Source of the DNA: an uncultured Actinomycetes bacterium
GTDB taxonomy: Bacteria; Actinomycetota; Thermoleophilia; Gaiellales; JAICJC01
NCBI GenBank assembly: GCA_963825325.1
Contig: CAWGSU010000004.1
Span: 1,152,334 to 1,216,333 of the forward strand
Direction of reading: 5' to 3'
Length of the DNA: 64,000 nt
Under the pieces are notes generated by a model that saw only the letters and a list, made by a program, of their open reading frames with translations, had not been told where the DNA came from and did not search any database. A program made the translations under genes and the position numbers. How positions within the stretch are numbered: the stretch's first letter is position 1; each line of letters begins with the position of its first letter. This document shows, piece by piece, positions 1 through 64,000 of this stretch.

Positions 1-796
1 CGCGTTCGTCCGGGCGGTCGGCCAGGGCGGCCAGATGCGCGGCCGGCGTGCCGTGCAGGTGCCACTCGTCGGCGTGCCCGGTGACGAGTCCCGCGGTCGA
101 CAGGCGCGCGAGGGCGTGCGAAACCGACGGCCGCTCGGCGCCGACGAGATGGCCGAGCAGGCGGTGCGTGAGGGGCAGCGGGATGCGGATCCCGCCCGGC
201 TCCACGCGTCCGAAGCGCCCGGCCAGATGCCACAAGAGCAGCGCCAGGCGCACCTCGAGGCGGGGCTGGCTCGTGATCGCGCGCTGCACGCTCAGGTCGC
301 CGGCGCGCCTGCCGGCCCGGCGCATGAGCACGTTCGAGATCTGCGGCCACGGCCGCACGCGCTCGGCGAACGCAGCGTCGAGCAGCGCGAGCCGCGACGG
401 CACCAGCGTGCGCCACTCCCACGTGCGCTCGAGCAGATCGTCGAGGCCCTGCTCCCACGCCTGCAGCAGGTCGCCGGGGCCGACGAGCTCGGTGGCGACG
501 CGATCGCCGACATGGGTGTCGACCGCCACCACTCCGTCGACCACGAGCACGCCGAACCCGCCGCCGGTGGCGGCGAACCAGTCGGCCGCCTGCTGCGCGC
601 CGGCGGGGACGTCCATCACGACGACGGTCGCCACCTGCCGGGCGACCACGCGCATGCGCAGGTCGAACTCCTGCGCCATGTCGTCGTCGAGGTCGAGCAG
701 GTAGCGGTATGACGACGACGCCTGCGGCCGGCGTGGATCCTCGCCGGGCCACTGCGAAGGCAACCGTTGATCGCGCTCGGTCTCGCTGCGGGGCAC
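1..796 (-). CDS. Crp/Fnr-family transcriptional regulator (3' end runs off the left edge, so it is absent from the ORF track)
   Basis: My own minus-strand translation starts at GTG 796, with GGGAGG 5 nt upstream. It reads VPRSETERDQ..YLLDLDDDMAQEFDLRMRVV..DRVATELVGPGDLL (cNMP-binding-like barrel) ..LTHRLLGHLVGAERPSVSHALARLSTAGLV (C-terminal HTH). I saw no stop down to position 1. An alternative ATG start lies at 679. Confidence 0.6.
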   Translation of the reverse strand, partial: MPRSETERDQRLPSQWPGEDPRRPQASSSYRYLLDLDDDMAQEFDLRMRVVARQVATVVVMDVPAGAQQAADWFAATGGGFGVLVVDGVVAVDTHVGDRVATELVGPGDLLQAWEQGLDDLLERTWEWRTLVPSRLALLDAAFAERVRPWPQISNVLMRRAGRRAGDLSVQRAITSQPRLEVRLALLLWHLAGRFGRVEPGGIRIPLPLTHRLLGHLVGAERPSVSHALARLSTAGLVTGHADEWHLHGTPAAHLAALADRPDER

Positions 797-889
797 CCGT
801 GCCTCCCATCCGTCCGTCGCGTGCGATTGTACCTTCTGTGGCGTGTCGCGACCGGGCGCGGCGCGGCCGGTTGCGGGTGGTGACGTGGC

Positions 890-930
890 GGTAATCCGGG
901 TTACCGTAGGGGTGCGTAACCCTGATTACG
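890..930. promoter_or_regulatory. Two 16-bp 5-N6-5 palindromes (GGTAATCCGGGTTACC 890-905 and CGTAACCCTGATTACG 915-930) in the divergent regulator/hypC intergenic region; candidate Crp/Fnr-type operators
   Basis: Both have perfect 5-bp inverted arms, and their centres are 25 bp apart. The spacer is also conserved when site 2 is read on the other strand (CGTAATCAGGGTTACG). GTAA/TTAC is rare in this GC-rich window. Confidence 0.45.
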
Positions 931-1044
931 CCGGCGGTTTGCCCACTCGGTGAGCCTGGTAGACATCGCGCATCGACCTCTTTGTGGCGCTCGCAACGCG
1001 GCGCCGCGAAGGAGACGTTCAGCACGCCCGAAGGAGATTGGCCC

Positions 1045-1326
1045 ATGTGCCTCGCGATTCCGGGGCAGGTGATCGAGATCGTGGACGACCGCAACCGGCT
1101 GGCGAAGGTCGAGATCGCGGGCGTGCGCCGCAACGTGAACGTGAGCCTGCTCGACGACGACGCCGGCGGCGGCGTCAAGCCGGGCGACTGGGTCCTGATC
1201 CACGTGGGCTTCGCGCTCTCCAAGGTGGATGAGGACGAAGCGCTGGCGACGCTCGCGCTGCTCGAGCAGATGGGCGCCGAGTACGAGCAGGAGCTCGAGG
1301 AGCTGAAGGCGAGCGTGATCGAGTGA
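1045..1326 (+). CDS. hypC: [NiFe]-hydrogenase maturation chaperone HypC
   Basis: The N-terminus is MCLAIPGQVIEIVDD and the protein contains PGDWVLIHVGFAL. ATG 1045 is in frame with ORF 982..1326 and is preceded by GAAGGAGA. Confidence 0.9.
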   Translation: MCLAIPGQVIEIVDDRNRLAKVEIAGVRRNVNVSLLDDDAGGGVKPGDWVLIHVGFALSKVDEDEALATLALLEQMGAEYEQELEELKASVIE

Positions 1327-1619
1327 CCGCAGGCCGGTACGCGGAGATGGCCCCCCCCAGCTCCGCCGCGCCGGCCTGCGGCCCCGACGACCACTGCATC
1401 ACCTGCGGCGATGTCGCGGTCGACCTCGCCGTCGTCCGCATCGATCCCTCCACGCGTCTCGCGTGGTGCTCGGGGGCGTCGCCGGCGGGCAGGCCGGACG
1501 CCGCCGGGGAGTGGGTGGACACCGAGCTCGTCGGCCCGGTGCGACCCGGCGACCGTGTGCTCGTCCACGCGGGCGTCGCCCTGACGCGGCTCGGCTCGCC
1601 CGCCGGCGGTGCCGCGTGA
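1323..1619 (+). CDS. HypC/HybG/HupF-family paralogue with an N-terminal extension (HCITCGD instead of N-terminal MC)
   Basis: GTG 1323 overlaps the hypC stop (GTGA). The core ..HCITCGDVAVDLAVVRID..VRPGDRVLVHAGVAL aligns with HypC (PGDWVLIHVGFAL). Confidence 0.7.
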   Translation: MTAGRYAEMAPPSSAAPACGPDDHCITCGDVAVDLAVVRIDPSTRLAWCSGASPAGRPDAAGEWVDTELVGPVRPGDRVLVHAGVALTRLGSPAGGAA

Positions 1620-2731
1620 AGTTCGTCGACGAGTTCCGCAACCCCGAGCTCGGCCGGGCCGTTGCCGGCGAGATCCTGGCGACGGTCGAGGCGGGGCGCC
1701 ACTACAAGATCATGGAGGTGTGCGGCGGGCACACCCACTCGATCTACAAGTACGGCGTGGACGACCTGCTGCCCGCGAACGTCGAGCTCGTCCACGGGCC
1801 GGGCTGCCCCGTGTGTGTGATCCCGATGGGCCGCGTCGACGACGGCATCGCGCTCGCCCACGAGCCGGACGTGATCTTCACCTGCTTCGGGGACATGCTG
1901 CGTGTGCCCGGTGCGAACGGCACGCTGATGGACGCGAAGGCCGAGGGCGCCGACGTGCGCATGGTGTACTCGCCGCTCGACGCGCTGCGCATCGCCCGCG
2001 AGAACCCCGACCGGCAGGTGGTCTTCTACGCGATCGGCTTCGAGACCACCGCGCCGTCGACCGCGCTCACGCTCAAGCGGGCCAAGGCCGAGGGCGTGAC
2101 CAACTTCTCGTGCATGTGCAACCACGTCACGATCGTGCCGCCGCTGCGGGCGCTGCTCGACTCGCCCGACCTGCGCCTGGACGGCTTCATCGGCCCGGGC
2201 CACGTCGCCACCGTCGTCGGCGGGCGCCCGTTCGAGTTCATCCCCGCCGACTACGGCCGTCCAGTGGTGATCTCCGGGTTCGAGCCGCTCGACCTGCTGC
2301 AGTCGGTGCAGATGATCCTGCGCCAGCTCGCCGACGGCCGCTGCCAGGTTGAGAACCAGTACGCGCGGGTGGTGCCGTACGAGGGCAACATGGCCGCCCT
2401 GAAGGTGATGGCCGAGGTGTTCGCGCTGCGGCCGCACTTCGAGTGGCGCGGCCTGGGCTTCATCTCGCAGAGCGCCCTGCGCCTGTCCGACGCCTACCGC
2501 GACCTCGATGCCGAGGTGCGCTACCAGGTGCCGGGCGTGCGCGTGGCCGACCCCAAGGCGTGCCAGTGCGGCGAGGTGCTGAAGGGCGTGATCAAGCCGT
2601 GGGAGTGCAAGGTGTTCGGCAGCGCCTGCACGCCCGAGCACGCGATCGGCACGTGCATGGTCTCGCCCGAGGGGGCGTGCGCCGCCTACTACAACTACGG
2701 CCGCTTCGCCCGCGACCGCGAGGTGGTGTGA
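1616..2731 (+). CDS. hypD: [NiFe]-hydrogenase maturation protein HypD
   Basis: GTG 1616 overlaps the upstream stop (GTGA). Motifs seen are VKFVDEFRNPEL, MEVCGGHTHSIYKYG, GPGCPVCV, FETTAP and the C-terminal CQCGEVL..GTCMVSPEGACAAYY. Confidence 0.95.
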   Translation: MKFVDEFRNPELGRAVAGEILATVEAGRHYKIMEVCGGHTHSIYKYGVDDLLPANVELVHGPGCPVCVIPMGRVDDGIALAHEPDVIFTCFGDMLRVPGANGTLMDAKAEGADVRMVYSPLDALRIARENPDRQVVFYAIGFETTAPSTALTLKRAKAEGVTNFSCMCNHVTIVPPLRALLDSPDLRLDGFIGPGHVATVVGGRPFEFIPADYGRPVVISGFEPLDLLQSVQMILRQLADGRCQVENQYARVVPYEGNMAALKVMAEVFALRPHFEWRGLGFISQSALRLSDAYRDLDAEVRYQVPGVRVADPKACQCGEVLKGVIKPWECKVFGSACTPEHAIGTCMVSPEGACAAYYNYGRFARDREVV

Positions 2732-2732
2732 G

Positions 2733-3827
2733 GTGCCGCGCGCGGCCGACCCCACCGACCGCGAGCAGCGGGTGCTGGACATCATCGAGACGGTGCGCTC
2801 CAAGCCGCCGAAGTTCCGCGATGCGCGCATCACCATGGCCCACGGCGCGGGCGGCAAGGCGACGCAGACGCTGATCGAGGGCCTGCTCGTGCCCGCCTAT
2901 GGGGCGGCCAGCCTCGCCGCGCTCGCCGACGCAGGCGCCGTGTCGGTCGGGGGCGTCGAGCTCGCGTTCACGACCGACAGCTTCGTCGTCAAGCCGATCC
3001 GCTTCCCCGGCGGCTCGATCGGTGAGCTGGCCGTGAACGGCACCGTGAACGACCTCGCCATGGCGGGCGCGCGGCCGCTCGCGCTGACCCTGTCCATGGT
3101 GCTCGAGGAGGGCCTCTCGGCAGACGACCTGCGCGCCGAGGTCGCGGCGATCGCCGCCGCGGCGGCCGCCGCGGGCGTCGAGATCGTCGCCGGCGACACG
3201 AAGGTCGTCGAGCGCGGGCACGCCGACTCGATGTACCTGTGCACGGCGGGGATCGGCCAGGTCGACCCGCGCGCGGCGCTCTCGCCGGCGGGCCTGCGGC
3301 CCGGCGACCGCATCCTCGTCTCGGGCTCGATCGGCGAGCACGGCACGGCGATCATGCTCGCCCGCGGCGAGTTCGACCTCGACGCCGAGGTCGAGTCCGA
3401 CACGTGCTCGCTCTGGCCGGCGGTCGACGCGCTGCTGGACGCCGCCGGCCACGACCTGCGCTGCCTGCGCGACGCCACCCGCGGCGGCGTCGCCTCGGTG
3501 CTGAACGAGCTCGCGCGCGCCTCGGGGGTGGCCATGGTCGTGCGCGAGGCGGATGTGCCGGTGCTGCCCGCGGTCGCGGGCGCGGCGGAGCTGCTCGGCA
3601 TCGACCCGATGTATGTCGCGAACGAGGGCAAGCTCGTCGCCTTCGTCGCGCCCGAGCGGTGCGAGGCGGCGCTCGCCGCGCTGCGGGCCGTGCCCGGGTG
3701 CGAGCGGGCGGTCGAGATCGGCGAGGTCAAGACCGACCCGCCGGGGATGGTGTTGGTGGAGACGGCGTTCGGCGGCAAGCGGGTCATGGACCAGCTCGTC
3801 GGCGATCCGCTGCCCAGGATCTGTTGA
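2733..3827 (+). CDS. hypE: [NiFe]-hydrogenase maturation protein HypE (carbamoyl dehydratase)
   Basis: The layout is AIR-synthase-like. Motifs seen are MAHGAGGKATQTLIE, AGDTKVVERG and the C-terminal DPLPRIC. Confidence 0.95.
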   Translation: MPRAADPTDREQRVLDIIETVRSKPPKFRDARITMAHGAGGKATQTLIEGLLVPAYGAASLAALADAGAVSVGGVELAFTTDSFVVKPIRFPGGSIGELAVNGTVNDLAMAGARPLALTLSMVLEEGLSADDLRAEVAAIAAAAAAAGVEIVAGDTKVVERGHADSMYLCTAGIGQVDPRAALSPAGLRPGDRILVSGSIGEHGTAIMLARGEFDLDAEVESDTCSLWPAVDALLDAAGHDLRCLRDATRGGVASVLNELARASGVAMVVREADVPVLPAVAGAAELLGIDPMYVANEGKLVAFVAPERCEAALAALRAVPGCERAVEIGEVKTDPPGMVLVETAFGGKRVMDQLVGDPLPRIC

Positions 3828-3855
3828 ACCACGCGGTTCCGAGAGGGAGGGTGAC

Positions 3856-4935
3856 TTGGCCACAGTCGAGTTCGTACCGAACCAGCAGCAGACCGAAGGC
3901 ATCACTGCCCACGTCCTGTGGATGACCACGGGGCTCTCGTGCGAAGGCGACTCGGTCGCGATGACCGCGGCCACGAACCCGAGCCTCGAGGACATCATCA
4001 CCGGCGTCATCCCCGGGATGCCGCGCGTCGTCATCCACAACCAGGTGATCGCCTACGAGGTCGGCCAGGAGTACATCCAGTCCTGGTACGACGCCGAGGC
4101 GGGCAAGCTCGACCCCTTCGTGCTGATCATCGAGGGCTCGATCGGCAACGAGAACATCAACGGCGAGGGCCACTGGTCGGGGTTCGGCGTCCACCCCGAC
4201 ACCGGCCAGCCGATCACCACCAACGACTGGATCGACCGGCTCGCGAACAAGGCGGCGGCGGTCGTCGCCATCGGCACCTGCGCGACCTACGGCGGCATCC
4301 CCGCCATGAAGAACAATCCCACCGGCGCGATGGGCCTGCCCGACTACCTGGGCTGGAACTGGAAGTCGAAGGCCGGCCTGCCCGTCGTGTGTATCCCCGG
4401 CTGCCCGGCGCAGCCCGACAACATGACCGAGACCCTGCTCTACCTCGTCCTGCACCTGGGCGGCCTTGCGCCCGCGCCGGAGCTCGACGACCAGCTGCGG
4501 CCGAAGTGGCTCTTCGACCGCACGACGCACGAGAGCTGCAACCGGGCCGGCTTCTACGAGATGGGCAACTTCGCCACCGAGTACGGCTCCGACCACCGCT
4601 GCCTGGTCAAGCTGGGCTGCGAAGGCCCGATCGTGAAGTGCAACGTGCCGGTGCGCGGCTGGGTCAACGGCATCGGCGGATGTCCCAACGTCGGCGGGAT
4701 CTGCATGGCCTGCACGATGCCCGGCTTCCCCGACAAGTACCTCCCGTTCATGCAGGAGGCGCCGCGATCACGGGTGACGACGATCCCCGCCCGGCTGACC
4801 TACGGCCCGATCTACAAGTTCCTGCGCAGCTGGGAGATCCGCCACAACGGCGACACCGAGCCCACCTGGCGCCACAACCGGAACGAGCTCACGAGCGGGT
4901 ACCAGCCCCGGAACTACGCCCGGAAGGGAGCATGA
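3856..4935 (+). CDS. hhyS: [NiFe]-hydrogenase small subunit, group-1h-like (no Tat signal)
   Basis: TTG 3856 lies 5-6 nt after GAGGGAGG. There is no RRxF twin-arginine motif. The first cluster motif is SCEGD (Asp where canonical enzymes have CxGC). Other motifs are GTCATYGGIPA, IPGCPAQPD and CNVP..GGCPNVGGICMACTMPGFPD. Confidence 0.9.
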   Translation: MATVEFVPNQQQTEGITAHVLWMTTGLSCEGDSVAMTAATNPSLEDIITGVIPGMPRVVIHNQVIAYEVGQEYIQSWYDAEAGKLDPFVLIIEGSIGNENINGEGHWSGFGVHPDTGQPITTNDWIDRLANKAAAVVAIGTCATYGGIPAMKNNPTGAMGLPDYLGWNWKSKAGLPVVCIPGCPAQPDNMTETLLYLVLHLGGLAPAPELDDQLRPKWLFDRTTHESCNRAGFYEMGNFATEYGSDHRCLVKLGCEGPIVKCNVPVRGWVNGIGGCPNVGGICMACTMPGFPDKYLPFMQEAPRSRVTTIPARLTYGPIYKFLRSWEIRHNGDTEPTWRHNRNELTSGYQPRNYARKGA

Positions 4936-4936
4936 C

Positions 4937-6715
4937 GTGACAACGGTCGAGACTCCGCAGGAGCGGAAGGTCATCGTCAAGGAGATGTCGTGGGATCCGA
5001 TCACGCGCATCGTGGGCAGCCTGGGCATCCACACCGAGATCGACTTCACGAACCAGCAGGTGCTCAAGTGCTACTCGACGTCGATGGTGTTCCGCGGGTT
5101 CGACATCTTCATGAAGGGCATCGATCCGCGTGACGCCCACTTCATCACGAGCCGGATCTGCGGCATCTGCGGCGACAACCACTGCACCTGCTCGTGCCTG
5201 AACCAGAACATGGCCTACGGTGTGAAGCCGCCCAAGCTCGGCGACTACGCCTACAACCTGGCCGAGTCGGCCGACTTCATGTTCGACCACGCGATCTTCA
5301 ACGACTGCATGGCCAACGTGGACTTCTGCGAGCAGATGGTCAAGGAGACGAACCCGACCCTGCTGCGCAAGGCCGAGTCGACCCCGTCCCCGCACGGCGA
5401 CATCCACGGCTACAAGACGATCGCCGACATCATGCGGGCGCTCAACCCGTTCACCGGCAGCTTCTATCTCGAGACCCTCCAGGTCGCCCGCTACACGCGC
5501 GAGATGTACTGCCTCTTCGGCGGCCGCCACACGCACCCGTCGACCATCATGCCGGGCGGCGTCTCGGCGGACATCACCCACCAGACGTGCACCGACTACT
5601 ACGTGCGGCTCATGCGCTACATCGAGTACGCCAAGCGCACCGTGCCCATGCACGACGACCTGTACGACTTCTTCCTGCAGGAGCTGCCTGGGTACGACAT
5701 GGTCGGCTACCGCGACACCGACCTGATCTGCTGGGGGTGCTTCGACGATCCCGACTACGTCGACTACAGCTACCGCGGCATGACCGAGTGGGGCCGGCAT
5801 CGCTACATCACGCCCGGCCTGGTCTTCAAGGGCGAGCTGGTGTCGACCGACCTGGTCGAGATCAACCTCGCCATCCGGATCCTGCTCGGGAGCTCCTACT
5901 TCGACGACTGGTCGAGCGAGGAGACGTTCGTGCATACCGATCCGCTCGGGAACCCGGTCGACAAGCGCCACCCGTGGAACAAGGTGACGCTGCCCAAGCC
6001 GCAGAAGCGCGACTGGACGGACAAGTACAGCTGGGTGGTCTCGCCGCGGATGTACGACGCCCGCAACGACACCTACGTCGCCTGCGACACCGGCGGCGGC
6101 CCGTTCGCCCGCCAATGGGTGACGGCGAAGGCCGGCCTGGTCGACATCGGCTACCTGAAGGCCACCGGTCACAGCCTGCAGATGGTGCTCCCGAAGACCG
6201 CCAGCATGCCGGAGATGGAGCTCGAGTGGAAGATCCCGGAGAAGTCGAACGCGATCGAGCGTGACCGGGCCCGCTCCTACCACCAGGCCTACTCGGCCCT
6301 CGTCGGGCTGCACTGCCTCGAGAAGGCCCTGGGCGAGATCCGGGCCGGGCGCACGAAGAGCTGGAACAACTTCAAGGTGCCCCAGGAGGCTGTGAGCGTC
6401 GGCTTCCACGAGGCCGCGCGCGGAGTGCTCTCGCACCACATGGTGATCCGGGGCGGCAAGATCGCGAACTACCAGCCGTACCCGCCGACGCCGTGGAACG
6501 CGAACCCGCGCGACGTCTACGGGACGCCGGGCCCGTACGAGGACGCCGTCCAGAACACCCCCATCTTCGAGGAGAACGGCCCCGAGGACTTCAAGGGAGT
6601 CGACATCATGCGGGCGGTGCGCTCGTTCGACCCGTGCCTGCCGTGTGGCGTGCACATGTACACGGGGGCCGGACGGGTGCGCAAGGTGGAGCATCGCCCG
6701 ACCGGACTCTGCTGA
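4937..6715 (+). CDS. hhyL: [NiFe]-hydrogenase large subunit, group-1h-like
   Basis: The N-terminal Ni-binding motif is SRICGICGDNHCTCS. The C-terminal motif is SFDPCLPCGVHMY, followed by a 17-aa tail that would be removed by the endopeptidase. GTG 4937 lies 1 nt after the small-subunit stop. Confidence 0.95.
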   Translation: MTTVETPQERKVIVKEMSWDPITRIVGSLGIHTEIDFTNQQVLKCYSTSMVFRGFDIFMKGIDPRDAHFITSRICGICGDNHCTCSCLNQNMAYGVKPPKLGDYAYNLAESADFMFDHAIFNDCMANVDFCEQMVKETNPTLLRKAESTPSPHGDIHGYKTIADIMRALNPFTGSFYLETLQVARYTREMYCLFGGRHTHPSTIMPGGVSADITHQTCTDYYVRLMRYIEYAKRTVPMHDDLYDFFLQELPGYDMVGYRDTDLICWGCFDDPDYVDYSYRGMTEWGRHRYITPGLVFKGELVSTDLVEINLAIRILLGSSYFDDWSSEETFVHTDPLGNPVDKRHPWNKVTLPKPQKRDWTDKYSWVVSPRMYDARNDTYVACDTGGGPFARQWVTAKAGLVDIGYLKATGHSLQMVLPKTASMPEMELEWKIPEKSNAIERDRARSYHQAYSALVGLHCLEKALGEIRAGRTKSWNNFKVPQEAVSVGFHEAARGVLSHHMVIRGGKIANYQPYPPTPWNANPRDVYGTPGPYEDAVQNTPIFEENGPEDFKGVDIMRAVRSFDPCLPCGVHMYTGAGRVRKVEHRPTGLC

Positions 6716-6725
6716 GAGGAGCGGC

Positions 6726-7568
6726 ATGAACGACCCGATGGAGCGGGTCTCCGAGCTCACCGCGGCCCTCGAAGCGCTCGAGGACGGGGATGCCCGCAGG
6801 CTGGCCGAGGAGCTCGTCGGGGCGGTGGTCGACCTCTACGGAGAGGGCCTCGCTCGCATCATGGACGTGCTCGCCGACGATTCCCTGGCCGCCGGCGAGC
6901 TGCGGGGACGGTTGGCGGCCGACGGCCTGGTCGCCAGCCTCCTGCTCGTGCACGACCTCTATCCGGTGCCGCTCGAGGAGCGCGTGCTCGCGGCGCTTGC
7001 CTCGGTGCGTCCCTACATGGAGTCGCACGGCGGCGACGTCGAGCTGCTTGGGATCGACGCGGGGGTGGCGCGGCTGCGCCTGGTCGGCCACTGCCATGGC
7101 TGCCCGGCGTCGATGCAGACGCTCGAGCTCGCAATCACCGACGCGCTCGAGGAGCGGGCGCCCGACCTGCTGGGCGTCGAGGTCGAGGGCCTGGCCGAGC
7201 CCGCGCAGCCGGCCGGCGGCGGCATGACCGCGATCCGGGGCCGGCTGGCGGCGCCCACCTGGCTCCCGGTCGAGGCGGCGGGCGACGTCGCCCCCGGCGC
7301 GGTCGCGACGGTGACGCTGCGCGGTGCCGAGATGGTGGTCGCAAACGTCGCGGGCACCCTGCTCGCCTACCGCAGCGAGTGCCCGTGCTGCGGCAGCGGC
7401 CTTGCCGACGCGACCCTCGAGGGCGAGATCCTCGCCTGTGACAAGTGTCACCACGGGTACGTGCTCACCGAGGCCGGCCGGGCCGTCGGCTCCGACGACG
7501 TCCATCTCGATCCGGTGCCGCTGCTTCGGCGTGACGGCGTCGGGGTCGCCGTGGCGGTCGCCACGTGA
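6726..7568 (+). CDS. Hydrogenase-associated NifU-like / Cys-rich Rieske-like two-domain protein (HhyE/HucE-like)
   Basis: The NifU C-terminal-type motif is VRPYMESHGGDVELLGI..RLVGHCHGCPASMQTL. The C-terminal domain carries ECPCCG-x15-CDKCHHGY. ATG 6726 is in frame with ORF 6645..7568. Confidence 0.75.
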   Translation: MNDPMERVSELTAALEALEDGDARRLAEELVGAVVDLYGEGLARIMDVLADDSLAAGELRGRLAADGLVASLLLVHDLYPVPLEERVLAALASVRPYMESHGGDVELLGIDAGVARLRLVGHCHGCPASMQTLELAITDALEERAPDLLGVEVEGLAEPAQPAGGGMTAIRGRLAAPTWLPVEAAGDVAPGAVATVTLRGAEMVVANVAGTLLAYRSECPCCGSGLADATLEGEILACDKCHHGYVLTEAGRAVGSDDVHLDPVPLLRRDGVGVAVAVAT

Positions 7569-8212
7569 GCGCGGGCGTCCCTCCCTCTGCGCCCAACCCC
7601 GAGGTGGTCACGAGCCTGCGCCGGCTGGCGCGGTCGCGTACGGCGGCTGCGCCGCCGGCGGCCGCTCCGGCCGGCGCGCGCTGCGACCTGTGCGGCACGA
7701 CGATCGACGAGGAGCACCGCCACCTGCTCCAGCTCGCCGAGCACCGCATCCTGTGCGCGTGCGAGCCGTGCTTCGCCATGCGGGCGGGCGATCCCGATCT
7801 GCGCCCGACGGGGACGCGGGTGGCGGTGCTGAACGGCTTCGACCTCCCCGACGAGCTCTGGGCCGCGTTCCAGATCCCGATCGGCCTCGCGTTCTTCTTC
7901 CGCACCGCCGACGGCGTCGTGGCGTTCTATCCCAGCCCGGCCGGAGCGACCGAGTCGGAGCTCTACCTCGAGGCGTGGGACGACCTGGTGGCCAGAAACG
8001 CCGCGCTCGCCGGCCTCGAGCAGGAGGTCGAGGCGCTGATCGTCGACCGCTTGAGCGAGCCGCGCAACTACGCGATCGTCCCCATCGACCGCTGCTACGA
8101 GCTCGTCGGCGCGATCAAGGCGAGCTGGCAGGGCATCTCGGGCGGGAGCGCGGTCGAGGATGCGGTGGCCGCGTTCTTCGCCGCGTTGCACGGGCGCCGG
8201 AGCGTCGCGTGA
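7565..8212 (+). CDS. Uncharacterised hydrogenase-cluster protein with CxxC..CxCxxC motif (recalls DUF5947, from memory)
   Basis: The start has a 4-nt overlap (GTGA) with the upstream gene. The Cys motif is ARCDLCGTTIDEEHRHLL..ILCACEPCF. It is on the same strand, and the codon bias matches its neighbours. Confidence 0.7.
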   Translation: MSAGVPPSAPNPEVVTSLRRLARSRTAAAPPAAAPAGARCDLCGTTIDEEHRHLLQLAEHRILCACEPCFAMRAGDPDLRPTGTRVAVLNGFDLPDELWAAFQIPIGLAFFFRTADGVVAFYPSPAGATESELYLEAWDDLVARNAALAGLEQEVEALIVDRLSEPRNYAIVPIDRCYELVGAIKASWQGISGGSAVEDAVAAFFAALHGRRSVA

Positions 8213-8868
8213 GCGCGGTCCCGGCGCTCGAGTTCACGGTGCTCGGGGCGTCGTGCGTCGAGGACGCCGCCGCGCCGACCCTGCGCGTCGACCTCGGCGT
8301 GAGCGAGAGCGCCGGCCTCGAGGTGTTCACGATCGCGCTCACCGCCCAGATCAACATCGACCCGTCGCGGCGCAGCTACGACCCCGAGACGCGCACGCGC
8401 CTGATCGAGCTCTTCGGCGAGCCGGAGCGATGGTCTCAGACGACGCACAGCTTCCTGTGGGCCTACTCGAGCGCGCTCGTGCCGAGCTTCACCGGCACGA
8501 CCACCTTCTCGCTCCCGATCGCGTGCACGTACGACCTCGAGGTGGCGGCGACCAAGTACTTCGCCGGTCTGCCCGGCGGGCACGTCCCGCTCACGTTCCA
8601 CTTCAACGGCTCGATCCTGCACCGGGCTCCGGGCGGCGACATCCAGGTGGTCGCGATCCCGTGGTCGTGCTCCGCCCGCTGGCGGATGCCGGTCGAGACG
8701 TGGCGGGGGATGATGGACCGCCACTACCCGAACTCGAGCTGGGTGCGGCTGCACCCTGACACGACCGACTCGCTGCGCAGGTACACCGCCGAGGCGGGCC
8801 TGTTCTCGATGGATGCCGCGATCGTGCGGCTGCTCGAGTCGGCGACGTCGCCCGAGGCCGGCGCATGA
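8209..8868 (+). CDS. Uncharacterised hydrogenase-cluster protein (recalls DUF6084, from memory)
   Basis: GTG 8209 overlaps the upstream stop (GTGA) and is in frame with ORF 7324..8868. The sequence reads VSAVPALEFTVLGASCVEDAAAPTL..IALTAQINIDPSRRSYD. Confidence 0.7.
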   Translation: MSAVPALEFTVLGASCVEDAAAPTLRVDLGVSESAGLEVFTIALTAQINIDPSRRSYDPETRTRLIELFGEPERWSQTTHSFLWAYSSALVPSFTGTTTFSLPIACTYDLEVAATKYFAGLPGGHVPLTFHFNGSILHRAPGGDIQVVAIPWSCSARWRMPVETWRGMMDRHYPNSSWVRLHPDTTDSLRRYTAEAGLFSMDAAIVRLLESATSPEAGA

Positions 8869-9746
8869 GCGCCGACGCGGCACTCGAGTCGCTGCTCGAC
8901 GCGCTCCTCTACGAGGGCTACGCGCTCTATCCATACACCGGGACAGCGGCCAAGAACGCGACCCCGACGCCCTTCGGGATCGTCTACCCGCCCGCCTATG
9001 CCCACGCCGCCCCGGCCGCGTTCGACATGCTGCGCATGCACGGCGTGGTGCAGGGCAACGGCGACGCCTCGGTGGCGGCCGAGGTGCGGCTGCTGCAGGC
9101 CGCGCCGGAGGGCGGGCACCGGGCGCTCGAGCGGCGGCTGCCCGCGCTTGCGGGGACGCTTGCCGGCCTGGCCGAGAGCTCCCACGTCGAGACGTTCGGC
9201 CTGAACGGCATCTCGGGCCGGGTGCGGCTCTCGGTGCGACCGCTGCATCCCGACGTCTGGCGGATCGCGCTCTGCGTGCACAACACGACGTCGGTGCCGC
9301 CCGGCGTTGATCGCACCACCGCACTGCGCTCGAGCCTGCTCTCGACCCACCCGGTGGTGCGGGTGGGCGGCGCGCGCTTCGCGTCGCCGCTCGAGCGGAC
9401 GGGCGTGCTCGGCCATGCCGTGTCCGGCTGCGGGAGCATCAACACCTATCCCGTGCTCGCGGGGGAGGCCGACGACGTGCTCGTCGGGGCGACGATCATG
9501 CTCCCCGACCACCCGCAGCTCGCGCCCGAGAGCCGTGGCAACCTGTTCGACGGCACCGAGATCGAGGAGGCGCTGCTCCTGCATGTGATGGCGCTCTCCG
9601 ACGACGAGCGCGATCAGGTGACGGGCGGCGACCCGGCGCTGCGCGAGATGGTCGAGCGGGCGGCGGCGGCGACGCCGGAGGACCTGCTGCGGCTGCACGG
9701 CCGCACCGTGCTGTCCGACCCCGCGCCGGAGGGGGGACGGTCATGA
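8865..9746 (+). CDS. Uncharacterised hydrogenase-cluster protein (293 aa)
   Basis: It overlaps both neighbours by ATGA. It begins MSADAALESLLDALLYEGYALYPYT. I recognise no motif. Confidence 0.7.
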   Translation: MSADAALESLLDALLYEGYALYPYTGTAAKNATPTPFGIVYPPAYAHAAPAAFDMLRMHGVVQGNGDASVAAEVRLLQAAPEGGHRALERRLPALAGTLAGLAESSHVETFGLNGISGRVRLSVRPLHPDVWRIALCVHNTTSVPPGVDRTTALRSSLLSTHPVVRVGGARFASPLERTGVLGHAVSGCGSINTYPVLAGEADDVLVGATIMLPDHPQLAPESRGNLFDGTEIEEALLLHVMALSDDERDQVTGGDPALREMVERAAAATPEDLLRLHGRTVLSDPAPEGGRS

Positions 9747-10039
9747 TGGAGGGGTTCGGCGCGCGCGGCGAGCCGCCGGTCGGCGAGGAGCAGGCCGTGG
9801 TCGACGGCGTCACCTACCGCCGGGGCGACAAGGTGCGCCTGCGGCTGACCGAGCGCACCGACCCGTACGACCGCATCCTCGACGGCAGGGTGGCGACGCT
9901 CGAGCGGATCTACTACGACTACGAGGACAAGCTCTACTTCGGTGCGACGATCGACGACGACCCGGGGCAGGACCTGATGCGCGAGACCGGCCGGTTCCTG
10001 TTCTTCTTCGCAGGCGAACTGGAGGCATACCCGACGTGA
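9743..10039 (+). CDS. Uncharacterised small hydrogenase-cluster protein (98 aa)
   Basis: It has an ATGA overlap upstream and a GTGA overlap downstream. The sequence includes ..DGRVATLERIYYDYEDKLYFGATIDDDPG. Confidence 0.65.
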   Translation: MMEGFGARGEPPVGEEQAVVDGVTYRRGDKVRLRLTERTDPYDRILDGRVATLERIYYDYEDKLYFGATIDDDPGQDLMRETGRFLFFFAGELEAYPT

Positions 10040-10551
10040 CAGACCGTAACGAGAAGCAGATCCTGGTGGCGGGCATCGGCAACTCGTGGCTGCGCGACGA
10101 CGGCTTCGGCGGCGAGGTCGCCCGCCGACTTGCCGGGCGCGAGCTGCCGGCCGGCGTGACGGTCGCCGACTTCGGCACCGGCGGGCTCGACCTGGCCTAC
10201 GAGGTCATGCGCGGCTACGACGCGCTCGTCCTGATCGATGTCAGCCGCCAGGGCGAGCCGCCTGGCACGCTGTACGTGATGGAGGCCGACGAGGCCGACG
10301 TCGCCGCCGGGATCGCCGATGGTGACATGATCGACCCGCATGCGATGGATCCCGAGAGCGTGCTGCGCTTCGTCAAGGCCGTCGGCGGCTGGCCGGGCAA
10401 GGTGATCGTGATCGCCTGTGAGCCGGACGAGGTCGAGGAGGTCGGGATCGGCCTTTCGGGCCCGATCGCGGCGTCGATCGACCGCGCGGTCGAGCTCGTC
10501 CTGGAGACGATCGCGGGTCTGCGCGGCGATGCCCCTCTCGAGGTGGGCTGA
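10036..10551 (+). CDS. Hydrogenase maturation endopeptidase (HyaD/HupD family)
   Basis: Motifs seen are ILVAGIGNSWLRDDGFGGEV, DFGTGGLDLAYEV and ALVLIDV..GEPPGTLY. Confidence 0.9.
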   Translation: MTDRNEKQILVAGIGNSWLRDDGFGGEVARRLAGRELPAGVTVADFGTGGLDLAYEVMRGYDALVLIDVSRQGEPPGTLYVMEADEADVAAGIADGDMIDPHAMDPESVLRFVKAVGGWPGKVIVIACEPDEVEEVGIGLSGPIAASIDRAVELVLETIAGLRGDAPLEVG

Positions 10552-10558
10552 AAGCCCC

Positions 10559-10921
10559 ATGCACGAGCTGTCCGTCGCGAGTGCCGTCGTCGACACCGCC
10601 ACCCGCCACGCCGAGGGCCGCCGCGTGACGGCGGTGCAGCTGCGCGTCGGACACCTGCGCCAGGTCGTGCCCGACTCGCTCGCGTTCTACTTCGACCACG
10701 TCGCCGTCGGCACGCTCTGCGAAGGCGCCCGGCTGGAGCAGCAGATCGTGCCGGCGCGCCTCGTGTGCGAGGCCTGCAAGCACGAGTGGGAGCTCGGCGA
10801 GGCGATGTTCCGCTGCCCCCGCTGCGACGCCACGCGGGTGCAGATCACGGCCGGCAACGAGCTCTGTGTCGAGTCGATCGAAGTCGAGGAGCGGGAGGCC
10901 GCATGCATCGCACCAAGGTGA
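10559..10921 (+). CDS. hypA: Nickel-inserting maturation protein HypA
   Basis: The N-terminus has the MHE motif. The zinc site is CEACKHEW..CPRCD. ATG 10559 is in frame with ORF 10418..10921. Confidence 0.9.
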   Translation: MHELSVASAVVDTATRHAEGRRVTAVQLRVGHLRQVVPDSLAFYFDHVAVGTLCEGARLEQQIVPARLVCEACKHEWELGEAMFRCPRCDATRVQITAGNELCVESIEVEEREAACIAPR

Positions 10922-11580
10922 GGGTGCTCGAGGACGTGCTCGACGCGAACGCGACGATCGCACGCGCGAACAGGGACGACTTCGACCGCGCGGGGGTGCG
11001 CGTCGTCAACATGATGAGCTCGCCCGGCGCCGGCAAGACGACGCTGCTCGAGCGCACGCTGGCCGACCTCGCCGGCGTGCGCGTCGGCGTGCTCGAGGGC
11101 GACGTCGCCGGCACGCTCGACGCCGACCGCATCGCGGGCATCCACGTCCCGGTGACGCAGATCAACACCGAGGCCGGCTTCGGCGGCGAGTGCCATCTCG
11201 ACGCGAACATGGTGCGCTCGGCGATCCCGGCGCTGCCGCTGGGCGAGATCGACCTGCTCGTGATCGAGAACGTCGGCAACCTCGTGTGCCCGGCCGAGTT
11301 CCGGGTCGGCGAGGACGTGCGCGTGATGGTCGCGTCGGTCGCCGAGGGCGAGGACAAGCCGCTCAAGTACCCGCTCATGTTCCGCACGTGCGAGCTCGTG
11401 CTCGTGAACAAGATCGACCTGCTGCCGTACGTCGACTTCGACATGGACCGGTTCAACTACCACCTGGACGCGGTCCACCCAGGCGTGCCGCGCCTGCTGA
11501 TGAGCGCGCGCACCGGCGACGGGGTGGATGCGTGGCGCGAGTGGCTGCGCGAGTTCGCGCTCGAGCGCCAGCCGGCGTGA
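10903..11580 (+). CDS. hypB: Nickel-dependent GTPase HypB
   Basis: The protein reads MHRTKVRVLEDVL.. with the SPGAGKTT P-loop, ENVGNLVCPAEF and NKIDLL. It overlaps hypA by 19 nt. I saw no N-terminal CxxCGC motif or His stretch. Confidence 0.9.
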   Translation: MHRTKVRVLEDVLDANATIARANRDDFDRAGVRVVNMMSSPGAGKTTLLERTLADLAGVRVGVLEGDVAGTLDADRIAGIHVPVTQINTEAGFGGECHLDANMVRSAIPALPLGEIDLLVIENVGNLVCPAEFRVGEDVRVMVASVAEGEDKPLKYPLMFRTCELVLVNKIDLLPYVDFDMDRFNYHLDAVHPGVPRLLMSARTGDGVDAWREWLREFALERQPA

Positions 11581-12779
11581 CCGAGACGCGGGCGGCCGAT
11601 CGCGCCCGGCGGGCGCTCGACGACCTGATCGAGCGCCGCGCGGGCGCCGACGCCGCCTTCTTCGCGCAGCACGCCGCCGCGATCGCGAGCCTGTGCCACG
11701 CCATGGCCGAGCGCTTCGCCCGCGGTGGCCGCCTGATCGCCGTCGGCACCTCGCCGCAGGATCGCAGCGACGTGCGCCACGTCGCGGTCGAGTTCGTCCA
11801 TCCCGTGATCGTCGGCAAGCGCGCGCTCCCGGCCGTCGGCCTCGACCCGGCCGCGGGGTCGCTCGCGGGCCAGGTCGGCCTGCTGGCCGAGGCCGACGAC
11901 ATCGTGATCGGCTTCGGCGCCGACGCGGGCGTGGCGGCGGCGATCGCCGTCGCGCGCACGCGCGGCTGCCTGACGGTCGCGTTCGCCCCCGTCGGTGCCG
12001 AGTGGGAGGCGGTGCCTCCGGGCGCGGACACCGCGGTCGACCAGGAGCTCACAGAGACGCTCTACCACCTGCTGTGGGAGCTCGTGCACGTGTTCTTCGA
12101 GCACCGCGGCCTGCTGGCGGGCAGGAGCGCCGGGCCGGTGCACGACTCGGGCGCCTCGGCGTTCCTGTATCCGTTCCTGTCCGAGGGCGAGCACGACCTG
12201 GACGCGGTGCTCGCAGACGTGCGCCGGTCGGTGCTGATGAAGGCCGACGAGGTCGCCGCCCTGCGCGAGCGCACGCTGCGCGAGGGCGCAGACGCGATCG
12301 TCGCGGCCGCGGCCGCGCTGCGGGCCGTCCTCGACGACGGCGGCACCGTGCTCGCGTTCGGAAACGGCGGCTCGGCCACCGACGCGATGGATCTCGTCGC
12401 CGACCTGCGCGCCGGCCTGCGGCCGCGGCGCGCGCTCGACCTGACCGAGGACTCGGGCATCCTGACCGCGCTTGCGAACGACATCGGCCCCGACGTGCTG
12501 TTCGCCCGCCAGGTGATCGCCTACGGCCGGCCGGGCGACGCCGCGGTGGCACTCTCGACGAGCGGCGGCTCCGAGAACATCATCGCCGGCCTGGCCGAGG
12601 CCCGTCGGCGCGGCCTCGTGACGGTGGCGCTGGTCGGCTACGACGGCGGCCGCATCGCCGCCGAGCGCCTGGCCGACCACGTCGTCGTGACGCCGTCGCA
12701 GCACATCCCCCGCATCCAGGAGGCGCAGGCGAGCGCCTACCACGCGCTGCGCGAGCTGATCGAGCTCGCGGGCGGATAG
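11577..12779 (+). CDS. Tandem SIS-domain protein (GmhA/phosphoheptose-isomerase-like), last gene of the hydrogenase locus
   Basis: GTG 11577 overlaps the hypB stop. The C-terminal half reads GGTVLAFGNGGSATDAMDL..ALSTSGGSENI..VALVGYDGG. The N-terminal half is a degenerate SIS copy (GGRLIAVGTSPQDRSD). Confidence 0.8.
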   Translation: MTETRAADRARRALDDLIERRAGADAAFFAQHAAAIASLCHAMAERFARGGRLIAVGTSPQDRSDVRHVAVEFVHPVIVGKRALPAVGLDPAAGSLAGQVGLLAEADDIVIGFGADAGVAAAIAVARTRGCLTVAFAPVGAEWEAVPPGADTAVDQELTETLYHLLWELVHVFFEHRGLLAGRSAGPVHDSGASAFLYPFLSEGEHDLDAVLADVRRSVLMKADEVAALRERTLREGADAIVAAAAALRAVLDDGGTVLAFGNGGSATDAMDLVADLRAGLRPRRALDLTEDSGILTALANDIGPDVLFARQVIAYGRPGDAAVALSTSGGSENIIAGLAEARRRGLVTVALVGYDGGRIAAERLADHVVVTPSQHIPRIQEAQASAYHALRELIELAGG

Positions 12780-12785
12780 GCGCGC

Positions 12786-14003
12786 TCAGACCTCGGCCGC
12801 CAACGTGTCGGGGTCGGCGGCCACAGCGGCGAGGGGGTCGCCGCGCAGCCGCAGCCCGAGCATCGGGTAGACGAGCGTCGAGAGCACCGCCGCGCCGATG
12901 AGGGCGGCGGCGGTCGACGCCCGCATGTGGCCGGTCCTCGTTGCGAGCGTCGTGATCGCGAGGACGAGCGGCAGCTGCGTCGATGACATCAGCGCCAGTG
13001 CGGCCCGTTCACGGGCATCGAGCACCCCCCGGTAGAGCACGAGCGCCGGCGTCCCGCGCACCACGAGGAACAGGAAGAAGAACACCACCATCTTGACGAT
13101 GCCGGAGGGGCTGGAGACGAGCGCGGGCAGGTCCAGGCTCATCCCGCTCGCCACGAAGAAGAACGGCACGAACACGCCGAACGCCACCGCCGTCAGCTTG
13201 GAGTCGAAGGCGGGCAGCTCGCGCGTCTTCAGCACCTGGCGGGTGATCATGCCGGCCGCGAACCCGCCCAAGAGGAGGTCGAGACCGAGCTTGAACGCCA
13301 GGAAGGCGAGCGCGAACACGAGCGCGACGATCCAGCGCACGGCGAGCTGGGAGCTGCTCTCGAGGGTCCGCTCGAACAGCGGAAACGTGCGTGCCGACGA
13401 CCGCACGGCGAAGACGGCGACGCTCACGGCGAGCGCGACGAACGCGATCAGGATGAGGGCGTTGTGCTCGGTGCCCTGGCTGGACAGGAGCAGTGTGAGC
13501 AGAAGGATCGGCCCGAACTCGCCGACGGCGCCCGCGGCCAGCATGTAGGTACCGAAACGGGTGCGCAGCTCGCCGGCGTCGGAGAGGATCGGGATCAGCA
13601 TCCCGATCGCCGTCGTCGCGAGCGCCGATCCGGTGTAGAGCAGCGAGAGCACGACCCCGAACGCGGCCAGCACGCCCCCGATGGTGTAGGCGAGCGCGAG
13701 CGAGAGCCCCCAGCCGAGCAGGCCGAGCCGAAGCGGCGCGCCCCTGATCCGCTGGATGTCGATCTCGTAGCCCGCGAAGAAGAAGAGCAGGCCGAGGCCG
13801 AGGTCGGCGAAGAACGTGACGAACTGGTCGACCTTCAGGCCGAATCCGTGCGGCCCGATGATCACGCCGATCACGAGCTCGATGACGACCACCGGGATGA
13901 GAACGCCGCGCCCGCCTGCCACCGCCGCCAGGCTGCCGGCCAGCGCCGAGGCGGCGACGATGGCGAGAAACGTCGCCGGGTCGACGTGGATCAGGTAGAG
14001 CAT
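12786..14003 (-). CDS. Cation:proton antiporter (Na+/H+ exchanger family)
   Basis: The protein is polytopic, reading MLYLIHVDPATFLAIVAAS..GVIIGPHGFGL..FFFAGYEID. Its ATG overlaps the Fur-like stop (TGATG). The 49-aa N-terminal extension in the track is Arg-rich shadow. Confidence 0.85.
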   Translation of the reverse strand: MLYLIHVDPATFLAIVAASALAGSLAAVAGGRGVLIPVVVIELVIGVIIGPHGFGLKVDQFVTFFADLGLGLLFFFAGYEIDIQRIRGAPLRLGLLGWGLSLALAYTIGGVLAAFGVVLSLLYTGSALATTAIGMLIPILSDAGELRTRFGTYMLAAGAVGEFGPILLLTLLLSSQGTEHNALILIAFVALAVSVAVFAVRSSARTFPLFERTLESSSQLAVRWIVALVFALAFLAFKLGLDLLLGGFAAGMITRQVLKTRELPAFDSKLTAVAFGVFVPFFFVASGMSLDLPALVSSPSGIVKMVVFFFLFLVVRGTPALVLYRGVLDARERAALALMSSTQLPLVLAITTLATRTGHMRASTAAALIGAAVLSTLVYPMLGLRLRGDPLAAVAADPDTLAAEV

Positions 14004-14458
14004 CACGCGCGGCCTTCGGCGTCCGCGCACGCGGCGCACAGCCCGACGATCGGGAAGTGGGTGAAGCGGGCCTGGACGCCGAACCGCTCGTGGATCAGGT
14101 CGCGCACCGGGTCGAGCTCCTCCGGCGCGATGGCGCGCACGGCGCCGCACCCCTCGCAGTAGACGTACTCGCGCTCGCCGGGCACGACCAGGGCGTGCAG
14201 CCCGGGCCCGTGGCCGAGGTGCACGTGGCGCACGACGCCGTGGGCTTCGAGCGTCTCCAGGTTGCGGTACACCGACGCGGTGTCGAGACCGAGGCCGGTG
14301 GCGAGCTGTTCGGCCGATACCGGCCCATCGGCCGCGAACAGCGCCTCGAGCACGAGCCGCCGCGGCGTGGAGATGCGCAGGCCGCGCTCGCGCAACGCCG
14401 CCAGAGCCTCGTCCAGGCCGGCGAACGCGAGCGTCGGGACGCGCGGAGCCTCGGTCAT
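14003..14458 (-). CDS. Fur-family metalloregulator (possibly nickel-responsive, Nur-like)
   Basis: The winged helix reads PRRLVLEALF..SAEQLA..SVYRNLETLEAHGVV. It also has HVHLGHGPGLHA and the CEGCG..CAAC zinc site. Confidence 0.85.
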   Translation of the reverse strand: MTEAPRVPTLAFAGLDEALAALRERGLRISTPRRLVLEALFAADGPVSAEQLATGLGLDTASVYRNLETLEAHGVVRHVHLGHGPGLHALVVPGEREYVYCEGCGAVRAIAPEELDPVRDLIHERFGVQARFTHFPIVGLCAACADAEGRA

Positions 14459-14471
14459 CTCCGCGGAGAGA

Positions 14472-15476
14472 CTATCCCGGCGTGTCGGCTCCGGCGCTCC
14501 AGCGCTCCTCGATACGGCCGAAGTGCCACACCGCGAGCGACACCGCCCATGTGACGACGAACATGCCGACGATCACGAAGCCGACGGCGCTCATGTCGGG
14601 ACCTCCGCCCGCGAAGATCCCGGCGAGCTCGATCGTCCCGACCCCCAGCGCGACCAGGGCCGAGAGCCCGGTGATGGTGATGTTGTAGTAGACCTTGCGC
14701 ACGGGCTGCGAGAACGCCCACCCGTAGGCGAAGTTCATGAACGAGCCGTCGATCGTGTCGAGCAGCGACATGCCGGCGGCGAACAGGATCGGCAGGCACA
14801 GGATCGCGTAGAACGGCAGGCCCGCACCCGCGGCGCCGGCGGCCAGGAAGAGCAGCGCCACCTCGCTGGCCGTATCGAACCCGATGCCGAAGAGCAGGCC
14901 GAGCGGGTACATCTGCCACGGGTGCCGGATCGCGCGGGTGAAGCGGCCGTAGATGCGGTTCAGGAACCCGCGTGTGTTCAGCCGGTGCTCGAGGTCGGCC
15001 TGGTCGTAGCTGCCGCGGCGCATGTCGCGGAAGACTCCGACGATCCCGACCAGAATGATCAGGTTCAGGATTCCGATCACGTACAGGAACGTCCCCGACA
15101 CGCCGGTGCCGACGAGGCCGGTGATGTGATGCAGTCGCGACTCCGGGTTCGTCACGGGGCCGCCCAGCGCGCGCACGCCGATGGCGAACAGGAACGCCAG
15201 CGCGAACACGACCGACGAGTGCCCGAGCGAGAAGAAGAACCCGACGCTCATGGGCCGCTTGCCCTCGGACATGAGCTTGCGCGTGGTGTTGTCGATGGCC
15301 GCGATGTGGTCGGCGTCGAACGCGTGCCGCAGGCCGAGCGTGTAGGCGGTGAGGCCGATCCCGATCGTGAAGGCGCCCGAGTCGCCGAGGCGGTAGTGGT
15401 GAGGCGCGATGACGGCGATCAGCAGGAAGAAGCCGACCACGTGCAGCCCGCCCACGACGATCGCCATCGCCGCCAC
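14472..15476 (-). CDS. NiCoT (HoxN/HupN/NixA) nickel/cobalt permease
   Basis: The signature LRHAFDADHIAAIDNTTRKL is followed by FFFSLGHSSVV. About 8 TM segments are visible. Confidence 0.9.
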   Translation of the reverse strand: MAAMAIVVGGLHVVGFFLLIAVIAPHHYRLGDSGAFTIGIGLTAYTLGLRHAFDADHIAAIDNTTRKLMSEGKRPMSVGFFFSLGHSSVVFALAFLFAIGVRALGGPVTNPESRLHHITGLVGTGVSGTFLYVIGILNLIILVGIVGVFRDMRRGSYDQADLEHRLNTRGFLNRIYGRFTRAIRHPWQMYPLGLLFGIGFDTASEVALLFLAAGAAGAGLPFYAILCLPILFAAGMSLLDTIDGSFMNFAYGWAFSQPVRKVYYNITITGLSALVALGVGTIELAGIFAGGGPDMSAVGFVIVGMFVVTWAVSLAVWHFGRIEERWSAGADTPG

Positions 15477-15546
15477 GCTGCGCCACTGGGCGGCGGTGAG
15501 CGCAGCGCCGATGCGGCGGCGGGTGCGGGTGGGGGCGCCGATTTCT

Positions 15547-15620
15547 CGACCCTAGTTCGGGTCGGTCGCTCCTGCAAGGAGGTCGCGTTAAGCGGCCGGC
15601 GGGCGGTAATCAGGCTGACC
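15547..15620. promoter_or_regulatory. Upstream region of the nickel operon, with GGTAATCAGGCTGACC (15605-15620, third copy of the GTAA-N6-TTAC-like motif) and the inverted repeat CGACCC-N6-GGGTCG (15547-15564)
   Basis: The 16-mer is 13/16 identical to 890-905. It shares the 9-nt run GTAATCAGG with the reverse strand of 915-930. Confidence 0.3.
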
Positions 15621-15632
15621 GCAGAGCGAGTG

Positions 15633-16736
15633 TCAGCGGTCGCGCAGGCGGCCGATGCGCTCGTTCGCGCCCGAGGCCCAGCACGCGCCGCCCGGCGTGC
15701 ACGCGACCGCGTCGAAGCTGCCGGCGTCGAACTGCGTCCACGCAAAGCCGCCGTCGGTGGTGATGTCGCTGCCGGTCAGGCCGACCGCGAGCGCCGTGCC
15801 TGACGTGTGCGGCACCCACGTCGCGCCGGAGCGATAGCCGTCCGGGGCGGCACCCGCGGCGACGAGCGTCCAGGTGCGGCCGCCGTCGCCGGTCAGCGCG
15901 AGCGCGCGCGGCGCCGTCGCCGGTGTGGCGAAGTCGCCGCCGATCGCGAGGCCCTGCGCCTGCGACCGGAAAGCGACCGCGAACACGCCGGCGCTCGCGC
16001 CGCGGTGAAGCGGCGTCTGGGACACCTTCCAGGTGCGGCCGCCGTCGGCGGAGCGGTACACGCGCGAGCCGGCTGGGCCGCCGCTGCCGAACCAGGCGTG
16101 GCGGTGGCCCGAGGTCGTGATGCACTCGTTGCTCGCGGCGAAGCCGTACTCGTTCGGCGCGTGCGCCCTCGGCACGTTGCGGGCCGGGTCGATGCGCCAG
16201 CTGCGCCCGCCGTTCGCCGTGATCAGGATCCGGAAGCGCCCGTTCACGGGGTCGCTCAGGATCAGGCCGTGGCGGCGGTCGAAGAAGGCCATGCAGTCGT
16301 AGAACGCCTGCGGGTTCGCGTTGCGGTTCGTGATCCGCCAGTGCCTGCCGCCGTCGGCGGTGAGGTAGGTGCGGAAGTCTCCGGGCGCGTTTCCGATCGA
16401 CATCAGCACGGCGTGGTTGCGGTCAAACGCCTTCAGGCCGCGGAACTCGAGCGCGCTCGTGCCGGCTGGGCCGACGCTCTGCCATGCGCGGCCGCCGTTC
16501 GTGGTGCGAAGGACGGTGCCGTTGCTGCCGCTCGCCCACGCGACCCGGGCGCTCACGGGGCTGATCGCGCGCAGATCGGCGCTGCCGCCGTGATGGACGA
16601 CCTGCCAGTGCGGGCGGCCGTGCCCGGACGCCGTCGCCACGGCGGCTGCGAGCGCGGTCCCTGCCACGAGCATCACCACGCCGATTCGCGTCCCGATCGG
16701 CACCCTCCCCATGGCGGCCATCATACCCCGCCGCAC
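15633..16736 (-). CDS. Secreted BNR-repeat beta-propeller protein (Ycf48/sialidase-like fold)
   Basis: It has a signal-like N-terminus. Six S/T-x-D/N-G-G-x-x-W repeats are present (TTNGGRAW, TADGGRHW, TANGGRSW, SADGGRTW, TGDGGRTW, TTDGGFAW). Confidence 0.7.
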   Translation of the reverse strand: MRRGMMAAMGRVPIGTRIGVVMLVAGTALAAAVATASGHGRPHWQVVHHGGSADLRAISPVSARVAWASGSNGTVLRTTNGGRAWQSVGPAGTSALEFRGLKAFDRNHAVLMSIGNAPGDFRTYLTADGGRHWRITNRNANPQAFYDCMAFFDRRHGLILSDPVNGRFRILITANGGRSWRIDPARNVPRAHAPNEYGFAASNECITTSGHRHAWFGSGGPAGSRVYRSADGGRTWKVSQTPLHRGASAGVFAVAFRSQAQGLAIGGDFATPATAPRALALTGDGGRTWTLVAAGAAPDGYRSGATWVPHTSGTALAVGLTGSDITTDGGFAWTQFDAGSFDAVACTPGGACWASGANERIGRLRDR

Positions 16737-16769
16737 CGACCGCGGTCAGACCCCTTCTGGTGGACACGT

Positions 16770-16785
16770 TGTGAGCCGGCTCACA
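16770..16785. promoter_or_regulatory. Perfect canonical CRP-type box TGTGAGCCGGCTCACA
   Basis: This is a 16-bp perfect palindrome matching TGTGA-N6-TCACA. It lies in the divergent intergenic region between the BNR gene and the NHL gene. Confidence 0.5.
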
Positions 16786-16924
16786 CTCCCGCGGGCGCGG
16801 CCGATCCGGCGGCGCACGGCCGCGGTAGGCCTCCTACGGAGGCCGAGCCTTGGGGCCCGCGCAGCGTGCGCGCGTGGCGGGGGGTCGAGCGAGATCGCTC
16901 GCGGCCGCACCGGAGGGGGGCGGT

Positions 16925-18037
16925 ATGACCAAGAGACGGCTCATGGGTGTTGCGGTGGCGTGCGCCGCAACGGTGATGTGCCTGGGCGCCGCGGCTGCCC
17001 AGGGGGCGATGAGGGCGTTCGTCGGCCCGCTGCACTCGATCAAGGTGGTGGCGTCGACGGTGCCGGGCAACGGCGATGTGAACCCGTACGGGGTCGCCGT
17101 CGTCCCTCGCTCCACGGGGAGCCTGCACAAGGGCGACGTGCTGGTGTCGAACTTCAATGCGGCGTCGAACCTGCAGGGCACCGGCACCACGATCGTCCAG
17201 ATCAGCCCCGGCGGGCACCGTACGACGTTCGCGGCTCTGCGGTCGGGCATGCTGCCCGGGCGCTGCCCCGGCGGCGTCGGCCTCACGACGGCGCTCGGCG
17301 TGCTGCGCAGCGGCTGGGTGATCGTCGGCAGCCTGCCGACGGCCGACGGCTCCTCCGCCACGGCCCGCGCCGGCTGCCTGATCGTGCTCAACAGCCGCGG
17401 CCGTGCGGTCGAGACGCTCGCGGGCGGATCGATCAACGGCCCGTGGGACATGACGACCGTCGACCGCGGTGACGGCGCGACGCTCTTCGTCGCGAACGTG
17501 CTGAACGGCACCGTCGCGGCGGGCGGCGCGACCGTGAACCGCGGCACCGTCGTTCGCATCGGCCTGCGCACCCACGACGGCGGCATGCCGATGATGACCT
17601 CCGAGCGCGTGGTCGCCCGCGGGTTCGGCGAGCACAGCGACCCGGCCGCGCTTGTGGTGGGGCCGACCGGCCTCGCGCTCGGCGCCTCGGGGACGCTGTA
17701 CGTCGCCGACAGCGCCGGGAACCGCATCGCCGCGGTACCGGATGCGCTGCGGCGCGACCACGCGGCCTGGAGGGGCCGCACCGTCACGATGGACGGGGCG
17801 CTCAACGTCCCGCTGGGGCTGACCGTCGCCCCCGGCGGCGACATCCTCACGGTGAACGCGGGGGACGGCCGGCTCGTCGAGACGACGCCGGGTGGTCATC
17901 AGATCGCCGTGCGGTGGCTCGACACCTCGGGCTCGCCCGCGGGCTCCGGGGCGCTGTTCGGGCTCGCGATCCGGCCCGACCGGCACGCCGTCTGGTTCGT
18001 CGACGACGCGACGAACCAGCTCGACCTGCTGCACTAG
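16925..18037 (+). CDS. Secreted NHL-repeat / six-bladed beta-propeller protein
   Basis: The signal peptide reads MTKRRLMGVAVACAATVMCLGAAAAQGA. NHL-like repeats are present (TLYVADSAGNRIAAV, ATLFVANVLNGTV). Confidence 0.7.
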   Translation: MTKRRLMGVAVACAATVMCLGAAAAQGAMRAFVGPLHSIKVVASTVPGNGDVNPYGVAVVPRSTGSLHKGDVLVSNFNAASNLQGTGTTIVQISPGGHRTTFAALRSGMLPGRCPGGVGLTTALGVLRSGWVIVGSLPTADGSSATARAGCLIVLNSRGRAVETLAGGSINGPWDMTTVDRGDGATLFVANVLNGTVAAGGATVNRGTVVRIGLRTHDGGMPMMTSERVVARGFGEHSDPAALVVGPTGLALGASGTLYVADSAGNRIAAVPDALRRDHAAWRGRTVTMDGALNVPLGLTVAPGGDILTVNAGDGRLVETTPGGHQIAVRWLDTSGSPAGSGALFGLAIRPDRHAVWFVDDATNQLDLLH

Positions 18038-18052
18038 CGGCGGGTCTCACCG

Positions 18053-18086
18053 CCCCGGCCGGCGGCCTGCCCGCCGCCGGCCGGGG
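18053..18086 (+). terminator. GC-rich hairpin after the NHL gene
   Basis: The 13-bp perfect stem is CCCCGGCCGGCGG / CCGCCGGCCGGGG with an 8-nt loop, 16 nt after the stop. There is no clear U-tract. Confidence 0.5.
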
Positions 18087-18116
18087 CTGATCCGCGTGCG
18101 CGGTACGCTTGGGTGC

Positions 18117-18527
18117 GTGGGGTACCGCGTGACGACCATCGAGGCGCTCGCACCGGGCGTCTTCCGCAAGCTCCGCCACGAGCTCGCCGTCACCGCGTTC
18201 GGGGTGAACGCGATCGTGCTGCCGCCGGGAACGGAATGGTTCCACCATCTCCACCACGTGCAGGACGAGCTCTACTTCGTGCACGCGGGGACGGCCGGGT
18301 TCGAGGTCGGCGGTGAGCGGTTCGAGCTCGCACCGGGCGGTGCGGTGCACGTCGAGTCGACGACACCGCGCCGGTTCTGGAACGCGGGCGAGGACGAGCT
18401 CGTCCTGCTCGCGATCGGCGGAAAGGACGGCTACGTCGAGCGTGACGGCGAGATGGTCGACCCGGCCGACGTCGAGCGCCGGCGGCGGTTCTCGGCCGGC
18501 GACATCGACGCGATCCGGCGTCGCTGA
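18117..18527 (+). CDS. Cupin-domain protein
   Basis: The cupin motifs are HHLHHVQDELYFVHAGTAGFEV..GGAVHV. The start is uncertain (GTG 18117 or 18129). Confidence 0.75.
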   Translation: MGYRVTTIEALAPGVFRKLRHELAVTAFGVNAIVLPPGTEWFHHLHHVQDELYFVHAGTAGFEVGGERFELAPGGAVHVESTTPRRFWNAGEDELVLLAIGGKDGYVERDGEMVDPADVERRRRFSAGDIDAIRRR

Positions 18528-18544
18528 GCGGCTACGATCCGCGC

Positions 18545-18916
18545 ATGACGGCGGTGTCGTGGAAGGTGATCGAGCACGGCTGGGACGTTCTCTCGGCCGA
18601 CGGCGAGCACGTCGGCGTGGTGTTCCTCGTGGTCGGCGACGAGAACGAGGACATCTTCGACGGCCTCGCCATCACCCACCACGTAGGCTTCGCGTTCCAC
18701 AACTACGTCGACCGGCCCCACTACGTCGAGGCGGCCCAGGTGGGCGAGATCTCAGACAGCGGGCGCGTGAGCCTTCGGATCACCGCCGACGAGGCCCGTC
18801 ACCTGCCGTTGCACGACGTGCCGGAGAGCGCGCGGATCGAGCCCGACGCCGCGTCGCGCACCGATCGGCTCCGCACCTCGATCGAGCACCTGACGGGCGA
18901 AGACCGCACCAACTGA
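18545..18916 (+). CDS. PRC-barrel-like small protein (DUF2171-like)
   Basis: The N-terminal part reads WKVIEHGWDVLSADGEHVGVV..DIFDGLAI. The family call is from memory. Confidence 0.6.
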   Translation: MTAVSWKVIEHGWDVLSADGEHVGVVFLVVGDENEDIFDGLAITHHVGFAFHNYVDRPHYVEAAQVGEISDSGRVSLRITADEARHLPLHDVPESARIEPDAASRTDRLRTSIEHLTGEDRTN

Positions 18917-18921
18917 CCGGG

Positions 18922-20040
18922 TCAGAACTCGCCTTTCTCCTGCAGCCAGTAGGCGAACAGCGGGTCGGCGACGAGCGGCGTGCCCGCCACCCGGATCACC
19001 TCGGCCCGGCCCTCGAGCGCCTCGAGCGATGCCCGCACGCTGCCCTTCTTGAGCCCGACCGAGGTCAGCACGCGCGCGTCGTAGATCGTCCCCTTCTCGA
19101 GGGCGATTGCGAGTGCCAGCCGCTTCTCGTTCGTCGGCAGCGCCTCATAGCGCGCTCGCAGCAGCGGCCGGGCGCCGTCCGATGCCCGCCGCAGCGCCTC
19201 GAGCCATGCGCTCTCGTCGGACTTCGAGCCGCGCGGCGTGACCGCCCACAGATGGTGGGCGAGCAGCATCGTGCGCTGCGGATGGCCGCGGGTGAAGGCG
19301 ACCAGGGGGTCGAGCGCCTCGCCGGGATCGCGCCCGGTCGCGGTGAACCGGTGCAGGATCTCGCGGGCACACGCGTCCTCGGGCAGCGGCCGCAGCTCCT
19401 TCGGCAGGGCGTGCTCGAGGAACGGCCGCGAGGGATCCGAGAACAGCCGCTCCATCAGGCTCGGGGACGAGCCGGCGAAGATGTAGGACGCGGAGTCCGA
19501 CTGGTACTGGATCACGCTGCGGATGATCCCGTCCGCGCCGCGGACGTTCAGGATGTCCTGGATCTCGTCGAGCGCGATCACGCTGCGCACGCCGCTGCGC
19601 TCGAACAGCCGGGCGGGGAGCTCGAGCAGCTTCAGCAGCACGGGCTCGGCGTCCAGCGTGGGGTTGGACATCATCTTGACGGCGAACCCCGGCCCGCCGA
19701 ACGAGACGCCGATCTTCCACGTCTTCAGGATGTCGCTGGCCGCCGTGCGGATGCTGCCGCGCAGCGACCGGGCGTAGCCGCGCTCGAAGCGGGTGACGAT
19801 GGCCCCCATCGTGAGCACGTCCATGAGGTCGATGTGGGCGGTCGGCATGCCCTCGTCCTCGGCGACGGCAAGCACGCGCCCGAGCAGGCTGCTCTTGCCG
19901 TAGCGGCGCGGCGCGACCAGCCGGGAGGAGTGGCCGCCGGCGGCGAGGTCGAAGAGCTCCTGCGCCTCGTCCTCGCGGTCGATCATGTCGTCGGGCTTGA
20001 GCGGCCCCGACGTCTGGAAGGGGTTCAGGTCGCGCGCCAT
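18922..20040 (-). CDS. Orphan AAA ATPase with a C-terminal winged-helix-like tail (archaeal-ATPase / DUF234-like architecture)
   Basis: Walker A is APRRYGKSSLLG and Walker B is VIALDEIQDI. The C-terminus reads LKKGSVRASLEALEGRAEVI. Confidence 0.8.
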   Translation of the reverse strand: MARDLNPFQTSGPLKPDDMIDREDEAQELFDLAAGGHSSRLVAPRRYGKSSLLGRVLAVAEDEGMPTAHIDLMDVLTMGAIVTRFERGYARSLRGSIRTAASDILKTWKIGVSFGGPGFAVKMMSNPTLDAEPVLLKLLELPARLFERSGVRSVIALDEIQDILNVRGADGIIRSVIQYQSDSASYIFAGSSPSLMERLFSDPSRPFLEHALPKELRPLPEDACAREILHRFTATGRDPGEALDPLVAFTRGHPQRTMLLAHHLWAVTPRGSKSDESAWLEALRRASDGARPLLRARYEALPTNEKRLALAIALEKGTIYDARVLTSVGLKKGSVRASLEALEGRAEVIRVAGTPLVADPLFAYWLQEKGEF

Positions 20041-20046
20041 CGTTGC

Positions 20047-20055
20047 AGTATATCA
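20047..20055 (-). promoter_or_regulatory. Extended -10 (TGATATACT on the minus strand), 6 nt upstream of the ATPase ATG; suggests a leaderless mRNA
   Basis: The minus strand reads ..tttTGaTATACTgcaacgATG. I see no SD sequence between the -10 and the ATG. Confidence 0.35.
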
Positions 20056-20083
20056 AAAACCTACTGAACGGTATGGATATGAA

Positions 20084-20120
20084 ACACCGCCGGCCGGCCC
20101 CCGGCCGCGACCGCCGGTGT
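20084..20120 (-). terminator. GC hairpin downstream of the DUF899 gene
   Basis: ACACCG..CGGCCGG-ccc-CCGGCCG..CGGTGT is followed on the minus strand by TTTCATAT. Confidence 0.4.
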
Positions 20121-20174
20121 CATGAAAACCACCTGTGCGGTCGAGTATTTCCATACCGCGTCGGCGCGCCGGAC

Positions 20175-20924
20175 TCAGGCGGAGAAGTCGGGTGTCGCGT
20201 CGTGGGCGGCGGCGGCCCGGCCCTTGGGCTCCTCCCAGTCCTCCTGCCGGCCCAGGGCGGTCAGGTCGAGGAAGGTGTACGCCGCGGCGAGGTCCTCCTG
20301 GCCGCGGCCGTGGGTGGAGTTCGTATGGAAGATGCGGTCGTCGTCGCGCAGGAAGCAGCTCACGCCCGGCATCTCGAGCGGCTGCGGGGCGGTGGTGACC
20401 CAGCGCATCGACTCGGTCTGCTCGAGCTCCGCGCGCGTGCGGAAGTTCACCTCCATCGGCGCGACGGACTCGTCGATCGTGACGTGAAAGTCGTAGTTGA
20501 AGCTCGTCCCGTACGACGAGTACCAGGGCAGCGTCCAGCCCCGGCGCCGCCGGTAGGCCTCGAGCTTCGCACGCGGCGCGCGTGACACGAGCGCGAAGGA
20601 CGTCTCGCGCGCCGCGAGGTGGGCGAGCGTCCCGGCGGCGAGCTCGTCGACGGCCCCGGTGCAGCTCGGACAGCCGTCGTCCCACTCCGGGTCGAACATG
20701 AAGTGCTGGACGATCAGCTGGCGGTGGCCGCCGAACAGGTCGATCAGGCGCGCCTCGCCGTCGGGGCCGTCGAAGACGTAGTCGGTCTGCACCGGCACCA
20801 TCGGCAGGCGGCGGCGGTCGGCGTTCGCCGCATCGGCGGCCCGCGTCAGCTCCTTCTCACGCTGGAGCAGCTGCTTGCGGGCCCTGTGCCACTCGTCTCG
20901 CGACGCGATCTCGGGCAGGCTCAT
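20175..20924 (-). CDS. DUF899 thioredoxin-like protein
   Basis: Motifs seen are [21 protein letters not shown] and [17 protein letters not shown]. Confidence 0.85.
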
Positions 20925-21069
20925 GCGTGACCTCCGGTGGCTGGATGGTGGTTACAGGAGATGGACCACGCGAGTGGCCCGAACTCATCGCCGCCACCCT
21001 CAACTCGGCGCCGGCGGCGCCGATCACGCGACCTGCGGCTCGATTGGCGGCTCGGCGGAGGTGTGTGAG

Positions 21070-22797
21070 ATGGCAGGCGTTCTTCGTGACTTGCCCATTG
21101 GCCGAAAGCTGTACGGCAGCTTCGGCGTTGTTGTCCTGCTCCTGGCGGTGGTGGCCGGCGTCTCGCTGTGGGCGCAGGCGACAATGGGCGATGCGAGCCG
21201 GTCGGCCCGCACCGCCGCGCGCAGGGCCGAGGCCGCGGCCGACGTGCGCGGCCTGGCGTCGTACATCCACGAGTCGCAGACCCGCTTCGTGCTGACGGAC
21301 GGCGAGTCGTATCGCGATCATGTTGGCGATGTGCGGGCGTTCCGCGCCGGTCTGCACACGCTTGCCGGCGAGACCGTGACGCCGTCCGACCACGCCCGCC
21401 TGCAGGCGATCCGGCGCGGGTTCGCAACCGTGTCGAGGTTCGACCGCGTCCTGATCGGCAACGTCCGGGCCGGGCGGCGCACCGCCGCAAGAGCGATCGT
21501 CCAGGGCGGCGCCGACCACGCCGCCGACGTGCTCGCGACGGCCGCCGGCGCCTACCAGACGGCTGCCGACCGTGAGCAGGCCGCAGCCGACTCCCGGTTT
21601 GCCTCGACGCGTTCGCTGGCCACGTGGCTCGTCGGCGTCGTCTCGCTGATCGCCGCGCTTCTGGCCGGCGCGTTCGCGTTCCTCGTCGGCCGGGCGATCA
21701 CGCACGGCCTGCGCCCGGTGCTCGATCGGCTGACGATGCTGCGCCGGCACTGCGTCACCGATCTGAAGGCGGGGCTCGAGGCCATGGCGACGGGCGATCT
21801 CACGGTCGGCGTCACTCCGGTCACGCCGCCGATCTGCAATCCCGGCCGTGACGAGATCGGCCAGACCGCCGAGGCGGTCAACGCGATCGCCGCGGCGACG
21901 GTGGCGTCGGTGGATGCGTACAACCGCATGCGGGCCGAGTTGTCGGGGCTCGTCGCCAGGATCTCGGCGGTGGCCGGCTCGATCAGCGAGGCGTCGCAGG
22001 ACATCGCCACGACCTCCGAGGACGCCAGCCGTGCGGTCGGCGAGATCGCGACCGCGATCGGCGCGGTCGCGGCCGGCGCCGAGCGCCAGGCGCGCATGGT
22101 CGAGCTGGCGAATGCCACCACGACCCGCACGAGCGCGGCCGCAGAGCAGGCGCGCGAGGTGGCCGAGCGGGGCGCATCGTCTGCGGGCGAGGCGTCCACG
22201 GCGATGAGCGCGGTCGACGAGTCGACCGGCGAGGTGACCGCCGCGATGGAGCAGCTCGCCGGCAAGTCGGAGCAGATCGGCGGGATCGTCGAGACCATCA
22301 CCGGCCTCGCCGACCAGACGAACCTGCTGGCGCTGAACGCGGCCATCGAGGCCGCCCGCGCGGGCGAGCAGGGCCGCGGGTTTGCGGTCGTCGCCGAGGA
22401 GGTGCGCAAGCTCGCCGAGCAGTCGCACGCCGCCGCCCGCCGGATCGCAGACCTGATCGGCGAGATCCAGGCCGACACCGTTCGCGCCGTCCGTGTGGTC
22501 GAGGAGACCTCGGGCCGCACCGAGGCGGGCACCGCGGTCGTCGGCGCAGCGCGCGCTGCCTTCCTCGAGATCGATCACGCCGTCCGCACCGTCACGGGTC
22601 AGATCCACGAGATCGCCGCTGCGACGAGCGAGGTTGCGAACGTCGCCGTGCAGACGAGTGCGGCCACCGAGCAGGTGTCGGCGTCAACCGAGGAGACCAC
22701 GGCGAGCGCGCAGGAGCTGGCCGCGAGCGCCCACGAGCTCGCCGCCACGGCGGCGACGTTGGAGCAGCTCGTGTCGGGCTTCAGGACGACCGTCTAG
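21070..22797 (+). CDS. Methyl-accepting chemotaxis protein
   Basis: It has two TM segments and a HAMP domain. The signalling hairpin reads [42 protein letters not shown] 21070 gives the [15 protein letters not shown]-terminus. Confidence 0.9.
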
Positions 22798-22982
22798 CGC
22801 GGCAGGCCGTCGCGGCGGGGGGCGCCCTCGAGGCCGGCGGCGGTGAGCCAGCCGACGAGGATCGCGATGACGCCGGCTGCGGTCACGGACATGTGCGCGG
22901 TCGCGAGGCCGGCCGTGACGATGACCACGCCGGCGCAGAGAAGTGCGACCGGAACCGCCGGCCTCGCCGTGAAATGGCGCAT
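22794..22982 (-). CDS. Possible small two-TM membrane protein (62 aa)
   Basis: Two hydrophobic stretches are present ([18 protein letters not shown] and [17 protein letters not shown]). No homology was recognised, so it could be spurious. Confidence 0.3.
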
Positions 22983-23048
22983 CCCCTGACCCTAGCGGCG
23001 GCGCGCCGCAGCGGCACTGGTGGTTTCCACCCATTCTGAGGGCGAGGG

Positions 23049-23054
23049 TATAGT
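23049..23054 (+). promoter_or_regulatory. -10-like TATAGT, 8 nt upstream of the patatin GTG (leaderless candidate)
   Basis: The sequence is gagggTATAGTgggccttcGTG, with no SD sequence. Confidence 0.3.
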
Positions 23055-23062
23055 GGGCCTTC

Positions 23063-25381
23063 GTGGCACCTGGCACGCAGGCGGTGGGACGCGACGAGCT
23101 GCGCGTCGCTCTGGTTCTGAACGGTGGGGTCAGCCTCGCCATCTGGATGAGCGGCGTCGTCACCGAGGTCGACGCGCTGCGCGCGACCGGCGCGCTCGAG
23201 CCGACGCTCGACTCCACCGCCCAGGCCTACCGCGCCCTCCGCACCCTGCTCGACCTGCGGGTCACGGTGGACGTGATCGCGGGGACGAGCGCGGGCGGCC
23301 TGAACGGCGCGCTGCTGGGCACGGCCATCGCGTGCGGGAACCGCCTGCGCGGCGTGCGCGAGCTGTGGATGGATGCCGGCAGCCTGAGGGGACTGCTGCG
23401 CACCGACCGGATGCCCGCGGTCTCGGTGCTCATGGGCGACGGCGTTGGCGATCGTCCCGGGCTGCTCGGGGCGGTGAGGGACGCGCTCAAGACCGCGTCG
23501 GAGCCCGAGGGGCCCGAGCCGCAGGCCGACGTCAGGCTGACGATGACGACGACGGGGATCCTGGGCGTGGCCGAGGACGAGCTGCAGGACAGCTATGGCG
23601 GCCGGGCCGAGCGGATCGAGCATCGCTGGCGTTTCCGCTTCGCGACCCCGCCGCCGGTCGGCCAGCCGCTGGCCGGCCGGGCGGCGATCGGCCGCGAGAG
23701 CGTCGAGGCGCTCGCCCGGGCGGCGCGGTCGAGCAGCTCGTTCCCGTTCGCGTTCGAGCCGAGCACGATCGATCCGAACGACACGGCCGTCCGCGCCGCG
23801 CTCCATACGCGCGGCGGCAAGCCGGTCTACCCCGCCGCGGGCCTGCCGGAGCACCGGAGCGTCGACGGGGGCGTCCTCGACAACTCGCCGCTCGACATCG
23901 TGCTCGACGACATCGCGCACCGGCCCGCCACCGACCTGGCCGCGCGGCGGGCGGTCGTGTTCGTCGTCCCCTACCCGGGTGTGACGGGCGACGCGGGAAC
24001 GGCCAAGTTCGATCTGCGGTCGGTGGCCGACACGACGTTCAACCTGCCGCGCGAGGTGCCCGATCTCGACAACCTGAACCAGGTCGCGACCTACCTGGCC
24101 GAGCACGGCGCGCGCATGCAGACCTACGACCGGCTCATGGCGGCCGCCGGACTCGAGGCGATCGCCACCGCGGTCGCCGGGCCGGCCGACTCGCCCACCC
24201 CCGCGCAGGCCCGACGCGTCGGGCGGCGGGTGCTCTCGCGGCTGCGCGCCGCCCGGGCCGACCTCTCGCCAGCGCCCGCTGACGATGCCCGGCGGGCCGA
24301 GCTGCGCACGCGCCAGCTCGACGTGCACCACGCGATCTCGCTCGCCGCCACCGATCCCGGTGCGGCGGCGGTCAGGGATCCGATCGTGGCCGGCCAGGCC
24401 GCCCTGACCGGGGACTCCGCGTCGTGGGAGCGCCTGGTCGCCGCGGACCGGATCCTGCATCCGGCGACGGGTCTCGGCGGCGACGACGACCAGGGTGACC
24501 TCGGGTTCACATTCATGCGGCTCTGCGCCGACGCGACGAATCCGGGCGCCTACGGTGACGAGGTCAACCCCATCGGCACCCGCGCGACGAGCCCAGGGGC
24601 GAAGCTCTACGGCCTCCAGCTGGGTCATTTCGCCGGGTTCGTGCGCCGCTCGTGGCGCGCGAACGACTGGATGTTCGGCCGCCTCGACGGCGCCGCCCGC
24701 GTCGTCGATCTGCTGCTCGATCCGCGCCTGCTGCGGCAGCAGGCGATCACGCGGGGAGGGATGCGCGCCGCGCTCGACGGCCTCGGCGCCGACCGGGAGC
24801 TGCTGCGCGATCGAGTGGCGGACGCGCTTCGCGCCGATGCCCTCCCCGACCCCTCCGGCGAGGACACCGCCGACGAGCAGGTGATCGCGGGGGCCGTCGA
24901 CGATGCGGCCCGGATCATGCCGGGCCGGGCGGCCGCGCGGCCGTCGGCCGGCGGTGAGACCCCGATCGCCGACGCCCCGTCGCGCGAGCTGCTCGTCTGG
25001 CGCCACGCCTGGCGGATCGTTCTGCAGACGGCGGTCATCCGGTCGGAGCTCAACCGGATCGGCGAGGCGATCGACCAGGACGAGCACGACGGGTTTCACC
25101 ACGACAACCCGCGCCCGGACACGGTGGTGGCAGACGCCCCCGACGCCGACTGGCTCGCCGCCTTTGGGCGCTATTACGGCCAGATCTCGGGAGCCGACGT
25201 GATCAAAAAGCTCGTCGCCGACGAGATGGCCGCCCCCAACGGCCACAGCCTCGAGGCCGACGGGATCCACCAGGCCTTCCGCATGGCCGCCGACGAGGCC
25301 GGCGGGCTGCCCTCGGTCGCGCGCCACCTCGCGTCGGTGTTCGACCACGTGTGGCGGCTCAAGGACAAGCTCGGCCTCTAA
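23063..25381 (+). CDS. Large patatin-like phospholipase (772 aa)
   Basis: The oxyanion motif is LVLNGGVSLAIW, the nucleophile elbow is AGTSAGGLNG, and the catalytic Asp motif is VDGGVLDNSPLD. A long C-terminal domain of unknown function follows. Confidence 0.85.
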   Translation: MAPGTQAVGRDELRVALVLNGGVSLAIWMSGVVTEVDALRATGALEPTLDSTAQAYRALRTLLDLRVTVDVIAGTSAGGLNGALLGTAIACGNRLRGVRELWMDAGSLRGLLRTDRMPAVSVLMGDGVGDRPGLLGAVRDALKTASEPEGPEPQADVRLTMTTTGILGVAEDELQDSYGGRAERIEHRWRFRFATPPPVGQPLAGRAAIGRESVEALARAARSSSSFPFAFEPSTIDPNDTAVRAALHTRGGKPVYPAAGLPEHRSVDGGVLDNSPLDIVLDDIAHRPATDLAARRAVVFVVPYPGVTGDAGTAKFDLRSVADTTFNLPREVPDLDNLNQVATYLAEHGARMQTYDRLMAAAGLEAIATAVAGPADSPTPAQARRVGRRVLSRLRAARADLSPAPADDARRAELRTRQLDVHHAISLAATDPGAAAVRDPIVAGQAALTGDSASWERLVAADRILHPATGLGGDDDQGDLGFTFMRLCADATNPGAYGDEVNPIGTRATSPGAKLYGLQLGHFAGFVRRSWRANDWMFGRLDGAARVVDLLLDPRLLRQQAITRGGMRAALDGLGADRELLRDRVADALRADALPDPSGEDTADEQVIAGAVDDAARIMPGRAAARPSAGGETPIADAPSRELLVWRHAWRIVLQTAVIRSELNRIGEAIDQDEHDGFHHDNPRPDTVVADAPDADWLAAFGRYYGQISGADVIKKLVADEMAAPNGHSLEADGIHQAFRMAADEAGGLPSVARHLASVFDHVWRLKDKLGL

Positions 25382-25499
25382 CCGGCGCTCCGGAAGTGCT
25401 GACGCTCACACATGGTCCGTGACCGTCGGAGCAGACGGTGGACTGACCGCACCCTAGCCTCGGTGCATGCCCTCAGCGACCGAGGAAGGAGCGCGACAC

Positions 25500-25892
25500 A
25501 TGACCCCCAAGACGACCATGACGCGGACGATCCGCCTCGCGATCGGGACGGCCGCGGCGCTTGTCCTGATGACCCAGGCCGCCCAGGCGCGGCCGAGCGG
25601 TATCAATCAACGGACGGGTCTGCCGATCGTCGGCAGCATCCACCACCCTCACATGTACGTGCAGATCCCGGTGAGCCCCGCCAACAATGTCGCAGCGGCG
25701 CACGCCGGCGACACCAACTCGAGCCGGTTCGGGTCGGAGACACCGGCGCAGACCGTCCGCCTCGCGACGAGCACGGGCGGTTTCGACTGGTATGCCGCCG
25801 CGATCGGCGCCGGCACGGTGCTCGCCGTGGCACTGATCGGCGCGGCCGCGCTGACAGCGCGCGGACGCCGACGCGTCCCACTCTCGGCCTGA
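25500..25892 (+). CDS. Secreted protein with a C-terminal sorting-signal-like tail
   Basis: GAGGAAGGAG precedes ATG 25500. The signal peptide ends ..TQAAQA/RP. The C-terminus reads LATSTGG, then a hydrophobic helix, then TARGRRR. Confidence 0.5.
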   Translation: MTPKTTMTRTIRLAIGTAAALVLMTQAAQARPSGINQRTGLPIVGSIHHPHMYVQIPVSPANNVAAAHAGDTNSSRFGSETPAQTVRLATSTGGFDWYAAAIGAGTVLAVALIGAAALTARGRRRVPLSA

Positions 25893-25906
25893 TCGATCGC
25901 GGCCGA

Positions 25907-25941
25907 CCGGGCGGGCTCGAGCCTGTTCCGAGCCCGCCCGG
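25907..25941 (+). terminator. Strong GC hairpin
   Basis: The 13-bp perfect stem is CCGGGCGGGCTCG / CGAGCCCGCCCGG with a 9-nt loop, about 15 nt after the stop. Confidence 0.6.
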
Positions 25942-26313
25942 CCGAGGCGTCGGCGGCGGCGCTGCTCGCGGGGCCCTGCGGCCGTGCAGATGGCGACGCC
26001 GGCCGGCGACGCGGCCAGTCGGATCCCAGCGGGGCTAACTCCCCCCGCCGCCCCCTGGTCCGGCATTCCGAAATCTGTTGTCCTCGTGCGCGCGGCGGGC
26101 GTCTCCGGGGTCCGGGGTTGGCGTGACCGTCGAGCCGAGCGACGCAGCGAACGACGCGAACCCGAGGCACTGCGGTGCGGCCGGGACCGTTGATGCGCAC
26201 TGCGGACACCGCGGCGGTGAACCGTGCGCGTCGCCATCCGGAGGATTGAGTGGGAGGGGAGCGCCGTGCCGAACTTCCTGGGGAGGGAGAGTGCTGCGGC
26301 GCCCCCTCCCAAC

Positions 26314-26420
26314 CTTGTGACCATAACAAGTAAGGCGGCTGTGCCTATGCCCCCGATTGGATGATCCGGCGTGTGCCTATGCACATGACATCCGCATCGG
26401 GTGAGGGGATTGCATAGGCA
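26314..26420. repeat. Cluster of short repeats: CTTGT-N7-ACAAG, GTGCCTATGC x2 (direct, 32 bp apart) and TGCCTATGCA / TGCATAGGCA (inverted)
   Basis: The copies lie at 26314-26330, 26341-26350, 26373-26383 and 26411-26420. All fall in a non-coding stretch upstream of ORF 26476. Confidence 0.6.
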
Positions 26421-26475
26421 AACGGTGGCATGTACCCTGGCGCATGCGGGCACAGAAGGGCCAGGGCAGATCCAT

Positions 26476-26724
26476 ATGGGCTACTACGTGCAGCTGCGCT
26501 ATCCGCAGGGCGGACGGTGGGTGACCGTCGCGGTGTCAGACACCCGCACCAGCGCCGCCACAGTCGCCGCCAACGCATACCGAGAGAGGAACGACCCGCA
26601 AGGCCAAGCGCCGAGTCAGGTGCGGATCGTGAGTGCCGACCAGCTCGTGCGTGAAGGCGGGGAACATGAGCTCCGCATCGCCGACGCAGAACTGATCGGC
26701 GCCGCTAGGCGCGAAGGCGTCTAG
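26476..26724 (+). CDS. Hypothetical small protein (82 aa)
   Basis: The sequence reads MGYYVQLRYPQGGRWVTVAVSD... A CCGGCCG hairpin follows the stop. No homology was recognised. Confidence 0.4.
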   Translation: MGYYVQLRYPQGGRWVTVAVSDTRTSAATVAANAYRERNDPQGQAPSQVRIVSADQLVREGGEHELRIADAELIGAARREGV

Positions 26725-27052
26725 AGCGCGACCTGTAAGGGGCCACCGGCCGCTCGGGCAAACGGCCGGTCGCGCGGAGCGGAACGCTGTTCGTCTTGTC
26801 TGCGACGCGCCCCGGTCTTATGGGCAGCGGCCGACCCCAAGAGACTGCTGATCGCCACTTCCGGGAGACCCCCTCCGGGAGGCCGACCGCTGCGGAACAG
26901 ATGTTGCACGTCCGCTGGCGGCTCGAGCCTCACCCGATGCGGGTGATTGGTAGGTCACGCCACCCGGCCTGCGCTGCGTAGCGCGCGAGCCACCTGACGG
27001 CCGCGCGGTCGTACCTCTGCCGAACAGTTATGGTCTCTCCCGTGAGGGCATC

Positions 27053-27454
27053 GTGACGACGCAGGGCCCGTTCCGGGCGGAGAAGCCGACGTTGACCACG
27101 CATCCCGTGGCCGGCGGCGACGCGCTGATCTTTCCGATCACGCCGCCGCCTCCTCAGTGGTGGTGGAGGGCGCTGCGCCATCACATGGGCGCAGATCCGA
27201 CGCTCACCAGGCCGTGGGATCAGGAGCAGGACTGCCGCATCGCGGTGGTGTGCCCCGATATGGACAAGCTGGGGGACGTGATCGACGCGATCGATGCTGC
27301 GGTCGAAGCGTCAAACCGCGACTACGAGCACGAACTGGCGCTCGAGCGCGACTCGGCCGACCACCGGAGGACGGCAGAGGCCGAGCGCGAGCGGCACCTG
27401 GCCGAGATCCAGCGTGCGCTCGACGCGCGATACGCCAAGACGCCAGACACATAA
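27053..27454 (+). CDS. Hypothetical protein (start uncertain; charged, coiled-coil-like C-terminus)
   Basis: The sequence includes ..DKLGDVIDAIDAAVEASNRDYEHELALERDSADHRRTAEAERERHLAEIQRALD. An internal ATG (MGADPTL) is an alternative start. Confidence 0.4.
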   Translation: MTTQGPFRAEKPTLTTHPVAGGDALIFPITPPPPQWWWRALRHHMGADPTLTRPWDQEQDCRIAVVCPDMDKLGDVIDAIDAAVEASNRDYEHELALERDSADHRRTAEAERERHLAEIQRALDARYAKTPDT

Positions 27455-27481
27455 GCGCAGGTGTGGCGGGCTCTTGTTGAA

Positions 27482-27570
27482 CGGAGGGGGAGGGATTCGA
27501 ACCCTCGGTACGCCTAACGACGCACAACGGTTTTCGAGACCGCCGCATTCAACCACTCTGCCACCCCTCC
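27482..27570 (-). tRNA. tRNA-Ser (anticodon CGA)
   Basis: The reverse complement folds as a class II cloverleaf. The acceptor is GGAGGGG/CCCCTCC, the D arm is GCA..TGC, and the anticodon loop is CTCGAAA. It has a long variable arm and the T arm GAGGGTTCGAATCCCTC. CCA is not encoded. Confidence 0.9.
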
Positions 27571-27610
27571 GGGAGGCCGCGCCATTCTACTCGGATACGC
27601 TTCCCGGCCC

Positions 27611-28777
27611 ATGGCCACGCCCGTCCCGAGCACGCCCGACCTGACCGACGAGCAGCGTGAGATCCAGGCGCTCGCGCGCGACTTCGCGCGGGCCGAGATC
27701 CGCCCGATCGCCGCGGAGGTCGACGAGTCCGACGTCGTCTCGCCGCTCGCGGTCGTCGCCCGCGCGGCCGAGGTCGGGCTGACGTCATACATGCTTCCCG
27801 AGGAGGTCGGCGGCGGCGGCATCGGCGACGTGCTCACGGGCTGCGTCGTGCAGGAGGAGCTGAACTGGGGCTGCGCGGCGATCGGCAACCTGATCACCTC
27901 GGCCGGCTTCTTCGCCCGGCCGCTGCTCGAGGTGGGAACGCCGGCGCAGCGCGAGCGCTGGCTGCGGCCTTTGTGCGGGGCGCGGCCGCCGCTGACGGCG
28001 CTCGCCTCGACCGAGCCCGGCGTCGGCTCCGACGCTGCCGCGATGACCACCGCCGCCGTAAGGACCGGCTCGGGCTACCGCCTGAACGGGCAGAAGACCT
28101 GGATCTCCAACGGCGGCCTGGCCGAGTTCTATGTCATCTTCGCCACCGTCGCCCCGGGCACCGGCTCGCGCGGCGTCACCGCGTTCGTGGTCGAGAAGGG
28201 CGACGCCGGCGTCTCGTTCGGCGAGCCGATGCGCAAGCACGGCCAGCGCGCGATCGTCTCGACCGAGGTGTTCCTGCACGACGTCGATCTGCCGGCCGAC
28301 CGGCTCCTCGGCGAGGAGGGCAAGGGCTTCTACAGCCTGATGCACACCTTCGACGAGTCGCGCGTGCACCTGGCCGCAGGCGCGATCGGCATCGCCCGTG
28401 CGGCGCTCGAGTACGCCACCGAGTACGCCCGCGAGCGCACGGCGTTCGGCAAGCCGATCGGCCAGCACCAGGCGGTCGGGTTCCGGCTCGCCGACATGGC
28501 GACGCGCATCGACGCCGCGCGCCTGCTCACCCACCGTGCCGCCCGGTCGATGGATGCCGGCCGCCATGTCCCCGCCGAGGCGGCGATGGCCAAGCTCTTT
28601 GCATCAGAGGCGGCGACGTGGTGCACCTGGGCGGCGGTGCAGACCCTCGGCGGCTGGGGCTATTCGCGCGAGTACCCGGTCGAGAAGTGGATGCGCGACG
28701 CAAAGCTCGAGGAGATCGAGGAGGGCACCTCGGATATCCAGCGCCTCATCATCGCGCGCAGCCTGCTCGGCCGCTGA
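27611..28777 (+). CDS. Acyl-CoA dehydrogenase
   Basis: The sequence reads [16 protein letters not shown].., with [19 protein letters not shown] and the C-terminal [16 protein letters not shown]. Confidence 0.95.
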
Positions 28778-28829
28778 CGCAGCCGGGCGGGGCGCTCAAA
28801 AAGCGGGGTCGTCCGCCGATCCTCCGGAC

Positions 28830-30401
28830 GTGAGGGTCAATCGGCGGAAGCTTCTGGTGAGCGCGGCCGGCATGGTCGCTTCGGGCAACCTGCTCGTGGC
28901 GGCGTGCAGCAGCGGGGCGACCGCCCCGCCGTACCGGTGGCGCAAGGGCGCGATGGACGGCGGCGGCTACTGCAATGCCATCGCCACCGATCCGCTCTCG
29001 CCCGGGCATGCGGCCGCCGCGGGCGACGTATGGGGCGAGTTCGCGACCAGGACGGGCGGCGCGCTCTGGTACCCGACGATGATCGGGGCGACGTCGATCG
29101 GCGACATCTACGGCCGCGCGGTCGCCTACTCGCGGCGCACCCCGGGGCTGCGCTACTACGGGATCGGCGTGCTCAAGGACGTGAACCCCAAACAGGGATA
29201 CCTCGGCGCCGTCGCGCCGGGCTCGATGACCCTGCAGACCCGAAACGACGACATCGGCTTCTCGACCTACCTGCCCGACGGCGCCGCCCACGACCTGCCG
29301 CGCGCCGCCGGGACGCTGATCGTGGTCGACGATGACGCGCACTCCGGCACCGAGTACCTGTACGTGCTCGCCCGGCAGGGCTTGCTGCGATCCGAGAACG
29401 GCGGCATGTCGTTCACGCCGCTCGGCCTGCCCGCGGTGCAGCCGCGGGCGGCATGGGCGGCGCTCTGCCTGTGCCCGGACGGGTCGCTGCTCGTCGCGAG
29501 CTACCGCACGAGCGACACGGCGGGCTCGCAGGTATGGCGGATCACGAACCCGCGTGGCCATGCCACCGTCACGCTCGTCGCAGGCGCGCCGGCGGTCGTC
29601 GAGGACATCGCGGTCGTCGACGGCGTCGTCTATGCCGCGTGCGGGACCTACGGCCTCTACCGGGTCGATCCGGCGGGCGGGTGGACGGCGCTCGCGCCGG
29701 GCACGTTCCACGGCTGCCACCTCTCGTCGGTCGCCGGCCACAGCGGAGTCCTCTGGGTCGGCAACGGCATCGGCATGACCGACCACCGCTACATCGCCCG
29801 CTCGCGCGACGCCGGCCGGAGCTTCGTCTGGACGACGACCGCGGGGCACGTCTCGAGCGCGGTGCTCGGCGCCGGCCGCAGCTGGTGGCTCGGCTCGGCG
29901 TGGCCCACGCTCGCCGGGCACGCCTATTCGGTGAGCCAGCTCGCCGTCGATCCCGCGAACGCGAACATCTGCTACTCCGCGGGTCGCAGCGGCGTCCTCG
30001 TCACCCGTGACGGCGGCGTCACCTGGCAGCCGGCGATGAACGGGCTCGACGGGTCGGAGGTGAACCAGGTGCAGGCGGGGCCGGCCTCCGGAGAGGCCTG
30101 GGCGACCGACACGGACTGGATCGGCATCCACACCACCGACCACTGGCGCACGTGTGTGCGCGTCCCCGACGTTGCCGATCTGCCGCCGATGCACGCGCCG
30201 GCGCTCGTGCGGACGCGGTCCGGCGTCCGCTACGAGGTCGCGCTCTCGAACCCGCGGCAGATGCTCGTGAACGGCCTCGACGTCGCCAGCACGTTCTTCC
30301 GCTCGGCCTGCATCACGCCCACCGATCTCGACGTCTCGAGCGACGGTCGCATCTACGTCGGCCTCAAGGGCGGCGGCGTGCTGGTCGGCCACCGCGCCTA
30401 G
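28830..30401 (+). CDS. Tat/lipoprotein-signal BNR-like beta-propeller protein
   Basis: GTG 28830 gives VRVNRRKLLVSAAGMVASGNLLVAACSS (twin-Arg plus lipobox). BNR-like motifs are SENGGMSF, SRDAGRSF and TRDGGVTW. Confidence 0.7.
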   Translation: MRVNRRKLLVSAAGMVASGNLLVAACSSGATAPPYRWRKGAMDGGGYCNAIATDPLSPGHAAAAGDVWGEFATRTGGALWYPTMIGATSIGDIYGRAVAYSRRTPGLRYYGIGVLKDVNPKQGYLGAVAPGSMTLQTRNDDIGFSTYLPDGAAHDLPRAAGTLIVVDDDAHSGTEYLYVLARQGLLRSENGGMSFTPLGLPAVQPRAAWAALCLCPDGSLLVASYRTSDTAGSQVWRITNPRGHATVTLVAGAPAVVEDIAVVDGVVYAACGTYGLYRVDPAGGWTALAPGTFHGCHLSSVAGHSGVLWVGNGIGMTDHRYIARSRDAGRSFVWTTTAGHVSSAVLGAGRSWWLGSAWPTLAGHAYSVSQLAVDPANANICYSAGRSGVLVTRDGGVTWQPAMNGLDGSEVNQVQAGPASGEAWATDTDWIGIHTTDHWRTCVRVPDVADLPPMHAPALVRTRSGVRYEVALSNPRQMLVNGLDVASTFFRSACITPTDLDVSSDGRIYVGLKGGGVLVGHRA

Positions 30402-30406
30402 CGGCG

Positions 30407-31165
30407 CTACCGGCGCTTCTCGGTAAAGGCGGTTGCCGCGTCCTGCGCGTCCGCCGTTCCCGCGAGCATGCCGTAGCCGAGCTGCTCCATGAGCACGGCC
30501 GCCTCGCGCGACGACTCCGCGGCCAGGTCGATCGTGCGCTTGGCCACCTGCAGGGCGAGCGGCGGGAGCGCCGCGAGCTCCTGCGCGATCTCGAGCGCCC
30601 GTGTGAGCGCGTCGTCCTCGGCCAGGACGCTGACGAGGCCGAGCACGTACGCCTCGCCGCCCTCGAAGCGGCGGCCGCGCAGGACGAGCTCCTTGGCGCG
30701 CGCCGGCCCGATCGCGCGGGTCAGGCGCAGGATCCCGCCGGAGCTCGGGATGATGCCGAGCCCCACCTCCGGCAGGCCGAACGTGGCCGTGGCATCGGCG
30801 ACGCGGATGTCGGTCGCGAGCGCGAGCTCGAGGCCGCCGCCCAGGCAGTAGCCCGAGATCGCGGCCACCGTCGGCTGCGGCAGCCGGGCGATGCGCTCGT
30901 AGACGCCACCGGTCGCGTCGTAGTAGGCCAGCACCGATGCGGCGTCGGCGTCGCGGAACTCGGTCACGTCGGCGCCGGCCGAGAACGCCCGCGGGCCGCC
31001 GGTGATGACGACGCAGCGGCTCTCGCGCACCGCGGCGGTCTCGATGGCCGCGCCGAGCCTCTCCTCCATCACCGCCGAGAGGGCGTTCAGCTTGTGCTCG
31101 CGCTGCAGCTCGACCACGGCGACGGCGCCGTCGCGGCGAACGCCCACTGCCTGATCATCGGCCAT
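30407..31165 (-). CDS. Enoyl-CoA hydratase/isomerase
   Basis: The N-terminal part reads VAVVELQREHKLNALS..VVITGGPRAFSAGADVTEF, followed by GYCLGGGLELALATD. Confidence 0.9.
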   Translation of the reverse strand: MADDQAVGVRRDGAVAVVELQREHKLNALSAVMEERLGAAIETAAVRESRCVVITGGPRAFSAGADVTEFRDADAASVLAYYDATGGVYERIARLPQPTVAAISGYCLGGGLELALATDIRVADATATFGLPEVGLGIIPSSGGILRLTRAIGPARAKELVLRGRRFEGGEAYVLGLVSVLAEDDALTRALEIAQELAALPPLALQVAKRTIDLAAESSREAAVLMEQLGYGMLAGTADAQDAATAFTEKRR

Positions 31166-31179
31166 CCGTGCGGTCCTCG

Positions 31180-32295
31180 CTAGTGGGGCGCGACGGCTTC
31201 TTCGTCGAGCGGCGCGAGCGCGGCGCCGGTGTCGGTGAGGACGCGCAGCGCCTCGGGGGGCAGATAGGCCTGCACCGGTGTGCCCTGCTTCCACGGGATC
31301 TCGGCGCCCGCGTTCTGCACGAGCACCTGGATCGTCGCCCCGACGGCCAGTCGCGTGATCACCTGCACGGACGGGCCCAGGTAGACCAGCCGCTCGACCA
31401 TGCCCGGGATGCGGTTCGGCCCACCGTCGGTGTGCTCCTCGAGCTGCACGCGCTCGGGCCGGATCGTGACCTTGCTCGGCCCGCGGGCGTCGGTCTTGCC
31501 CTGCAGCGCGTCGAGCTCGAAGTCGCCCACCATCAGGCGGCAGATGTTCGCGCCGCCCACGGCCTCGGCGTCCATCAGGTTCGAGGCCCCCAGGAAGTCG
31601 GCCACGAAGACCGTCTCCGGCTCCTCGTAGATCTCGCGCGGAGGCCCCACCTGCTCGACCTTGCCGTCGGCCATGACCGCGATCCGGTCGCTCATCGTGA
31701 GCGCCTCCTCCTGGTCATGCGTGACGTAGATGAAGGTGATCCCCACCTGCTGCTGCAGCGCCTTCAGCTCGACCTGGAGCGCCTTTCGCAGCTTGGCGTC
31801 GAGCGCGCCGAGCGGCTCGTCGAGCAGGAGCACGGCCGGCTTCAGCACGAGCGCGCGGGCGAGCGCCACGCGCTGCTGCTGGCCGCCGGACATCTGCCCC
31901 GGCTTGCGCTTCTCGAAGCCCGTGAGCTGCACGAGCTCGAGCGCCTCTGAGACGCGCTGGCGCAGCTCCTGCTTGCCGACTCTCTGCCTGCGCAGGCCAA
32001 ACGCGACGTTGTCGCCCACGTTCAGGTGCGGGAACAGGGCGTAGTTCTGGAACACCGTGTTCACGTTGCGCTTGTGCGGCGGCGTGTAGGCCATGTCGGC
32101 CCCGTCGAGCAGGATCTTGCCCTCGGTCGGCTGCTCGAACCCGGCGATCATCCGCAGGGTCGTCGTCTTGCCGCAGCCCGACGGCCCGAGCATCGAGAAG
32201 AACTCGCCGCTCGGCATGTCGACGTTGATCCCCGCGACGGCCGCGACGTCGCCGAAGCGCTTGACCAGGTCGACCAGGGTGACTTCGCCGGGCAT
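31180..32295 (-). CDS. ABC transporter ATPase (PotA-like)
   Basis: Motifs seen are GPSGCGKTT, LSGGQQQRVALARAL and LLLDEP. A C-terminal TOBE-like domain is present. Confidence 0.9.
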   Translation of the reverse strand: MPGEVTLVDLVKRFGDVAAVAGINVDMPSGEFFSMLGPSGCGKTTTLRMIAGFEQPTEGKILLDGADMAYTPPHKRNVNTVFQNYALFPHLNVGDNVAFGLRRQRVGKQELRQRVSEALELVQLTGFEKRKPGQMSGGQQQRVALARALVLKPAVLLLDEPLGALDAKLRKALQVELKALQQQVGITFIYVTHDQEEALTMSDRIAVMADGKVEQVGPPREIYEEPETVFVADFLGASNLMDAEAVGGANICRLMVGDFELDALQGKTDARGPSKVTIRPERVQLEEHTDGGPNRIPGMVERLVYLGPSVQVITRLAVGATIQVLVQNAGAEIPWKQGTPVQAYLPPEALRVLTDTGAALAPLDEEAVAPH

Positions 32296-32309
32296 CGGTC
32301 TCCAGCCTA

Positions 32310-33236
32310 CTAAATGTCGAATGCGGCCATGTCGCCGACCATGCCCTGGCCGGCCTGACGCTCGCCGCGTGTGAAGATGCGGTACCCCACGTAGCCGAGC
32401 ACGACCGAGGCGAGCGTGATCACGGACAGGATCGTGGCGATGGCGTTGGTGGACGGGAGCGGCGCCGCGCGGGTGGCGGAATAGATGACCATCGGCACGG
32501 TCGTCGAGCCGCCGCCATTCGAGAGCCAGTAGGAGATCACGAAGTCGTCGATCGAGATCGCGAAGCAGATCGCCGCGCCCGCCACGATCGCCGGCGTGAG
32601 CAGCGGCAGGAGCACCTTCGTGAGCGCGACCCGCGGCGACGCGCCCAGGTCGGCCGCCGCCTCCTCGTACTGTTTGCCGATCGAGAACAGGCGCCCGCGC
32701 ACGATGACGACGACGTAGGAGATCGAGAACGTGACGTGGCCGAGCACCTGGGCGAGCGTCCCGGTGTGGATGAACGTGAACAGGTTCGTGAACACGAGCA
32801 GGAGCGACACGCCCATCACGATCTCGGGCGTTACGAGCGGGAAGAGCATGATGAAGTTCGACACGCCGGAGCCCCGCCCGCGCCAGCGGGCCAGGCCGAG
32901 GGCGAGCAGGACTCCGAGCGGCGTCGCGATGATGACGTCCAGGGCCGCGAGCTTGAGGCTCTGCTGCAGCGCGCTCGAGAGGCCGGGGTCGTTGATCACC
33001 GAGCCCGGGTCGCTGATGTACCAGCGGGTCGAGAATCCTGCCCAGATCGTGCGCGACCGGCTGTCGTTGAACGAGTACTGCACCGCGATCAGCACCGGCA
33101 CGATCGCCCAGATCATGTACGCCCACGTGAACACGACCAGGAAGCGCGGCCGGCCCCAGGGGTTGGCCATCCAGCCGCGGGCGCGGCGCAGTGCCGATGG
33201 GCGCTGCGTGGGTGCGGTTGCCGTTGCGGTGGTCAT
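32310..33236 (-). CDS. ABC transporter permease (PotC-like)
   Basis: It is a polytopic protein with the EAA-type loop YEEAAADLGASPRVALTKVLLP. Confidence 0.9.
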   Translation of the reverse strand: MTTATATAPTQRPSALRRARGWMANPWGRPRFLVVFTWAYMIWAIVPVLIAVQYSFNDSRSRTIWAGFSTRWYISDPGSVINDPGLSSALQQSLKLAALDVIIATPLGVLLALGLARWRGRGSGVSNFIMLFPLVTPEIVMGVSLLLVFTNLFTFIHTGTLAQVLGHVTFSISYVVVIVRGRLFSIGKQYEEAAADLGASPRVALTKVLLPLLTPAIVAGAAICFAISIDDFVISYWLSNGGGSTTVPMVIYSATRAAPLPSTNAIATILSVITLASVVLGYVGYRIFTRGERQAGQGMVGDMAAFDI

Positions 33237-34132
33237 GCCCGCTGCTCCCTCGTCGTGCGCGCGACGGTGACCATGTAGTAGGCCATCAGCACCACCAGGA
33301 AGGCCGACAGGATCAGCGTCAGCGCAGCGCCGATGGTCGGCTGCGACGTGTAGTGGAAGTAGAGGTCGATCTGGTTTCCGAGCATCGAGGTGGTCGGCGC
33401 GCCGGAGACGATGTTCGGCGTGTAGTAGTCACCGAACATCGGCAGGGCGACGAGGACGCACCCGCCCAGGATGCCGGTCTTCGACAGCGGCAGCGTGACG
33501 TGCAGGAACGTCCGCCACGGGCTCGCGCCCAGGTCGCGGGCCGCCTCGAGCACGCTCTTGTCGATCCGATCAAGCGCGGCGTAGAGGGGCAGGATCAGGA
33601 AGGGGATGTACCCGTACACGAGCGCGAAGATCACGGTGATCGAGCGGCCGTCAAGCCAGCCGTACGGCTGCGTGATGACGTGTGACCAGATCAGGAACCG
33701 GTTCACGTAGCCGTCCGGCGCGAGCAGGTTCACCCACGCCAGCATCCGCATCAGGTAGCTGATCCAGAGCGGCAGGATCAGCAGGATCAGGAGCAGGCTC
33801 TTCGTCCGCGAGGCGTGCCGGGCGATGTAGTAGGCGACCGGGTAGCCGATCCCGATGCACATTGCGAGCGATACCGCCACGTACTCGCACGTGCGCACGG
33901 CCACGCCCCAAAGGTCGTTCCCGCTCGCGAACGGGCTCAGCCGCGAGAGCGCCTCGCTGACCCAGCCGATGTTCCAGTCGAGCGGGTTCCAGGCCGGGAT
34001 CGGCGTGAGCAGCGTCGGGTCGACCGATCCGAACGCCACCGCCGTCACGGCGTAGAACGGGATGATGAACAGGATGATGAGCCAGACGACGCCCGGAAGC
34101 GCGAATCCTTGCCACAGTCCCCGCGGGTACAT
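33233..34132 (-). CDS. ABC transporter permease (PotB-like)
   Basis: The EAA loop is LEAARDLGASPWRTFLHVTLP. It overlaps the downstream permease by 4 nt. Confidence 0.9.
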   Translation of the reverse strand: MYPRGLWQGFALPGVVWLIILFIIPFYAVTAVAFGSVDPTLLTPIPAWNPLDWNIGWVSEALSRLSPFASGNDLWGVAVRTCEYVAVSLAMCIGIGYPVAYYIARHASRTKSLLLILLILPLWISYLMRMLAWVNLLAPDGYVNRFLIWSHVITQPYGWLDGRSITVIFALVYGYIPFLILPLYAALDRIDKSVLEAARDLGASPWRTFLHVTLPLSKTGILGGCVLVALPMFGDYYTPNIVSGAPTTSMLGNQIDLYFHYTSQPTIGAALTLILSAFLVVLMAYYMVTVARTTREQRA

Positions 34133-34135
34133 CGG

Positions 34136-35422
34136 CTAGCCCGCCAGGAAGTCGGAGTAGCCGTTCTGCCAGAGCACCCGGCCCGTGTCGGTCAGGGTCA
34201 TCTCCTGCAGCGACGTCGGCCCGAAGTCGTCGTTCGTGAGCACCGCCGTGTGCAGGTTCTCGGGAATCACGCCCTTCGACACGAGCGTGTCCGGGTCGAT
34301 CTCGTTCAGCGGCGGCTGGTAGCCGTTGAAGTTCACGAAGTTCGAGTAGGCGACGCCGTTGTCGATGATGTAGTTGAGCCACAGGTGCGAGAGCACGGGC
34401 TTCTTCGTCGTGGCACAGATCGACCAGCAGTCGTTCTGCACCGGCACATGGCCGTTCGGTGCCTTCCAGTAGCTCATGACGCTGGCCGGCGTGTTCTTGG
34501 GCAGGTAGTAGAAGTAGGCCGACATCGGGTCGCCGGACCAGGCCTGGTTCAGCCAGGCCGTCCCCTCGGGGATCGTCTGGTACTGGGAGTCCCCCACCTT
34601 GATATTGCAGATGCTGTAGAGCTGCTTGAGGTCGGCCACGGCACGGTTGATCAGCTTGGGATCCTCGGTGTTGATGTCGGTGATCCCGCGCCGCAGGAGC
34701 GCCATCGAGATCGTCTCACGGTCCTCCGAGAGGAGCGCCACCTTGCCGCTGTAGGCCTGCGACTCCCAGAAGATGTCCCACGGCTGCTTCATGCCGGCGA
34801 TGTCCTGCTTCACGTGGTCGTTGCGCCACAGGATTCCGGTGGCGTAGGTGGTGTACGGCACGGTGTAGCGCGACTCGACGTCGTAGAACGGGCTCACGAG
34901 CTGCGGCCAGATGTTCTTCTTGAGGTTCGGGATGTAGTCCAGGTTGAGCGGCTTGATCAGCTTGCCCGCGACCACCTGGTCGAGGTTGTCCGGCGTCATC
35001 TCCATCACATCGGGGGTCACGGAACCGGACGCGAGCCGCTGGATCCCCGAGGCGATGTTGTCGAACGGCGTATACACCGGAGTCACGTTGTACTTGGCGC
35101 AGAACTCCTTGAAGAGCTTCAGGTACAGGTAGTCCGGGTAGTTGAAGATCTCGAACGTGCCGCCCGTCTCGGGCTTCAGGTTCGAGGCGATCGGCTGCTC
35201 CCAGCGCGGCAGCGTCACGCGCTTGTCCGGCCGCGCGAGCGGCAGTCCGCCGGGGCCGGTGGGCGCTGCGCCGGCCACGCTGCTGCCGCCGCCCGGCGTC
35301 GTGCTGTTCGAGCAGGCCGCGAGCAGCGAGCCGGCGCCCGAGAGGCCGATCGCCGCGCCGCCCGCCCGTGTGAGCAGATCGCGCCGCGTGTGCCCCCGCG
35401 GTTCCTTCGGATGCATCGTCAT
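34136..35422 (-). CDS. Extracellular solute-binding lipoprotein (polyamine/PotD-PotF-type)
   Basis: The start MTMHPKEPRGHTRRDLLTRAGGAAIGLSGAGSLLAACS carries a Tat-like signal plus a lipobox. Family resemblance is judged by eye. Confidence 0.8.
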   Translation of the reverse strand: MTMHPKEPRGHTRRDLLTRAGGAAIGLSGAGSLLAACSNSTTPGGGSSVAGAAPTGPGGLPLARPDKRVTLPRWEQPIASNLKPETGGTFEIFNYPDYLYLKLFKEFCAKYNVTPVYTPFDNIASGIQRLASGSVTPDVMEMTPDNLDQVVAGKLIKPLNLDYIPNLKKNIWPQLVSPFYDVESRYTVPYTTYATGILWRNDHVKQDIAGMKQPWDIFWESQAYSGKVALLSEDRETISMALLRRGITDINTEDPKLINRAVADLKQLYSICNIKVGDSQYQTIPEGTAWLNQAWSGDPMSAYFYYLPKNTPASVMSYWKAPNGHVPVQNDCWSICATTKKPVLSHLWLNYIIDNGVAYSNFVNFNGYQPPLNEIDPDTLVSKGVIPENLHTAVLTNDDFGPTSLQEMTLTDTGRVLWQNGYSDFLAG

Positions 35423-35504
35423 CGTTCCCTCCAGTGATGGTGCGCGATCGGTAGGACGCCTGCCACACCCGGTCTGTTGGCGGCTGCCGGGGGAGTCTCC
35501 CAGG

Positions 35505-36659
35505 TCACGCAGGCGCCCCGGCCGTGAGCGCGCGCAGGCCCTCGTGCTCGTCGTCGATCCCAGCCGCCGGGATCGCGTCGCGGATGAGGTCGTGGAAGTG
35601 CAGGAGGCCGTTCTCGCGCGCTCCGATGACGCCGGCGCGGTAGAGGCTCGAGCCAAGCCCCTCCTGGACGCGCGCGGTGAGGTCGTTGTCCTCGTGCTGG
35701 ACGAGGCCGTTGATGCGCGTGTTCAGCCTGCGCACGGCCCGGTCGCGCCGGCCGGCGGTCTCGGGCGGGCGGAACGTGTTCCACACGGTCATCGTGTTGA
35801 GCGCATCCACGGGGTAGTTGACCCAGAAGTCGATCTGGTCAGGGTAGAGGTTGAAGGTCATCGCCGGGAAGGCGAACACGAAATTCCACTCACTGCGCTC
35901 GGGCTCGCGCAGGCCCGGCATCGGCCGCATGAGCCGCTGGTAGAGCCGTTCCTGCCAGTCGTGCGAGGCCTTGTCGCGCATCGGACCGCGCGCGATCGAG
36001 ACCCGCGCATCGCTGGCCTCGACCAGGTAGCGCTTGTAGTCGAGCAGCCGCAGCAGGCCGGGATGGCCGACCGGGATGTGGTAGCCCTCGAGGTAGTTGT
36101 CGATCGAGTTCTTCCAGTTGATCGGGAGCACGGCGCTCGAGGTCTGGTCGAGCACGAGCCGCTCGGGCCGGTATGGCGCGAGCCAAGACTCGAACGGCCC
36201 CAGGTAGTCGCTCAGGGGCTCGGGATCGGGGTCGAGGGTCGCGAACACGAACCCCGCCGCCACGCCGACCCGCAGCGGCCACAGGCCGTTTGCGTCCTTG
36301 TCGAACCCCGCGAAACCGGTCTTCTCGGGGATCGCGAGCAGCGTCCCGTCGAGGCCGTACGTCCAGCCGTGGTACGGGCAGCGCATCGCCTTGCCGCAGT
36401 TGCCCGCGCCGTCGAGGACGCGCGCAGCCCGGTGCCGGCACACGTTCGAGAACGCCCGCAGGTCGCCGTCCTTGCCGCGCACGACCGCGATCGGCTCGCC
36501 CGCGATCGTCATCGAGACGTAGTCGCCGGGCTCGCGCAGCGCGCTCACGTGGCCGACGAGCAGCCAGCCGCGGGTGAAGATCTCGCGCCGCTCTGCCTGG
36601 AAGAACTCCGGGCTGCGATACGCCCACGCCGGCAGGGTGCGAGGCGGCTCGGAGCTCAT
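35505..36659 (-). CDS. Rieske [2Fe-2S] non-haem-iron oxygenase, alpha-subunit type
   Basis: The Rieske motif is CRHRAARV-x-CPYHGWTY, followed by a catalytic domain. Its ATG overlaps the TetR stop (ATGA). Confidence 0.85.
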   Translation of the reverse strand: MSSEPPRTLPAWAYRSPEFFQAERREIFTRGWLLVGHVSALREPGDYVSMTIAGEPIAVVRGKDGDLRAFSNVCRHRAARVLDGAGNCGKAMRCPYHGWTYGLDGTLLAIPEKTGFAGFDKDANGLWPLRVGVAAGFVFATLDPDPEPLSDYLGPFESWLAPYRPERLVLDQTSSAVLPINWKNSIDNYLEGYHIPVGHPGLLRLLDYKRYLVEASDARVSIARGPMRDKASHDWQERLYQRLMRPMPGLREPERSEWNFVFAFPAMTFNLYPDQIDFWVNYPVDALNTMTVWNTFRPPETAGRRDRAVRRLNTRINGLVQHEDNDLTARVQEGLGSSLYRAGVIGARENGLLHFHDLIRDAIPAAGIDDEHEGLRALTAGAPA

Positions 36660-37267
36660 GCCGCCCTCCCCCGCGCGCGGCGCACGGGTCCGAGCTCGTG
36701 CGCTGTTGCAGCGGCGAGCGCCGCTCGCATCCCGGCCGGCGTGCGCATCCCTATGAGCGTTTCGCGGCCCCAGTCGTCCACGCAGGCGGCCAGGCGGCGG
36801 GCGGCTCCGTCGACGTCGACGTCCGCGCGGATCGACCCGTCCTTGGCGCCGTCTGCGATCAGCTCCGCCACCTGCTCGATCCAGCGCTGGTGCGAGTCGG
36901 CCACCATCGCCCGGGCGGCCTCGTTGTGCGCGGCGTACTGCCACATCTCGTTCCAGACCGCCCAGTTCGTGCGGATGGCGGGATCGTCGCCCGCCCACGT
37001 CAGGATCAGCCGCTCGGCCCGCTCGCGGCCCGTGGCGAGCTTGGCCATCTGCTCCTCGGCGAACGCGTCGGCCAGGTCGTCGGCATGGCCGAAGGCCTGC
37101 AAGATCACGTCGGCGCGCGAGGGGAAGTAGTAGTGCACGAGCGCGGTCGAGACCCCGGCCTCGCGGGCGACGTCCGAGACGCGCACGGCGGCGGCGCCGG
37201 TGCGTGCGATCGCCCGGCATGCTGCGTCGAGGATGAGGTGCTTGCGGTTGGGCGCCTGCTCGGTCAT
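36656..37267 (-). CDS. TetR-family transcriptional regulator
   Basis: The N-terminal HTH reads ILDAACRAIARTGAAAVRVSDVAREAGVSTALVHYYFPSR. Confidence 0.9.
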   Translation of the reverse strand: MTEQAPNRKHLILDAACRAIARTGAAAVRVSDVAREAGVSTALVHYYFPSRADVILQAFGHADDLADAFAEEQMAKLATGRERAERLILTWAGDDPAIRTNWAVWNEMWQYAAHNEAARAMVADSHQRWIEQVAELIADGAKDGSIRADVDVDGAARRLAACVDDWGRETLIGMRTPAGMRAALAAATAHELGPVRRARGRAA

Positions 37268-37285
37268 GATGGCTTGCAGCCTTGA

Positions 37286-37301
37286 CTGACTGATCAGTCA
37301 G
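37286..37301. promoter_or_regulatory. Perfect 16-bp palindrome CTGACTGATCAGTCAG; candidate TetR operator
   Basis: It lies 19 nt upstream of the TetR start, in the 51-bp divergent intergenic region. Confidence 0.6.
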
Positions 37302-37318
37302 GATACTCTGCCGACCCG

Positions 37319-37732
37319 ATGACCGTCAACGCGTCCCTCCGCAGCCCTGCGCACCACGACGAGGACTGGCGCGACCGCTGGCTCTTCCTCACACCGGAGG
37401 GCGAGTCACAGCTCCCGGCGGCGGTCGCGGCCCTGAGCGCCGCGCTCGACGAGACCTCAGGCGGCGAGGCGGCCGAGGCTGATCGCGTCGAGCGGATCGT
37501 GCTCACCGGTACCTATGCCGACTGGCTCAACTACCTGCGCGCGCGCCGCGCGCTGCTCGGGCGCTACGTCGACCGGTTCGGCCCCGACGCCCTGGCCGGT
37601 CACGTCGTGGACGTGCTCTGGAACCACTACCTGCTCGCCCTGACGGTGCCCGGCTCCGAGACGGCCGTCGACGCCGAGCGCGACCGGGTGCGGGCGCTCC
37701 TGCATCGCATCCACGGCCCGGACGCGCGCTGA
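37319..37732 (+). CDS. Hypothetical protein (137 aa), with a MarR-wing-like N-terminal remnant
   Basis: The N-terminal part reads WRDRWLFLTPEGESQLPAAVAALSAAL. The rest is unrecognised. Confidence 0.45.
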   Translation: MTVNASLRSPAHHDEDWRDRWLFLTPEGESQLPAAVAALSAALDETSGGEAAEADRVERIVLTGTYADWLNYLRARRALLGRYVDRFGPDALAGHVVDVLWNHYLLALTVPGSETAVDAERDRVRALLHRIHGPDAR

Positions 37733-37743
37733 CCGACGTCCTC

Positions 37744-39033
37744 GTGGTGGGCGCCGGCCTGGCCGGCCTCTCGGCGGCGCGCGACCTCACGCGCGCGGGC
37801 GCAGACGTGGTGGTGCTCGAGGGGCGCGACCGGCCCGGCGGCCGCGTCGAGCAGGTCGAGATCCCCGACGGCCGCACCGTGCAGATGGGCGGCGAGCTCG
37901 TCGGCGACTTCCACACGGCCTACCTGGAGCTGGCCGGCGAGCTCGGCCTCCACATGCGCCCGAGCTATGTCGCCGACCCGGGCGAGATCACGTTCGATCT
38001 CGTCGACGGCCTGTGGTGCGGCGACGACATCCCATGGATGACCGACGCCGACCGGGCAGACGGCGCCCGGGTGGCGGCGCTCTTCGCCGAGCTCTCACGC
38101 ACGGTCGCCGCCGACGACCCGTGGAGCCATCCCGACGCCGCGCGGCTCGACATGCTGTCGGTGAACGGCTGGCTGCGCGAGGTGGGCGCCACCCCGGCCG
38201 TGATCAGGGCGCGCGAGGTGGCGGCGCTCAGCGCCGCCGGCGGCTCCGGCGAGCGCGTCTCGATGCTCTCGGCGCTGCGCATGGACGCGGCTGCGGGATC
38301 GCTCGGCGACTACGACCTCGACGTGTGGGAGAGCCAGACCGTGGTCGAGGGCTCGGCGGCCGTCGCTCTGCGGATGGCCGCCGAGCTCGGCGACCGCCTG
38401 CGGCTCGGAACGCCCGTGCGCCGGATCGCCGTCGACGGCCGGGCCGAGGTCGTGCTCGCCGGCGGCACGCGGCTGACCGCGGATGCGGTCGTCTGCGCCG
38501 TTCCGGTCGGGCCGCTGCGCGACATCGCGCTCGAGGGGATCTCGGCAGCGCGGCTGGCGTCGCTGCGGCGGCAGCGCCACGCTCGCGCCGGCAAGGTCGT
38601 GGTCGCCTACGAGGGGTCGTTCTGGCAGGACCTGGGGCGAAACGGGCTGTGCGAGAGCGAGAACCTGTTCGGCTCGACATGGCCGCAGGGCGAGGGCGTG
38701 CTCTCGATCCTCGTCCCGCCCGAGCGGCTGCTGCACCACCTCTCGACCGCCGACGAGGTGCGGCGCGAGGAGGTGCTCGCGGCGCTCGTGCGCATCTACG
38801 ACGAGCGCGCGGCCGGCCCGGCCGCCTACCTGCAGCGCGACTGGGGCGTCGATCCGTTCACCCTCGGCTACGTGACGCAGTGGGCGCCCGGCGACGTGAT
38901 GGCGGTGGGCCCGCTGCACGGCACGCACGAGCCCCCGTTCTACGTGGCCGGCTCCGACCACTGGGTGGCCGGGTTCATGGAGGGCGCGGTGCGCACGGGC
39001 CGCGCGGCGGCAAGGGCGATCCTCGCTCGCTGA
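37744..39033 (+). CDS. Flavin-dependent amine oxidase (putrescine/monoamine oxidase family)
   Basis: The dinucleotide fold reads VVGAGLAGLSAARDL..VVVLEGRDRPGGRV. The true start may lie a few codons upstream. Confidence 0.85.
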   Translation: MVGAGLAGLSAARDLTRAGADVVVLEGRDRPGGRVEQVEIPDGRTVQMGGELVGDFHTAYLELAGELGLHMRPSYVADPGEITFDLVDGLWCGDDIPWMTDADRADGARVAALFAELSRTVAADDPWSHPDAARLDMLSVNGWLREVGATPAVIRAREVAALSAAGGSGERVSMLSALRMDAAAGSLGDYDLDVWESQTVVEGSAAVALRMAAELGDRLRLGTPVRRIAVDGRAEVVLAGGTRLTADAVVCAVPVGPLRDIALEGISAARLASLRRQRHARAGKVVVAYEGSFWQDLGRNGLCESENLFGSTWPQGEGVLSILVPPERLLHHLSTADEVRREEVLAALVRIYDERAAGPAAYLQRDWGVDPFTLGYVTQWAPGDVMAVGPLHGTHEPPFYVAGSDHWVAGFMEGAVRTGRAAARAILAR

Positions 39034-39060
39034 ATAAACGGGGTCAGACCCCGTCTATTC
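39032..39060 (+). terminator. Hairpin with AT-rich outer arms (GAATAAACGGGGTC a GACCCCGTCTATTC)
   Basis: The arms are 14 nt with one mismatch. The hairpin starts inside the stop codon of the amine oxidase gene. Confidence 0.5.
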
Positions 39061-39079
39061 ATGCGAGCATACGCCGCCG

Positions 39080-41137
39080 ATGGCCCGCGACCTGCGACCC
39101 TTCTTCGACCCGCACTCCGTCGCAGTCGTGGGCGCGTCCGACGACCCGGCGAAGTGGGGCAACTGGCTCGGGCGGGGGGCGCTCAAGGGCGAGCACCGCC
39201 GGCCGGTGTACCTGGTGAACCGCAACGGCGGCACCGTGCTCGACCGGCCGGCCTATCGCTCGCTCGCGGAGCTTCCGGCCGCGCCGGAGCTCGTGGTCGT
39301 GTCGGTGCCGCCGGCGGCGTTCGAGCAGACGGTTGACGACGCACTGGCCGTCGGAGCACGGGCGCTGATCGGCATCACCGCCGGCCTCGGCGAGCAGGGC
39401 GGCGAGGCCGAGGCGCGCGAACGCGATCTCGTGGCGCGTGTGCGCGCGGCCGGCGCGATGCTGCTCGGCCCCAACTGCCTGGGCGTGTTCGACGCGAACT
39501 CCGACCTCGGCATTGCCTCGAACGACTTCCCGGAGGGCTCGATCGGGCTCGCCTCCCAGAGCGGCAACCTGGCGCTCGAGCTCGGCATGCTGGCCCGCCC
39601 CGCGGGGATCGGCTTCTCCCGCTTCGCCTCGATCGGCAACCAGGCCGACGTCGACGTGGCCGAGCTCGTGGCCGCCTTCGCCGAGCACGCGCCGACCGAG
39701 GTGATCGGGGTCTACGCCGAGGACTTCCGCGACGGGCGCGCATTTGTCGACGCGGCCGCCGGGGCCCGCAAGCCGGTGGTGCTGCTCACCGTCGGTGCCA
39801 GCGAGGCGAGCGCCCGTGCGGCGCTGTCGCACACCGGCGCGCTCGTGTCGAGCGCCGCGGTGGTCGAGGCGGCGGCCCGCGCGGCCGGCGTGCACGTCGT
39901 GCACACGCCGAACGAGATGATCGACCGCATGCAGGCGCTCGTGCGCGCCCGGCCGCTTCGCGGCCCGCGCATCGCCGTCCTGGCCGACGGCGGCGGGCAC
40001 GGCGCGATCGCGTGCGACGTGGCGACCGCGGCGGGGCTCGAGCTGCCGCGGCTCTCGGACGAGCTCGCGGCCGTCCTCGCCGGCCAGCTGCCACGCACCG
40101 CCGCCACCCGCAACCCGGTCGACCTCGCGGGCGGCGGCGAGCAGGACTTCATGTCGTACGCCAGGGTCGCCCGCGCGCTGCTCGAGTCCGACGAGGTCGA
40201 CGGCGTGCTCCTGACCGGGTACTTCGGCGGCTACAGCCAGTACTCCGAGGAGTTCTCGGGCAGCGAGGTCGAGGTCGCCCGGGCGATCACCGCTGCCGTG
40301 GCCGACACGGGCCGGCCGATCGTCGCGCAGTCGATGTACCACGACACCCCTACCACGCACGCGCTGCGCGCCGGCGGCGTCCCCGTCTACCCGAGCATCG
40401 AGGCGGCGGCGGGTGCCCTGGCCGGCCTGCGCGCGCGTCCGGCGGCGGCGGGTGCCCCGCGCCTCCCACCTCGTGAGACGGCCGCGATCGAGCCCGGGTA
40501 CTTCGGCAGCCGCGCGCTGCTCGCCGCCGCCGGGATCCCGTTCGTGCGCGCGGTCCGCGTGCACACCGCCGCCGAGGCCGAGACGGCCGCGGCGGAGCTC
40601 GGCTATCCCGTCGTCGTGAAGGCCGTCGACGCGCTGCACAAGTCGGATGGGGGCGGCGTCCTGGTCGGCATCGCTGACGCGGCCGCGCTGCATGCCGCCC
40701 TCGAGGGGCTGATCAGCCGGCTCGCGCCTGCCGAGCTCTCGGTCGAGCGCATGGCGCCGATCCACGACGGCGTCGAGCTGATCGTCGGCGCGCGGCGCGA
40801 CCCGCGCTTCGGGCCGGTCGCCATGATCGGCCTGGGCGGGATCCACGCCGAGGTGTTCGCCGATGTCGCCGTCGACCTCGCCCCGATCGATGCGGCCGCC
40901 GCCGAGCGCCTGATCCGCTCGCTGCGAGGGGCGCCGCTCCTTCTGGGCAGCCGCGGCCGGCCGGCGCTCGACATCGCCGCCGCCGCGGGTGTCGCCGCGC
41001 GGCTGTCCCACCTTGCGGCAGCGCGGCCCGACGTGCTCGAGATCGAGGTCAACCCGCTGCTGGTCACGCCGACGGGCGCCGTGGCGCTCGACGCCCGCGT
41101 GATCCAGTCCGAGGAAGGAGCGTCCGATGCTCGTTAG
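39080..41137 (+). CDS. ADP-forming acetyl/acyl-CoA synthetase (CoA-binding + ligase-CoA + ATP-grasp)
   Basis: The sequence includes FFDPHSVAVVGASDDPAKWG.., QSGNLALE and GNQADV. The C-terminal ATP-grasp part reads GYPVVVKAV..HKSDGGGV. Confidence 0.85.
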   Translation: MARDLRPFFDPHSVAVVGASDDPAKWGNWLGRGALKGEHRRPVYLVNRNGGTVLDRPAYRSLAELPAAPELVVVSVPPAAFEQTVDDALAVGARALIGITAGLGEQGGEAEARERDLVARVRAAGAMLLGPNCLGVFDANSDLGIASNDFPEGSIGLASQSGNLALELGMLARPAGIGFSRFASIGNQADVDVAELVAAFAEHAPTEVIGVYAEDFRDGRAFVDAAAGARKPVVLLTVGASEASARAALSHTGALVSSAAVVEAAARAAGVHVVHTPNEMIDRMQALVRARPLRGPRIAVLADGGGHGAIACDVATAAGLELPRLSDELAAVLAGQLPRTAATRNPVDLAGGGEQDFMSYARVARALLESDEVDGVLLTGYFGGYSQYSEEFSGSEVEVARAITAAVADTGRPIVAQSMYHDTPTTHALRAGGVPVYPSIEAAAGALAGLRARPAAAGAPRLPPRETAAIEPGYFGSRALLAAAGIPFVRAVRVHTAAEAETAAAELGYPVVVKAVDALHKSDGGGVLVGIADAAALHAALEGLISRLAPAELSVERMAPIHDGVELIVGARRDPRFGPVAMIGLGGIHAEVFADVAVDLAPIDAAAAERLIRSLRGAPLLLGSRGRPALDIAAAAGVAARLSHLAAARPDVLEIEVNPLLVTPTGAVALDARVIQSEEGASDAR

Positions 41138-41933
41138 CGGCAGCTTCGACGGCCAGGTCGCCGTCGTCACCGGCGGGGGCAGCGGGATGGGCCGCGCGAT
41201 GGCGGTCGAGTTCGCGCGCCTGGGCGCGGCGGTCGTTGTGGCCGGCCGGCGGCCCGAGCCGCTCGCCGAGACGGTCGCCATGATCGAGGCCGGCGGCGGG
41301 CGGGCCGCCGCCCAGCCGACCGATGTGCGCGTCCCCGAGCAGGTGGACGCGCTGGTGGCCGCCGCGGTCGAGCGCTTCGGCCGCGTGGACGTGCTCGTGA
41401 ACGACGCCGCCGGAAACTTCGTCGTCAAGGCCGAGGACCTCTCGCCGAACGGCTGGCGGGCGGTGACCTCGATCGTGCTCGACGGTGGATTCCTGTGCGC
41501 CCGGGCCGCGGGCAGGCAGATGATCGCCCAGGGTGACGGCGGCGCCATCCTGAGCGTGATCGCAAGCTATGCCTGGACGGGCGGGCCGGGGACGGTGCAC
41601 TCGGCGGCCGCCAAGGCGGGCCTGCTCGCGATGACGCGCACGCTCGCGGTCGAGTGGGCGCCGCACGGCATCCGGGTGAACACCATCTGCCCCGGCCCGA
41701 CCGCGACCGAGGGTGCGGGCGCCGCGCTCTGGCCGACCCCCGCCGACGAGGCGCGGGTGGCGGCGAGCGTGCCCGCCGGCCGGCTGGCCACGGTGGAGGA
41801 GATCGCCTGGTGGACGACCGCCCTGTGCTCGCGCCACGCGGGCTACATCACCGGCGAGAACCTGACGATCGACGGCGGCCACTGGCTGGAGCACGAGGGC
41901 TACATGCCCGCGCTGCGGCCGCCGGCGCAGTGA
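41127..41933 (+). CDS. Short-chain dehydrogenase/reductase
   Basis: The cofactor motif is VAVVTGGGSGMGRA. Other motifs are NDAAGNF and the Y..K-type S..AAKAG. The C-terminus reads ITGENLTIDGG. Confidence 0.9.
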   Translation: MLVSGSFDGQVAVVTGGGSGMGRAMAVEFARLGAAVVVAGRRPEPLAETVAMIEAGGGRAAAQPTDVRVPEQVDALVAAAVERFGRVDVLVNDAAGNFVVKAEDLSPNGWRAVTSIVLDGGFLCARAAGRQMIAQGDGGAILSVIASYAWTGGPGTVHSAAAKAGLLAMTRTLAVEWAPHGIRVNTICPGPTATEGAGAALWPTPADEARVAASVPAGRLATVEEIAWWTTALCSRHAGYITGENLTIDGGHWLEHEGYMPALRPPAQ

Positions 41934-42712
41934 GCGTGCCCGACCCGGCCGGCCTGGAGCTCGTCGAGGCCGAGGCGATCGCCGACGCGTTCGGTGCAGA
42001 CGCCGTTCGGCTCGGCGGAGCGGTGTGCGCGCTGCGTTCCGACCTCGACGAGGCGTCGATCAACCGCGTGGTCGGGCTCGGGGTCACGGAGCCGGCCGGT
42101 GCCGCCGTCCTCGACCGGATCGCAGACGTGTTCGGCCCGGTGCGGCACTCGATCGCGCTTGCCCCGTCGGCGCAGCCGGCCGCGCTGCCGGACATGCTGC
42201 GCGAGCGCGGCTACGACGCCGGCTACGCCTGGGTGAAGTTCCACCGCCCCGCGGCGCTGCCGTTCACCGCCCCGACCGGCCTGCGGGTCGAGCGGATCGG
42301 CGCCGAGCGCGCCGGCGCCTACGTGAGCGTGCTCGCGGCCGGGTTCGGGATTCCGGCCGAAGTCGCGGGGATGATGGCGCACCTTCCCGGCAGGCCGGGG
42401 TGGGGCTGCTACCTGGCCTACGCCGGAGCTGACCCCGTCGCGGCCGGCGCGGTGTTCGTGCGCGGCGACCACGCCTGGCTCGGGCAGGCGACGACGCTCA
42501 CCGACCATCGCCGCCAGGGCGGCCAGTCGGCGCTTATGGCGGCGCGCATCGCGGAGGCGCAAGCGGCGGGGGCGACGATCATCGTGACCGAGACGGGTGA
42601 GACGGTCGACGGCCGCCCGGAGCACTCGTACCGCAACATCCTGCGGGCCGGCTTCGAGCCCGCGTACGTGCGCCCGAACTACGTCTCGGCCCCGGAAGAC
42701 GCGATAGCCTGA
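41930..42712 (+). CDS. GNAT-family N-acetyltransferase
   Basis: GTG 41930 overlaps the SDR stop. The acetyl-CoA motif is HRRQGGQSALMAARIAEA. The C-terminus reads SYRNILRAGFE. Confidence 0.7.
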   Translation: MSVPDPAGLELVEAEAIADAFGADAVRLGGAVCALRSDLDEASINRVVGLGVTEPAGAAVLDRIADVFGPVRHSIALAPSAQPAALPDMLRERGYDAGYAWVKFHRPAALPFTAPTGLRVERIGAERAGAYVSVLAAGFGIPAEVAGMMAHLPGRPGWGCYLAYAGADPVAAGAVFVRGDHAWLGQATTLTDHRRQGGQSALMAARIAEAQAAGATIIVTETGETVDGRPEHSYRNILRAGFEPAYVRPNYVSAPEDAIA

Positions 42713-42716
42713 CCGG

Positions 42717-43709
42717 GTGCGAAGCGCCGCGATCGTGATGCGGGGGTACGGCGGGCCCGACGTGCTGCGCCTGGAGGATGTGGACGTCCCGGCGATCCGC
42801 CCGGACGAGGTGCGCATCCGCGTGCTCGCCTCGGCGGTCAACCATGCCGACCTCGAGGTCCGCGCAGGCAAGTGGCCGATCCGCGGCGACGACCCGTTCC
42901 CGTACGTGCCGGGCCTCGAGACCGTCGGCGAGGTCGTCGAGGCGGGCAGCGATGTCGAGCCACGCTACGTCGGCGCGAATGTCGTCACCCTGATGCAGGG
43001 CCTCGGCGGCGTACGCGCAGAGCGCCCGGGCGGCTATGCCGAGCACGTGACCGTCGCCGCCGACGCGGTGGCGTTCGTCCCTGCCGATGTCGATCCGCTC
43101 GCCGTCGCCGGCGTCGGCCTGGCCGGCGTGACCGCATACGAGGGCCTGCGCCGCCTGGGGCCCGTGGCCGGGATGCGGGTGGCCGTGACCGGCGCCACGG
43201 GCGGGGTGGGCTCGGCCGCGATTGCGCTCGCATGTGCGCTCGATGCGGCCGAGGTGGTGGCGGTGGTCTCGCGGTCCGAACGGGTCGAGTACGCCCGCGC
43301 GCTCGGAGCCGATCGGGTGGTGGTGGCAGGCGCGTCCGATCCGGCTCAAGCGCTCGGGCCGCGTACGGTCGACCGCGTGCTCGACACGGTCGCGGGTGCG
43401 TTGTTCGGCACGTGTGTCGCCGCGCTTCGCCCCGGCGGCGGACTGTGCTCGGTCGGCACGGTCGCCGGCCCGGACGTCGCGATGAACGTCGACGCGCTGC
43501 AGCTGCCGGTGACGATCACGGGATACAGCTCGGAGACCCTCGACGGCGCGGCCCTGCGGGCGGCGATGACGACGATCTGCACCCTGCTCGCCGTCGACGA
43601 GCTGGCCGTCCCCGAGATCACCCAGGTGCCCCTCGCCGACGCCGCGAGCGCCCATCTGCTGCTCGAGGAGCACGCCCTCCAGGGGCGCGTACTCCTGATC
43701 CCGGCCTGA
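42717..43709 (+). CDS. Zn-dependent alcohol dehydrogenase / quinone oxidoreductase (MDR family)
   Basis: Motifs seen are VNHADLEVRAGKWP, PYVPGLETVGEV and VAVTGATGGVGSAA. Confidence 0.85.
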   Translation: MRSAAIVMRGYGGPDVLRLEDVDVPAIRPDEVRIRVLASAVNHADLEVRAGKWPIRGDDPFPYVPGLETVGEVVEAGSDVEPRYVGANVVTLMQGLGGVRAERPGGYAEHVTVAADAVAFVPADVDPLAVAGVGLAGVTAYEGLRRLGPVAGMRVAVTGATGGVGSAAIALACALDAAEVVAVVSRSERVEYARALGADRVVVAGASDPAQALGPRTVDRVLDTVAGALFGTCVAALRPGGGLCSVGTVAGPDVAMNVDALQLPVTITGYSSETLDGAALRAAMTTICTLLAVDELAVPEITQVPLADAASAHLLLEEHALQGRVLLIPA

Positions 43710-43736
43710 CTGTTAAGGGGACAGGCGTCTTAACAG
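43710..43736. terminator. Hairpin between convergent genes (CTGTTAAG-11 nt-CTTAACAG)
   Basis: It has a perfect 8-bp AT-rich stem and starts 1 nt after the stop at 43709. Confidence 0.45.
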
Positions 43737-43793
43737 TTGTGCCGGGGGTGTCGCGGTTTCGTGCGCTCTGGTGGAGCGGAGACCGTCACGCTT

Positions 43794-44531
43794 CTACGCG
43801 GTGCGGCGGCGCAACGTCGTCGCCCCGAGCGCGAGCGCGAGCAGGGTGACGCCGATGACGATGACGAGGTCGCGCACGGTGGTCGCGTCGAAGCCGCCGA
43901 GGCGGGTGACGCGGTCGAGGCCGTCGTAGGCGTAGGTGAGGGGCAGCACGTCGGAGACGTCCTGCAGGATCGGTGCCATGTTGTCGCGCGGGACGAGCAA
44001 CCCGCACAGCAGGAGCTGCGGGAACACCGCCGCGGGCAGGAACTGCACGGCCTGGAACTCGGTCTGGGCGAACGCGCTCACGAACAGGCCGAGCGACATA
44101 CCGAGCACGGCGTTTGCGATTGCGAAGCCGGCCACCGCCACCTTCGTCCCCGCCACGTGCAGGTCGAGGATCCCGAAGGCCACGATCGACGTCAGGGTCG
44201 CCTGCACCGCCGCGACCGCGCCGAAGGCGATTCCGTAGCCGAGCAGCAGGTCGATCTTCGCAAGCGGCATCGACATCAGCCGCTCGAGCGTGCCCGTGGT
44301 GCGCTCACGCAGCATCGTGATCGCCGTAACCAGGAACATGCTGATGAACGGGAAGATGCCGAGCAGCGGGCCGCCGATGCGGTTGAAGGCCTCCGGCTGA
44401 CCGTCGAGCACGTAGCGCAGCAGCACCTCGAGCACGCAGGGGACGACGAGCAGCAGGGCGATCGTGCGCGGGTCACGGCGCAGCTGCAGGAGGACGCGGG
44501 CGGCCGTCGCGGCCACGATGCGCGGGGTCAC
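43794..44531 (-). CDS. ABC-2-type exporter permease
   Basis: GTG 44531 overlaps the ATPase stop. There are six TM segments. The sequence includes RERTTGTLERLMSMP. Confidence 0.85.
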   Translation of the reverse strand: MTPRIVAATAARVLLQLRRDPRTIALLLVVPCVLEVLLRYVLDGQPEAFNRIGGPLLGIFPFISMFLVTAITMLRERTTGTLERLMSMPLAKIDLLLGYGIAFGAVAAVQATLTSIVAFGILDLHVAGTKVAVAGFAIANAVLGMSLGLFVSAFAQTEFQAVQFLPAAVFPQLLLCGLLVPRDNMAPILQDVSDVLPLTYAYDGLDRVTRLGGFDATTVRDLVIVIGVTLLALALGATTLRRRTA

Positions 44532-45256
44532 GCCGTCGCCTCCGACCGCTCGATCATGCGCAGAAACGCCTCGCCGAGGTCGTGTTCGCCCGTCGCGCGG
44601 CGCAGCTCCGCGGGCGTCTCCGAGGCCAGGATGCGGCCGTCGCGCATCAGCAGCAGGCGGTCGCAGTGGCCGGCCTCGTCCATCACGTGGCTCGAGACGA
44701 GCAGGCTCGTGCCGTCGTCTGCGAGCGATCGGAACATCGCCCACAGGTCGCGCCGCAGCACCGGGTCGAGGCCAACCGTGGGCTCGTCGAGCACGAGCAG
44801 CGCGGGCTGGTTCAGGAGCGCCGTCGCGAGCGAGACCCGTGCCCGCTGCCCGCCCGAGAGCCGGTCGACGACGCGGTCTGCGAACCCGTCCAGCCCGACC
44901 GTGGCGATGACCGCGTCCACGCGTGCCGGGGCGGTGCCGAGCACGCGGCCGAAGAAGCGCAGGTTCTCGCGCACCGAAAGGTCGCCGTAGACCGACGGCG
45001 CCTGCGTGACGTAGCCGACGCGGGCGCGCAGGCCGCTCGATCCGGCCGGCTCGCCGAGCACCGTGACGGTCCCCGACGCAACGATCTGGACGCCCACGAT
45101 CGCCCGCATGAGGGTCGACTTGCCACAGCCGCTCGGCCCGAGCAGGCCGGTGACCGCGCCCGCCGGCACGTCGAGCGAGATGCGGCGCAGCACCTCGGTG
45201 CCGCCGCGCTGCACCAGCAGGTCGCTGACCGAGATCGCGGGTACGGCTGCGGCCAC
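44528..45256 (-). CDS. ABC exporter ATPase (DrrA-like)
   Basis: Motifs seen are GPSGCGKST, LSGGQRARVSLATAL and LVLDEPTVGLD. Confidence 0.9.
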   Translation of the reverse strand: MAAAVPAISVSDLLVQRGGTEVLRRISLDVPAGAVTGLLGPSGCGKSTLMRAIVGVQIVASGTVTVLGEPAGSSGLRARVGYVTQAPSVYGDLSVRENLRFFGRVLGTAPARVDAVIATVGLDGFADRVVDRLSGGQRARVSLATALLNQPALLVLDEPTVGLDPVLRRDLWAMFRSLADDGTSLLVSSHVMDEAGHCDRLLLMRDGRILASETPAELRRATGEHDLGEAFLRMIERSEATA

Positions 45257-45278
45257 GCCGGGATGCTAGATGGTCGGC

Positions 45279-46112
45279 CTACCGGCAGGGGATGCGCCAG
45301 GGCCCGAGCTCGAGGTGCTTGCGCAGCGACTCGAAGCCGAGCGCGTTGGCGCGGGCGCAGAACGATCCCGATTGCGCCATGCGGCCGTACTCGACCTCGA
45401 ACACGGGCTTTCCGGCGGTGATGAACGGCCGTAGGAGGCCGCACTCCGAGTACTGGAAGCACTGCTCGTCGAGCTCCATGTCGAAGTACGGCTCGAGCGT
45501 GGGCACCTGATCGGGGTCGTTCTTGAGCGCGACCGCGAGCCCGGCGCGGTGGGCGTGGTTGGCGAGCCACGTGTTGAAGCGCAGCTGGTCGGCGCCGGTG
45601 AGATGGAAGCCCGTGCGCTCCTGGTAGCCCGCAACGTTGTCGAACTCGACCCCGTCGAAGCCCTTCGCCGCGCAGCGATCGATGCGCCACTGGAGCAGCG
45701 GCCCGAGGACGCCCATGCGGCGGATGTCGAGCCAGCGCTCGCCGGGCCACCCTTCGAGCGGCCGGCCGATCACCGAGGTGGGGAAGCGGGCGGCGTCGGG
45801 CCGCCACCGCTCCCACGAGCCCGCGTCGATGTAGCAGACGACTCTGCGGCCGCGGGCGTGCAGGTCGGCGACGAGCGCGGGCGTCGCCTCGAACATGTCG
45901 ATGTCGTACATCTGCGCGGCGACGGTGCGCCGCACGGTGCCGCTCAGCTGCCATTGCCAGCTCGTGCGCGGTGCGGGCACCCAGCAGCCCGCGCATGGGA
46001 CAGGCGCCGGCAGCGCGGGCGGCGCGGTTGCCGCGAACGGCTCGGCGGAGGCCGGCGCCGCGGCGGCGAGCAGGCAGACGGCGGCGAGCAGGGCGGTGGC
46101 GAGTGGGCGCAT
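45279..46112 (-). CDS. Secreted endo-alpha-1,4-polygalactosaminidase-like glycoside hydrolase (GH114-like)
   Basis: It has a signal peptide (MRPLATALLAAVCLLAAAAPASA). Motifs seen are SWQWQL, YDIDMFE, VVCYIDAGSWERWRPD and FDGVEFDNV. Confidence 0.75.
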   Translation of the reverse strand: MRPLATALLAAVCLLAAAAPASAEPFAATAPPALPAPVPCAGCWVPAPRTSWQWQLSGTVRRTVAAQMYDIDMFEATPALVADLHARGRRVVCYIDAGSWERWRPDAARFPTSVIGRPLEGWPGERWLDIRRMGVLGPLLQWRIDRCAAKGFDGVEFDNVAGYQERTGFHLTGADQLRFNTWLANHAHRAGLAVALKNDPDQVPTLEPYFDMELDEQCFQYSECGLLRPFITAGKPVFEVEYGRMAQSGSFCARANALGFESLRKHLELGPWRIPCR

Positions 46113-46206
46113 CCTGTACCCGTCATCGGCGACTCCCGCGCGCGCGCCATCCCCCGGCTGTGGTGGCGTTGGGGCGCTCGATCCCAATTGGCACTTCGCG
46201 TGGATG

Positions 46207-47085
46207 TCAATTGGGAGCGGGCGCCGCAGCCACCGCCCGCCGCGCCTCGGCCGAGAGGCAGAACTCGCGGAAGCCGATCGCGGCCGCCGTCTCGGGTCCG
46301 TGAGCGGGGGCGACGGCGTACCAGCGTCGCTCGATCGGCGTCCCGGGCGCGGCGACGCGCACGAGCGTCCCGGCCGCGACCTCGGCCTCGACCGCCTGCT
46401 CGGATAGGAGCGTCACGCCGAGCCCGACGGCGGCGGCCTGCTTCACGGCGCCGTTCGAGCCGAGGGTCATGGTCGAGCGCGGCTCGATGCCGGCGGCGGT
46501 CAGGAACCGCTCGGCCGTCTCGCGCGTGCCCGATCCGTGCTCGCGCAGGAGCCAGGTGGCGCCGGCGAGGTCGCCGGGCCCGGTACCCGGCGCCGCGACC
46601 ACCACCAGGCGGTAGTCGAGGAAGGGGACGCCGGCGAGCGCCCGGCCGCCGGGCGGCTGACCGGTCACCGCGAGGTCGACCTGGTGGCGCTCGAGTGCGT
46701 CGAACACCGTCGCGCGGTTGCCGACGTCGAGCGAGATCTGGACGTCGGGATGGCTGCCGCGGAAGGCCTTCAGGATCGCCGGGAGCACGTACTCGCCGGC
46801 GGTGGTGACGGCCGCCAGGCGCAGCGGCCCGGCGGTCTGGAGCTCGCGCCGGGCCTGCTGCTCGAGGCCGAGGATCTCGGCCGCGTAGCCGGCCAGGGTG
46901 CGGCCGGCGGGGGTGAGGCGCACACCGCGGCCCTCGCGCGCGACGAGCCGGTGGCCGACCTCGCGCCCGAGAGCGGCGATCGCCGCCGAGACGGCCGGCT
47001 CGGTGACGACGAGCCGCCGCGCCGCCGCCCGCACGGAGCCCTCCTCGGCGAGCGTCACGAGGGTGCGCAGCTGCCCGAACGTCAT
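46207..47085 (-). CDS. LysR-family transcriptional regulator
   Basis: The HTH reads MTFGQLRTLVTLAEEGSVRAAARRLVVTEPAVSAAIAALG. It is divergent from the PRK-like gene. Confidence 0.9.
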   Translation of the reverse strand: MTFGQLRTLVTLAEEGSVRAAARRLVVTEPAVSAAIAALGREVGHRLVAREGRGVRLTPAGRTLAGYAAEILGLEQQARRELQTAGPLRLAAVTTAGEYVLPAILKAFRGSHPDVQISLDVGNRATVFDALERHQVDLAVTGQPPGGRALAGVPFLDYRLVVVAAPGTGPGDLAGATWLLREHGSGTRETAERFLTAAGIEPRSTMTLGSNGAVKQAAAVGLGVTLLSEQAVEAEVAAGTLVRVAAPGTPIERRWYAVAPAHGPETAAAIGFREFCLSAEARRAVAAAPAPN

Positions 47086-47105
47086 TGAATCAAAAGCTTA
47101 TCAAT
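47084..47105. promoter_or_regulatory. AT-rich inverted repeat ATTGA-N12-TCAAT at the LysR start; candidate LysR box
   Basis: The sequence ATTGAATCAAAAGCTTATCAAT is the most AT-rich 22-mer in this neighbourhood. Confidence 0.35.
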
Positions 47106-47157
47106 CGGTGTGGTTATCTCCATTGTCTTACATACTGGGCCCGCGTACGCTTGGGCG

Positions 47158-48093
47158 ATGCCCCGACCGGTCATGCTCGGCATCGTCGGCGACTCCGCCA
47201 GCGGCAAGACGACGCTCACACGCGGGCTCGTGCGGGTGCTGGGCGCCGACCAGGTGTCGCATCTGCAGCTCGACGACTACCACCGCTACGACCGTGCCCA
47301 GCGCGCGGGCATGGGCATCACCCCACTCCATCCCGAGTGCAACCACATCGACGTGATGGCGCAGCACATGCGCCTTCTGCGGGCGAGCGAGCCGATCCTG
47401 AAGCCCGTCTACCGGCACGCCGACGGCACCTTCGGGCCGCCCGTCTATCTGAAGCCGGGCCGGTTCCTGATCGTCGAGGGCCTGCTCGGATACCACACCG
47501 AGGCGATCCGCGACTGCTTCGACATCCGCGTCTTCCTCGACCCGCCGGAGAGCTTGCGGCGCAAGTGGAAGGTGCTGCGCGACTGCTCGCGGCGGGGGTA
47601 CACGACCACCGAGGTGCTGGCCGAGCTCGACCGCCGCGAGGCCGACTCCGAGCAGTTCATCCGCCCGCAGCGCCGCCACGCCGACATCGTCGTCCGCTTC
47701 GCGCCGCCGGAAGGGGAGGTCGAGACCGACGCGCCGCCGACCCACCTCGACGCGCACCTGCTGCTGCGGCCCGGCCTCCCGCACCCCGACCTCTCCGACG
47801 TCGTCGGCGAGGCCGACGACGGGCTGCGCGTGCTCGGTGACGGCGGCGAGCAGGACGTGTACGTTCCCGGGCGGCTCGCCCCGGCGACGGCCGCGGAGCT
47901 CGAGGAGCGGATCTGGGCGCACATGCACTTCGCGAGCCACCTGCGGTCAGAGCGGCTGGGCGAATTCACCGCCGGCACCGAGCTGCACCGATCGGACTCG
48001 CTCGCGATCGTGCAGCTGCTCGTGCTCTACCACCTCGTCACGGTGCGGGCCAAGGTGGCGCTCGCAGGGGCTCAGGTCTCGGCGCGCGGCTAG
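47158..48093 (+). CDS. Phosphoribulokinase/uridine-kinase-family protein
   Basis: The P-loop is LGIVGDSASGKTT. Other motifs are LDDYHRYDR and FLIVEGLLGYH..FDIRVFLDPPE..RKWKVLRD. Confidence 0.75.
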   Translation: MPRPVMLGIVGDSASGKTTLTRGLVRVLGADQVSHLQLDDYHRYDRAQRAGMGITPLHPECNHIDVMAQHMRLLRASEPILKPVYRHADGTFGPPVYLKPGRFLIVEGLLGYHTEAIRDCFDIRVFLDPPESLRRKWKVLRDCSRRGYTTTEVLAELDRREADSEQFIRPQRRHADIVVRFAPPEGEVETDAPPTHLDAHLLLRPGLPHPDLSDVVGEADDGLRVLGDGGEQDVYVPGRLAPATAAELEERIWAHMHFASHLRSERLGEFTAGTELHRSDSLAIVQLLVLYHLVTVRAKVALAGAQVSARG

Positions 48094-48150
48094 TCGGCAG
48101 CGGTCCGCGCAGGAAGACGTCGGCCCGACCGCGCGGATACAGTCCAGCGC

Positions 48151-48471
48151 GTGATTATCACGACGACGAACGACCTTCCCGGCTACGAGATCGAGGAGGT
48201 GCTCGGCGAGGTGTTCGGCCTCACCGTGCGCTCGCGCAACGTCGGCTCGCAGATCGGCGCGGGCCTGAAGTCGATCATGGGCGGCGAGTTGCGCGGCATG
48301 ACGAAGGCGCTCGTCGAGAGCCGCGAGCAGGTGATCGAGCGCATGGTCGCCGAGGCCGAGGGGCGCGGCGGCAACGCCGTGCTCGCGATGCGCTTCGACA
48401 CGTCCGAGATGGGCGGCACGTGGACCGAGATCTGCGCCTACGGCACGGCCGTGCGCGTGCGCAAGCTGTAG
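48151..48471 (+). CDS. YbjQ/UPF0145-family protein
   Basis: The sequence reads MIITTTNDLPGYEIEEVLGEVFG..GGNAVLAMRFDTSE. Confidence 0.85.
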   Translation: MIITTTNDLPGYEIEEVLGEVFGLTVRSRNVGSQIGAGLKSIMGGELRGMTKALVESREQVIERMVAEAEGRGGNAVLAMRFDTSEMGGTWTEICAYGTAVRVRKL

Positions 48472-48484
48472 CCCGGCCGGTGGC

Positions 48485-48655
48485 CTATGCGGCGCGCCGC
48501 TGCGTGCGGCGAAGGTCGCGCTCGATGCAGTAGGCGGTGAACTGGGCGTGCCGGGTCAGGTACACGGCCAGCTCGAGCATTCCGAACGCAACCCATTCAT
48601 GGAAGAAGCGCTCGTCGACTGCGTTACGGGCGACGCCTTGAGCAGGGGTATCCAT
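48485..48655 (-). CDS. Possible small protein (56 aa)
   Basis: The ATG is preceded by GGTGAGG. The sequence reads MDTPAQGVARNAVDERFFHEWVAFGMLELAVYL. No homology was recognised. Confidence 0.3.
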   Translation of the reverse strand: MDTPAQGVARNAVDERFFHEWVAFGMLELAVYLTRHAQFTAYCIERDLRRTQRRAA

Positions 48656-48755
48656 GGGAGACCTCACCGGGGGGAGAGGAGTAAAGGCTCTCTCATCTAG
48701 CCGCAGCCGGTGCCCTTTGTGACTCCCCCGGTGGAGCCATTCGAAAGAACCACAA

Positions 48756-48769
48756 TTGGGTATACCCAA
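48756..48769. promoter_or_regulatory. Perfect 14-bp palindrome TTGGGTATACCCAA
   Basis: It lies in a lower-GC intergenic region, about 100 nt upstream of the small ORF at 48655. Confidence 0.3.
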
Positions 48770-48809
48770 GCAGGACACTCTGCACGAACTGCGGTTCCAC
48801 GGGCGCCGC

Positions 48810-49274
48810 TCAGCCCGGCGGGCGCTCGTCGTAGCGCGGCAACCCGTCGTCGGGAATCGGCTCCCACGGGGCGGCGTAGGCGACGAACTGACGCCAGGAC
48901 GGGCGGATGCCGGGGTCGGCGTCGAAGGCGCCGAGGCGGACGCTGATCACGTCCGGGTCGTCCTGGCTGCGGCTCCAAAGCGCCGACCCGCACGCTTCGC
49001 AGTAGAGCTTGTCGAATCCCTGTGGAGGCCGGTAGGCGCGCAGGAGCGCCTCGCCCTGCGTGATCCGCAGCGACCCGGGCGCGATCCGCGCCTGGGCGGA
49101 CGAGGCGGTGCCGGTGCGCCGCTGGCAGCGCGTGCAGTGGCAGTAGCTCGCGACGACGAGTGGCGCGTCGACCTCGAAGCGCACTCCGCCGCACAGGCAG
49201 CCGCCCGCGAGCGGGGTGGCGGCCATCTCAGAATGCGTGTGGCTCATCGGCATCTCCTCTCGACGGTCTGACAA
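48810..49274 (-). CDS. GFA-family (CENP-V/glutathione-dependent formaldehyde-activating-like) zinc protein
   Basis: Motifs seen are GGCLCGGVRFEV, SYCHCTRCQRRTG and CEACGSALW. The start is uncertain (49274 or 49247). Confidence 0.8.
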   Translation of the reverse strand: MSDRREEMPMSHTHSEMAATPLAGGCLCGGVRFEVDAPLVVASYCHCTRCQRRTGTASSAQARIAPGSLRITQGEALLRAYRPPQGFDKLYCEACGSALWSRSQDDPDVISVRLGAFDADPGIRPSWRQFVAYAAPWEPIPDDGLPRYDERPPG

Positions 49275-49298
49275 CGCTACATCGCACCCTATTCGCCG

Positions 49299-49926
49299 TC
49301 ACGTCGGCGGCGAGCCCGACCCGGCGAGCGCGCCCGGGAGCCACGCGGTTGCCACGGCCGCCCACGCCTGCGCCTGGTCGTGGTGGGGACGGTGGCCGGC
49401 GGCCGGCAGCTCGCGGTAGGCCCAGTCAGGGTGGGCGGCGACGGCCGCTCGCGCGAACGCGACCGGGACGACGTGGTCGCGGTCGCCGTGGATCACGAGC
49501 ACGGGACAGCGCACCGCCCCGGCCAGCCGGTGGTAGGCGGCCGGCCACAGCCCGAGGCGCGCGACCGCCGCCATCTGGCGCAGGCCGCGCCATGTCGGCC
49601 TGGGCGCGCGGCGCGCCGCGGCCCGTCGCGCACGTAGAGCATGCGGTGGTGGGCGTAGTCGAGCGCGGCTCGGCGCGCGAGCGCCCGCCGCGGGCCGGCG
49701 GGAAGAAGCTGCTCGTCAGGATCATTGCGCCGACGCGATCCGGCTGTCCGCACGCGATCCGCAGCGCCTCGACGCCGCCCTGCGAGTGCCCGACGAGGAT
49801 GAGCTCGCCTCTCGCTGGGACGGCCGTGCCGATCACCCCGAAGGCCGCGAGCGCGGGTGCGACGGCGTCCCATTCGCGGGGCGAACCGCCGACGCCGCTG
49901 CGGCAGACGATCGTGCGCTTCACCAC
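49299..49926 (-). pseudogene. Alpha/beta-hydrolase split over three reading frames
   Basis: Frame A carries the N-terminus with the nucleophile elbow LILVGHSQGG. Frame B carries LDYAHHRMLYVRD. Frame C carries the C-terminus CPVLVIHGDRDHVVP..LPAAGH. The frame changes fall near 49600-49700. Confidence 0.5.
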
Positions 49927-49942
49927 GGTGGGAGCATCTTGC

Positions 49943-52336
49943 CTACAGATAGCGGTGCTCGCGCAGCCAATGCAGGGCGAACCAGCCCCAGAACGGCGGC
50001 AGATAGAACGTGGCGATCCGGTACAGCAGGGCGGTGGCGAACGCGGCCGACTCGGGCAGGCCGGCGGCGGTCAGGCCGACCGCGAGGCCGCCTTCGACGA
50101 TGCCGATGCCGCCGGGCACGGGGATGAAGCTCGAGAACAGCGAGACGCTCATGTTGATGACGAGCAGCTCGGCGATCGGCAGCGGGTAGCCCATGCCCCT
50201 GGCGAACATCCCGAGCGCGATCGCGAACAGCACCTCGGTGCCGGCGCTGCCGAGCAGGAGCTGCGTGAGCTTGCGCGGGCGGCGCAGCGACTCGACGGCG
50301 GCGCGGATCTGCGGCAGCCAGCGGGCGACGGCCTCGCGAGTGCGGGTGCGGGCGATCCGCCCGATCCGAAGCAGCGAGACGACCAGCACGACGATGCCGA
50401 TCGCGATCAGCAGGATGAGGATGTGGCGGATCCCTGGAGTCGGCGGCGTGCTCAGGTGCAGGGTCAGCGTCGCCTCCGAGAACACGAGCAGCAGCACCAG
50501 CAGGATCGCCTGGACGGCGTTTCCGACGAACGAGTCGATCGCCCCGGCCGTGACTGCGACCGCCGGGGGAACGCCGATCAGCTGGAAGAAGCGCACGTTG
50601 ACGGCCATGCGCGCCAGGCTCGACGGCAGCGCGAGGTTGAGATAGCTGGTCGCGAGCTGGAGCACGTACACCGGGCCGTACGGCACGTCGGCGGGGACGG
50701 CGCCGAGCGTCGAGACGGCCTGGGTCAGCCGTGGGAGCTGCGCGACGAGCGCCGCGGCCAGGATCCACTCCCACGAGGCCGTGCGGATGTTGTCGCGCAG
50801 CTCGCCCAGGTCGACGCTGCCCACGAACGAGAGCACCGCCGCAGCGGCGAACGCGAGCAGCGCGAGCTGGATGACGACGCTCCAGGTGACGCGCCGCAGA
50901 CGCACCGGCTCGGGGGCCTCCGTCCCCGCGGCCTTGGCGGCCCGGTCGCGGAGGTCGTCGAGGTCCGTCCCCGCGGCCTTCGCGGCCCGCCGCAGCGAGC
51001 CCCCGAGCGCAGCCTCCTGGAGGTACGGCAGCACCGCGGCCACACCGGCGGCGCCGGCGCCGGCCAGGGCGGCGGCGACGGCCCGCTCGCTGCCCGCCGC
51101 CGTGGCGGTCGTCACGAGCAGCTGGGCCTGGTCGATGAGCGCGCGGTCGCGCTCGTCGGCGAGCGGGCCGCCGGCGAAGTCCGCGAGCACCACCGCGTGC
51201 CCGGCGACACGCACGGACGTCGGATCGATGCGGCCGTGGTAGATCCCGGCCGCCGCCAGCCGCTGCAGCTCGACCCACCCATCGCGCAACAACTCGTCGT
51301 CCAGCGTCTCCGCGGCCAGCGCGGCCAGCGGTCGCCCCTCGCACCGGAGCACGAGCAGCGCGTCGCCCGCCGCGGTGACGCCCGCGGTGACGACCTCGAC
51401 GGCGCGCACGCCCGCCTCGCGGGCGAGCAGGGTGACGAACGCCTCGTGCTCGGCCGGGTATGTCCGGGTCAGGCCGACCGTCGGGCCGCCGTCGCGGTAC
51501 CAGAGCGTCCGCCAGACCTTGGCCAGGAGCTGATTGTCGTACGCGTCGCGGCCGTACACCTTGATCTCGAGCGCCGCGCCGTCCGCATCGCGCCCGTGCA
51601 CCAGGAACACTCCGGCCGCCTGCCCCTCGGCGGGCTCGAGGCCCGTGGCCGCGATGCCGAAGTCGGCGAGCGCCGCGGACACGTCGGCGACGGTCGGCCG
51701 GCCGGCGGAAGTCCCCAGTGCCAGCCGGACAGCGGCTCCGGCCGCGAGGCCGATCAGGAGCGCCGCGGCCGTCCCGGTCACGTCGGTGCTGCCGGCGAGC
51801 ATTGCCGCCGCCGCGCCGAGCAGGAGGATCCAGCGGCCCGTGACACGCAGCGGGTGGGCGAGGTGGGCGTCGGCCACCGCGATGACGGCGGCGGCGATCC
51901 CCAGGCGTACGGCGGGGAACTGGCGGTGGGTCGTCAGCCCGGCCGCATCGTCGAAGCTCGGCCAGCTCCCGGTTGCGAGCCGCGCCGCGAGCAGGCCGAG
52001 CGCGAGGGCGAGGACGATTGCGAGCAGCGCCTCGAGGGTGATGAGGGGACGGCGCGAGACGAGCGGCGCCACGATCATCACGACCGTCCACAGGGCGACG
52101 ACGCCGATCAGGAAACCCCAGGCGGGCGTCATCCAGGTCGGGAACACCGCCAGGAACCGCAGCAGGGCGCGCTCGAGTGGCGTCGGCGGCTGCGCCGTGA
52201 TCAGCGCGAACGCTCCCAGGAGCGCGGCCGCGAGCAGCAGCACGTCGGTCGCCCGCCGCACCCTCGCCGCACCCGGCGGTGACGAGTAGAACCCGCGCCG
52301 TGCGGCCGGCGATCGTCGGGCGGACGTGGCGTTCAC
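49943..52336 (-). CDS. Large polytopic membrane protein with a C-terminal LPG-synthase-TM/flippase-like domain
   Basis: The N-terminus is a TM bundle. A central soluble domain follows (EIKVYGRDAYDNQLLAKVW). The C-terminus reads ..SSFIPVPGGIGIVEGGL..LLYRIATFYLPPFWGWF. Confidence 0.8.
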   Translation of the reverse strand: MNATSARRSPAARRGFYSSPPGAARVRRATDVLLLAAALLGAFALITAQPPTPLERALLRFLAVFPTWMTPAWGFLIGVVALWTVVMIVAPLVSRRPLITLEALLAIVLALALGLLAARLATGSWPSFDDAAGLTTHRQFPAVRLGIAAAVIAVADAHLAHPLRVTGRWILLLGAAAAMLAGSTDVTGTAAALLIGLAAGAAVRLALGTSAGRPTVADVSAALADFGIAATGLEPAEGQAAGVFLVHGRDADGAALEIKVYGRDAYDNQLLAKVWRTLWYRDGGPTVGLTRTYPAEHEAFVTLLAREAGVRAVEVVTAGVTAAGDALLVLRCEGRPLAALAAETLDDELLRDGWVELQRLAAAGIYHGRIDPTSVRVAGHAVVLADFAGGPLADERDRALIDQAQLLVTTATAAGSERAVAAALAGAGAAGVAAVLPYLQEAALGGSLRRAAKAAGTDLDDLRDRAAKAAGTEAPEPVRLRRVTWSVVIQLALLAFAAAAVLSFVGSVDLGELRDNIRTASWEWILAAALVAQLPRLTQAVSTLGAVPADVPYGPVYVLQLATSYLNLALPSSLARMAVNVRFFQLIGVPPAVAVTAGAIDSFVGNAVQAILLVLLLVFSEATLTLHLSTPPTPGIRHILILLIAIGIVVLVVSLLRIGRIARTRTREAVARWLPQIRAAVESLRRPRKLTQLLLGSAGTEVLFAIALGMFARGMGYPLPIAELLVINMSVSLFSSFIPVPGGIGIVEGGLAVGLTAAGLPESAAFATALLYRIATFYLPPFWGWFALHWLREHRYL

Positions 52337-52524
52337 GGCGCGCGCGAGTGTACAGCCATGATGCCGGGCGCGTCGAGTCGCGTCGCAGAAGCGGGGAGTG
52401 CTTCAAATAACCGTGGGGTACGGGGTTGCGTCCTCCCCTGGGGGCGCTCTACACCTCTGCGCACCCGAGTTTTCCACCCCCAGCCTTCGGGCCTGTTGGC
52501 ACGGAGGCGGGAGCGTCGAGACGC

Positions 52525-52920
52525 CTATCCCGTCGTAACGCCGCGTTGCCTTAGCAGGTCAAGAAGCCGTTGCTGTGTGGGCTTCTTGCACCAGAAGATG
52601 ACGGAGCGGTGATCGCCTCCGGCTGTTCCGTTCAGGATGACACCCCGCGTCATCATCGTCCTGCCGGTGGGTCGCGCGCGCGACCCCTCTAGGTTGATCT
52701 CGACTGCCGGACACAGTCGTCCGAGGAGCCGTCGCATCCACCTGTAGCGGAGGCGGACTCGGATCGAGTCTTTGTCGACGACCAACTCCGCGAGCGGGTG
52801 AGTTGCGTTCGCGCAATCCATATCCGCCCACGACCATCCTTCGAGCGTGCGCCCCGTGAGGGATACTCGCATTCCGCCGATGAACCGCTGCTCCTCCGGT
52901 GACGGTCGAGATGCGCTCAT
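52525..52920 (-). CDS. Hypothetical protein (131 aa), starting 11 nt downstream of the tRNA-Ser(GCT) 3' end
   Basis: GC is lower than in the surrounding genes. No motif was recognised. Confidence 0.4.
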   Translation of the reverse strand: MSASRPSPEEQRFIGGMRVSLTGRTLEGWSWADMDCANATHPLAELVVDKDSIRVRLRYRWMRRLLGRLCPAVEINLEGSRARPTGRTMMTRGVILNGTAGGDHRSVIFWCKKPTQQRLLDLLRQRGVTTG

Positions 52921-52931
52921 AGTCTCATTAG

Positions 52932-53021
52932 CGGAGAGGGAGGGATTCGAACCCTCGCTGGAGGTTTACCCCCCAGACCCACTTAGCAGGCGGGCGCCTT
53001 CAGCCACTCGGCCACCTCTCC
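52932..53021 (-). tRNA. tRNA-Ser (anticodon GCT)
   Basis: The reverse complement has the acceptor GGAGAGG/CCTCTCC and the D arm GCC..GGC. The anticodon loop is CTGCTAA. It has a long variable arm and the T arm GAGGGTTCGAATCCCTC. Confidence 0.9.
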
Positions 53022-53079
53022 CGGGTGCGAGGTCGGGTGCACGGACGCGCACCCACCTCGCTCAGTACGATACCGCCTC

Positions 53080-54153
53080 ATGTGGCGGCGCGTGCTCGTC
53101 GTGTGGTCGGCCAGTCGCGTCGCGGTCTTGAGCCTGGGGTATCTGCTCACGGCCGAGCTCGGGTGGCACCGCGCGCTGCAGCCGTGGCAGACGACGTGGG
53201 TGCGGGCGGTCACCGGCTGGGACTCCGTCTTCTACATCCGCATCTCGCACGTCGGCTACCGGCACGGCAAGGTCGAGGCGTTCTTCCCGCTCTACCCGCT
53301 GGCGATCCGGGCCGTGCGCGAGACGGCGATGGTCGGCGATGCCGTCGCGGCGCTGGTCGTTGCGAACCTGGCGGTGCTGGCGGCGCTCCTCGGCCTCTAC
53401 GTGCTCGCGCGCGACCGCCTGTCCGAGGAACACGCTCGCCGGAGCATTCTCTACCTGGTGCTCTCGCCGTACGCGTTCGCCCTGGCGATGGCCTACAGCG
53501 AGGGCCCGTTTCTGGCTGCGACCGTGTGGATGTTCGTGCTCTCCGACCGCGAGCGCGATCTGGCCGCCGTCCCGCTCGGCTTCGCGGCAGGGCTCACGCG
53601 CGTGACCGGCCTCGCCCTGGTGCCGCCGCTCGTGCTGCGCGCGTGGCGGCGGCGGACGGTGTCGGCGTGGCTTTTGGCCGCGTCCCCCGTGGCCGCGTTC
53701 TGCGCACAGGCCGCCTGGCTGCAGCACGCGGTGGGCGACCCGCTCGGCATGGTGCACGTGCAGGCGCAGTGGGGTGGCCATCCGGCGTTCCCCCTGATCA
53801 GCCTGGGAGACCAGTTCTGGCGCTTCGCCACCACCCGCGACGTGTTCTTCCTCGCCCGCGGGCTGACCGTCATCGTCTACCTCGCCCTGCTCGTCCCGCT
53901 GATCCGGCGCGAGCGCTTCCGCGCCAACCGCGCCGAGGACGTGCTGTTCGTCTGCGGCGTGTTCGCGATGCCGCTGCTCTCGTCGGTGCTGCAGTCGGTC
54001 GGCCGGTTCGGCCTGGTCGCGTTCCCGCTCGTGTTCGTGATGGCCGACATCGGCCTGCGGCGCGAGTCGTGGCACCGCGCCTACGTGGTGTTCGCGCCGA
54101 CCGCCCAGATCATCTTCTTCACGTCGGTTGCGCTCGGCTACCGGCCGCCGTGA
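53080..54153 (+). CDS. Integral-membrane GT-C-type glycosyl/mannosyltransferase-like protein (PIG-V-like)
   Basis: The sequence includes GWDSVFYIRISHVGY..EAFFPLYPLAIR, followed by about 9 TM segments. The family call is from memory. Confidence 0.6.
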   Translation: MWRRVLVVWSASRVAVLSLGYLLTAELGWHRALQPWQTTWVRAVTGWDSVFYIRISHVGYRHGKVEAFFPLYPLAIRAVRETAMVGDAVAALVVANLAVLAALLGLYVLARDRLSEEHARRSILYLVLSPYAFALAMAYSEGPFLAATVWMFVLSDRERDLAAVPLGFAAGLTRVTGLALVPPLVLRAWRRRTVSAWLLAASPVAAFCAQAAWLQHAVGDPLGMVHVQAQWGGHPAFPLISLGDQFWRFATTRDVFFLARGLTVIVYLALLVPLIRRERFRANRAEDVLFVCGVFAMPLLSSVLQSVGRFGLVAFPLVFVMADIGLRRESWHRAYVVFAPTAQIIFFTSVALGYRPP

Positions 54154-54162
54154 CCGGCCGCC

Positions 54163-56109
54163 TCAGCGCCGTTCCGTGAACGTCATCTGCCCGATCAGGA
54201 CCCCGTCCGGGTTTGACTTGGGGTAGGCGAACAGGAAGAACGTGTAGGTGGCGCCGCGGACGAGCCGGTGGGTGCGGCCGTGATCGCGCCACGACGACGA
54301 CAGGTTCCAGAATGTCCTGGGGGTGTACCTGGTCATGATCGAGTCGCCGCTGCGCTGGAGCACGAATGCGTAGCCCGCCTGGGTGGAGTGCGCGAGCCAG
54401 GTGAACCGCGGCGTCAGGTTGCGGATGCGAGCGCCGTTCTGGGGCGTGCAGATCTCGCCGGTGCGCAGCTTGAAGCGCACGCCCGCGGAGTAGTTGATCT
54501 GCGATGGGCGCGTCTTCGAGTGGTAGGTGGCGAACACGCGGTAGTAGTAGGTGGTGAAGTGCTTGAGGCCCGAGTTGGTCGCGACGCCGCTCGACCGCCG
54601 GACGGGGGTCCCGTCGGCGGCGTTCGCCGGGAAGTGCAGGCGGTTTCGCACGATCCGCACGCCGGCGAAGCGGGTCGCGGTCGGCGACACCCATGTGAAC
54701 CTGGCGCTGCTGCAGCCGACCGAGGCGTGCACCGCCTTCGCGTTCTTCGGGAAGATGCCCTTCCCGCTCAGCGTCACCTCGTGGCTGTGCGGCGCGATCG
54801 GGCCGGTGTCGTTCACCTGCAGGAACGCTGTGCGGTTTCCCGCCGCCGTCGGCGCGAACTCGACGTGAATCGTGCAGGTCGCGTTCGGCGCGAGCGTCTG
54901 GCCGGAGCAGGTGTCGGCGCTGCGGATGAAGCTCTTGAAGTTGGCGCCGTTGAGGGTGACCGTCGAGATCGGCAGGTTGCTGTTGGTCGTGTTGGTGATC
55001 GTGACGTTGTGGACGGGCGACGGCAGGCCGGCGATCACGGGGTTCGCGAACGTGACGCTCGCGGGAGTGAAGCCGACCGACGACGGCGTGCCGGTGCCGG
55101 AGAGGCTGACCGTCTGGGTGGGGTTGTTCGGGTCGCTGTCGTGCACCGTGACCGTCTCCGAGCGGGCGCCGGTCGCGGTCGGGACGAACGCCGCCGTGAT
55201 CGTGCACTGGGCATTCGGCTGCAGGACGGCGCCCTGGCAGCCGGTGTCGGATACGGCGAAGTCGCCGGTATTGGCGCCGCTGAAGCTGATGGTGCCGTAG
55301 GTGAGCGGGGCGGTGCCCGTGTTCTGGAGGGTGATGTTGCGCGTGCCCGAGTTCGTCGCCACCGGCTGGCTGCCGAACGCGATGCTGCTCGGGCTGACGT
55401 TGGCGTTCGCCTGGGTGCCGGTGCCCGACAGCGCCACCGACTGGCCGCCGGCGTTCAGCGTGGCGTGCTCGCCGCCGGTGCCGCTGGGCGAGAAGTTGAC
55501 GTTGAACGTGCACGTCCCGCCGCCGCCGATGCTCCCACCGCAGGTGTTCGAGCTGATTCCGAAGTCGGCCGCGTTGGCGCCCGTGATGCCCGGCCCGGTC
55601 GGGTTCGCGGTGTAGTCGGTGTTGTTCGTGACCGTCATGCTCTGTTCGGCCGAGGTCTGGCCGACCACGATGGAGCCGAAGTCCGCCGGCGTGGTCAGCG
55701 AGAACTGGTTGGCGACACCTTGCCCGTGGAGATCGAGAACCTGCGGAGATCCGGGATCGTCGTCCGAGATCGTCAGCGTGCCGTCGTCCGACCCGACCGA
55801 CTGCGGCGTGAACGCGACATCGACCGTGCAGGTGTCGTTCTGATTGAGGGAGGCACCGGTGCAGTTGTCGTTCGACGTGGCGTAGTCATTGCTGGGATTC
55901 ACACCGCTGATGTTGACGGCGCTCGAGCCGGTGTTGGTGAGCGTCACGGTCTGCGACGGCGTCGTGATTCCCAGCGCCTCGGTGTTGAACGGAACGGGGT
56001 CTGGGGCCGCCGACAGCGGCCCGTTCGTGATGGCGAGCGCGCCCGACCCGCCGGACAGGGCGGCGACGAGAGTCGCGAGAGCGATCAGAGCGATGCCGGC
56101 ACGGCGCAT
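54163..56109 (-). CDS. Secreted repeat protein: four HYDIN/ASH-like (choice-of-anchor-D-like) Ig-fold repeats plus an FN3-like domain and a C-terminal domain
   Basis: It has a signal peptide. Four repeats of about 95 aa each carry ..TxTNTG......DF......C......C.....F.P...G.......SG.G. Confidence 0.75.
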   Translation of the reverse strand: MRRAGIALIALATLVAALSGGSGALAITNGPLSAAPDPVPFNTEALGITTPSQTVTLTNTGSSAVNISGVNPSNDYATSNDNCTGASLNQNDTCTVDVAFTPQSVGSDDGTLTISDDDPGSPQVLDLHGQGVANQFSLTTPADFGSIVVGQTSAEQSMTVTNNTDYTANPTGPGITGANAADFGISSNTCGGSIGGGGTCTFNVNFSPSGTGGEHATLNAGGQSVALSGTGTQANANVSPSSIAFGSQPVATNSGTRNITLQNTGTAPLTYGTISFSGANTGDFAVSDTGCQGAVLQPNAQCTITAAFVPTATGARSETVTVHDSDPNNPTQTVSLSGTGTPSSVGFTPASVTFANPVIAGLPSPVHNVTITNTTNSNLPISTVTLNGANFKSFIRSADTCSGQTLAPNATCTIHVEFAPTAAGNRTAFLQVNDTGPIAPHSHEVTLSGKGIFPKNAKAVHASVGCSSARFTWVSPTATRFAGVRIVRNRLHFPANAADGTPVRRSSGVATNSGLKHFTTYYYRVFATYHSKTRPSQINYSAGVRFKLRTGEICTPQNGARIRNLTPRFTWLAHSTQAGYAFVLQRSGDSIMTRYTPRTFWNLSSSWRDHGRTHRLVRGATYTFFLFAYPKSNPDGVLIGQMTFTERR

Positions 56110-56125
56110 GGGTGGGCCCTTCGGA

Positions 56126-57241
56126 TCAGAGGTTGAGCAGGACGAGCACGATCGCGGCGCAGCTGCCGAACACGAGCAGCGCCGGGATCACGAGTGCGGC
56201 CGGGGCAACACCGGTCATCGCCAGCCGCGGCGCGGCCTCGCGGGCGGCGGGCATGTAGGCCGACGTGTGCGTGCGCCGGCGGGCGAGCAGTGTCGCCGCC
56301 GCGGTCGCGAGCAGCATCAGGAGGCCGACGACGGCCACCATCCGCGTGAGCATCGATGTGAGCCCGCCGCCCGACGACGAGCTCGTATGGGTCTGCGGCG
56401 CCCGCGTCGTGTGCACGTGCGGGGCCGGCTTGGCGGCGCTCGCGTCGCTGTTGCCGGTCGAGGCGTTCCCCGCGGCGTCGACGGTGTAGACCTGGTAGCA
56501 GTACTTGACGCCGGGCTTCGCCGTCGCGTCGACCTGCGACGTGCGCACCGCGGTGCCGCCGATCGCGGTGCCGTCGGCACGGCCGGTCGGGCATTTGGGA
56601 AAGACGCCGCGGCGAACCAGGATGAACGCGACGCCCGCGCGCACCGGGTTCCTCCATGACAGCACGAGCTGGCCGTGGGAATTGACCGTCGGGGTGAGGC
56701 CGGTCACCGGGCCGGGTGCGGTCGTGTCGCCGTGGTTCGTGATCAGGCCGGTGCGCGCGTACCGCGAGACGTTCCCGCTGCCGTCGACGGCGAACACGGC
56801 GTAGCAGTACGCCGAGCGGTTCACCGCTTTGCGGTCGACCTGGCTGCGGCGCAGCGTCGTTCCGCCGACGGGGATGCCGGTCTGCGGCGAGGTGGGGCAC
56901 GTCTGCCAGCCGCGCCGCACCACGATGTGCGCGAGGTCGGACGCACCCGGGTTCGACCATGTGAGCGTGATCTGGCCCGGCACCTTGGTGTTGGCGTGCA
57001 GGTGCCCGACCGGGCCCGGAGCCTGGGTGTCGGCCGCCGGCGGAGGGGTCGGCGTGGACTGGGGCGTGCTCGCCGGCGGCGGCGTGCTGCCACCACCACC
57101 GCCGCCCGAAGGCGGTGGCGGAGGCGGCGACGGGGTCGTTGCGTACGCCGCCGTCGCGCCGATGCTCATGAGCGCCGCCGCTGCGCATGCAGCCGCGAGC
57201 ACACGTCGCCCACTGCTTGTTCTCGATCTCCCCACGTCCAC
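56126..57241 (-). CDS. Surface protein with a Pro/Gly-rich linker, two FN3-like domains and two C-terminal TM helices
   Basis: It has a signal peptide and a PPPPPPSGGGGGGSTPPP linker. Two copies of APGPV..L.......L.W.NP......VRRG...CPT...DG..IGGT..R.SQVD...K....YCY.V..VD..GN.S are present. Confidence 0.7.
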   Translation of the reverse strand: MDVGRSRTSSGRRVLAAACAAAALMSIGATAAYATTPSPPPPPPSGGGGGGSTPPPASTPQSTPTPPPAADTQAPGPVGHLHANTKVPGQITLTWSNPGASDLAHIVVRRGWQTCPTSPQTGIPVGGTTLRRSQVDRKAVNRSAYCYAVFAVDGSGNVSRYARTGLITNHGDTTAPGPVTGLTPTVNSHGQLVLSWRNPVRAGVAFILVRRGVFPKCPTGRADGTAIGGTAVRTSQVDATAKPGVKYCYQVYTVDAAGNASTGNSDASAAKPAPHVHTTRAPQTHTSSSSGGGLTSMLTRMVAVVGLLMLLATAAATLLARRRTHTSAYMPAAREAAPRLAMTGVAPAALVIPALLVFGSCAAIVLVLLNL

Positions 57242-57572
57242 CTTCAGCCGGAGATGTCAATCACTTCCAGCGTACCGCAGCTCGAAAACACGTCAAGCTG
57301 CGCCTCCACCCCCTGACATCGACTGGAAGCACACTCCAGTCGGGCGCGATCATATCGCGGTCGGCAGCGGTGCGCGAGTGACCTGCGCGACGCTGGGCCG
57401 AGGCGTCACGGATACCCGCGCGGCGGTCGCCGGCCGGGGTGCCTGCAAATACAGGGAATTGGAAGGCATCCGCGCGAACGCCGTCTCATATCTCGTAAAC
57501 CTGATCGCCGTGGCCGCCACCGGTGCCGGTGTGCAATTCATCGCATTTTGCGGCAAGTGCTAGCCTAGGCCG

Positions 57573-59024
57573 ATGGTGGGCGACGTGGCGGTCACCCCGC
57601 TTCGATTCACGGGCGAGTTTCTGACCGCGCTTGCGGCGGCCGACGATCAGCGCGCGATTGCAGACGTGCTCGCCGGGGAGCTGTACGAGCGCCTGCGGCT
57701 CGACGGCGTGCTGGTGCACGAGCACCTGGCCGGCCGCAACCACACGTGGGCGCAGCGCGGCGTGATGAAGCCTCCCGTGGCGCCGCGCATCGCCGCGGTG
57801 CGCAGCGGCGAGCACTTCGCCGGCGGGTTCGGCTATTCGGCTCCGGGGTCGCCGCGGTGGGTCGTTGTGTGCGCGCGCCGCGATCCGGCCACCGAAGACG
57901 AGGTGTTGTTCTTGGCCACGGCGTGCGACACCGCGCTCGTCGCCGCCGCACAGGCCGGGCGCGTGACCGAGGAGCGCACCGCCGCCCGCACCGGCAGGGC
58001 ACTCGTCGAGCTCGGCCAGGCGCTGTCGCTCGAGCACGGCGAGGAGCGGGTGCTGCATCTGCTCACGCTCGCCGTCGCCCGCCTTGTGCCGCAGGACGGC
58101 GTGTCGGCCTGGCGTTCGAACGGAGACGGGTTCATCCTCGCCTCGGCCCACGGCTTCGCCGCCCGCAGGCGGCCGCCGTTCGGCACGCGGGTTCCGTCCG
58201 GCGCCCTGCCGGCCGACCTGATCGCGTCGCGGCGGCTGCGCGTGCTCCGGCGCGAGGACGCACCGGCGCTCGTGCGGGGGCCGCTCGCGGGCATCGTGCC
58301 GATCGGCGAGCGCGAGGGCAACCACGCGCTGCTCGTGGTCGAGCGCGAGGCCGCCCCGGACGCCGCCGAGGAGGCGCTGCTCCTGGGGGTGGCCGACCAG
58401 GCCCTGCTCGCGCTCGCAAACGAGCGGCTCCTGTCGGCCCAGCGCGAGGCGCTGTCGGGCATCGTCGCCTGCCTCGGCCGCGCGCTTGCGCTGCGCCACC
58501 GGGCGACGGCGGAGCACTCCGACCGGCTCACCTCGGACTGCACCGAGGTCGGCCGGGCGCTCGGCGTCCGCGACGAGGATCTGCGCGACCTCGCCTTTGC
58601 GGCCGCGCTGCACGACCTGGGCAAGATCGGCGTGCCCGAGCGCGTGCTCGGAAACCGGGGGCCGCTCGACTCCGAGGGCTGGCGCCTGATCCACGCCCAT
58701 CCCGCGCTCGGCGCCGAGATCATCGAGCCGGTGGGAGCGCTCGCGGGCGCGGCCGCCCTCATCCGCGCCTGTCACGAGCACTGGGACGGGACCGGCTATC
58801 CGCTCGGGCTGGCCGGCGAGGCGATCCCGCTCGGCGCGCGCATCATCCTGGCCTGCGATGCCTACCACGCCATGTGCGAGGAGCGCAGCTACCAGGCCGC
58901 GATGACCCCCGATGCCGCGCGCGAGCGCCTGCGCGAGCTGGCCGGCGTGGACTTCGACCCGCGGGTGGTCGACGCGCTGCTCGCGCACCTCACGCACGCC
59001 GACCGTGCCTCCGTGCCGGTGTGA
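57573..59024 (+). CDS. GAF-like + HD-GYP domain protein (c-di-GMP phosphodiesterase type)
   Basis: Motifs seen are HSDRL, AAALHDLGKIGVPE, HEHWDGTGYPLGL and ACDAYHAM. Confidence 0.85.
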   Translation: MVGDVAVTPLRFTGEFLTALAAADDQRAIADVLAGELYERLRLDGVLVHEHLAGRNHTWAQRGVMKPPVAPRIAAVRSGEHFAGGFGYSAPGSPRWVVVCARRDPATEDEVLFLATACDTALVAAAQAGRVTEERTAARTGRALVELGQALSLEHGEERVLHLLTLAVARLVPQDGVSAWRSNGDGFILASAHGFAARRRPPFGTRVPSGALPADLIASRRLRVLRREDAPALVRGPLAGIVPIGEREGNHALLVVEREAAPDAAEEALLLGVADQALLALANERLLSAQREALSGIVACLGRALALRHRATAEHSDRLTSDCTEVGRALGVRDEDLRDLAFAAALHDLGKIGVPERVLGNRGPLDSEGWRLIHAHPALGAEIIEPVGALAGAAALIRACHEHWDGTGYPLGLAGEAIPLGARIILACDAYHAMCEERSYQAAMTPDAARERLRELAGVDFDPRVVDALLAHLTHADRASVPV

Positions 59025-59106
59025 CATAAACACATTGCTTTACGTGTTATCGAACGTCCGTCGTGCTCGTAACGCAAACTCAACCTTGTTGTGACAGCAT
59101 GGCCGC

Positions 59107-59400
59107 GTGTTGGCCGTATCGAGATACCGCCTGACCGCGACCGCCTACCTTCCGGGCGCGGCGGCCGTGGGCGTCGAGAGCCGCATCCGCGCCATGGTCG
59201 AGAATCGAGTCCCGGACTCGGATCCCGAGGTGCGCGTGGCGCTCACGGATCAGGTCACGGTGGAGTTCACCGTCGTCGCGGCCAGCGCCACCGAGGCGCG
59301 CGCCGACGGGCGCGAGGTTGCGCTCGAGGTGCTCCAGGGCGCCTCGCCGCTCGCGCTCGACGCGGTCGAGCTGCTCTCACCGCCGCGCATCCCGGCCTAG
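59107..59400 (+). CDS. Hypothetical small protein (97 aa)
   Basis: The codon bias is plausible. No motif was recognised. Confidence 0.35.
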   Translation: MLAVSRYRLTATAYLPGAAAVGVESRIRAMVENRVPDSDPEVRVALTDQVTVEFTVVAASATEARADGREVALEVLQGASPLALDAVELLSPPRIPA

Positions 59401-59454
59401 CGCCTCACGTGCAGCTTTACGCGTTCCGGTGGTGACGTCACCGGACGGGGCGGA

Positions 59455-60315
59455 TCAGGGTGTCTCGCCGCCCTCGCCCTGGCGGCGCAGGTAGCGCTCG
59501 ATCTCGCGGGCGAGCTCGTCGCCCGAGGGGAGGGGCTCGTCGCCCATATCGCCCGCTGCCGACTCGAGCCGCGACACGGTCTCGCGCAGCATCGCGTCAC
59601 CGGCGACCGCCGCGTCGTAGCGGGCGTGTTGCTGGCGCTCCTCGTCGAGGAGCTCCTCGACGGCGATGGGCGTGTCCAGGTGGCGCGCGAGGCGGTCGAT
59701 CAGGGCGATGCTCGCGGCGGCGTAGCCGATGCTCGCGTAGGGCGGCACCTGGGCATAGAAGCCAACCGCGGGCGTGCCCGCCCCGGTCACGGCCATCTCG
59801 AGCACCGAGAGCGCCGCCGACGGGACGCGCAGCAGGCCCTCCGGCCCCGGCGTCTCGCTGGGCGCGAGCAGGCCGTCGCGCGAGGCCGTCACCATGACGG
59901 GCACCGGCCGCGTGTGCGCCACCGCCCCGGGCACGGCGCCGAGGCTGACCCACTGCGAGACGCCGAGCCGGGCGACCAGGTCAACGGCGTCGGCGGCGAG
60001 CTCCTGCCAGCGCAGGTCGGGCTCGGCCCCGGCGAAGATCAGGAGGTCGCGTGGGCCCACGCGCGTGTGGTGGATCTCGAGCGCGGGCCAGCTGAGCTCG
60101 GTGAGCCGCCCGTCCTGGACGTCGAGCACCGGCCTGCGCGAGCGGTAGTCGAAGACGGCGTCGGGATCGAAGGTCGCGACGACGCGGCCCTCGCCGGCGA
60201 CGTGGCCCACGGCCCGCGATGCGGCTTCGGCGGCGTCGACCCAGCCGTCGAACGAGGCGACCAGCACGGCGTCGTGCATCTGCGGCAGGTCGGCGGCGAG
60301 TTGGTAGAGCGGCAC
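59455..60315 (-). CDS. PAC2 (proteasome assembly chaperone 2-like) family protein
   Basis: The sequence reads LVASFDGWVDAAEAAS..DYRSRRPVL..LIFAGAEPDLRW, followed by an acidic C-terminal tail. Confidence 0.8.
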   Translation of the reverse strand: MPLYQLAADLPQMHDAVLVASFDGWVDAAEAASRAVGHVAGEGRVVATFDPDAVFDYRSRRPVLDVQDGRLTELSWPALEIHHTRVGPRDLLIFAGAEPDLRWQELAADAVDLVARLGVSQWVSLGAVPGAVAHTRPVPVMVTASRDGLLAPSETPGPEGLLRVPSAALSVLEMAVTGAGTPAVGFYAQVPPYASIGYAAASIALIDRLARHLDTPIAVEELLDEERQQHARYDAAVAGDAMLRETVSRLESAAGDMGDEPLPSGDELAREIERYLRRQGEGGETP

Positions 60316-60364
60316 ACGCGCAGGATACGGGGTCTGACCGGCTCCGGCGGGTGACGGCGGGCGA

Positions 60365-60994
60365 TCAGCCCGGAAAGATGCGCTCGCCCGCCCGAACCGG
60401 CACGGCCAGCCGGCTGCCTGGTGGCGCCAGTGGGCACGTCCAGGCCGGGTTGTAGGCGCATGACGGGTTGTAGGCGAAGTTGAAGTCGAGCACGAGACGG
60501 CCGTCGTCGTGGCCGAGGTCGGCGCCCTTGACCGTGTCGAGCAGATAGCGGCCGGCGCCGTAGGTCGACTGCCCGCTGGTCGCGTCGGCGAACGGCAGGA
60601 AGAGGCCGCCGCCGTAGCCCTCGAGCCAGTAGAGCGGCAGCTCGAGGTCGTCCCCGGCGAGCGTGAACCGGGCCGCGGCGAACCGGCGGAACCGGTACGG
60701 CGGGCCGGTGCTCGTCTGGATGTCGAGCATCCGCGGCGCGGCGGGCACGACGTCGGCCGTCACGCGCGCGTCGGGATCATAGGCGTGGTGGGCGAGGCCG
60801 CCGAAGCCGGCCCGCTGCTCGGGCAGGAGCGGCGACTGCGGGTGGTCGGAGAAGAGCCGGTCGCGTGTGCGCCGCCACATCTTCCACGCCGCTGCCGGGT
60901 CGGCGCTCGCGCGCACGCCGGCATAGAGCGCGAACACCTCGTGCCTCCAGTCGAGCAATGCGAGCTCGTCGATGGTCGCCACACCCGCCGTCAT
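60365..60994 (-). CDS. DUF1684-family protein
   Basis: The C-terminal part reads LVLDFNFAYNPSCAYNPAWTCPLAPPGSRLAVPVRAGE. Confidence 0.8.
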   Translation of the reverse strand: MTAGVATIDELALLDWRHEVFALYAGVRASADPAAAWKMWRRTRDRLFSDHPQSPLLPEQRAGFGGLAHHAYDPDARVTADVVPAAPRMLDIQTSTGPPYRFRRFAAARFTLAGDDLELPLYWLEGYGGGLFLPFADATSGQSTYGAGRYLLDTVKGADLGHDDGRLVLDFNFAYNPSCAYNPAWTCPLAPPGSRLAVPVRAGERIFPG

Positions 60995-61152
60995 CCTCCA
61001 CCGCTACGGAGAAACGGCGCAATCGGATTTCCGGCCGGGTGTAAGGCTTGAAGTTCCGATTGGCACAAGTCGAGTCAAATCGGTGTACGATACTGGCCGA
61101 GCTGGTCAGGGTTCCCAGCCTGGGCAACCGAACCCGCCACAAAGGAGACGAA

Positions 61153-61974
61153 GTGCACATACGACGACTTGTCGTACCCCTGCTTGCGGTCGCGGCGCTC
61201 TTGGGCCTTGCGACAGCGAGCGCAAGCGCGAACACGGTGCCGCGGTCCGTGCTCTACACGAGCACCCAGCCGGGAGCGCCGAACCTCCCCAGCCTGGGCG
61301 TCGAGGCATACGGCTTCAACCAGATCGGCGACGAGGTGCTCCTGCGCCGTGTCGCCAAGATCAAGTCGGTCACGGTGACCATGAGCGACTGGGCGTGCCA
61401 GTCCGGCGGCTGGAACACCGGTGACTGCGTGACGACGCCGGGAGCGACGTTCCCGACGCCGATCACGCTGAACATCTACAAGGCGAGCACGACCGACTCC
61501 ATTTCCGGGGAGACGACTCCCGGCGGCCTGCTGCTCACCGTGACAAAGACGTTCGCGGTCCCCTACCGGCCGTCCGCGAGCACGCACTGCACCGGCGCTT
61601 CGGTGGGCGAGTGGTTCAAGAACGGCCATGGCTGCTTCAACGGCCTCGCGCACAACGTCACCTTCACGCTGTCTGGGCTCAAGACCAAGCTGCCCACGGA
61701 CGTTGTGTGGGGCGTGTCGTACAACTCCGACAACAGCGGGCCTGACCCGCTGCACGGCTCGAACTCGCCGCAGGACTCGCTGAACGTCGGGCTCGCACCG
61801 AAGGTGCGCGTCGGCCATCAGCGCTTCCCGAGCGGGCTCTTCTGGGACACGCGGTATGCCCCGAATAGCTGCGGGACCCCGTTCGTCCCCGGCGACTTCA
61901 ACCTGGACGCCGCGGGCGGCAGCTGCTGGACCGGGTACGTCCCGGCCGTGCAGTTCAACGCCGTCACCAGCTAG
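61153..61974 (+). CDS. Secreted hypothetical protein
   Basis: GTG 61153 follows AAAGGAGA. The signal peptide is VHIRRLVVPLLAVAALLGLATASASA. Six Cys residues are present. Confidence 0.6.
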   Translation: MHIRRLVVPLLAVAALLGLATASASANTVPRSVLYTSTQPGAPNLPSLGVEAYGFNQIGDEVLLRRVAKIKSVTVTMSDWACQSGGWNTGDCVTTPGATFPTPITLNIYKASTTDSISGETTPGGLLLTVTKTFAVPYRPSASTHCTGASVGEWFKNGHGCFNGLAHNVTFTLSGLKTKLPTDVVWGVSYNSDNSGPDPLHGSNSPQDSLNVGLAPKVRVGHQRFPSGLFWDTRYAPNSCGTPFVPGDFNLDAAGGSCWTGYVPAVQFNAVTS

Positions 61975-62029
61975 CCACGCAGATCGTGCGGCCCTCCGTC
62001 CCTCCATGTGAGGGGCGGGGGGCCGGCGG

Positions 62030-63061
62030 CTATGCAGCGAGCCGCTCGGCTAGGTAGCGCAGCGCGATCGGATAGCGGTAGCCGATGTTCATGTGGGTGG
62101 CGTCGAAGAGCTCGTAGTGGACATCGGTGACGCCGATCCCGGCGAGCGCCGAACGGAACGCCTCGGCGCCCAGGTCGAGATAGAACTCGTCGCCCGTGCC
62201 GGCGTCGATGTAGATCGCCCGCATCCCGCGCAGCGCGTCTGCGTGGCCGGGCACCATCCGCACCGGGTCCCACGCGAGCCACCGCTCCCAGACGTCGGGC
62301 ATGAGCGCCGCGGTGGCGGGATCGAACGGCAGTCGCACGCTGCCGTCGGCGTCGGCCGAGTAGCAGGCGGCCATCGCGTAGGTGTTCAGCAGCATGTCGT
62401 CGCCCGCACGGGTGAACGCGAGCCGGCTGCGGAAGTCGGCCAGGAAGCGGTCGATCGACCCACCGTAGTTGTCGCGCAGGAGCCGGGCGCACGGGGCGAA
62501 GTCACGGGCGTAGCAGGCCTCGAAGAGCGCATCGCCGGCATGCGTCGCCAGCCCGCCCCACAGGTCGGGCCGCAGCATCGGCGTGATCATCGCCCCATAC
62601 CCGCCGCTCGACTTGCCGGCAATGCCGCGGTGCGCGGCCGCCGCCAGCGTCCGGTAGCGCGCGTCGACCCACGCCACCACCTCGTCGCAGAGGTACGTGT
62701 GGTAGCGGCCCGTGGCCGGCGAGTCCACGAACTGGCTGCCGCCGAGCGACGTCCAGCAGTCGACGAAGACCACAACGCACTGCGGCGTCTCGCCGTCGCA
62801 GAAGAGCTCGTCGACGCTCTCGGTGAAGAGCGGGCGCATCGGGCTGCGGTTGCGCCACATGTCGATCTGGCCCGTGAACCCCTGGATCACGTAGACGGCG
62901 GGATAGCGCCGCGCCGGGTCGTCGTCGTAGCCTGGCGGCGTGTACACCCACAGCGGCCGGTCGTGCGGATCGCCCAGAGGGTTTCCCGCCAGCACTGCGC
63001 TCGTGATGACATGCTCGTCCAGGCGGCCGCGCAGCGGCCGTCCCCACGGCGTCTCAGACAC
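62030..63061 (-). CDS. Esterase-family (enterochelin-esterase-like / esterase D-like) hydrolase
   Basis: The sequence reads YPAVYVIQGFTG... The nucleophile motif is IAGKSSGGYGA. Confidence 0.75.
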   Translation of the reverse strand: MSETPWGRPLRGRLDEHVITSAVLAGNPLGDPHDRPLWVYTPPGYDDDPARRYPAVYVIQGFTGQIDMWRNRSPMRPLFTESVDELFCDGETPQCVVVFVDCWTSLGGSQFVDSPATGRYHTYLCDEVVAWVDARYRTLAAAAHRGIAGKSSGGYGAMITPMLRPDLWGGLATHAGDALFEACYARDFAPCARLLRDNYGGSIDRFLADFRSRLAFTRAGDDMLLNTYAMAACYSADADGSVRLPFDPATAALMPDVWERWLAWDPVRMVPGHADALRGMRAIYIDAGTGDEFYLDLGAEAFRSALAGIGVTDVHYELFDATHMNIGYRYPIALRYLAERLAA

Positions 63062-63118
63062 GAATGCTGCTTCGCGGGGCGCTCACGCCCGAGACTCTAG
63101 CTGGCAGACTATGCGGCG

Positions 63119-63559
63119 ATGGACGAGTCCACGCTCGCCTCGACGGCCGACCGCGAACGCGCGGTGGCGCGCCTGGCCGACGCCCATGTCGAGGGCAGGC
63201 TGACCGTCGAGGAGCTCGACGCGCTGACCGGCGCCGCCCACACGGCCCGGACCGTCCACGACCTCGAGCGCGTCGTCGCGAACCTGCCCGCGGAGCCGGC
63301 GGCCGCCGTTGCCGAGCGCCCGCCCGCCCCGCTCGCCGCCCCGTCCGGCCCGTACACGGGCGGGCAGATCGGCGGCGCGACGGCGCTCACCGTGCTGCTC
63401 CCCGCCGGCCGTCTGATCGGGCTGATCGTGGCGCTCTCGATGTTGCGCGGCGAACGGCTGCCCGAGCGCCGCCGGCTGCTGCGCGTGTGGGCGACGGCGT
63501 GCGCGCTGGTGCTGACGATCGAGGTGCTGGCCGTCCTGATCTTCGTCGTCCACATCTAG
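63119..63559 (+). CDS. DUF1707-domain membrane protein
   Basis: The N-terminal part reads STADRERAVARLADAHVEGRLTVEELDALTGAAHTARTVHDLERVVANLP. Two C-terminal TM segments follow. Confidence 0.75.
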   Translation: MDESTLASTADRERAVARLADAHVEGRLTVEELDALTGAAHTARTVHDLERVVANLPAEPAAAVAERPPAPLAAPSGPYTGGQIGGATALTVLLPAGRLIGLIVALSMLRGERLPERRRLLRVWATACALVLTIEVLAVLIFVVHI

Positions 63560-63573
63560 GCCGGCGCGGGCAC

Positions 63574-64000
63574 GTGACGATCGCGCTGGACGGCCGTGGG
63601 TTGACCGTTGCGGACGTCGTCCGCGTCGCCCGGCACGGCGATCGGGTCGCGCTCGCCCCCGGGGTCGTCGATCACATGCGCGCATGCCGGGCGGTGGTCG
63701 ACGCCGTCGTCGCCGCGGGCACGCCTGTGTACGGCGTCACGACCGGCGTGGGCGTGCGCAAGCGCGTTCGGGTCGGCCCCGGCGAGATCGACGAGTTCAA
63801 CCGGCGCCTGATCGCCGACCACCGTGTCGCCGTCGGGCCGGACGCGCCGCGCGACGTCGTGCGCGCGACGATGGTGCGCCTCGCCAACAGCTTCGCGAGC
63901 GGGACGCCCGGCGTGCGTCCCGAGCTCGCCGAGCTCGTCGTTGCTGCGCTCAACGAGGGCCGGGAGCCGCGGGTGCGGATGCTTGGCTCGCCCGGTCAGG
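63574..64000 (+). CDS. Histidine/aromatic amino-acid ammonia-lyase family protein (5' part; runs off the right edge)
   Basis: My own translation from GTG 63574 reads VTIALDGRGLTVADVVRVARHGDRVALAP..GTPVYGVTTGVG..RLIADHRVAVGP..VRATMVRLANSFASG. There is no stop before 64000. Confidence 0.8.
   Translation, partial: MTIALDGRGLTVADVVRVARHGDRVALAPGVVDHMRACRAVVDAVVAAGTPVYGVTTGVGVRKRVRVGPGEIDEFNRRLIADHRVAVGPDAPRDVVRATMVRLANSFASGTPGVRPELAELVVAALNEGREPRVRMLGSPGQ

Follow-up and report, generated by a model that had tools for sequence, protein, structure and literature searches.

Several CRP/FNR-family proteins, FnrN/FixK acting on hup-hyp in rhizobia and CooA acting on the coo hydrogenase, directly activate hydrogenase or hydrogenase-maturation operons from an upstream palindrome; their boxes take the form TTGAT-N4-ATCAA or TGTCA-N6-CGACA, and O2 or CO is sensed via a Cys-ligated Fe-S cluster or haem. 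A different solution is found in the HoxA/HupR systems, in which an NtrC-type response regulator encoded with the hydrogenase genes works with a histidine kinase and a two-subunit sensor hydrogenase, HoxBC/HupUV. Among the CRP-type proteins, cAMP-CRP, GlxR, and MtbCRP recognize TGTGA-N6-TCACA sites, CRP doing so with a recognition helix that reads R-E-T-V-G-R. The cyanobacterial regulator NtcA, on the other hand, recognizes the box GTA-N8-TAC through Arg186, Val187, Thr190, and Arg191, of which Val187, the counterpart of the CRP Glu, has been experimentally shown to be the discriminator (PMC11850224), and NtcA boxes are placed at -41.5 (PMC3898017). High-affinity [NiFe] hydrogenases (Hhy, Huc) have been described as the main biological sink of atmospheric H2, and according to two 2026 papers the signals to which they respond and their direct regulators are still unidentified; in Mycobacterium smegmatis, for example, the huc promoter is not bound by Crp1, Crp2, or GylR (PMC13098282, PMC13289019).

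The locus studied here lies at one end of a 64-kb stretch of DNA with a G+C content of 72% (the window), in which two closely spaced palindromes accompany the gene of a CRP/FNR-superfamily regulator.

2-796, minus strand: CRP/FNR-superfamily regulator gene, starting with GTG at 796; its last ~13 codons lie beyond the window edge
890-905, no strand assigned: site 1, GGTAATCCGGGTTACC, distal to hypC and proximal to the regulator gene; 24.7 bits with the family matrix
915-930, no strand assigned: site 2, CGTAACCCTGATTACG, proximal to hypC; 24.1 bits with the family matrix

Both sites fall inside the 248-bp intergenic region that separates the regulator gene from the divergent hypC, and both show the dyad of CRP/FNR operators, with 5-bp arms, a 6-bp gap, and a total dyad of 14-16 bp. 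A sequence-only reading of this DNA had placed two 16-mers at 890-905 and 915-930, at 95-135 nt from the regulator gene and 115-155 nt from hypC; the coordinates are those found in the sequence, and the distances hold with the GTG at 796 and the ATG at 1045. Exact matches to GTAA-N6-TTAC occur twice in the window (cores at 891-904 and 916-929), against 0.04 expected from the mean of 100 dinucleotide-preserving shuffles, none of which gave two. In a repeat search, the two cores were also returned as a 14-nt inverted repeat, 93% complementary and 11 nt apart.

The same palindrome accompanies the regulator gene throughout its family. One genome per GTDB species was scanned for orthologues of the regulator, yielding 80 loci of ~8.7 kb each (L001-L080; 56-87% identity), all from Thermoleophilia MAGs of the Gaiellales and Solirubrobacterales. 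All 80 loci carry at least one exact GTAA-N6-TTAC at ~30-270 nt upstream of the match to the regulator, a count that overstates the number of independent observations because the loci are phylogenetically related, and none was found outside the regulator-hypC intergenic region in these ~690 kb. The 120 motif matches thus all sit at the same place, with a chance estimate of <1 for DNA of 72% G+C, and the conservation upstream of orthologous loci by which the sequence-only reading had proposed to check its motif is borne out. In 79 of the 80 loci, hypC-hypD-hypE-hhyS runs divergently from the regulator gene, the exception in synteny being L049, which carries a HypC-like ORF in the position of hypC. 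The symmetrized consensus is gGTAATCnnGATTACc, in extended form GTAATC-NN-GATTAC, which explains the conserved spacer that had been noticed between the two sites of the window, as it reflects an extended consensus shared across loci. Sites 1 and 2 are real and strongly conserved sites, putatively bound by a regulator. A matrix built from the conserved sites, for which ~0.07 matches are expected in the window at ≥16 bits, finds only three places at ≥10 bits: sites 1 and 2 and a third site at 15605-15620 (site 3), which the earlier reading had overlooked. The weaker relative that it had proposed instead, at 57494-57509 upstream of an HD-GYP gene, needs 3 mismatches, scores <10 bits with the family matrix, and was rejected as a further site.

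Most loci carry a pair of sites. Two sites were recognized in 74 of 81 sequences (the 80 loci and the window), in three arrangements: two full sites 24-25 bp apart from center to center (36 sequences, including the window), a full site together with a GTCA(C)-N-ATTAC variant at 14-15 bp on the hypC side (~31 sequences), and two full sites 34-36 bp apart (5 sequences). A single recognizable site was seen in 7 sequences. The distances to the second site rise in steps of ~10 bp. Since the distance between the distal and the proximal site is 15, 25, or 35-36 bp, the classes lie about one helical turn apart, and within each spacing class of L001-L080 the two sites are ~0.4 turn out of phase with each other.

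The presumed target of these sites is the operon that begins with hypC and encodes maturation and structural genes of a group-1h-type [NiFe] hydrogenase; assignments are by Pfam.

1045-11580, plus strand: presumed target operon, hypC to hypB
1045-1326, plus strand: hypC, starting with ATG at 1045
~1347-1619, plus strand: HypC/HupF-like ORF with a CxxC motif; borderline HupF/HypC match of 28.5 bits, equal to the cut-off
~1610-2731, plus strand: hypD
2733-3827, plus strand: hypE
3856-4935, plus strand: hhyS
4937-6715, plus strand: hhyL
6729-7568, plus strand: NifU-Rieske gene
7565-8212, plus strand: DUF5947 gene, followed by unassigned ORFs
10036-10551, plus strand: HycI-type protease gene
10556-10921, plus strand: hypA
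ending at 11580, plus strand: hypB

The common strand and the short gaps suggest that hypC to hypB form one operon. The gap of ~280 nt between hypC and hypD is present in related loci too. Among the annotated genes of the cluster, no other regulator gene was seen, and beyond the hyp-hhy cluster a Na/H exchanger gene lies on the minus strand, near a FUR-family gene and nicT. On the other side of the locus, just off the left edge of the window, related genomes carry a second group-1h-type small-subunit gene, here called hhyS2, on the same strand after the regulator gene (in L001 at 4825-5988). It occupies that position in 74 of the loci L001-L080, and in 40 of these 74 its start overlaps the regulator stop codon by 4 nt. 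Its product is 64% identical to the HhyS of the window, has HofK (5aa5) as its best PDB match (E 1.6e-133), and keeps the cluster-binding cysteines in a comparison by eye. No large-subunit gene adjoins hhyS2 in loci L001-L080; downstream of it are hypF, a small Cys-rich ORF, or unrelated genes. The hhyS2 product may serve as an alternative subunit or as the regulator's partner.

The regulator gene starts with a GTG that follows a GGGAGG Shine-Dalgarno sequence 5 nt upstream, and its product has a complete CRP fold but no cNMP-binding signature. HTH_Crp_2 is its sole Pfam match, with no match to the cNMP_binding domain, and the only NCBIfam match, to PtrA, is weak (26 bits; cut-off 300). In the PDB, the profile built from the orthologues aligns with GlxR, MtbCRP, and NtcA over its C-terminal half alone (E 3e-7 to 5e-3). 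The AF2 model (pLDDT 87.5, built on 109 sequences) shows the complete CRP architecture of beta-barrel, long dimerization helix, and winged HTH, and its top Foldseek matches, MtbCRP and NtcA (E 3e-12), extend over the full length (~220-240 columns). The residue equivalent to Arg82, which binds cAMP in CRP, is variable among the orthologues in an alignment read by eye. The protein has no cysteine in its 265 residues, which excludes FNR-type Fe-S and thiolate-ligated haem sensing, and cAMP or an FNR-type Fe-S cluster is unlikely to be its signal. The closest homologues come from Gaiellales and Solirubrobacterales MAGs, and a plasmid search for relatives returned nothing beyond a weak Crp/Fnr match of 35% identity. 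The regulator belongs to a large uncharacterized CRP-like family of 986 clusters at E ≤ 1e-30, for which none of the sources gives a function. The recognition helix could be read in 98 of the best 150 representatives of these clusters and is R-P-[ST]-V-[ST]-x in nearly all of them, a terminal His marking the hydrogenase-linked branch among these best 150; the readable representatives of the same set also share the N-terminal motif LLDxDxDL.

Compared with the described systems, the regulator and its sites show a mixture of shared and divergent traits. The sites have the 5-N6-5 palindrome geometry of the cAMP-CRP, GlxR, and MtbCRP sites, and GlxR (4cyd) and MtbCRP (3i54) are the closest relatives of the regulator in sequence and fold, but the half-site here is GTAAT and not TGTGA, with an A where the CRP half-site needs a G. 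The recognition helix, R-P-S-V-S-H, is invariant among the orthologues and is aligned by HMMER to R-E-T-V-N-K of GlxR. It keeps the Arg that reads the G (Arg180 in CRP), whereas Pro replaces Glu181, which in CRP reads the G:C of TGTGA where GTAAT has A, and His replaces Arg185. Unlike CRP, the regulator has no recognizable cNMP-binding cassette, and its regulon appears local and not global. As judged from the alignment, the Pro at the position of CRP Glu181 fits the replacement of G by A in the half-site; NtcA offers a parallel, with Val, likewise non-polar, at this otherwise acidic position. The likeness to NtcA extends to the sites, GTAA-N6-TTAC being a subset of GTA-N8-TAC with the same dyad spacing and the same G-T-A core, and to a common fold, NtcA being among the top Foldseek matches. 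The regulator is no NtcA orthologue, however: the profile of the orthologues matches NtcA in the PDB over the DNA-binding half alone, with E values of 8e-4 to 5e-3, there is no match to an NtcA model in NCBIfam, the host is an actinobacterium, and all homologues come from Thermoleophilia MAGs. The recognition helix of NtcA ends in Arg and that of the regulator in His, the extended consensus here is GTAATC-N2-GATTAC, and the NtcA regulon concerns nitrogen, whereas hydrogenase and nickel uptake are concerned here. The promoter layout differs as well, since an NtcA box at -41.5 lies ~22 nt upstream of a TAN3T -10 element, whereas here the distance is 30 nt, the inferred center lies at -49.5, and the sites are in tandem. 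The FNR/FixK anaerobox, TTGAT-N4-ATCAA, is a different box, and the regulator, in contrast to those proteins with their N-terminal Cys cluster for [4Fe-4S], is cysteine-free. As in the HoxA/HupR systems, a dedicated regulator is encoded with the hydrogenase genes, and hhyS2, co-transcribed with the regulator here, is loosely similar to the sensory hydrogenase HoxBC/HupUV, but a kinase, a receiver domain, and a second large subunit are all lacking. Overall, the locus is best described as a candidate operator-regulator pair of the known CRP/FNR kind, set apart by its half-site and its regulon, both of them new, and by an unusual promoter register that is kept fixed; nothing seen so far points to a new mechanism.

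The position of the sites relative to the genes they flank could be examined through elements conserved across loci. A generic sigma-70 scan of 700-1100 gave no promoter, and promoter elements were for this reason taken from cross-species alignment.

957-965, plus strand: TGGTAGACA, extended -10-like box of the inferred hypC-operon promoter, from cross-locus conservation
826-831, minus strand: TACAAT, likely -10 of the regulator promoter; most loci have similar hexamers upstream of the regulator gene

Downstream of the hypC-proximal site, alignment reveals a box with the consensus TG[GA]TA[GT]A[AC]C that is kept across loci. The gap between the site and this box is 26-28 nt (27±1) in 69 of the 80 hypC-bearing sequences (79 loci and the window), and 37-38 nt, i.e. 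one helical turn more, in 5 of the 80; from the site core to the -10 hexamer the distance is 30 nt. In 14 loci, the start predicted 7 nt downstream of the hexamer lies 0-3 nt from the hypC start codon, and exactly on the codon in 8; these hypC genes mostly begin with GTG and have no Shine-Dalgarno sequence, and their start is certain because HypC must begin with Met-Cys. The simplest reading is that the hypC mRNA is leaderless in these 14 loci and that the box is thus an extended -10. For the window, the hypC transcription start is predicted near 972; the mRNA would then have a 73-nt leader carrying GGAGA ahead of the ATG at 1045, and from this start site 2 would be centered at about -49.5 and site 1 at about -74.5. 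The cross-locus alignment holds no conserved information in the 27 nt between site and box that could represent a -35 element, and the -10 hexamers (TAGAAC, TATACC, TAGACA) are without the usual terminal T. A SigF/SigB-like promoter, GTTT-N16-GGTA, can be made out by eye in the window and its closest relatives, but this reading was dropped because the pattern is not conserved across the family. Five loci (L014, L017, L018, L039, and L061) have one GTAA-N6-TTAC but two copies of the box, TGGTAGAAC, ~22-23 nt apart; the doubled box may represent tandem promoters or point to a second role of the box.

On the regulator side, TAGACT- or TACAAT-type hexamers lie at variable distances of 6-130 nt from the sites. 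In the window, the regulator transcription start is predicted near 819, which would center site 1 at about -78.5. Two loci, L003 and L004, have a site directly next to the -10 of the regulator gene, only 6 nt away, where it would repress the regulator promoter, so that autorepression is possible there. The distances from the regulator-side site to the -10 cluster near 6, 16, 27, 37, 50, 60, and 90 nt; these clusters follow phylogenetic groups, and no claim of helical phasing is made from them.

Site 3 lies upstream of a nickel transporter gene, beyond the hydrogenase cluster.

15605-15620, no strand assigned: site 3, GGTAATCAGGCTGACC, or GGTCAGCCTGATTACC when read towards nicT; 19.4 bits; upstream of nicT, center at about -70.5
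15549-15554, minus strand: TAGGGT, probable -10 for nicT, at 51 nt from the site 3 core
14472-15476, minus strand: nicT, HoxN/NiCoT nickel transporter (NCBIfam NicT, E 2e-150)
14003-14458, minus strand: FUR-family (Nur-like) gene after nicT (Pfam FUR)

The nicT regions of the closest relatives (L161, L162/L163, L164, and L165; 79-93% protein identity) carry a variant of site 3 in 5 of 5 loci, namely GGTCAGCCGGATTACC, GGTCACCCTGATTACC (twice), TGTCAGCCGGATTACC, and GGTCATCACGATTACC, with varying spacers and diverged flanks. In the window, L161, L162, and L165, exactly 51 nt separate the site core from a TAGGGT/TAGGCT hexamer, and in L162 TAGGCT is followed by 6 nt and an ATG, a leaderless layout that supports the hexamer as the nicT -10. 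The center of site 3 at about -70.5 is two helical turns beyond -49.5, and its degenerate half-site faces away from nicT, like the abutting arrangement at hypC. Among more distant NiCoT loci from metagenomes (58-72% identity), a site was found in 1 of 80 (L085); this distribution suggests that nicT belongs to the regulon only in the lineage of the close Gaiellales relatives. The pairing of nicT with the FUR-family gene is also found in L161, L162, and L164. Between site 3 and the nicT -10, at 15566-15591 on the minus strand, there is an element, TTAACGCGACCTCCTTGCAGGAGCGA, that contains TTGCA(A/G) and is conserved in L161, L162, and L165. Because a FUR-family (Nur-like) gene follows nicT, this element may be a nickel-repressor box, in which case the nicT promoter would be doubly controlled. 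The predicted nicT start at ~15542 is an ATG in L162 and an in-frame ATC in the window, L161, and L165. The frame is open from there to the annotated GTG at 15476, with conservation at the protein level (…RRRIGAALTAAQWR…), and the ATC could be a non-canonical start or reflect a start that was mis-set.

A canonical CRP-type palindrome is also present in the window. The perfect box TGTGAGCCGGCTCACA at 16770-16785, the only exact match, lies between a BNR-repeat gene (15633-16736, minus strand) and a divergent NHL-repeat gene (~16925-18037, plus strand). With ≤1 mismatch allowed, the canonical CRP box has 2 matches in the window against 0.6 expected, which is not significant.

Our analyses point to a model in which a dimeric factor of the CRP/FNR fold, most likely the product encoded at 2-796 on the minus strand, would bind both palindromes as tandem operators and activate hyp-hhy, with nicT in the same regulon, and we regard this model as a whole as probable. 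The operators would lie upstream of the hyp-hhy core promoter in a fixed register of about -49.5 and -74.5, from which the bound dimers would recruit or stabilize RNA polymerase in the way of class I/II activators of the CRP family, and the single site at about -70.5 would tie nicT to the regulon in this lineage. Since the promoter of the regulator gene has the sites upstream of it as well, autoregulation is possible. In their tandem upstream placement, the sites recall the class I and class III layouts of CRP promoters. That the regulator most likely acts as an activator of hyp-hhy follows from the weak core promoter, the lack of a -35 element, and the fixed or one-turn-shifted register; we infer the binding protein, the transcription start, and the sign of control from the DNA and its relatives. 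The proposal of the sequence-only reading, that operators of CRP/FNR geometry with a non-canonical half-site serve the adjacent regulator and control hyp-hhy, is thereby supported, with the regulator as the putative binding protein. Several points speak against the model. The centers of -49.5, -74.5 (hypC), and -70.5 (nicT), which are counted from predicted starts, are to be set against the classical -41.5, -61.5, and -71.5, and -49.5 is not a classical class I or II position of CRP (-61.5 and -41.5). The 25-bp spacing of ~2.4 turns puts sites 1 and 2 on different helical faces, the -10 is without its final T, the site of L003 and L004 lies at the regulator -10, and the nicT site is absent in the distant NiCoT loci.

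The main rival to activation is that the same protein acts at the same sites as a repressor or dual regulator, shutting the divergent promoters until a signal arrives. It might, for example, occlude an UP element or alpha-CTD contacts, assemble into a higher-order complex, or obstruct the promoter of its own gene. Autorepression is common among divergently transcribed local regulators, the -49.5 center is not a canonical activating position, and the site lying 6 nt from the regulator -10 in L003 and L004 would overlap the -35 and spacer region. Repression nevertheless seems to us rather unlikely, since the hypC-side sites are always clear of both the -10 box and the predicted start and keep 27±1 nt, or one turn more, from the box, the lack of a conserved -35 and the imperfect -10 are typical of activator-dependent promoters, and the nicT site at -70.5 is so far upstream that it has little to block. 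It is also conceivable that a factor encoded elsewhere, such as a general CRP/GlxR orthologue, binds the sites and that the neighboring regulator has other targets, as the pairing of regulator and site is putative and the canonical box TGTGAGCCGGCTCACA indicates that a conventional CRP probably operates here. The joint occurrence of site and regulator gene in all 80 loci makes this improbable, as does the difference between GTAAT and TGTGA at precisely the base read by Glu181, where the neighboring protein has Pro; moreover, more than three sites would be expected for a global factor in the 64 kb of the window and the ~690 kb of related loci.

Two further explanations do without a binding protein. 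The inverted 14-mers might pair into a hairpin or cruciform, for instance within a structured leader RNA, since the segment 880-940 folds into a 14-bp stem (-27.6 kcal/mol, z = -2.25) and the two cores form a 93% inverted repeat, but this is very unlikely: in 41 two-site loci, the complementarity of the spacers is 2.85/6 within a locus and 2.88/6 between loci, the sites of 31 loci abut at a spacing of 15 bp, 7 loci have a single site, and the sites lie upstream of both inferred promoters. With no excess complementarity across loci and no Rfam match, the RNA-element reading was rejected. Nothing but the short length of the palindromes speaks for a chance occurrence. Two matches were found where 0.04 were expected, and the motif recurs at the same position in every one of the 80 loci and is absent from the rest of the ~690 kb; we consider chance a negligible explanation.

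The regulator described here is a testable candidate for a direct regulator of a hydrogenase of the atmospheric-H2 type, and neither it nor its motif was found described in our literature search. A bolder idea, which we offer as a speculation with rather little chance of being right, is that regulator and HhyS2 together form a new kind of sensor, in which the redox or H2 status of Hhy would be passed to a cysteine-free, cAMP-independent CRP-fold factor and from there, via GTAATC-N2-GATTAC operators, to the structural, maturation, and nickel-uptake genes of the hydrogenase; if true, this would be the first signaling route described for hydrogenases that oxidize atmospheric H2. For the 986-cluster CRP-like family (E ≤ 1e-30), the sites provide a first plausible DNA motif and function for one of its branches, and the matrix can be used for scanning genomes and metagenomes. 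For the Thermoleophilia, a class of abundant soil actinobacteria, our analyses define a candidate regulator, an operator sequence, a likely promoter architecture, and a small putative regulon that would join hyp-hhy to nickel uptake.

Follow-up and report, generated by a model that had tools for sequence, protein, structure and literature searches.

Positions 1045 to 12779 of the window (the whole 64-kb stretch of DNA analyzed) very probably encode a [NiFe] uptake hydrogenase (Hhy) of group 1h (also called "actinobacterial-type" and formerly group 5), complete and accompanied by its maturation machinery; we also propose a function and a mode of regulation for it. Fifteen tightly packed genes (14 if a split accessory gene is counted as one) lie on the + strand in the order hypC, hypC-like, hypD, hypE, hhyS, hhyL, hhyE, DUF5947, DUF6084, a split ~470-aa protein, protease, hypA, hypB, and tandem-SIS (Table 1). 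A first-pass annotation of this DNA had counted 16 same-strand genes and placed the start of the cluster at a TTG codon at 982; our count is 15, and the likeliest start of hypC is ATG 1045 (MCLAIPG, with ribosome-binding site GAAGGAG). Judged from its genes, the cluster appears complete and intact but ordinary, as the same layout is found in dozens of related genomes, and its gene order is conserved in ~45 Thermoleophilia MAG species. The interleaving of structural and maturation genes noted in the first pass is present, but it is the standard order in Thermoleophilia and not unusual; maturation genes flanking the structural genes have already been described in Acidobacteria (PMC5900883). Group 1h is a well-known, oxygen-insensitive family of uptake hydrogenases, and its presence in class Thermoleophilia has likewise been reported. 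The host was assigned to the Solirubrobacterales (class Thermoleophilia, Actinomycetota) as an uncultured soil bacterium. The nearest named proteins belong to Thermoleophilaceae, Baekduia, and Solirubrobacterales MAGs, and the window is 99.86% identical to a 2.6-Mb ENA metagenome contig, a second, independent assembly.

Table 1. Features of the hydrogenase cluster and its surroundings (window coordinates)
Feature	Coordinates	Strand	Size	Evidence
Crp/Fnr-family regulator gene, divergent from cluster	1..796	-		Pfam HTH_Crp_2 9e-11
Candidate operator site 1, palindrome GTAATCCGGGTTAC, consensus GTAAY-N4-RTTAC	891..904	.		Motif scans
Candidate operator site 2, palindrome GTAACCCTGATTAC	916..929	.		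25 nt center-to-center from site 1
hypC, begins MCLAIPG, Fe(CN)2CO-transfer chaperone	1045..1326	+	93 aa	Pfam HupF_HypC 4.9e-26
hypC-like gene	1323..1619	+	98 aa	Partial HupF_HypC, 28.2 bits, just below cutoff 28.5
hypD	1616..2731	+	371 aa	Pfam HypD 4e-153
hypE, C-terminus ...LPRIC	2733..3827	+	364 aa	Pfam AIRS, AIRS_C
hhyS, group 1h small subunit, TTG start, no Tat signal	3856..4935	+	359 aa	5AA5_A match; Pfam Oxidored_q6, NiFe_hyd_SSU_C
hhyL, group 1h large subunit	4937..6715	+	592 aa	925 bits to 5AA5_C, identity bands, NJ tree, motifs
hhyE-type putative Fe-S protein	6726..7568	+	280 aa	Pfam NifU 1e-17, Rieske 6e-5
DUF5947 protein, conserved accessory specific to 1h loci	7565..8212	+	215 aa	Pfam 1.9e-58
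DUF6084 protein, conserved accessory specific to 1h loci	8209..8868	+	219 aa	Pfam 1.5e-73; synteny
Third conserved 1h accessory protein, N-terminal part	8865..9746	+	293 aa	Aligns to residues 4-343 of C. necator WP_011153991, Streptomyces 469-aa protein
Same ~470-aa accessory protein, C-terminal part	9743..10039	+	98 aa	Aligns to residues 391-467 of reference proteins
Hydrogenase maturation endopeptidase	10036..10551	+	171 aa	Pfam HycI 4e-20; TIGR00072 124 bits vs cutoff 47
hypA	10559..10921	+	120 aa	Pfam HypA 2e-31, full model length
hypB, GTPase	10903..11580	+	225 aa	Pfam cobW/HypB/UreG 1e-17
Tandem-SIS (GmhA-like) protein	11577..12779	+	400 aa	Pfam SIS_2
Fur-family metalloregulator, adjoins nickel transporter	14003..14458	-		Pfam FUR 8e-9
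NicO/HoxN-type high-affinity nickel transporter	14472..15476	-		Pfam NicO 1.4e-89

Group assignment and structural subunits

HhyL matched the large subunit of PDB 5AA5 (C. necator AH, group 1h) at 925 bits (E = 1e-277) and any other solved hydrogenase at 155 bits or less; HhyS matched 5AA5_A at 476 bits (E = 5e-142), with the next match at 130 bits. These E values rule out chance resemblance. Identity of HhyL to known 1h enzymes was 65 to 68%, and a tblastn search against plasmids returned 13 group 1h records at 62 to 68% identity, with every other record at 27% or less. In a neighbor-joining (NJ) tree, HhyL fell among Thermoleophilia sequences within the 1h clade, well separated from the C. 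necator enzymes HoxG (1d), HoxC (2b), and HoxH (3d). Clustering of the large subunit was the preset test of the group 1h assignment proposed in the first pass, and it returned 1h, not 1d, 2a, or 3. Membership in a different [NiFe] group (1d, 1l, 2a, or 3), with only the motifs resembling 1h, is extremely unlikely: nothing in a comparison covering groups 1d, 2a, 2b, and 3 spoke for it, scores reached just 133 bits to the 1d MBH 3RGW, 110 bits to the 2a Huc 7UTD, and at most 67 bits to group 3, identity to 1d, 2b, and 3d enzymes was just 24 to 30%, and the locus combines adjacent hhyS and hhyL genes separated by a 1-nt gap with 1h-specific accessory genes. NCBIfam holds no 1h-specific model, and all of its hydrogenase subunit models scored below their cutoffs for the cluster subunits; the classification therefore rests on comparison with reference sequences and not on a curated family threshold.

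Both large-subunit motifs described in the first pass were located, RICGIC(GDNH) at residues 73 to 78 (nt 5153 to 5170) and DPCLPCGVH at residues 565 to 573 (nt 6629 to 6655), with C75, C78, C567, and C570 as Ni-Fe ligands. The cleavable tail described with them corresponds to the 19 residues C-terminal of His573. Mature 5AA5_C is 579 residues long, with the aligned His as its last residue; the C. necator gene codes for 603 aa.

The start of HhyS at TTG 3856 and its lack of a twin-arginine signal also stood up to scrutiny. A Shine-Dalgarno sequence (GGGAGG) lies 6 nt upstream, gene calling done independently on the near-identical contig chose the same TTG, and orthologues begin with ATG at this point of the alignment (MATVEFVPNQ...). 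In many of them an in-frame stop lies only 25 to 28 codons upstream of a conserved Trp, and an upstream Tat signal is impossible because in several orthologues a stop lies ~26 codons upstream. Across the in-frame stretch before the start (3505 to 3855), GC by codon position is 0.46/0.96/0.77 in the hhyS frame and 0.77/0.47/0.95 in the frame of hypE, which is the signature of a stretch out of frame with hypE; read in the hhyS frame, it lacks an RRxF motif and has no hydrophobic run longer than two residues. The first Fe-S motif, read in the first pass as S-C-E-G-D, is present as GLS-C29-E-G-D32-S at nt 3940 to 3951; its CEGD corresponds in the alignment to CDGD in 5AA5 and to CTGC in the NiFeSe enzyme. 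The 3Cys+1Asp proximal cluster that the first pass mentioned for Ralstonia eutropha is confirmed by the literature, which gives this cluster of the R. eutropha/C. necator AH a role in O2 insensitivity (PMC11023054), and Asp32 aligns with the 5AA5 Asp. HhyS is thus predicted to keep the ligands for three [4Fe-4S]-type clusters: proximal C29/D32/C142/C183 (the 1h-specific Cys3Asp site), medial C262/C276/C283/C286, and distal H225/C228/C249/C255.

Gene spacing and putative regulation

Exactly nine start/stop overlaps were counted (eight spanning 4 nt and the other 19 nt), in agreement with the first-pass figure of at least nine, and the remaining junctions of the cluster have gaps of 1 to 28 nt. 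A single long operon is a reasonable reading of this spacing. Tight spacing is no proof of a single transcript, because in Mycobacterium smegmatis structural and maturation genes are described as separate operons (PMC6883350), and in an acidobacterium hhyS and hhyL are apparently differentially expressed (PMC8027828). It is possible, if rather unlikely, that the cluster comprises two or more transcription units (e.g., hypC-hypE, hhyS-protease, and hypA-SIS), each with an internal promoter. The M. smegmatis arrangement favors such a division, as do the gaps of 28 nt directly before hhyS, the largest in the cluster, 10 nt after hhyL, and 7 nt before hypA; internal promoters have been proposed in Acidobacteriaceae KBS 83 (PMC8027828), and our promoter scan model lacked actinobacterial promoter types. 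The nine translationally coupled overlaps and the absence of any gap above 28 nt argue instead for one unit, as do a scan of the + strand intergenic spaces of the cluster that found no terminator-like hairpin, the retention of the whole block order in ~45 species, and the position of the sole conserved non-coding motif found, upstream of hypC.

Judging from spacing and the conserved candidate operator, the 15 genes are probably transcribed from a promoter within the 248 bp that precede hypC, and this promoter is probably controlled by the divergent Crp/Fnr-family regulator acting at two GTAAY-N4-RTTAC palindromes. The window holds just two matches to this consensus, compared with 0.01 expected from shuffles, and in 1.57 Mb of related loci all 34 exact matches lie 49 to 164 nt upstream of hypC and are confined to loci with the Crp-like gene. 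The regulator gene runs off the left edge of the window, which contains its N-terminal 265 of 278 codons; the protein sequence has no cysteine, its best PDB matches are M. tuberculosis Crp-family regulators (E = 1.5e-7), and a homologue adjoins the cluster in 31 related loci. From this co-occurrence, the Crp-like protein probably acts at the candidate operators.

Proposed function and H2 affinity

Drawing on established knowledge of [NiFe] hydrogenases and on the C. necator and M. smegmatis enzymes, we infer that HypCDEF would build the Fe(CN)2CO moiety and that HypAB would insert Ni supplied by the nearby NicO transporter, after which the protease would cut the HhyL tail after His573. HhySL, facing the cytoplasm, would then oxidize H2 in air, with electrons passing from the proximal through the medial and distal clusters to HhyE and on to the respiratory chain. 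The NicO transporter is 44% identical to the HoxN adjoining the C. necator AH locus and lies near the cluster in 17 loci; the adjoining Fur-family gene, whose product scored below cutoff against all NCBIfam Fur/Zur/PerR models, is possibly a nickel-responsive regulator. The HhyE-type protein combines a NifU-like domain (CHGC) with a C-terminal Rieske-fold-like domain bearing two CxxC motifs (CPCC and CDKC). This pattern agrees with the published description of M. smegmatis HhyE (MSMEG_2718), which has a NifU-like CxxC and two C-terminal CxxC motifs, is genetically required for activity, and belongs with a hydrogenase of the same group (Hhy, or Hyd2; MSMEG_2722-2718) (PMC6883350). Physiological data exist for that enzyme.

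The label "atmospheric-H2-type" is a kinetic statement that sequence cannot establish. We think it unlikely, but by no means far-fetched, that this group 1h enzyme resembles the C. necator AH or those of Methylacidiphilum and Thermomicrobium, having micromolar or mid-range affinity and supporting growth or persistence where H2 is locally elevated. The 1h prototype, C. necator AH, has a KM of ~4 µM and low activity (PMC11023054), mid-affinity 1h enzymes are mentioned elsewhere (PMC6883350), no sequence feature is known to predict affinity, and a phosphoribulokinase gene at 47110 to 48093 hints at possible H2-driven CO2 fixation and not pure persistence. Against this, most 1h enzymes of soil Actinomycetota, Acidobacteriota, and Chloroflexota tested in whole cells oxidize atmospheric H2. 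The cluster also encodes a full-length HhyE, which is reported to be missing from the Methylacidiphilum and Thermomicrobium species named as having mid-affinity enzymes (PMC6883350), and C. necator, with its low-affinity AH, carries only a truncated, NifU-only version (192 aa compared to 280 aa here).

Accessory genes, locus integrity, and related loci

HypC scored 87 bits against TIGR00074 (cutoff 48) and is 50% identical to C. necator HypC, HypE is 52 to 54% identical to reference HypE, and HypB aligns with Streptomyces HypB from residue 1 at 45% identity. The product of the hypC-like gene has a C-terminal barrel of the HypC type and, internally, a conserved H-C-I-T-C-G-D motif; in 42 related loci the gene is likewise conserved with hypC on one side and hypD on the other. 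Models of the gmhA type matched residues 225 to 396 of the tandem-SIS protein below cutoff, and each half matches the C. necator protein from the hyp cluster, which has a single SIS domain; an association of gmhA/SIS genes with acidobacterial 1h loci has been noted (PMC5900883).

The ~470-aa accessory protein is a single protein in the reference loci and occupies two frames here, with the switch at a G6 run (9731 to 9736). Either a frameshift mutation or an error in assembly could account for the split at this homopolymer. The N-terminal part (8865..9746) matched no Pfam or NCBIfam family. Among related loci, 37 scored as having a fused gene and 29 a split one, a few of the split calls being test artifacts. 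It is very improbable that the split is a first sign of pseudogenization in a decaying, non-functional locus: although most close relatives have the gene in one piece, every other gene here is full length and retains its catalytic and ligand residues, the two parts share an ATGA overlap like coupled genes and both have a GC3 of at least 0.9, the split form is the usual one in Acidobacteriota loci, and the second, independent assembly shows the same arrangement.

The closest solved counterpart, C. necator H16 AH HofK/HofG (PDB 5AA5; pHG1 PHG064-PHG071 and adjacent hyp genes), is 65% identical in the large subunit over its full length and 58% in the small subunit. Both loci share identical L1/L2 motifs (RICGICGDNH and DPCLPCGVH), a proximal C-x-G-D, and the lack of a Tat signal, as well as a downstream NifU-type gene, DUF5947, DUF6084, the ~470-aa protein and the protease, a SIS gene among the hyp genes, and an adjoining HoxN/NicO nickel transporter. 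In C. necator, however, every hyp gene lies downstream of the structural block (hypF-C-SIS-D-E-A-B), whereas here hypC-E lie 5' and hypA-B 3' of it and hypF is divergent and outside the window. The C. necator SIS protein is single-domain and its ~470-aa gene fused, and its locus has no second hypC-like gene, Crp-like regulator, or orphan small subunit. Streptomyces HhySL (S. avermitilis type; here S. fungicidicus plasmid p1) is 66% (HhyL) and 60% (HhyS) identical and likewise has a structural and accessory block followed by hypA-B, with DUF5947 in an equal position in both reference loci. It differs in its order (hhyS-hhyL-...-protease-hypA-B-F-C-D-E), in a short NifU-type gene (193 aa), and in having no SIS gene, hypC-like gene, or Crp-like/hhyS2 pair within the region compared.

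An apparent absence of hypF was rejected, as the near-identical contig shows it on the opposite strand, immediately beyond the left edge of the window. An orphan hhyS paralogue also lies just past the window's edge. Acidobacteriota 1h loci (Pyrinomonas methylaliphatogenes, Acidobacteriaceae KBS 83, and Edaphobacter aggregans) similarly have an extra full-length hhyS without its own large subunit (PMC8027828), and in many Terriglobia MAGs it forms a tandem hhyS'-hhyS-hhyL. In Thermoleophilia, by contrast, the extra hhyS is divergently transcribed and paired with the Crp/Fnr-like gene, and in a rough NJ tree these copies form their own clade, apart from the acidobacterial extra copies.

Classification of the large subunit

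The large subunit, HhyL, is assigned by sequence comparison to group 1h (formerly group 5) of the [NiFe]-hydrogenases. Against all PDB sequences, HhyL scored 925 bits to 5AA5_C, the large chain of the group 1h actinobacterial-type hydrogenase (AH) of C. necator H16. The next-best scores were 155 bits (NiFeSe enzyme, group 1a), 133 bits (MBH, 1d), and 110 bits (Huc, 2a; 7UTD_A), with group 3 enzymes at 67 bits or less. The small subunit, HhyS, behaved likewise, scoring 476 bits to 5AA5 and at most 130 bits elsewhere. Identity to the solved 5AA5 structure is high enough to settle the fold. In plasmid records, 13 group 1h sequences (from C. necator pHG1, Streptomyces, Kitasatospora, Embleya, Mycobacterium, and Methylocystis) matched HhyL at 62-68% identity, and all others at 27% or less. 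In a neighbor-joining tree of 1h sequences from eight phyla or classes together with C. necator HoxG (1d), HoxC (2b), and HoxH (3d), HhyL fell inside 1h beside Solirubrobacterales and Thermoleophilaceae sequences (83-87% identity). The first-pass annotation had described the locus as group-1h-like and had asked whether the large subunit might instead cluster with groups 1d, 2a, or 3; the 5AA5 scores, the identity gap among plasmids, and the position of HhyL inside the 1h clade all uphold the original reading. NCBIfam was unusable for classification because it has no 1h-specific models and every hydrogenase subunit match fell below its cutoff.

Two other assignments fare poorly. Tat-exported uptake hydrogenases of groups 1a-1f are marked by an RRxFxK signal on the small subunit and by an operon-encoded membrane anchor, cytochrome b or its equivalent. 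This assignment is rejected because there is no Tat motif and scores to structures of groups 1a-1e do not exceed 155 bits; by Pfam, none of the 15 cluster genes is a cytochrome b-type gene. A Huc-type enzyme of group 2a is rejected on its scores: 7UTD_A reached 110 bits and 7UTD_B 122 bits, compared with the 925 and 476 bits reached by 5AA5. A literature search for a cryo-electron microscopy structure of Hhy turned up just Huc papers.

Constant et al. in 2011 reportedly defined the group 1h signatures as xRICGICGDNH and xDPCLPCGVH. The corresponding L1 and L2 motifs of HhyL, TSRICGICGDNH and SFDPCLPCGVH, are identical in alignment to those of the 5AA5 large subunit, and the signature strings are also mentioned in PMC5900883. 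Beyond DPCLPCGVH, HhyL continues for 19 residues. The crystallized C. necator AH large chain, 579 residues long, stops precisely at the aligned His, whereas its gene encodes 603 amino acids; this supports the view that the endopeptidase of the cluster cleaves off the tail. Both motifs and the cleavable tail noted at first pass are thus borne out.

Group 1h hydrogenases are considered a major biological sink of atmospheric H2 and a strategy by which soil bacteria survive. O2-insensitive H2 oxidation, with high affinity in many members, is the functional definition of the group and is predicted here by analogy. Affinity varies within the group (PMC11023054, PMC6883350), and sequence does not reveal it, given a KM of ~4 uM for the C. 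necator enzyme that is the 1h prototype (PMC11023054).

Small subunit and predicted electron path

The TTG start of HhyS follows a GGGAGG ribosome-binding site (RBS) and was chosen independently on L001, a near-identical public contig. Orthologues in ~70 loci carry ATG at the aligned start position (e.g., MATVEFVPNQ), and the conserved core begins 22 residues past the start codon. In many of these loci an in-frame stop lies merely 25-28 codons ahead of a conserved Trp, and therefore no signal peptide is possible in the HhyS family. An upstream Tat signal encoded by the in-frame open reading frame (ORF) from ATG 3553 or 3613 can be dismissed: the stretch overlaps hypE out of frame, its codon-position GC (0.46/0.96/0.77) has the signature of a wrong frame, neither an RRxF motif nor a hydrophobic segment occurs in frame upstream of hhyS in the window, and orthologues have stops there. 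The proposed start at TTG 3856 without a twin-arginine signal withstood this check, with the RBS, the L001 start, and the orthologue starts and stops in agreement.

The motif S-C29-E-G-D32 of HhyS aligns with C-D-G-D of 5AA5_A and with C-T-G-C of the NiFeSe enzyme 4KL8_S, and C142 and C183 are conserved. Three Cys and one Asp are accordingly predicted to hold the proximal [4Fe-4S] cluster, with C-x-G-D in place of C-x-G-C. The same 3Cys+1Asp ligation is found in AH, where replacement of the Asp abolishes O2 insensitivity (PMC11023054, a 2024 review), which bears out what the first pass said of the actinobacterial-type enzyme of Ralstonia eutropha. H225/C228/C249/C255 and C262/C276/C283/C286 are present as well and are invariant between HhyS and HhyS2, an orphan paralogue just beyond the left window edge. 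By analogy with other small subunits, these residues would be allotted to a distal (His and three Cys) and a medial (four Cys) cluster, respectively.

Homology shows the outline of a predicted cytoplasm-facing HhySL heterodimer, with a Ni-Fe site at C75/C78/C567/C570 and a three-cluster wire leading from the Cys3Asp proximal cluster. If established hydrogenase biology applies, HypCDEF would assemble Fe(CN)2CO, nickel would be imported by NicO and inserted by HypAB, and the endopeptidase would cut the HhyL tail after His573. Electrons would then exit via HhyE, a NifU-type putative Fe-S protein, towards the respiratory chain.

Gene order and accessory genes

As the window has a G+C content of 72%, genes were called by codon-position GC with inspection of start codons and RBSs and then checked against Pfam and NCBIfam. 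This yielded 15 plus-strand genes at 1045-12779, one fewer than the 16 first counted. The cluster start initially placed at 982 is just the earliest TTG available; hypC most likely begins at an ATG (1045), the start also called on L001. A junction-by-junction count recovered the nine start/stop overlaps described previously (eight of 4 nt, one of 19 nt), and the remaining five junctions are gaps of 1, 28, 1, 10, and 7 nt.

Features of the hydrogenase cluster and of the neighboring small-subunit paralogue (window positions unless stated)
Feature	Position	Strand	Remarks
hypC	1045-1326	+	ATG start, MCLAIPG, RBS GAAGGAG
hypC-like gene	1323-1619	+	
hypD	1616-2731	+	
hypE	2733-3827	+	
hhyS	3856-4935	+	TTG start
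hhyL	4937-6715	+	
HhyE-type NifU/4-Cys protein gene	6726-7568	+	
DUF5947 gene	7565-8212	+	Pfam
DUF6084 gene	8209-8868	+	Pfam
293-aa ORF, N-terminal part of ~470-aa gene	8865-9746	+	alignment to reference proteins
98-aa ORF, C-terminal part of ~470-aa gene	9743-10039	+	alignment to reference proteins
Maturation endopeptidase	10036-10551	+	Pfam HycI
hypA	10559-10921	+	Pfam
hypB	10903-11580	+	Pfam
Tandem-SIS protein, 400 aa	11577-12779	+	Pfam
HhyS2	L001 3975-5015 (~50-1090 nt left of the window's first base)	-	full length, 346 aa

From the spacing, the absence of terminator-like sites, and the conserved synteny, we reasonably infer that one transcript may run across all cluster genes. A consensus scan of the window found four terminator-like sites (2.4 expected) but no intergenic one on the plus strand, and a promoter consensus scan that did not cover actinobacterial promoter types found none (0.4 expected). 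The sole Rfam matches in the window were two tRNA genes, at 27482-27570 (-) and 52932-53021 (-), with no riboswitch near nicO or the hydrogenase cluster. Over 4001-6000, spanning hhyS and hhyL, G+C falls to 65.5% from 72%. Recent horizontal transfer as the source of this dip is ruled out by a GC3 of 0.96 in both genes; because only codon positions 1 (0.57-0.59) and 2 (0.43-0.47) are low, the dip reflects amino-acid composition, not foreign DNA.

A scan of species-representative genomes, mapped by tblastn, gave 80 loci. About 45 Thermoleophilia species share the order hypC, hypC-like, hypD, hypE, hhyS, hhyL, hhyE, DUF5947, DUF6084, ~470-aa gene, protease, hypA, hypB, and SIS, usually with hypF next. 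The layout is therefore not unusual but the typical gene order of Thermoleophilia. The block from hhyS to the protease is common to the window, C. necator, and Streptomyces, whereas the hyp genes are placed elsewhere in the latter two. For Acidobacteria, published work already describes maturation genes on both sides of the structural genes, an association with gmhA/SIS, and an extra copy of hhyS (PMC5900883, PMC8027828).

The 1h-specific accessory set 3' of hhyL comprises NifU+Rieske, DUF5947, DUF6084, and HycI proteins by Pfam and the split ~470-aa protein by alignment; a literature search on DUF5947 and DUF6084 found nothing relevant. The NifU-type protein, whose gene begins 10 nt past hhyL, has the features by which HhyE, the putative Fe-S electron acceptor of Hhy, is recognized (PMC6883350), and we predict that it is HhyE. 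Its NifU domain (residues 89-152) has C-H-G-C, and its C-terminal region has C-P-C-C and C-D-K-C. C. necator and Streptomyces have a truncated form, whereas the protein here is full length, with a NifU CxxC and two more CxxC motifs in its C-terminal region; genetic evidence from M. smegmatis shows that the full-length form is needed for activity there (PMC6883350).

The 293-aa and 98-aa ORFs are colinear with one ~470-aa protein of the C. necator and Streptomyces loci. The frame switch lies at a G6 run (9731-9736) within the ORF junction (9727-9746), where the two overlap by ATGA. Among related loci, the gene scored as fused in 37 and as split in 29, with a few test artefacts among the latter; the split form is the norm in Acidobacteriota, and most close relatives have the fused form. 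The split may be genuine or may be a (long-read) homopolymer error, though two assemblies agree on it.

Canonical HypC needs an N-terminal Cys. The hypC-like gene is kept in 42 loci, and its product has an invariant internal H/x-C-I/V-T-C-G/A/S-D motif after a variable N-terminal extension. None of the C. necator, Streptomyces, and Acidobacteriota loci examined has this gene, which probably encodes a putative HypC/HupF-type chaperone specific to Thermoleophilia. HypE ends in a PRIC motif. The SIS/GmhA-like protein is a tandem duplication, each half of which matches the single-domain SIS protein of the C. necator hyp cluster.

Overall, the first observation is confirmed and its interpretation supported with minor corrections, for an enzyme class that is already thoroughly described. 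The locus is one more well-preserved 1h example, from an abundant class dominated by uncultured members, and changes nothing conceptually because group 1h enzymes in Thermoleophilia metagenome-assembled genomes (MAGs) are already published (PMC8528921). Its by-products are a clean gene model of the Thermoleophilia-type cluster, the order conserved across species, and a candidate regulator-operator pair.

Candidate regulator, orphan small subunit, and flanking genes

Documented knowledge is extended only slightly, by a conserved candidate operator with its regulator and by the adjacent orphan small subunit. A Crp-like gene on the minus strand (window 1-796, continuing past the left edge; product 278 aa) diverges from hypC, and the 248-bp region between them holds two 14-bp palindromes, GTAATCCGGGTTAC (891-904) and GTAACCCTGATTAC (916-929), 25 nt apart. 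These are the only copies of GTAAY-N4-RTTAC in the 64-kb window, where shuffling gives an expectation of 0.01. The window and related loci, 1.57 Mb in total, yield 34 exact matches; each sits upstream of hypC, at a distance of 49-164 nt, and in a locus carrying the Crp-like gene. Of the 31 loci with that gene, 25 have an exact palindrome and 30 have one with at most one mismatch. Loci in which no Crp-like gene was detected have no exact palindrome, and a one-mismatch site lies upstream of hypC in one of six checked (L004). The regulator is a distant Crp/Fnr member (best PDB match M. tuberculosis Crp, E=1.5e-7) and has no cysteine; therefore, it is not an FNR-type Fe-S sensor. On this co-occurrence, we lean towards the Crp-like regulator acting at GTAAY-N4-RTTAC as candidate operators upstream of hypC, and the main cluster promoter would lie in the same divergent region. 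To our knowledge, no regulator of 1h hydrogenase expression has been defined; if confirmed, the regulator-palindrome pair would be a first handle on its control.

HhyS2 lies between the Crp-like gene and hypF, with the Crp-like gene directly 5' on the same strand after an 8-nt gap. It is 63% identical to HhyS and keeps all Cys/His ligands, with C-D-G-E for C-E-G-D, so that Glu replaces the proximal Asp. No orthologue above 70% identity was found among species-representative genomes (best 69%). Homologues in divergent orientation are present in ~25 Thermoleophilia loci; Acidobacteriota have extra copies in tandem, and an extra hhyS copy had already been noted there (PMC8027828). A single ancient paralogue clade for the two sets is unsupported, as they group separately in a rough neighbor-joining tree (distance-based, midpoint-rooted, without bootstrap). 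HhyS2 could have a distinct role, either pairing with the single HhyL as a second isoenzyme of other redox tuning or O2/H2 behavior or feeding redox information to the regulator, but we regard this as improbable. Thermoleophilia 1h loci may constitute a regulated module (Crp-like regulator, operators, and HhyS2) not described for this enzyme class.

The window and L001, a 2.6-Mb ENA metagenome contig, are 99.86% identical, with 23 substitutions and one indel over 16.7 kb; the nearest named proteins and genomes are those of Thermoleophilaceae, Baekduia, and Solirubrobacterales MAGs. The indel, an extra G in L001 at window position 10601, frameshifts hypA there, whereas the window hypA covers the Pfam model over its whole length; this points to indel errors in one or both assemblies. 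To the left of the window, L001 carries the remainder of the Crp-like gene, HhyS2, and hypF, all on the minus strand; because hypF is present there, just outside the window, the hyp set is complete. At the 3' end, a convergent minus-strand group (12786-15476) encodes a Na+/H+ exchanger, a Fur-family regulator, and a NicO/HoxN nickel transporter. In 17 related loci a NicO homologue lies close to the cluster, and a HoxN gene borders the C. necator AH locus.

Farther away, a phosphoribulokinase gene (47110-48093; 344 bits to NCBIfam NF005655, cutoff 236) hints at Calvin-cycle capacity that could be driven by H2 oxidation; the 64-kb window holds no RuBisCO gene. A divergent LysR regulator gene (46207-47085) has CbbR as its best match, below cutoff. 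The region 54163-57241 (-) encodes a 648-aa protein with repeated ASH/HYDIN-type Ig-like domains, probably a cell-surface protein unrelated to the hydrogenase, followed by a 371-aa ORF without a family match.

Follow-up and report, generated by a model that had tools for sequence, protein, structure and literature searches.

Introduction

Among the known systems closest to the gene block described here are HhyE (MSMEG_2718) and its paralogue HucE (MSMEG_2268) of Mycobacterium smegmatis, described by Islam, Cordero and Greening (2019, PMC6883350). Genetic work in this species showed that H2 uptake depends on HhyE: the deletion, which was also complemented, loses the activity band and is not rescued by the artificial acceptor nitroblue tetrazolium, deletion of hucE likewise abolishes Huc activity, and ~9.5% of the surveyed species lack HhyE/HucE (PMC6883350). 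As relayed by a citing paper, HhyE co-migrates with HhyS/HhyL on native gels. Earlier work reported hhyE together with three conserved hypothetical proteins to be specific to group 1h/5 hydrogenases, and the DUF5947 protein (PHG067/MSMEG_2717) was proposed as an electron acceptor. Purified Huc consists of HucS, HucL and HucM only, without HucE, and reduces menaquinone directly; the small, operon-encoded, non-catalytic HucM is its scaffold and menaquinone conduit and explains its anchor-free membrane association (PMC10017518).

The equivalent block of M. smegmatis extends downstream from MSMEG_2717. On the megaplasmid pHG1 of Cupriavidus necator H16, the 'actinobacterial-type' locus contains four genes between hofG and the maturation-protease gene; the DUF5947 gene is PHG067 and we infer that the others are PHG066, PHG068 and PHG069. 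The C. necator enzyme is reported to be soluble and low-affinity (PMC7174314). In M. fumariolicum SolV, whose genome contains no homologues of the block, the 1h enzyme is active, associated with the membrane and of high affinity; its operon has two membrane proteins instead (PMC7174314), and hhyS, hhyL and hupD are adjacent (PMC5364354).

Results

The group 1h locus and its five-gene block

We analysed a 64,000-nt window of DNA from an uncultured bacterium of the Thermoleophilia, which contains a group 1h hydrogenase (Hhy) locus (Table 1). The large subunit carries the group 1h signatures L1 (TSRICGICGDNH) and L2 (SFDPCLPCGVH), as defined in PMC5364354; among solved structures it is closest to HofG, from the group 1h enzyme of C. 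necator, and it is 61-68% identical to 1h large subunits on 13 plasmids. An earlier note on this DNA had placed five genes, here P1 to P5, between hhyL and the protease gene hupD. The sequence and the ORF list agree on all five, and every 4-nt overlap that it gave was found (GTGA at 7565, GTGA at 8209, ATGA at 8865, ATGA at 9743 and GTGA at 10036). P1 starts at an ATG with GAGGAG ahead of it.

Table 1 Features of the Hhy locus in the window.
Feature	Position	Strand	Evidence and remarks
hypC (HupF/HypC chaperone)	982..1326	+	Pfam HupF_HypC, E 8.6e-26; real start probably further inside the ORF
hypD	1463..2731	+	Pfam HypD, E 6.6e-153
hypE	2733..3827	+	Pfam AIRS and AIRS_C
hhyS, group 1h small subunit	3865..4935	+	Pfam Oxidored_q6 and NiFe_hyd_SSU_C; start approximate
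hhyL, group 1h large subunit	4937..6715	+	L1 and L2 signatures; 5aa5_C (HofG), E 1.5e-277
P1, hhyE	6726..7568	+	Pfam NifU 9.8e-18, Rieske 5.8e-5; 280 aa
P2, DUF5947 protein (PHG067/MSMEG_2717 family)	7565..8212	+	Pfam DUF5947, 197.5 bits; 215 aa
P3, DUF6084 protein	8209..8868	+	Pfam DUF6084, 247.3 bits; 219 aa
P4, N-terminal part of third conserved hypothetical protein	8865..9746	+	Homologues, unnamed; 293 aa
P5, SH3-like beta-barrel domain at the C-terminus of the P4-P5 protein	9743..10039	+	Alignment to fused homologues; 98 aa
hupD, large-subunit maturation endopeptidase	10036..10551	+	Pfam HycI 4.2e-20, TIGR00072 5.3e-36; 171 aa
hypA	10559..10921	+	Pfam HypA, E 2.1e-31
hypB	10903..11580	+	Pfam cobW/HypB/UreG
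SIS/GmhA-like protein, kept in 1h loci	11580..12779	+	Pfam SIS_2 4.7e-20
Fur-family regulator	14003-14458	-	Pfam FUR 8e-9
NicO nickel transporter	14472-15476	-	Pfam NicO 1.4e-89

In DNA of 72% G+C, spurious ORFs are frequent on either strand, and it could be suspected that these genes are chance or mis-called ORFs with accidental overlaps. We rejected this explanation, which has virtually no probability left: homologues of every product number in the hundreds to thousands, P2 and P3 match their Pfam families at 197 and 247 bits, the gene order is kept across phyla, and an independent gene caller gave the same six products, P1-P5 and HupD, on the source contig (ENA ERZ25039562 contig_16848).

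By sequence comparison, P1-P5 are assigned to the group-1h-specific accessory block of Hhy, made up of HhyE, the DUF5947 and DUF6084 proteins and a fourth protein that is split into two genes. Contrary to the earlier note, the module is not undescribed, because P1 is the known HhyE and P2 and P3 belong to Pfam families. Conserved synteny, which the earlier note had proposed to test, was found: in different phyla the block is strictly syntenic with the large-subunit genes of group 1h. Eighty Thermoleophilia loci have an identical order, which Cupriavidus, Mycobacterium, Methylocystis and Streptomyces share, and P2 and P4 co-occur with 1h large subunits in 13/13 cases among 72,556 plasmids searched. 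The pHG1 locus follows the same order (small subunit, large subunit, NifU-like, DUF5947, DUF6084, P4-P5 protein, protease) with mostly 4-nt overlaps, and identities to P1-P5 are 33%, 44%, 37%, 29% and 44%, respectively. The SIS/GmhA-like gene downstream is present in 75 of the 80 Thermoleophilia loci and also in those of C. necator and Methylocystis.

The count of five proteins reduces to four, in that P4 and P5 form one protein in most lineages: they are a single ORF in 76/82 related loci, and P5, which this lineage encodes on its own, corresponds in alignments to the C-terminal end of the fused homologues. In C. necator this P4-P5 protein has 476 aa with insertions. Other neighbours are also fused: an HhyE-DUF5947 fusion is found in the isolate genome of Paraconexibacter antarcticus and in L072, and P2-P3, P3-P4 and P3-P4-P5 fusion products occur among DUF6084 representatives. 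These natural fusions suggest one physical module and fit the earlier proposal of a single complex.

In a strict test for in-frame NTGA, the 4-nt overlap is kept in related loci at P1-P2 (57/79), P2-P3 (69/82), P5-hupD (61/82) and P3-P4 (29/83), and such overlaps are also seen in Cupriavidus, Mycobacterium and Streptomyces annotations; the pattern exceeds chance. The overlap chain runs on into the maturation protease gene hupD, after which come hypA and hypB. Since the chain includes the protease gene, coupling does not demonstrate stoichiometric structural subunits, as which it had been read. The median identity is 49-57% for P1-P5, 85% for HhyL, 72% for HhyS and 54% for HypA, so that the divergence of P1-P5, judged from these alignments, resembles that of the Hyp proteins.

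P1-P5 are soluble and carry no membrane anchor

The hydrogenase is Tat-less, as previously noted: the translated N-terminus of the small subunit has no twin-arginine motif. The Pfam search of the locus likewise revealed no cytochrome b or other membrane subunit, no gene lies between hypE and hhyS, and no alternative electron acceptor is encoded in the locus. P1-P5 contain no hydrophobic segment (top 19-residue Kyte-Doolittle score 1.39), and consequently none of them can be the missing membrane anchor. Their pI values are 4.4-5.3. P1-P5 are thus acidic proteins, soluble in the cytoplasm, and they are produced along with the endopeptidase HupD.

Although no anchor is predicted for Hhy, the enzyme is associated with the membrane, and 5% cholate fails to free it. 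A structural scaffold or tether, modelled on HucM, would account for this: P1-P5 would stay on HhySL and set its oligomeric state or tight membrane association while carrying no electrons, and their loss could explain the missing activity band in the hhyE deletion. P3, P4 and P5, which lack conserved redox ligands and resemble protein-binding domains, would suit such a role. We consider it improbable, however, in that P1-P5 have no hydrophobic or obviously amphipathic membrane-binding segments, the SolV Hyd-1h is membrane-associated without the block proteins, solved structures including 5aa5 contain no relatives of P2-P5 and only generic NifU/Rieske ones of P1, and a scaffold role would not explain why P2 has an invariant metal-ligand set. 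The gene of HucM itself lies upstream of hucS and its product assembles into an amphipathic coiled-coil tube, whereas P1-P5 have no comparable hydrophobic segment.

Putative metal-site motifs in P1 and P2

P1, the orthologue of MSMEG_2718, consists of an N-terminal helical region, an Nfu/NifU-like domain (CxxC, C123/C126) and a Rieske-fold domain that carries two CxxC pairs (C219/C222 and C238/C241, Cys4); these cysteines are kept in 68-71 of 71 long forms. Like HhyE, it directly follows hhyL and combines a NifU-like CxxC domain with a C-terminal pair of CxxC motifs, and it shares 41-42% identity with its orthologue from Mycobacterium intracellulare. Unlike P1, the short proteobacterial and Streptomyces orthologues have no C-terminal domain, the short C. 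necator protein has no cysteine motif, and HucE has a true Rieske CxH...CxxC signature where P1 has Cys. Because the Nfu CxxC is missing from the Cupriavidus and Methylocystis orthologues, P1 is no universal electron carrier. Its best PDB relatives are Nfu proteins, and among PDB chains, including 5aa5, it has no relative beyond generic NifU and Rieske domains. The earlier note had counted clear homology to characterised maturation factors against its proposal; such homology is present for one of the five genes, P1, with the NifU/Nfu Fe-S assembly scaffold domain, and undetectable for P2-P5, which matched no known hydrogenase maturation factor family even at E up to 10.

The R-C-D-L-C-G ... 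L-C-A-C-E-P-C-F motif pointed out in the 215-aa protein lies at P2 residues 39-44 and 63-70. The invariant residues C40, C43, H51, H53, C64, C66, C69 and C177 (order C-C-H-H-C-C-C-C) are shared across Thermoleophilia, Mycobacterium and Cupriavidus, all eight being kept in the C. necator protein. P2 holds the sole universally conserved set of putative metal ligands in the block, comprising rubredoxin-like CxxCG...CxPC knuckles together with H-x-H, C64 and C177. Its AlphaFold2 model (pLDDT 83, pTM 0.74) matched no PDB structure, and P2 matched no ferredoxin or rubredoxin family.

P3, P4 and P5 resemble protein-binding domains

Alignment with the Cupriavidus and Mycobacterium orthologues revealed no conserved Cys/His in P3; when the public protein library is clustered at 50% identity, its DUF6084 family accounts for 1691 clusters. 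P4 has more than 3478 homologues, all unnamed, and the P4-P5 family has no Pfam model. In the AlphaFold2 model of a fused homologue, P4 forms a beta-sandwich core with a helical region, while its most conserved stretches are left unplaced (pLDDT below 50), as expected for partner-dependent folding. The P5 domain (pLDDT about 90) superposes on PetP (7r0w_V, 2n5u), a peripheral subunit with an SH3-like fold in the cytochrome b6f of cyanobacteria (Foldseek TMt 0.75, rmsd 2.7 Å, 27% identity over 73 columns). A profile search detected no sequence relationship with PetP, and SH3-like barrels are so widespread that the function of P5 cannot be read from this likeness. The PDB, in which the C. necator enzyme is represented by the crystal 5aa5, contains no chain related to P2-P5.

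Discussion

In canonical [NiFe] operons (hoxKGZM, hyaABCD, hybOABCD), the slot between large subunit and protease holds electron-transfer subunits, and the specific maturation genes come after the protease. The block fills the slot held there by cytochrome b or HybA, which raises the possibility that soluble P1-P5 dock on the distal cluster of HhyS as the physiological acceptor or adaptor of group 1h enzymes; P2 and long-form P1 would carry redox-active Fe centres, P5 would serve in docking, and electrons would pass to menaquinone or a membrane protein. The invariant Cys/His of P2, the CxxC pairs of long-form P1, the lack of another acceptor in the locus, the strict co-occurrence with 1h enzymes, the relayed co-migration of HhyE with HhySL, the earlier proposal for DUF5947, the PetP-like fold of P5, the complex suggested by fusions and coupling, and the two operon-encoded membrane proteins of block-free SolV are all in its favour. 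We regard this relay as plausible but less likely than the assembly reading given below: nitroblue tetrazolium does not substitute for HhyE, Huc was purified without HucE and reduces menaquinone itself, 5aa5, the only solved group 1h structure, contains no P2-P5 relatives and for P1 only generic NifU/Rieske ones, the P1 ligands are gone in Cupriavidus and Methylocystis, P1-P5 contain no hydrophobic or quinone-site-like segment, P2 falls in no ferredoxin or rubredoxin family, and the likeness of P5 is at the fold level only.

Our preferred reading, held tentatively, is that P1-P5 are a soluble assembly or stabilisation module of Hhy. The published experiments lean towards assembly over electron transfer because the acceptor fails to rescue the hhyE deletion and purified Huc lacks HucE. 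The same preference follows from P1, whose conserved domain is of the Fe-S scaffold/carrier type (Pfam NifU), from the Hyp-like divergence and the overlap chain into hupD, with hypA and hypB next to it, from the absence of P2-P5 relatives in the PDB and of hydrophobic segments in P1-P5, and from the unplaced conserved stretches of P4. The module may be compared by functional analogy with HoxO/Q/T/V and HyaE/HyaF/HybE, the hydrogenase-specific accessory proteins of O2-tolerant membrane-bound hydrogenases, and with rubredoxin-type HoxR, a rubredoxin-related maturation factor according to a citing paper: these are operon-encoded, isoenzyme-specific factors required for assembling metal centres in air. 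The P2 knuckles recall rubredoxin, but P2-P5 gave no sequence-family match at E up to 10, P2 had no PDB fold match, and the genes of these accessory proteins follow the protease gene, whereas those of P1-P5 precede it.

Several points count against assembly, namely the canonical use of the slot, the co-migration of HhyE and the lack of maturation-factor homology in P2-P5. In addition, the two SolV membrane proteins look more like a replaced coupling partner than a replaced assembly factor. Because SolV works without the block and some species lack HhyE/HucE, the block is not a universal maturation requirement.

On the assembly reading, P1-P5 would most probably work together as a single multi-protein module, required for active HhyS/HhyL to be produced or stabilised in air, and probably not as permanent electron-carrying subunits. 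P1, with its Nfu-type scaffold domain and, in long forms, the Cys4 Rieske-fold domain, and P2 would handle a metal or Fe-S centre. P3 and P4-P5, with their beta-rich domains, SH3-like barrel and hyper-conserved loops lacking structure of their own, would be protein-binding adaptors that keep hold of the immature subunits until the clusters have been inserted and HupD has cleaved. The block matters for how Hhy, with which soil bacteria subsist on hydrogen from the atmosphere, is assembled and wired to respiration.

A complete group 1h hydrogenase locus of a known type

The window has a G+C content of ~72% and carries a complete group 1h [NiFe]-hydrogenase locus on its + strand, for which independent gene calls (ENA ERZ25039562, contig_16848) gave the same six products. 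Both group 1h signatures quoted in PMC5364354, L1 (TSRICGICGDNH) and L2 (SFDPCLPCGVH), are found in the hhyL product, whose closest characterised enzyme is HofG, the group 1h large subunit of Cupriavidus necator (5aa5_C; E 1.5e-277, with the runner-up at 2.1e-44). The N-terminal translation of hhyS contains no twin-arginine (RR) motif, and Pfam scans of the neighbouring genes found no cytochrome b gene. Downstream of hhyL lie hhyE, three conserved hypothetical proteins and hupD, as in the literature description of group 1h loci. The locus, which belongs to an uncultured Gaiellales-like actinobacterium, is therefore a new instance of a known, named type (group 1h, formerly group 5, Hhy). The earlier note had called the module between hhyL and hupD undescribed, which does not hold since P1 is HhyE, P2 and P3 belong to Pfam DUF families and the locus type already has a name.

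Features of the locus, its surroundings and the compared loci
Feature	Position	Strand	Remark
hypC, hypD, hypE	982-3827	+	Pfam
hhyS	about 3865-4935	+	
hhyL	4937-6715	+	
P1	6726-7568	+	280 aa
P2	7565-8212	+	215 aa
P3	8209-8868	+	219 aa
P4	8865-9746	+	293 aa
P5	9743-10039	+	98 aa
hupD	10036-10551	+	
hypA, hypB, then SIS-domain gene	after hupD (SIS gene 11580-12779)	+	
Na+/H+ exchanger gene	in locus surroundings		divergent
Fur-family regulator and NicO nickel transporter	14003-15476	-	just downstream of locus
tRNA-Ser genes	27481-27571 and 52931-53021	-	anticodons CGA and GCT
Short NifU-like orthologue, C. necator	L081:7091-7666		
Short NifU-like orthologue, Methylocystis parvus	L083:5745-6266		
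HhyE-DUF5947 ORF, Paraconexibacter antarcticus 02-257	L025:7933-9321		~460 aa
HhyE-DUF5947 ORF, related MAG	L072:8118-9500		
Apparent fusions, likely assembly artefacts	L018:9930-10050, L061:9930-10050		
Mis-named 1h small subunits	L081:4187-5242, L082:3885-4940, L083:2852-3931, L084:3107-4195		

The Fur regulator and NicO pair probably serves as a dedicated nickel supply of the hydrogenase; in C. necator, a HoxN-type transporter occupies the equivalent position. The gene after hypB encodes a SIS/GmhA-like (phosphoheptose-isomerase-like) protein, and such a gene is present in 75 of the 80 related loci as well as in the 1h loci of C. necator and Methylocystis. The protein in the window is of double length (~400 aa), with the SIS models matching the C-terminal half only. 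The two tRNA-Ser genes are the sole Rfam/ARAGORN matches in the 64-kb window. We also noticed that in each of the four annotated records (4/4) RefSeq gives the 1h small subunit the name 'hydrogenase expression protein HypE', which is a systematic mis-annotation.

The genes are syntenic with group 1h hydrogenases

A P4 pattern scan over one genome per species gave 560 confirmed loci, and the best 80 of these, all from Thermoleophilia, were kept. In these 80 loci, tblastn recovered the order hypC-hypD-hypE-hhyS-hhyL-P1-P2-P3-P4-P5-hupD-hypA-hypB-SIS wherever the contig was long enough, with P3 present in 80/80, P2 and P5 each in 78/80 and hhyL in 75/80. Because the 80 are all Thermoleophilia, synteny across phyla rests on the literature and on four replicons of more remote bacteria (the C. 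necator H16 megaplasmid, a Mycobacterium intracellulare plasmid, a Methylocystis parvus plasmid and a Streptomyces replicon), in which the block of small subunit, large subunit, NifU-like protein, DUF5947, DUF6084, fused P4-P5 and protease is annotated. Moreover, a 1h-type large subunit (61-68% identity) occurs on exactly 13 of 72,556 plasmids; P2 and P4 homologues are on the same 13, and a detectable P3 is on 11 of them. The conserved order and this plasmid co-occurrence clearly place the genes in synteny with group 1h, so that the association with its large subunits raised in the earlier note held in Thermoleophilia, in the four distant replicons and, for P2 and P4, on 13/13 plasmids. Every 4-nt overlap quoted there was likewise found in place when the sequence was checked, and such overlaps are widely conserved in the related loci.

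P1 is HhyE, and some lineages do without its cysteines

P1 matches Pfam NifU (E 9.8e-18, 64.5 bits vs a cut-off of 27) and, marginally, Pfam Rieske (5.8e-5, 23.4 bits vs 20.3). The latter is a match at the level of the fold: the Rieske CxH...CxxH ligand signature is not met in P1, where the position of the first His is variable (C221 here, G/A/S elsewhere), the second is a Cys (C241) and H242 is not conserved. Among the long forms, the NifU-like CxxC (C123/C126) is kept in 70/71, and the C-terminal pairs C219/C222 and C238/C241 are kept in 71/71 and 68/71, respectively. HhyE was described as a protein with a NifU-like CxxC domain and two C-terminal CxxC motifs, encoded beside group 1h hydrogenases (Islam et al. 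2019, PMC6883350), and, judged from its sequence, P1 has this same architecture. The requirement for HhyE in H2 oxidation by Hhy is known only for M. smegmatis (PMC6883350).

In contrast to the long forms, the NifU-like orthologues of C. necator and M. parvus are short and lack both the CxxC and the whole C-terminal Cys4 domain, while the Streptomyces orthologue is short and has CGC. The loss in C. necator and M. parvus fits poorly with HhyE as a universal electron carrier, and it leaves DUF5947, not HhyE, as the universal metal-binding candidate.

P2 is a DUF5947 protein with an invariant ligand set

P2 matches Pfam DUF5947 (PF19372) with 197.5 bits vs a cut-off of 25 over profile positions 1-176 of 177, and the R-C-D-L-C-G ... 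L-C-A-C-E-P-C-F motif pointed out earlier is indeed present. Eight residues, C40, C43, H51, H53, C64, C66, C69 and C177, are invariant across Thermoleophilia, Cupriavidus and Mycobacterium. In the confident AlphaFold2 model (pLDDT 83, pTM 0.74), the CxxCG lies in a knuckle, H-x-H and C64/C66 are on a beta-hairpin and C69 is at a helix start. From this secondary structure, the predicted Cys/His arrangement appears treble-clef or rubredoxin-like. The CDLCG...CEPC knuckles and the knuckle-hairpin-helix succession come with neither a Pfam rubredoxin match nor a fold match, and a Foldseek comparison of the model with solved structures found nothing similar (best E 0.098, TM <0.2).

P3 is a DUF6084 protein, and P4 and P5 are one protein in most related loci

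P3 matches Pfam DUF6084 (PF19562; 247.3 bits vs a cut-off of 25, profile positions 2-210 of 213), and alignment with its orthologues shows neither Cys nor His to be conserved. No model in Pfam or NCBIfam matches P4 or P5, with E allowed up to 10. Over 3478 homologues of P4 were found, none of them named, and many are ~365 aa long with C-termini that align with P5. Indeed, P4 and P5 form one ORF in 76/82 related loci, and this single protein, of 360-476 aa, is also that of Cupriavidus, Mycobacterium, Methylocystis and Streptomyces; the split with its 4-nt overlap is confined to the lineage of the window and a few relatives (loci L001, L002, L003, L015, L056 and L075). The five genes counted earlier are thus really HhyE and three proteins.

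In the model of a fused P4-P5 homologue (P0032, pLDDT 79), a beta-sandwich core predicted with confidence is accompanied by a helical region and, at the C-terminus, an SH3-like barrel. Conservation is highest in two stretches, EGYxLYPY..KN and I.L.D.P..A..S....D.TEI.E, both with pLDDT <50 in this model, which suggests that they may fold depending on a partner, and these most conserved loops of the two-domain protein probably form an interface. The P5 barrel superposes on PetP (TMt 0.75), while a P5 profile search of PDB sequences found no relative. DrmA of DISARM (7s9w_A), the top Foldseek match of the P0032 model, was given no interpretation: despite E 1.3e-5 over 312 columns, the geometry is poor (TMq 0.30), and we regard it as an unexplained local similarity.

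Profile-profile comparison found no mutual homology among P2, P3 and P4. A look-alike motif (..YPSPAGAT.. / ..VPSFTGTT.. / ..YPYTPGAT..) is conserved at P2 118-130 (VAFYPSPAGATE), P3 89-98 (ALVPSFTGTT) and P4 19-33 (YALYPYTGTAAKNAT), and was set aside as not significant by profile comparison; it may be due to chance or to a shared binding element.

Natural fusions link the module

One ORF encodes both HhyE and DUF5947 in Paraconexibacter antarcticus 02-257, an isolate with a complete genome (NZ_CP098502.1), and in a related MAG. The disordered N-terminus of DUF5947 (~38 residues) is missing from the fusion, which is therefore no simple frameshift artefact; it would also make a handy construct for biochemistry. 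Searching 1.84 billion representatives with a DUF6084 profile gave 1691 clusters, the best 150 of which include DUF5947-DUF6084 products (e.g. P0427, 401 aa), DUF6084-P4 products and a DUF6084-P4-P5 product (P0492, 765 aa) that is only 33-37% identical to the window proteins.

Apparent DUF6084-P4 fusions in four long-read MAG loci were not counted because they seem to stem from erroneous 1-nt indels at the overlap. At loci L018 and L061, the apparent fusions lie exactly where a 1-nt G-run indel would abolish the usual NTGA overlap and are likely assembly artefacts. Some fusions in long-read MAGs are probably of this kind, so we weighed fusions cautiously, and fusion counts should be read with this caveat. 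Even so, every junction of the chain P1-P2-P3-P4-P5 is linked.

The products lack membrane segments, and P2-P5 match no known maturation factor

P1-P5 all have an acidic pI (4.4-5.3), and in none of them is any stretch hydrophobic enough to span or anchor in a membrane, with maximal 19-residue Kyte-Doolittle values of 1.39 (P1), 1.34 (P2), 1.08 (P3), 1.10 (P4) and 0.31 (P5). Going by the translations, a membrane anchor role is excluded for every product. A pure scaffold or tether role is weakened by the absence of any hydrophobic segment, and we hold it to be improbable.

For P2-P5, searches against Pfam and NCBIfam at E up to 10 gave only the two DUFs, with no family match to HypA-F, HyaE/HoxO, HyaF/HoxQ/HupH, HybE/HoxT, HoxR or HoxV/HupK. 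Pfam scans at relaxed thresholds, run on P4, P5, the fused orthologues and the Cys-rich region of P2, returned nothing useful, and P2-P5 have no sequence relatives in the PDB. Among the five, P2-P5 match no characterised maturation factor, while P1 is the NifU-like HhyE and P2 and P3 are Pfam DUFs.

Possible roles: assembly module or redox partner

The observations above establish gene identity, conservation, co-occurrence, fusions, ligand conservation and the absence of membrane segments, while how P1-P5 act is inferred throughout. Our preferred reading is an assembly or stabilisation module, to which we give slightly less than an even chance; the preference arises because the published experiments tip that way. 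[quoted passage not shown] Deletion of hucE, which encodes the HhyE paralogue, likewise abolishes Huc activity (PMC6883350). The purified Huc consists of HucS, HucL and HucM only and reduces menaquinone directly (PMC10017518). As HucE is needed and yet missing from the purified enzyme, its role would precede the mature complex or lie outside it.

Four further observations count for assembly. No solved structure, 5aa5 included, contains a relative of P2-P5, or a P1 relative beyond generic NifU/Rieske domains; P1 has at its conserved core a domain of the Fe-S scaffold/carrier kind, with cysteines that some lineages can dispense with; P1-P5 diverge at a pace like that of HypA and unlike that of the catalytic subunits; and the chain of overlaps continues into hupD, after which come hypA and hypB.

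A redox-partner complex, as opposed to assembly, is favoured by the invariant ligands of P2 and by the position of the genes: in canonical [NiFe] operons this slot is occupied by electron-transfer subunits. HhyE is also reported to co-migrate with HhySL. In addition, the 1h enzyme of Methylacidiphilum fumariolicum SolV is active, membrane-associated and of high affinity, in a genome without homologues of the P1-P5 genes (PMC7174314), and its operon encodes two membrane proteins instead. We consider a redox-partner complex plausible, though less likely than an assembly module.

In a specific form of this idea, which we regard as somewhat more doubtful still, HhyE, DUF5947, DUF6084 and the P4-P5 protein would constitute a soluble redox adaptor in the cytoplasm and so be the physiological partner long sought for group 1h. 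DUF5947, with rubredoxin-like Cys4 knuckles and a second site of His2Cys2 type, would be a metalloprotein whose fold has no solved example, accepting electrons from the distal HhyS cluster, and docking of the complex to the enzyme or to a respiratory component would be the task of the SH3-like domain of P5.

Much of the soil sink of atmospheric H2 is attributed to group 1h hydrogenases, and P1-P5 have for more than 10 years been the standing candidates for 1h assembly in air, membrane sticking and electron acceptance. Their rediscovery is therefore not news. A 2026 paper still treats the conserved proteins as hypothetical and reports no anchoring subunit as identified. Four points may each be modestly new: that P4 and P5 are split in this lineage, that HhyE is fused to DUF5947 in Paraconexibacter, that proteobacterial HhyE orthologues have lost cysteines as against the invariant DUF5947 ligand set, and that DUF5947 is without a solved structural relative. 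The underlying question is important and the finding itself does not advance it; for experiments, it offers the practical guidance that the set comprises four proteins joined by natural fusions and that among them DUF5947, rather than HhyE, is the single universally conserved metal-binding candidate.
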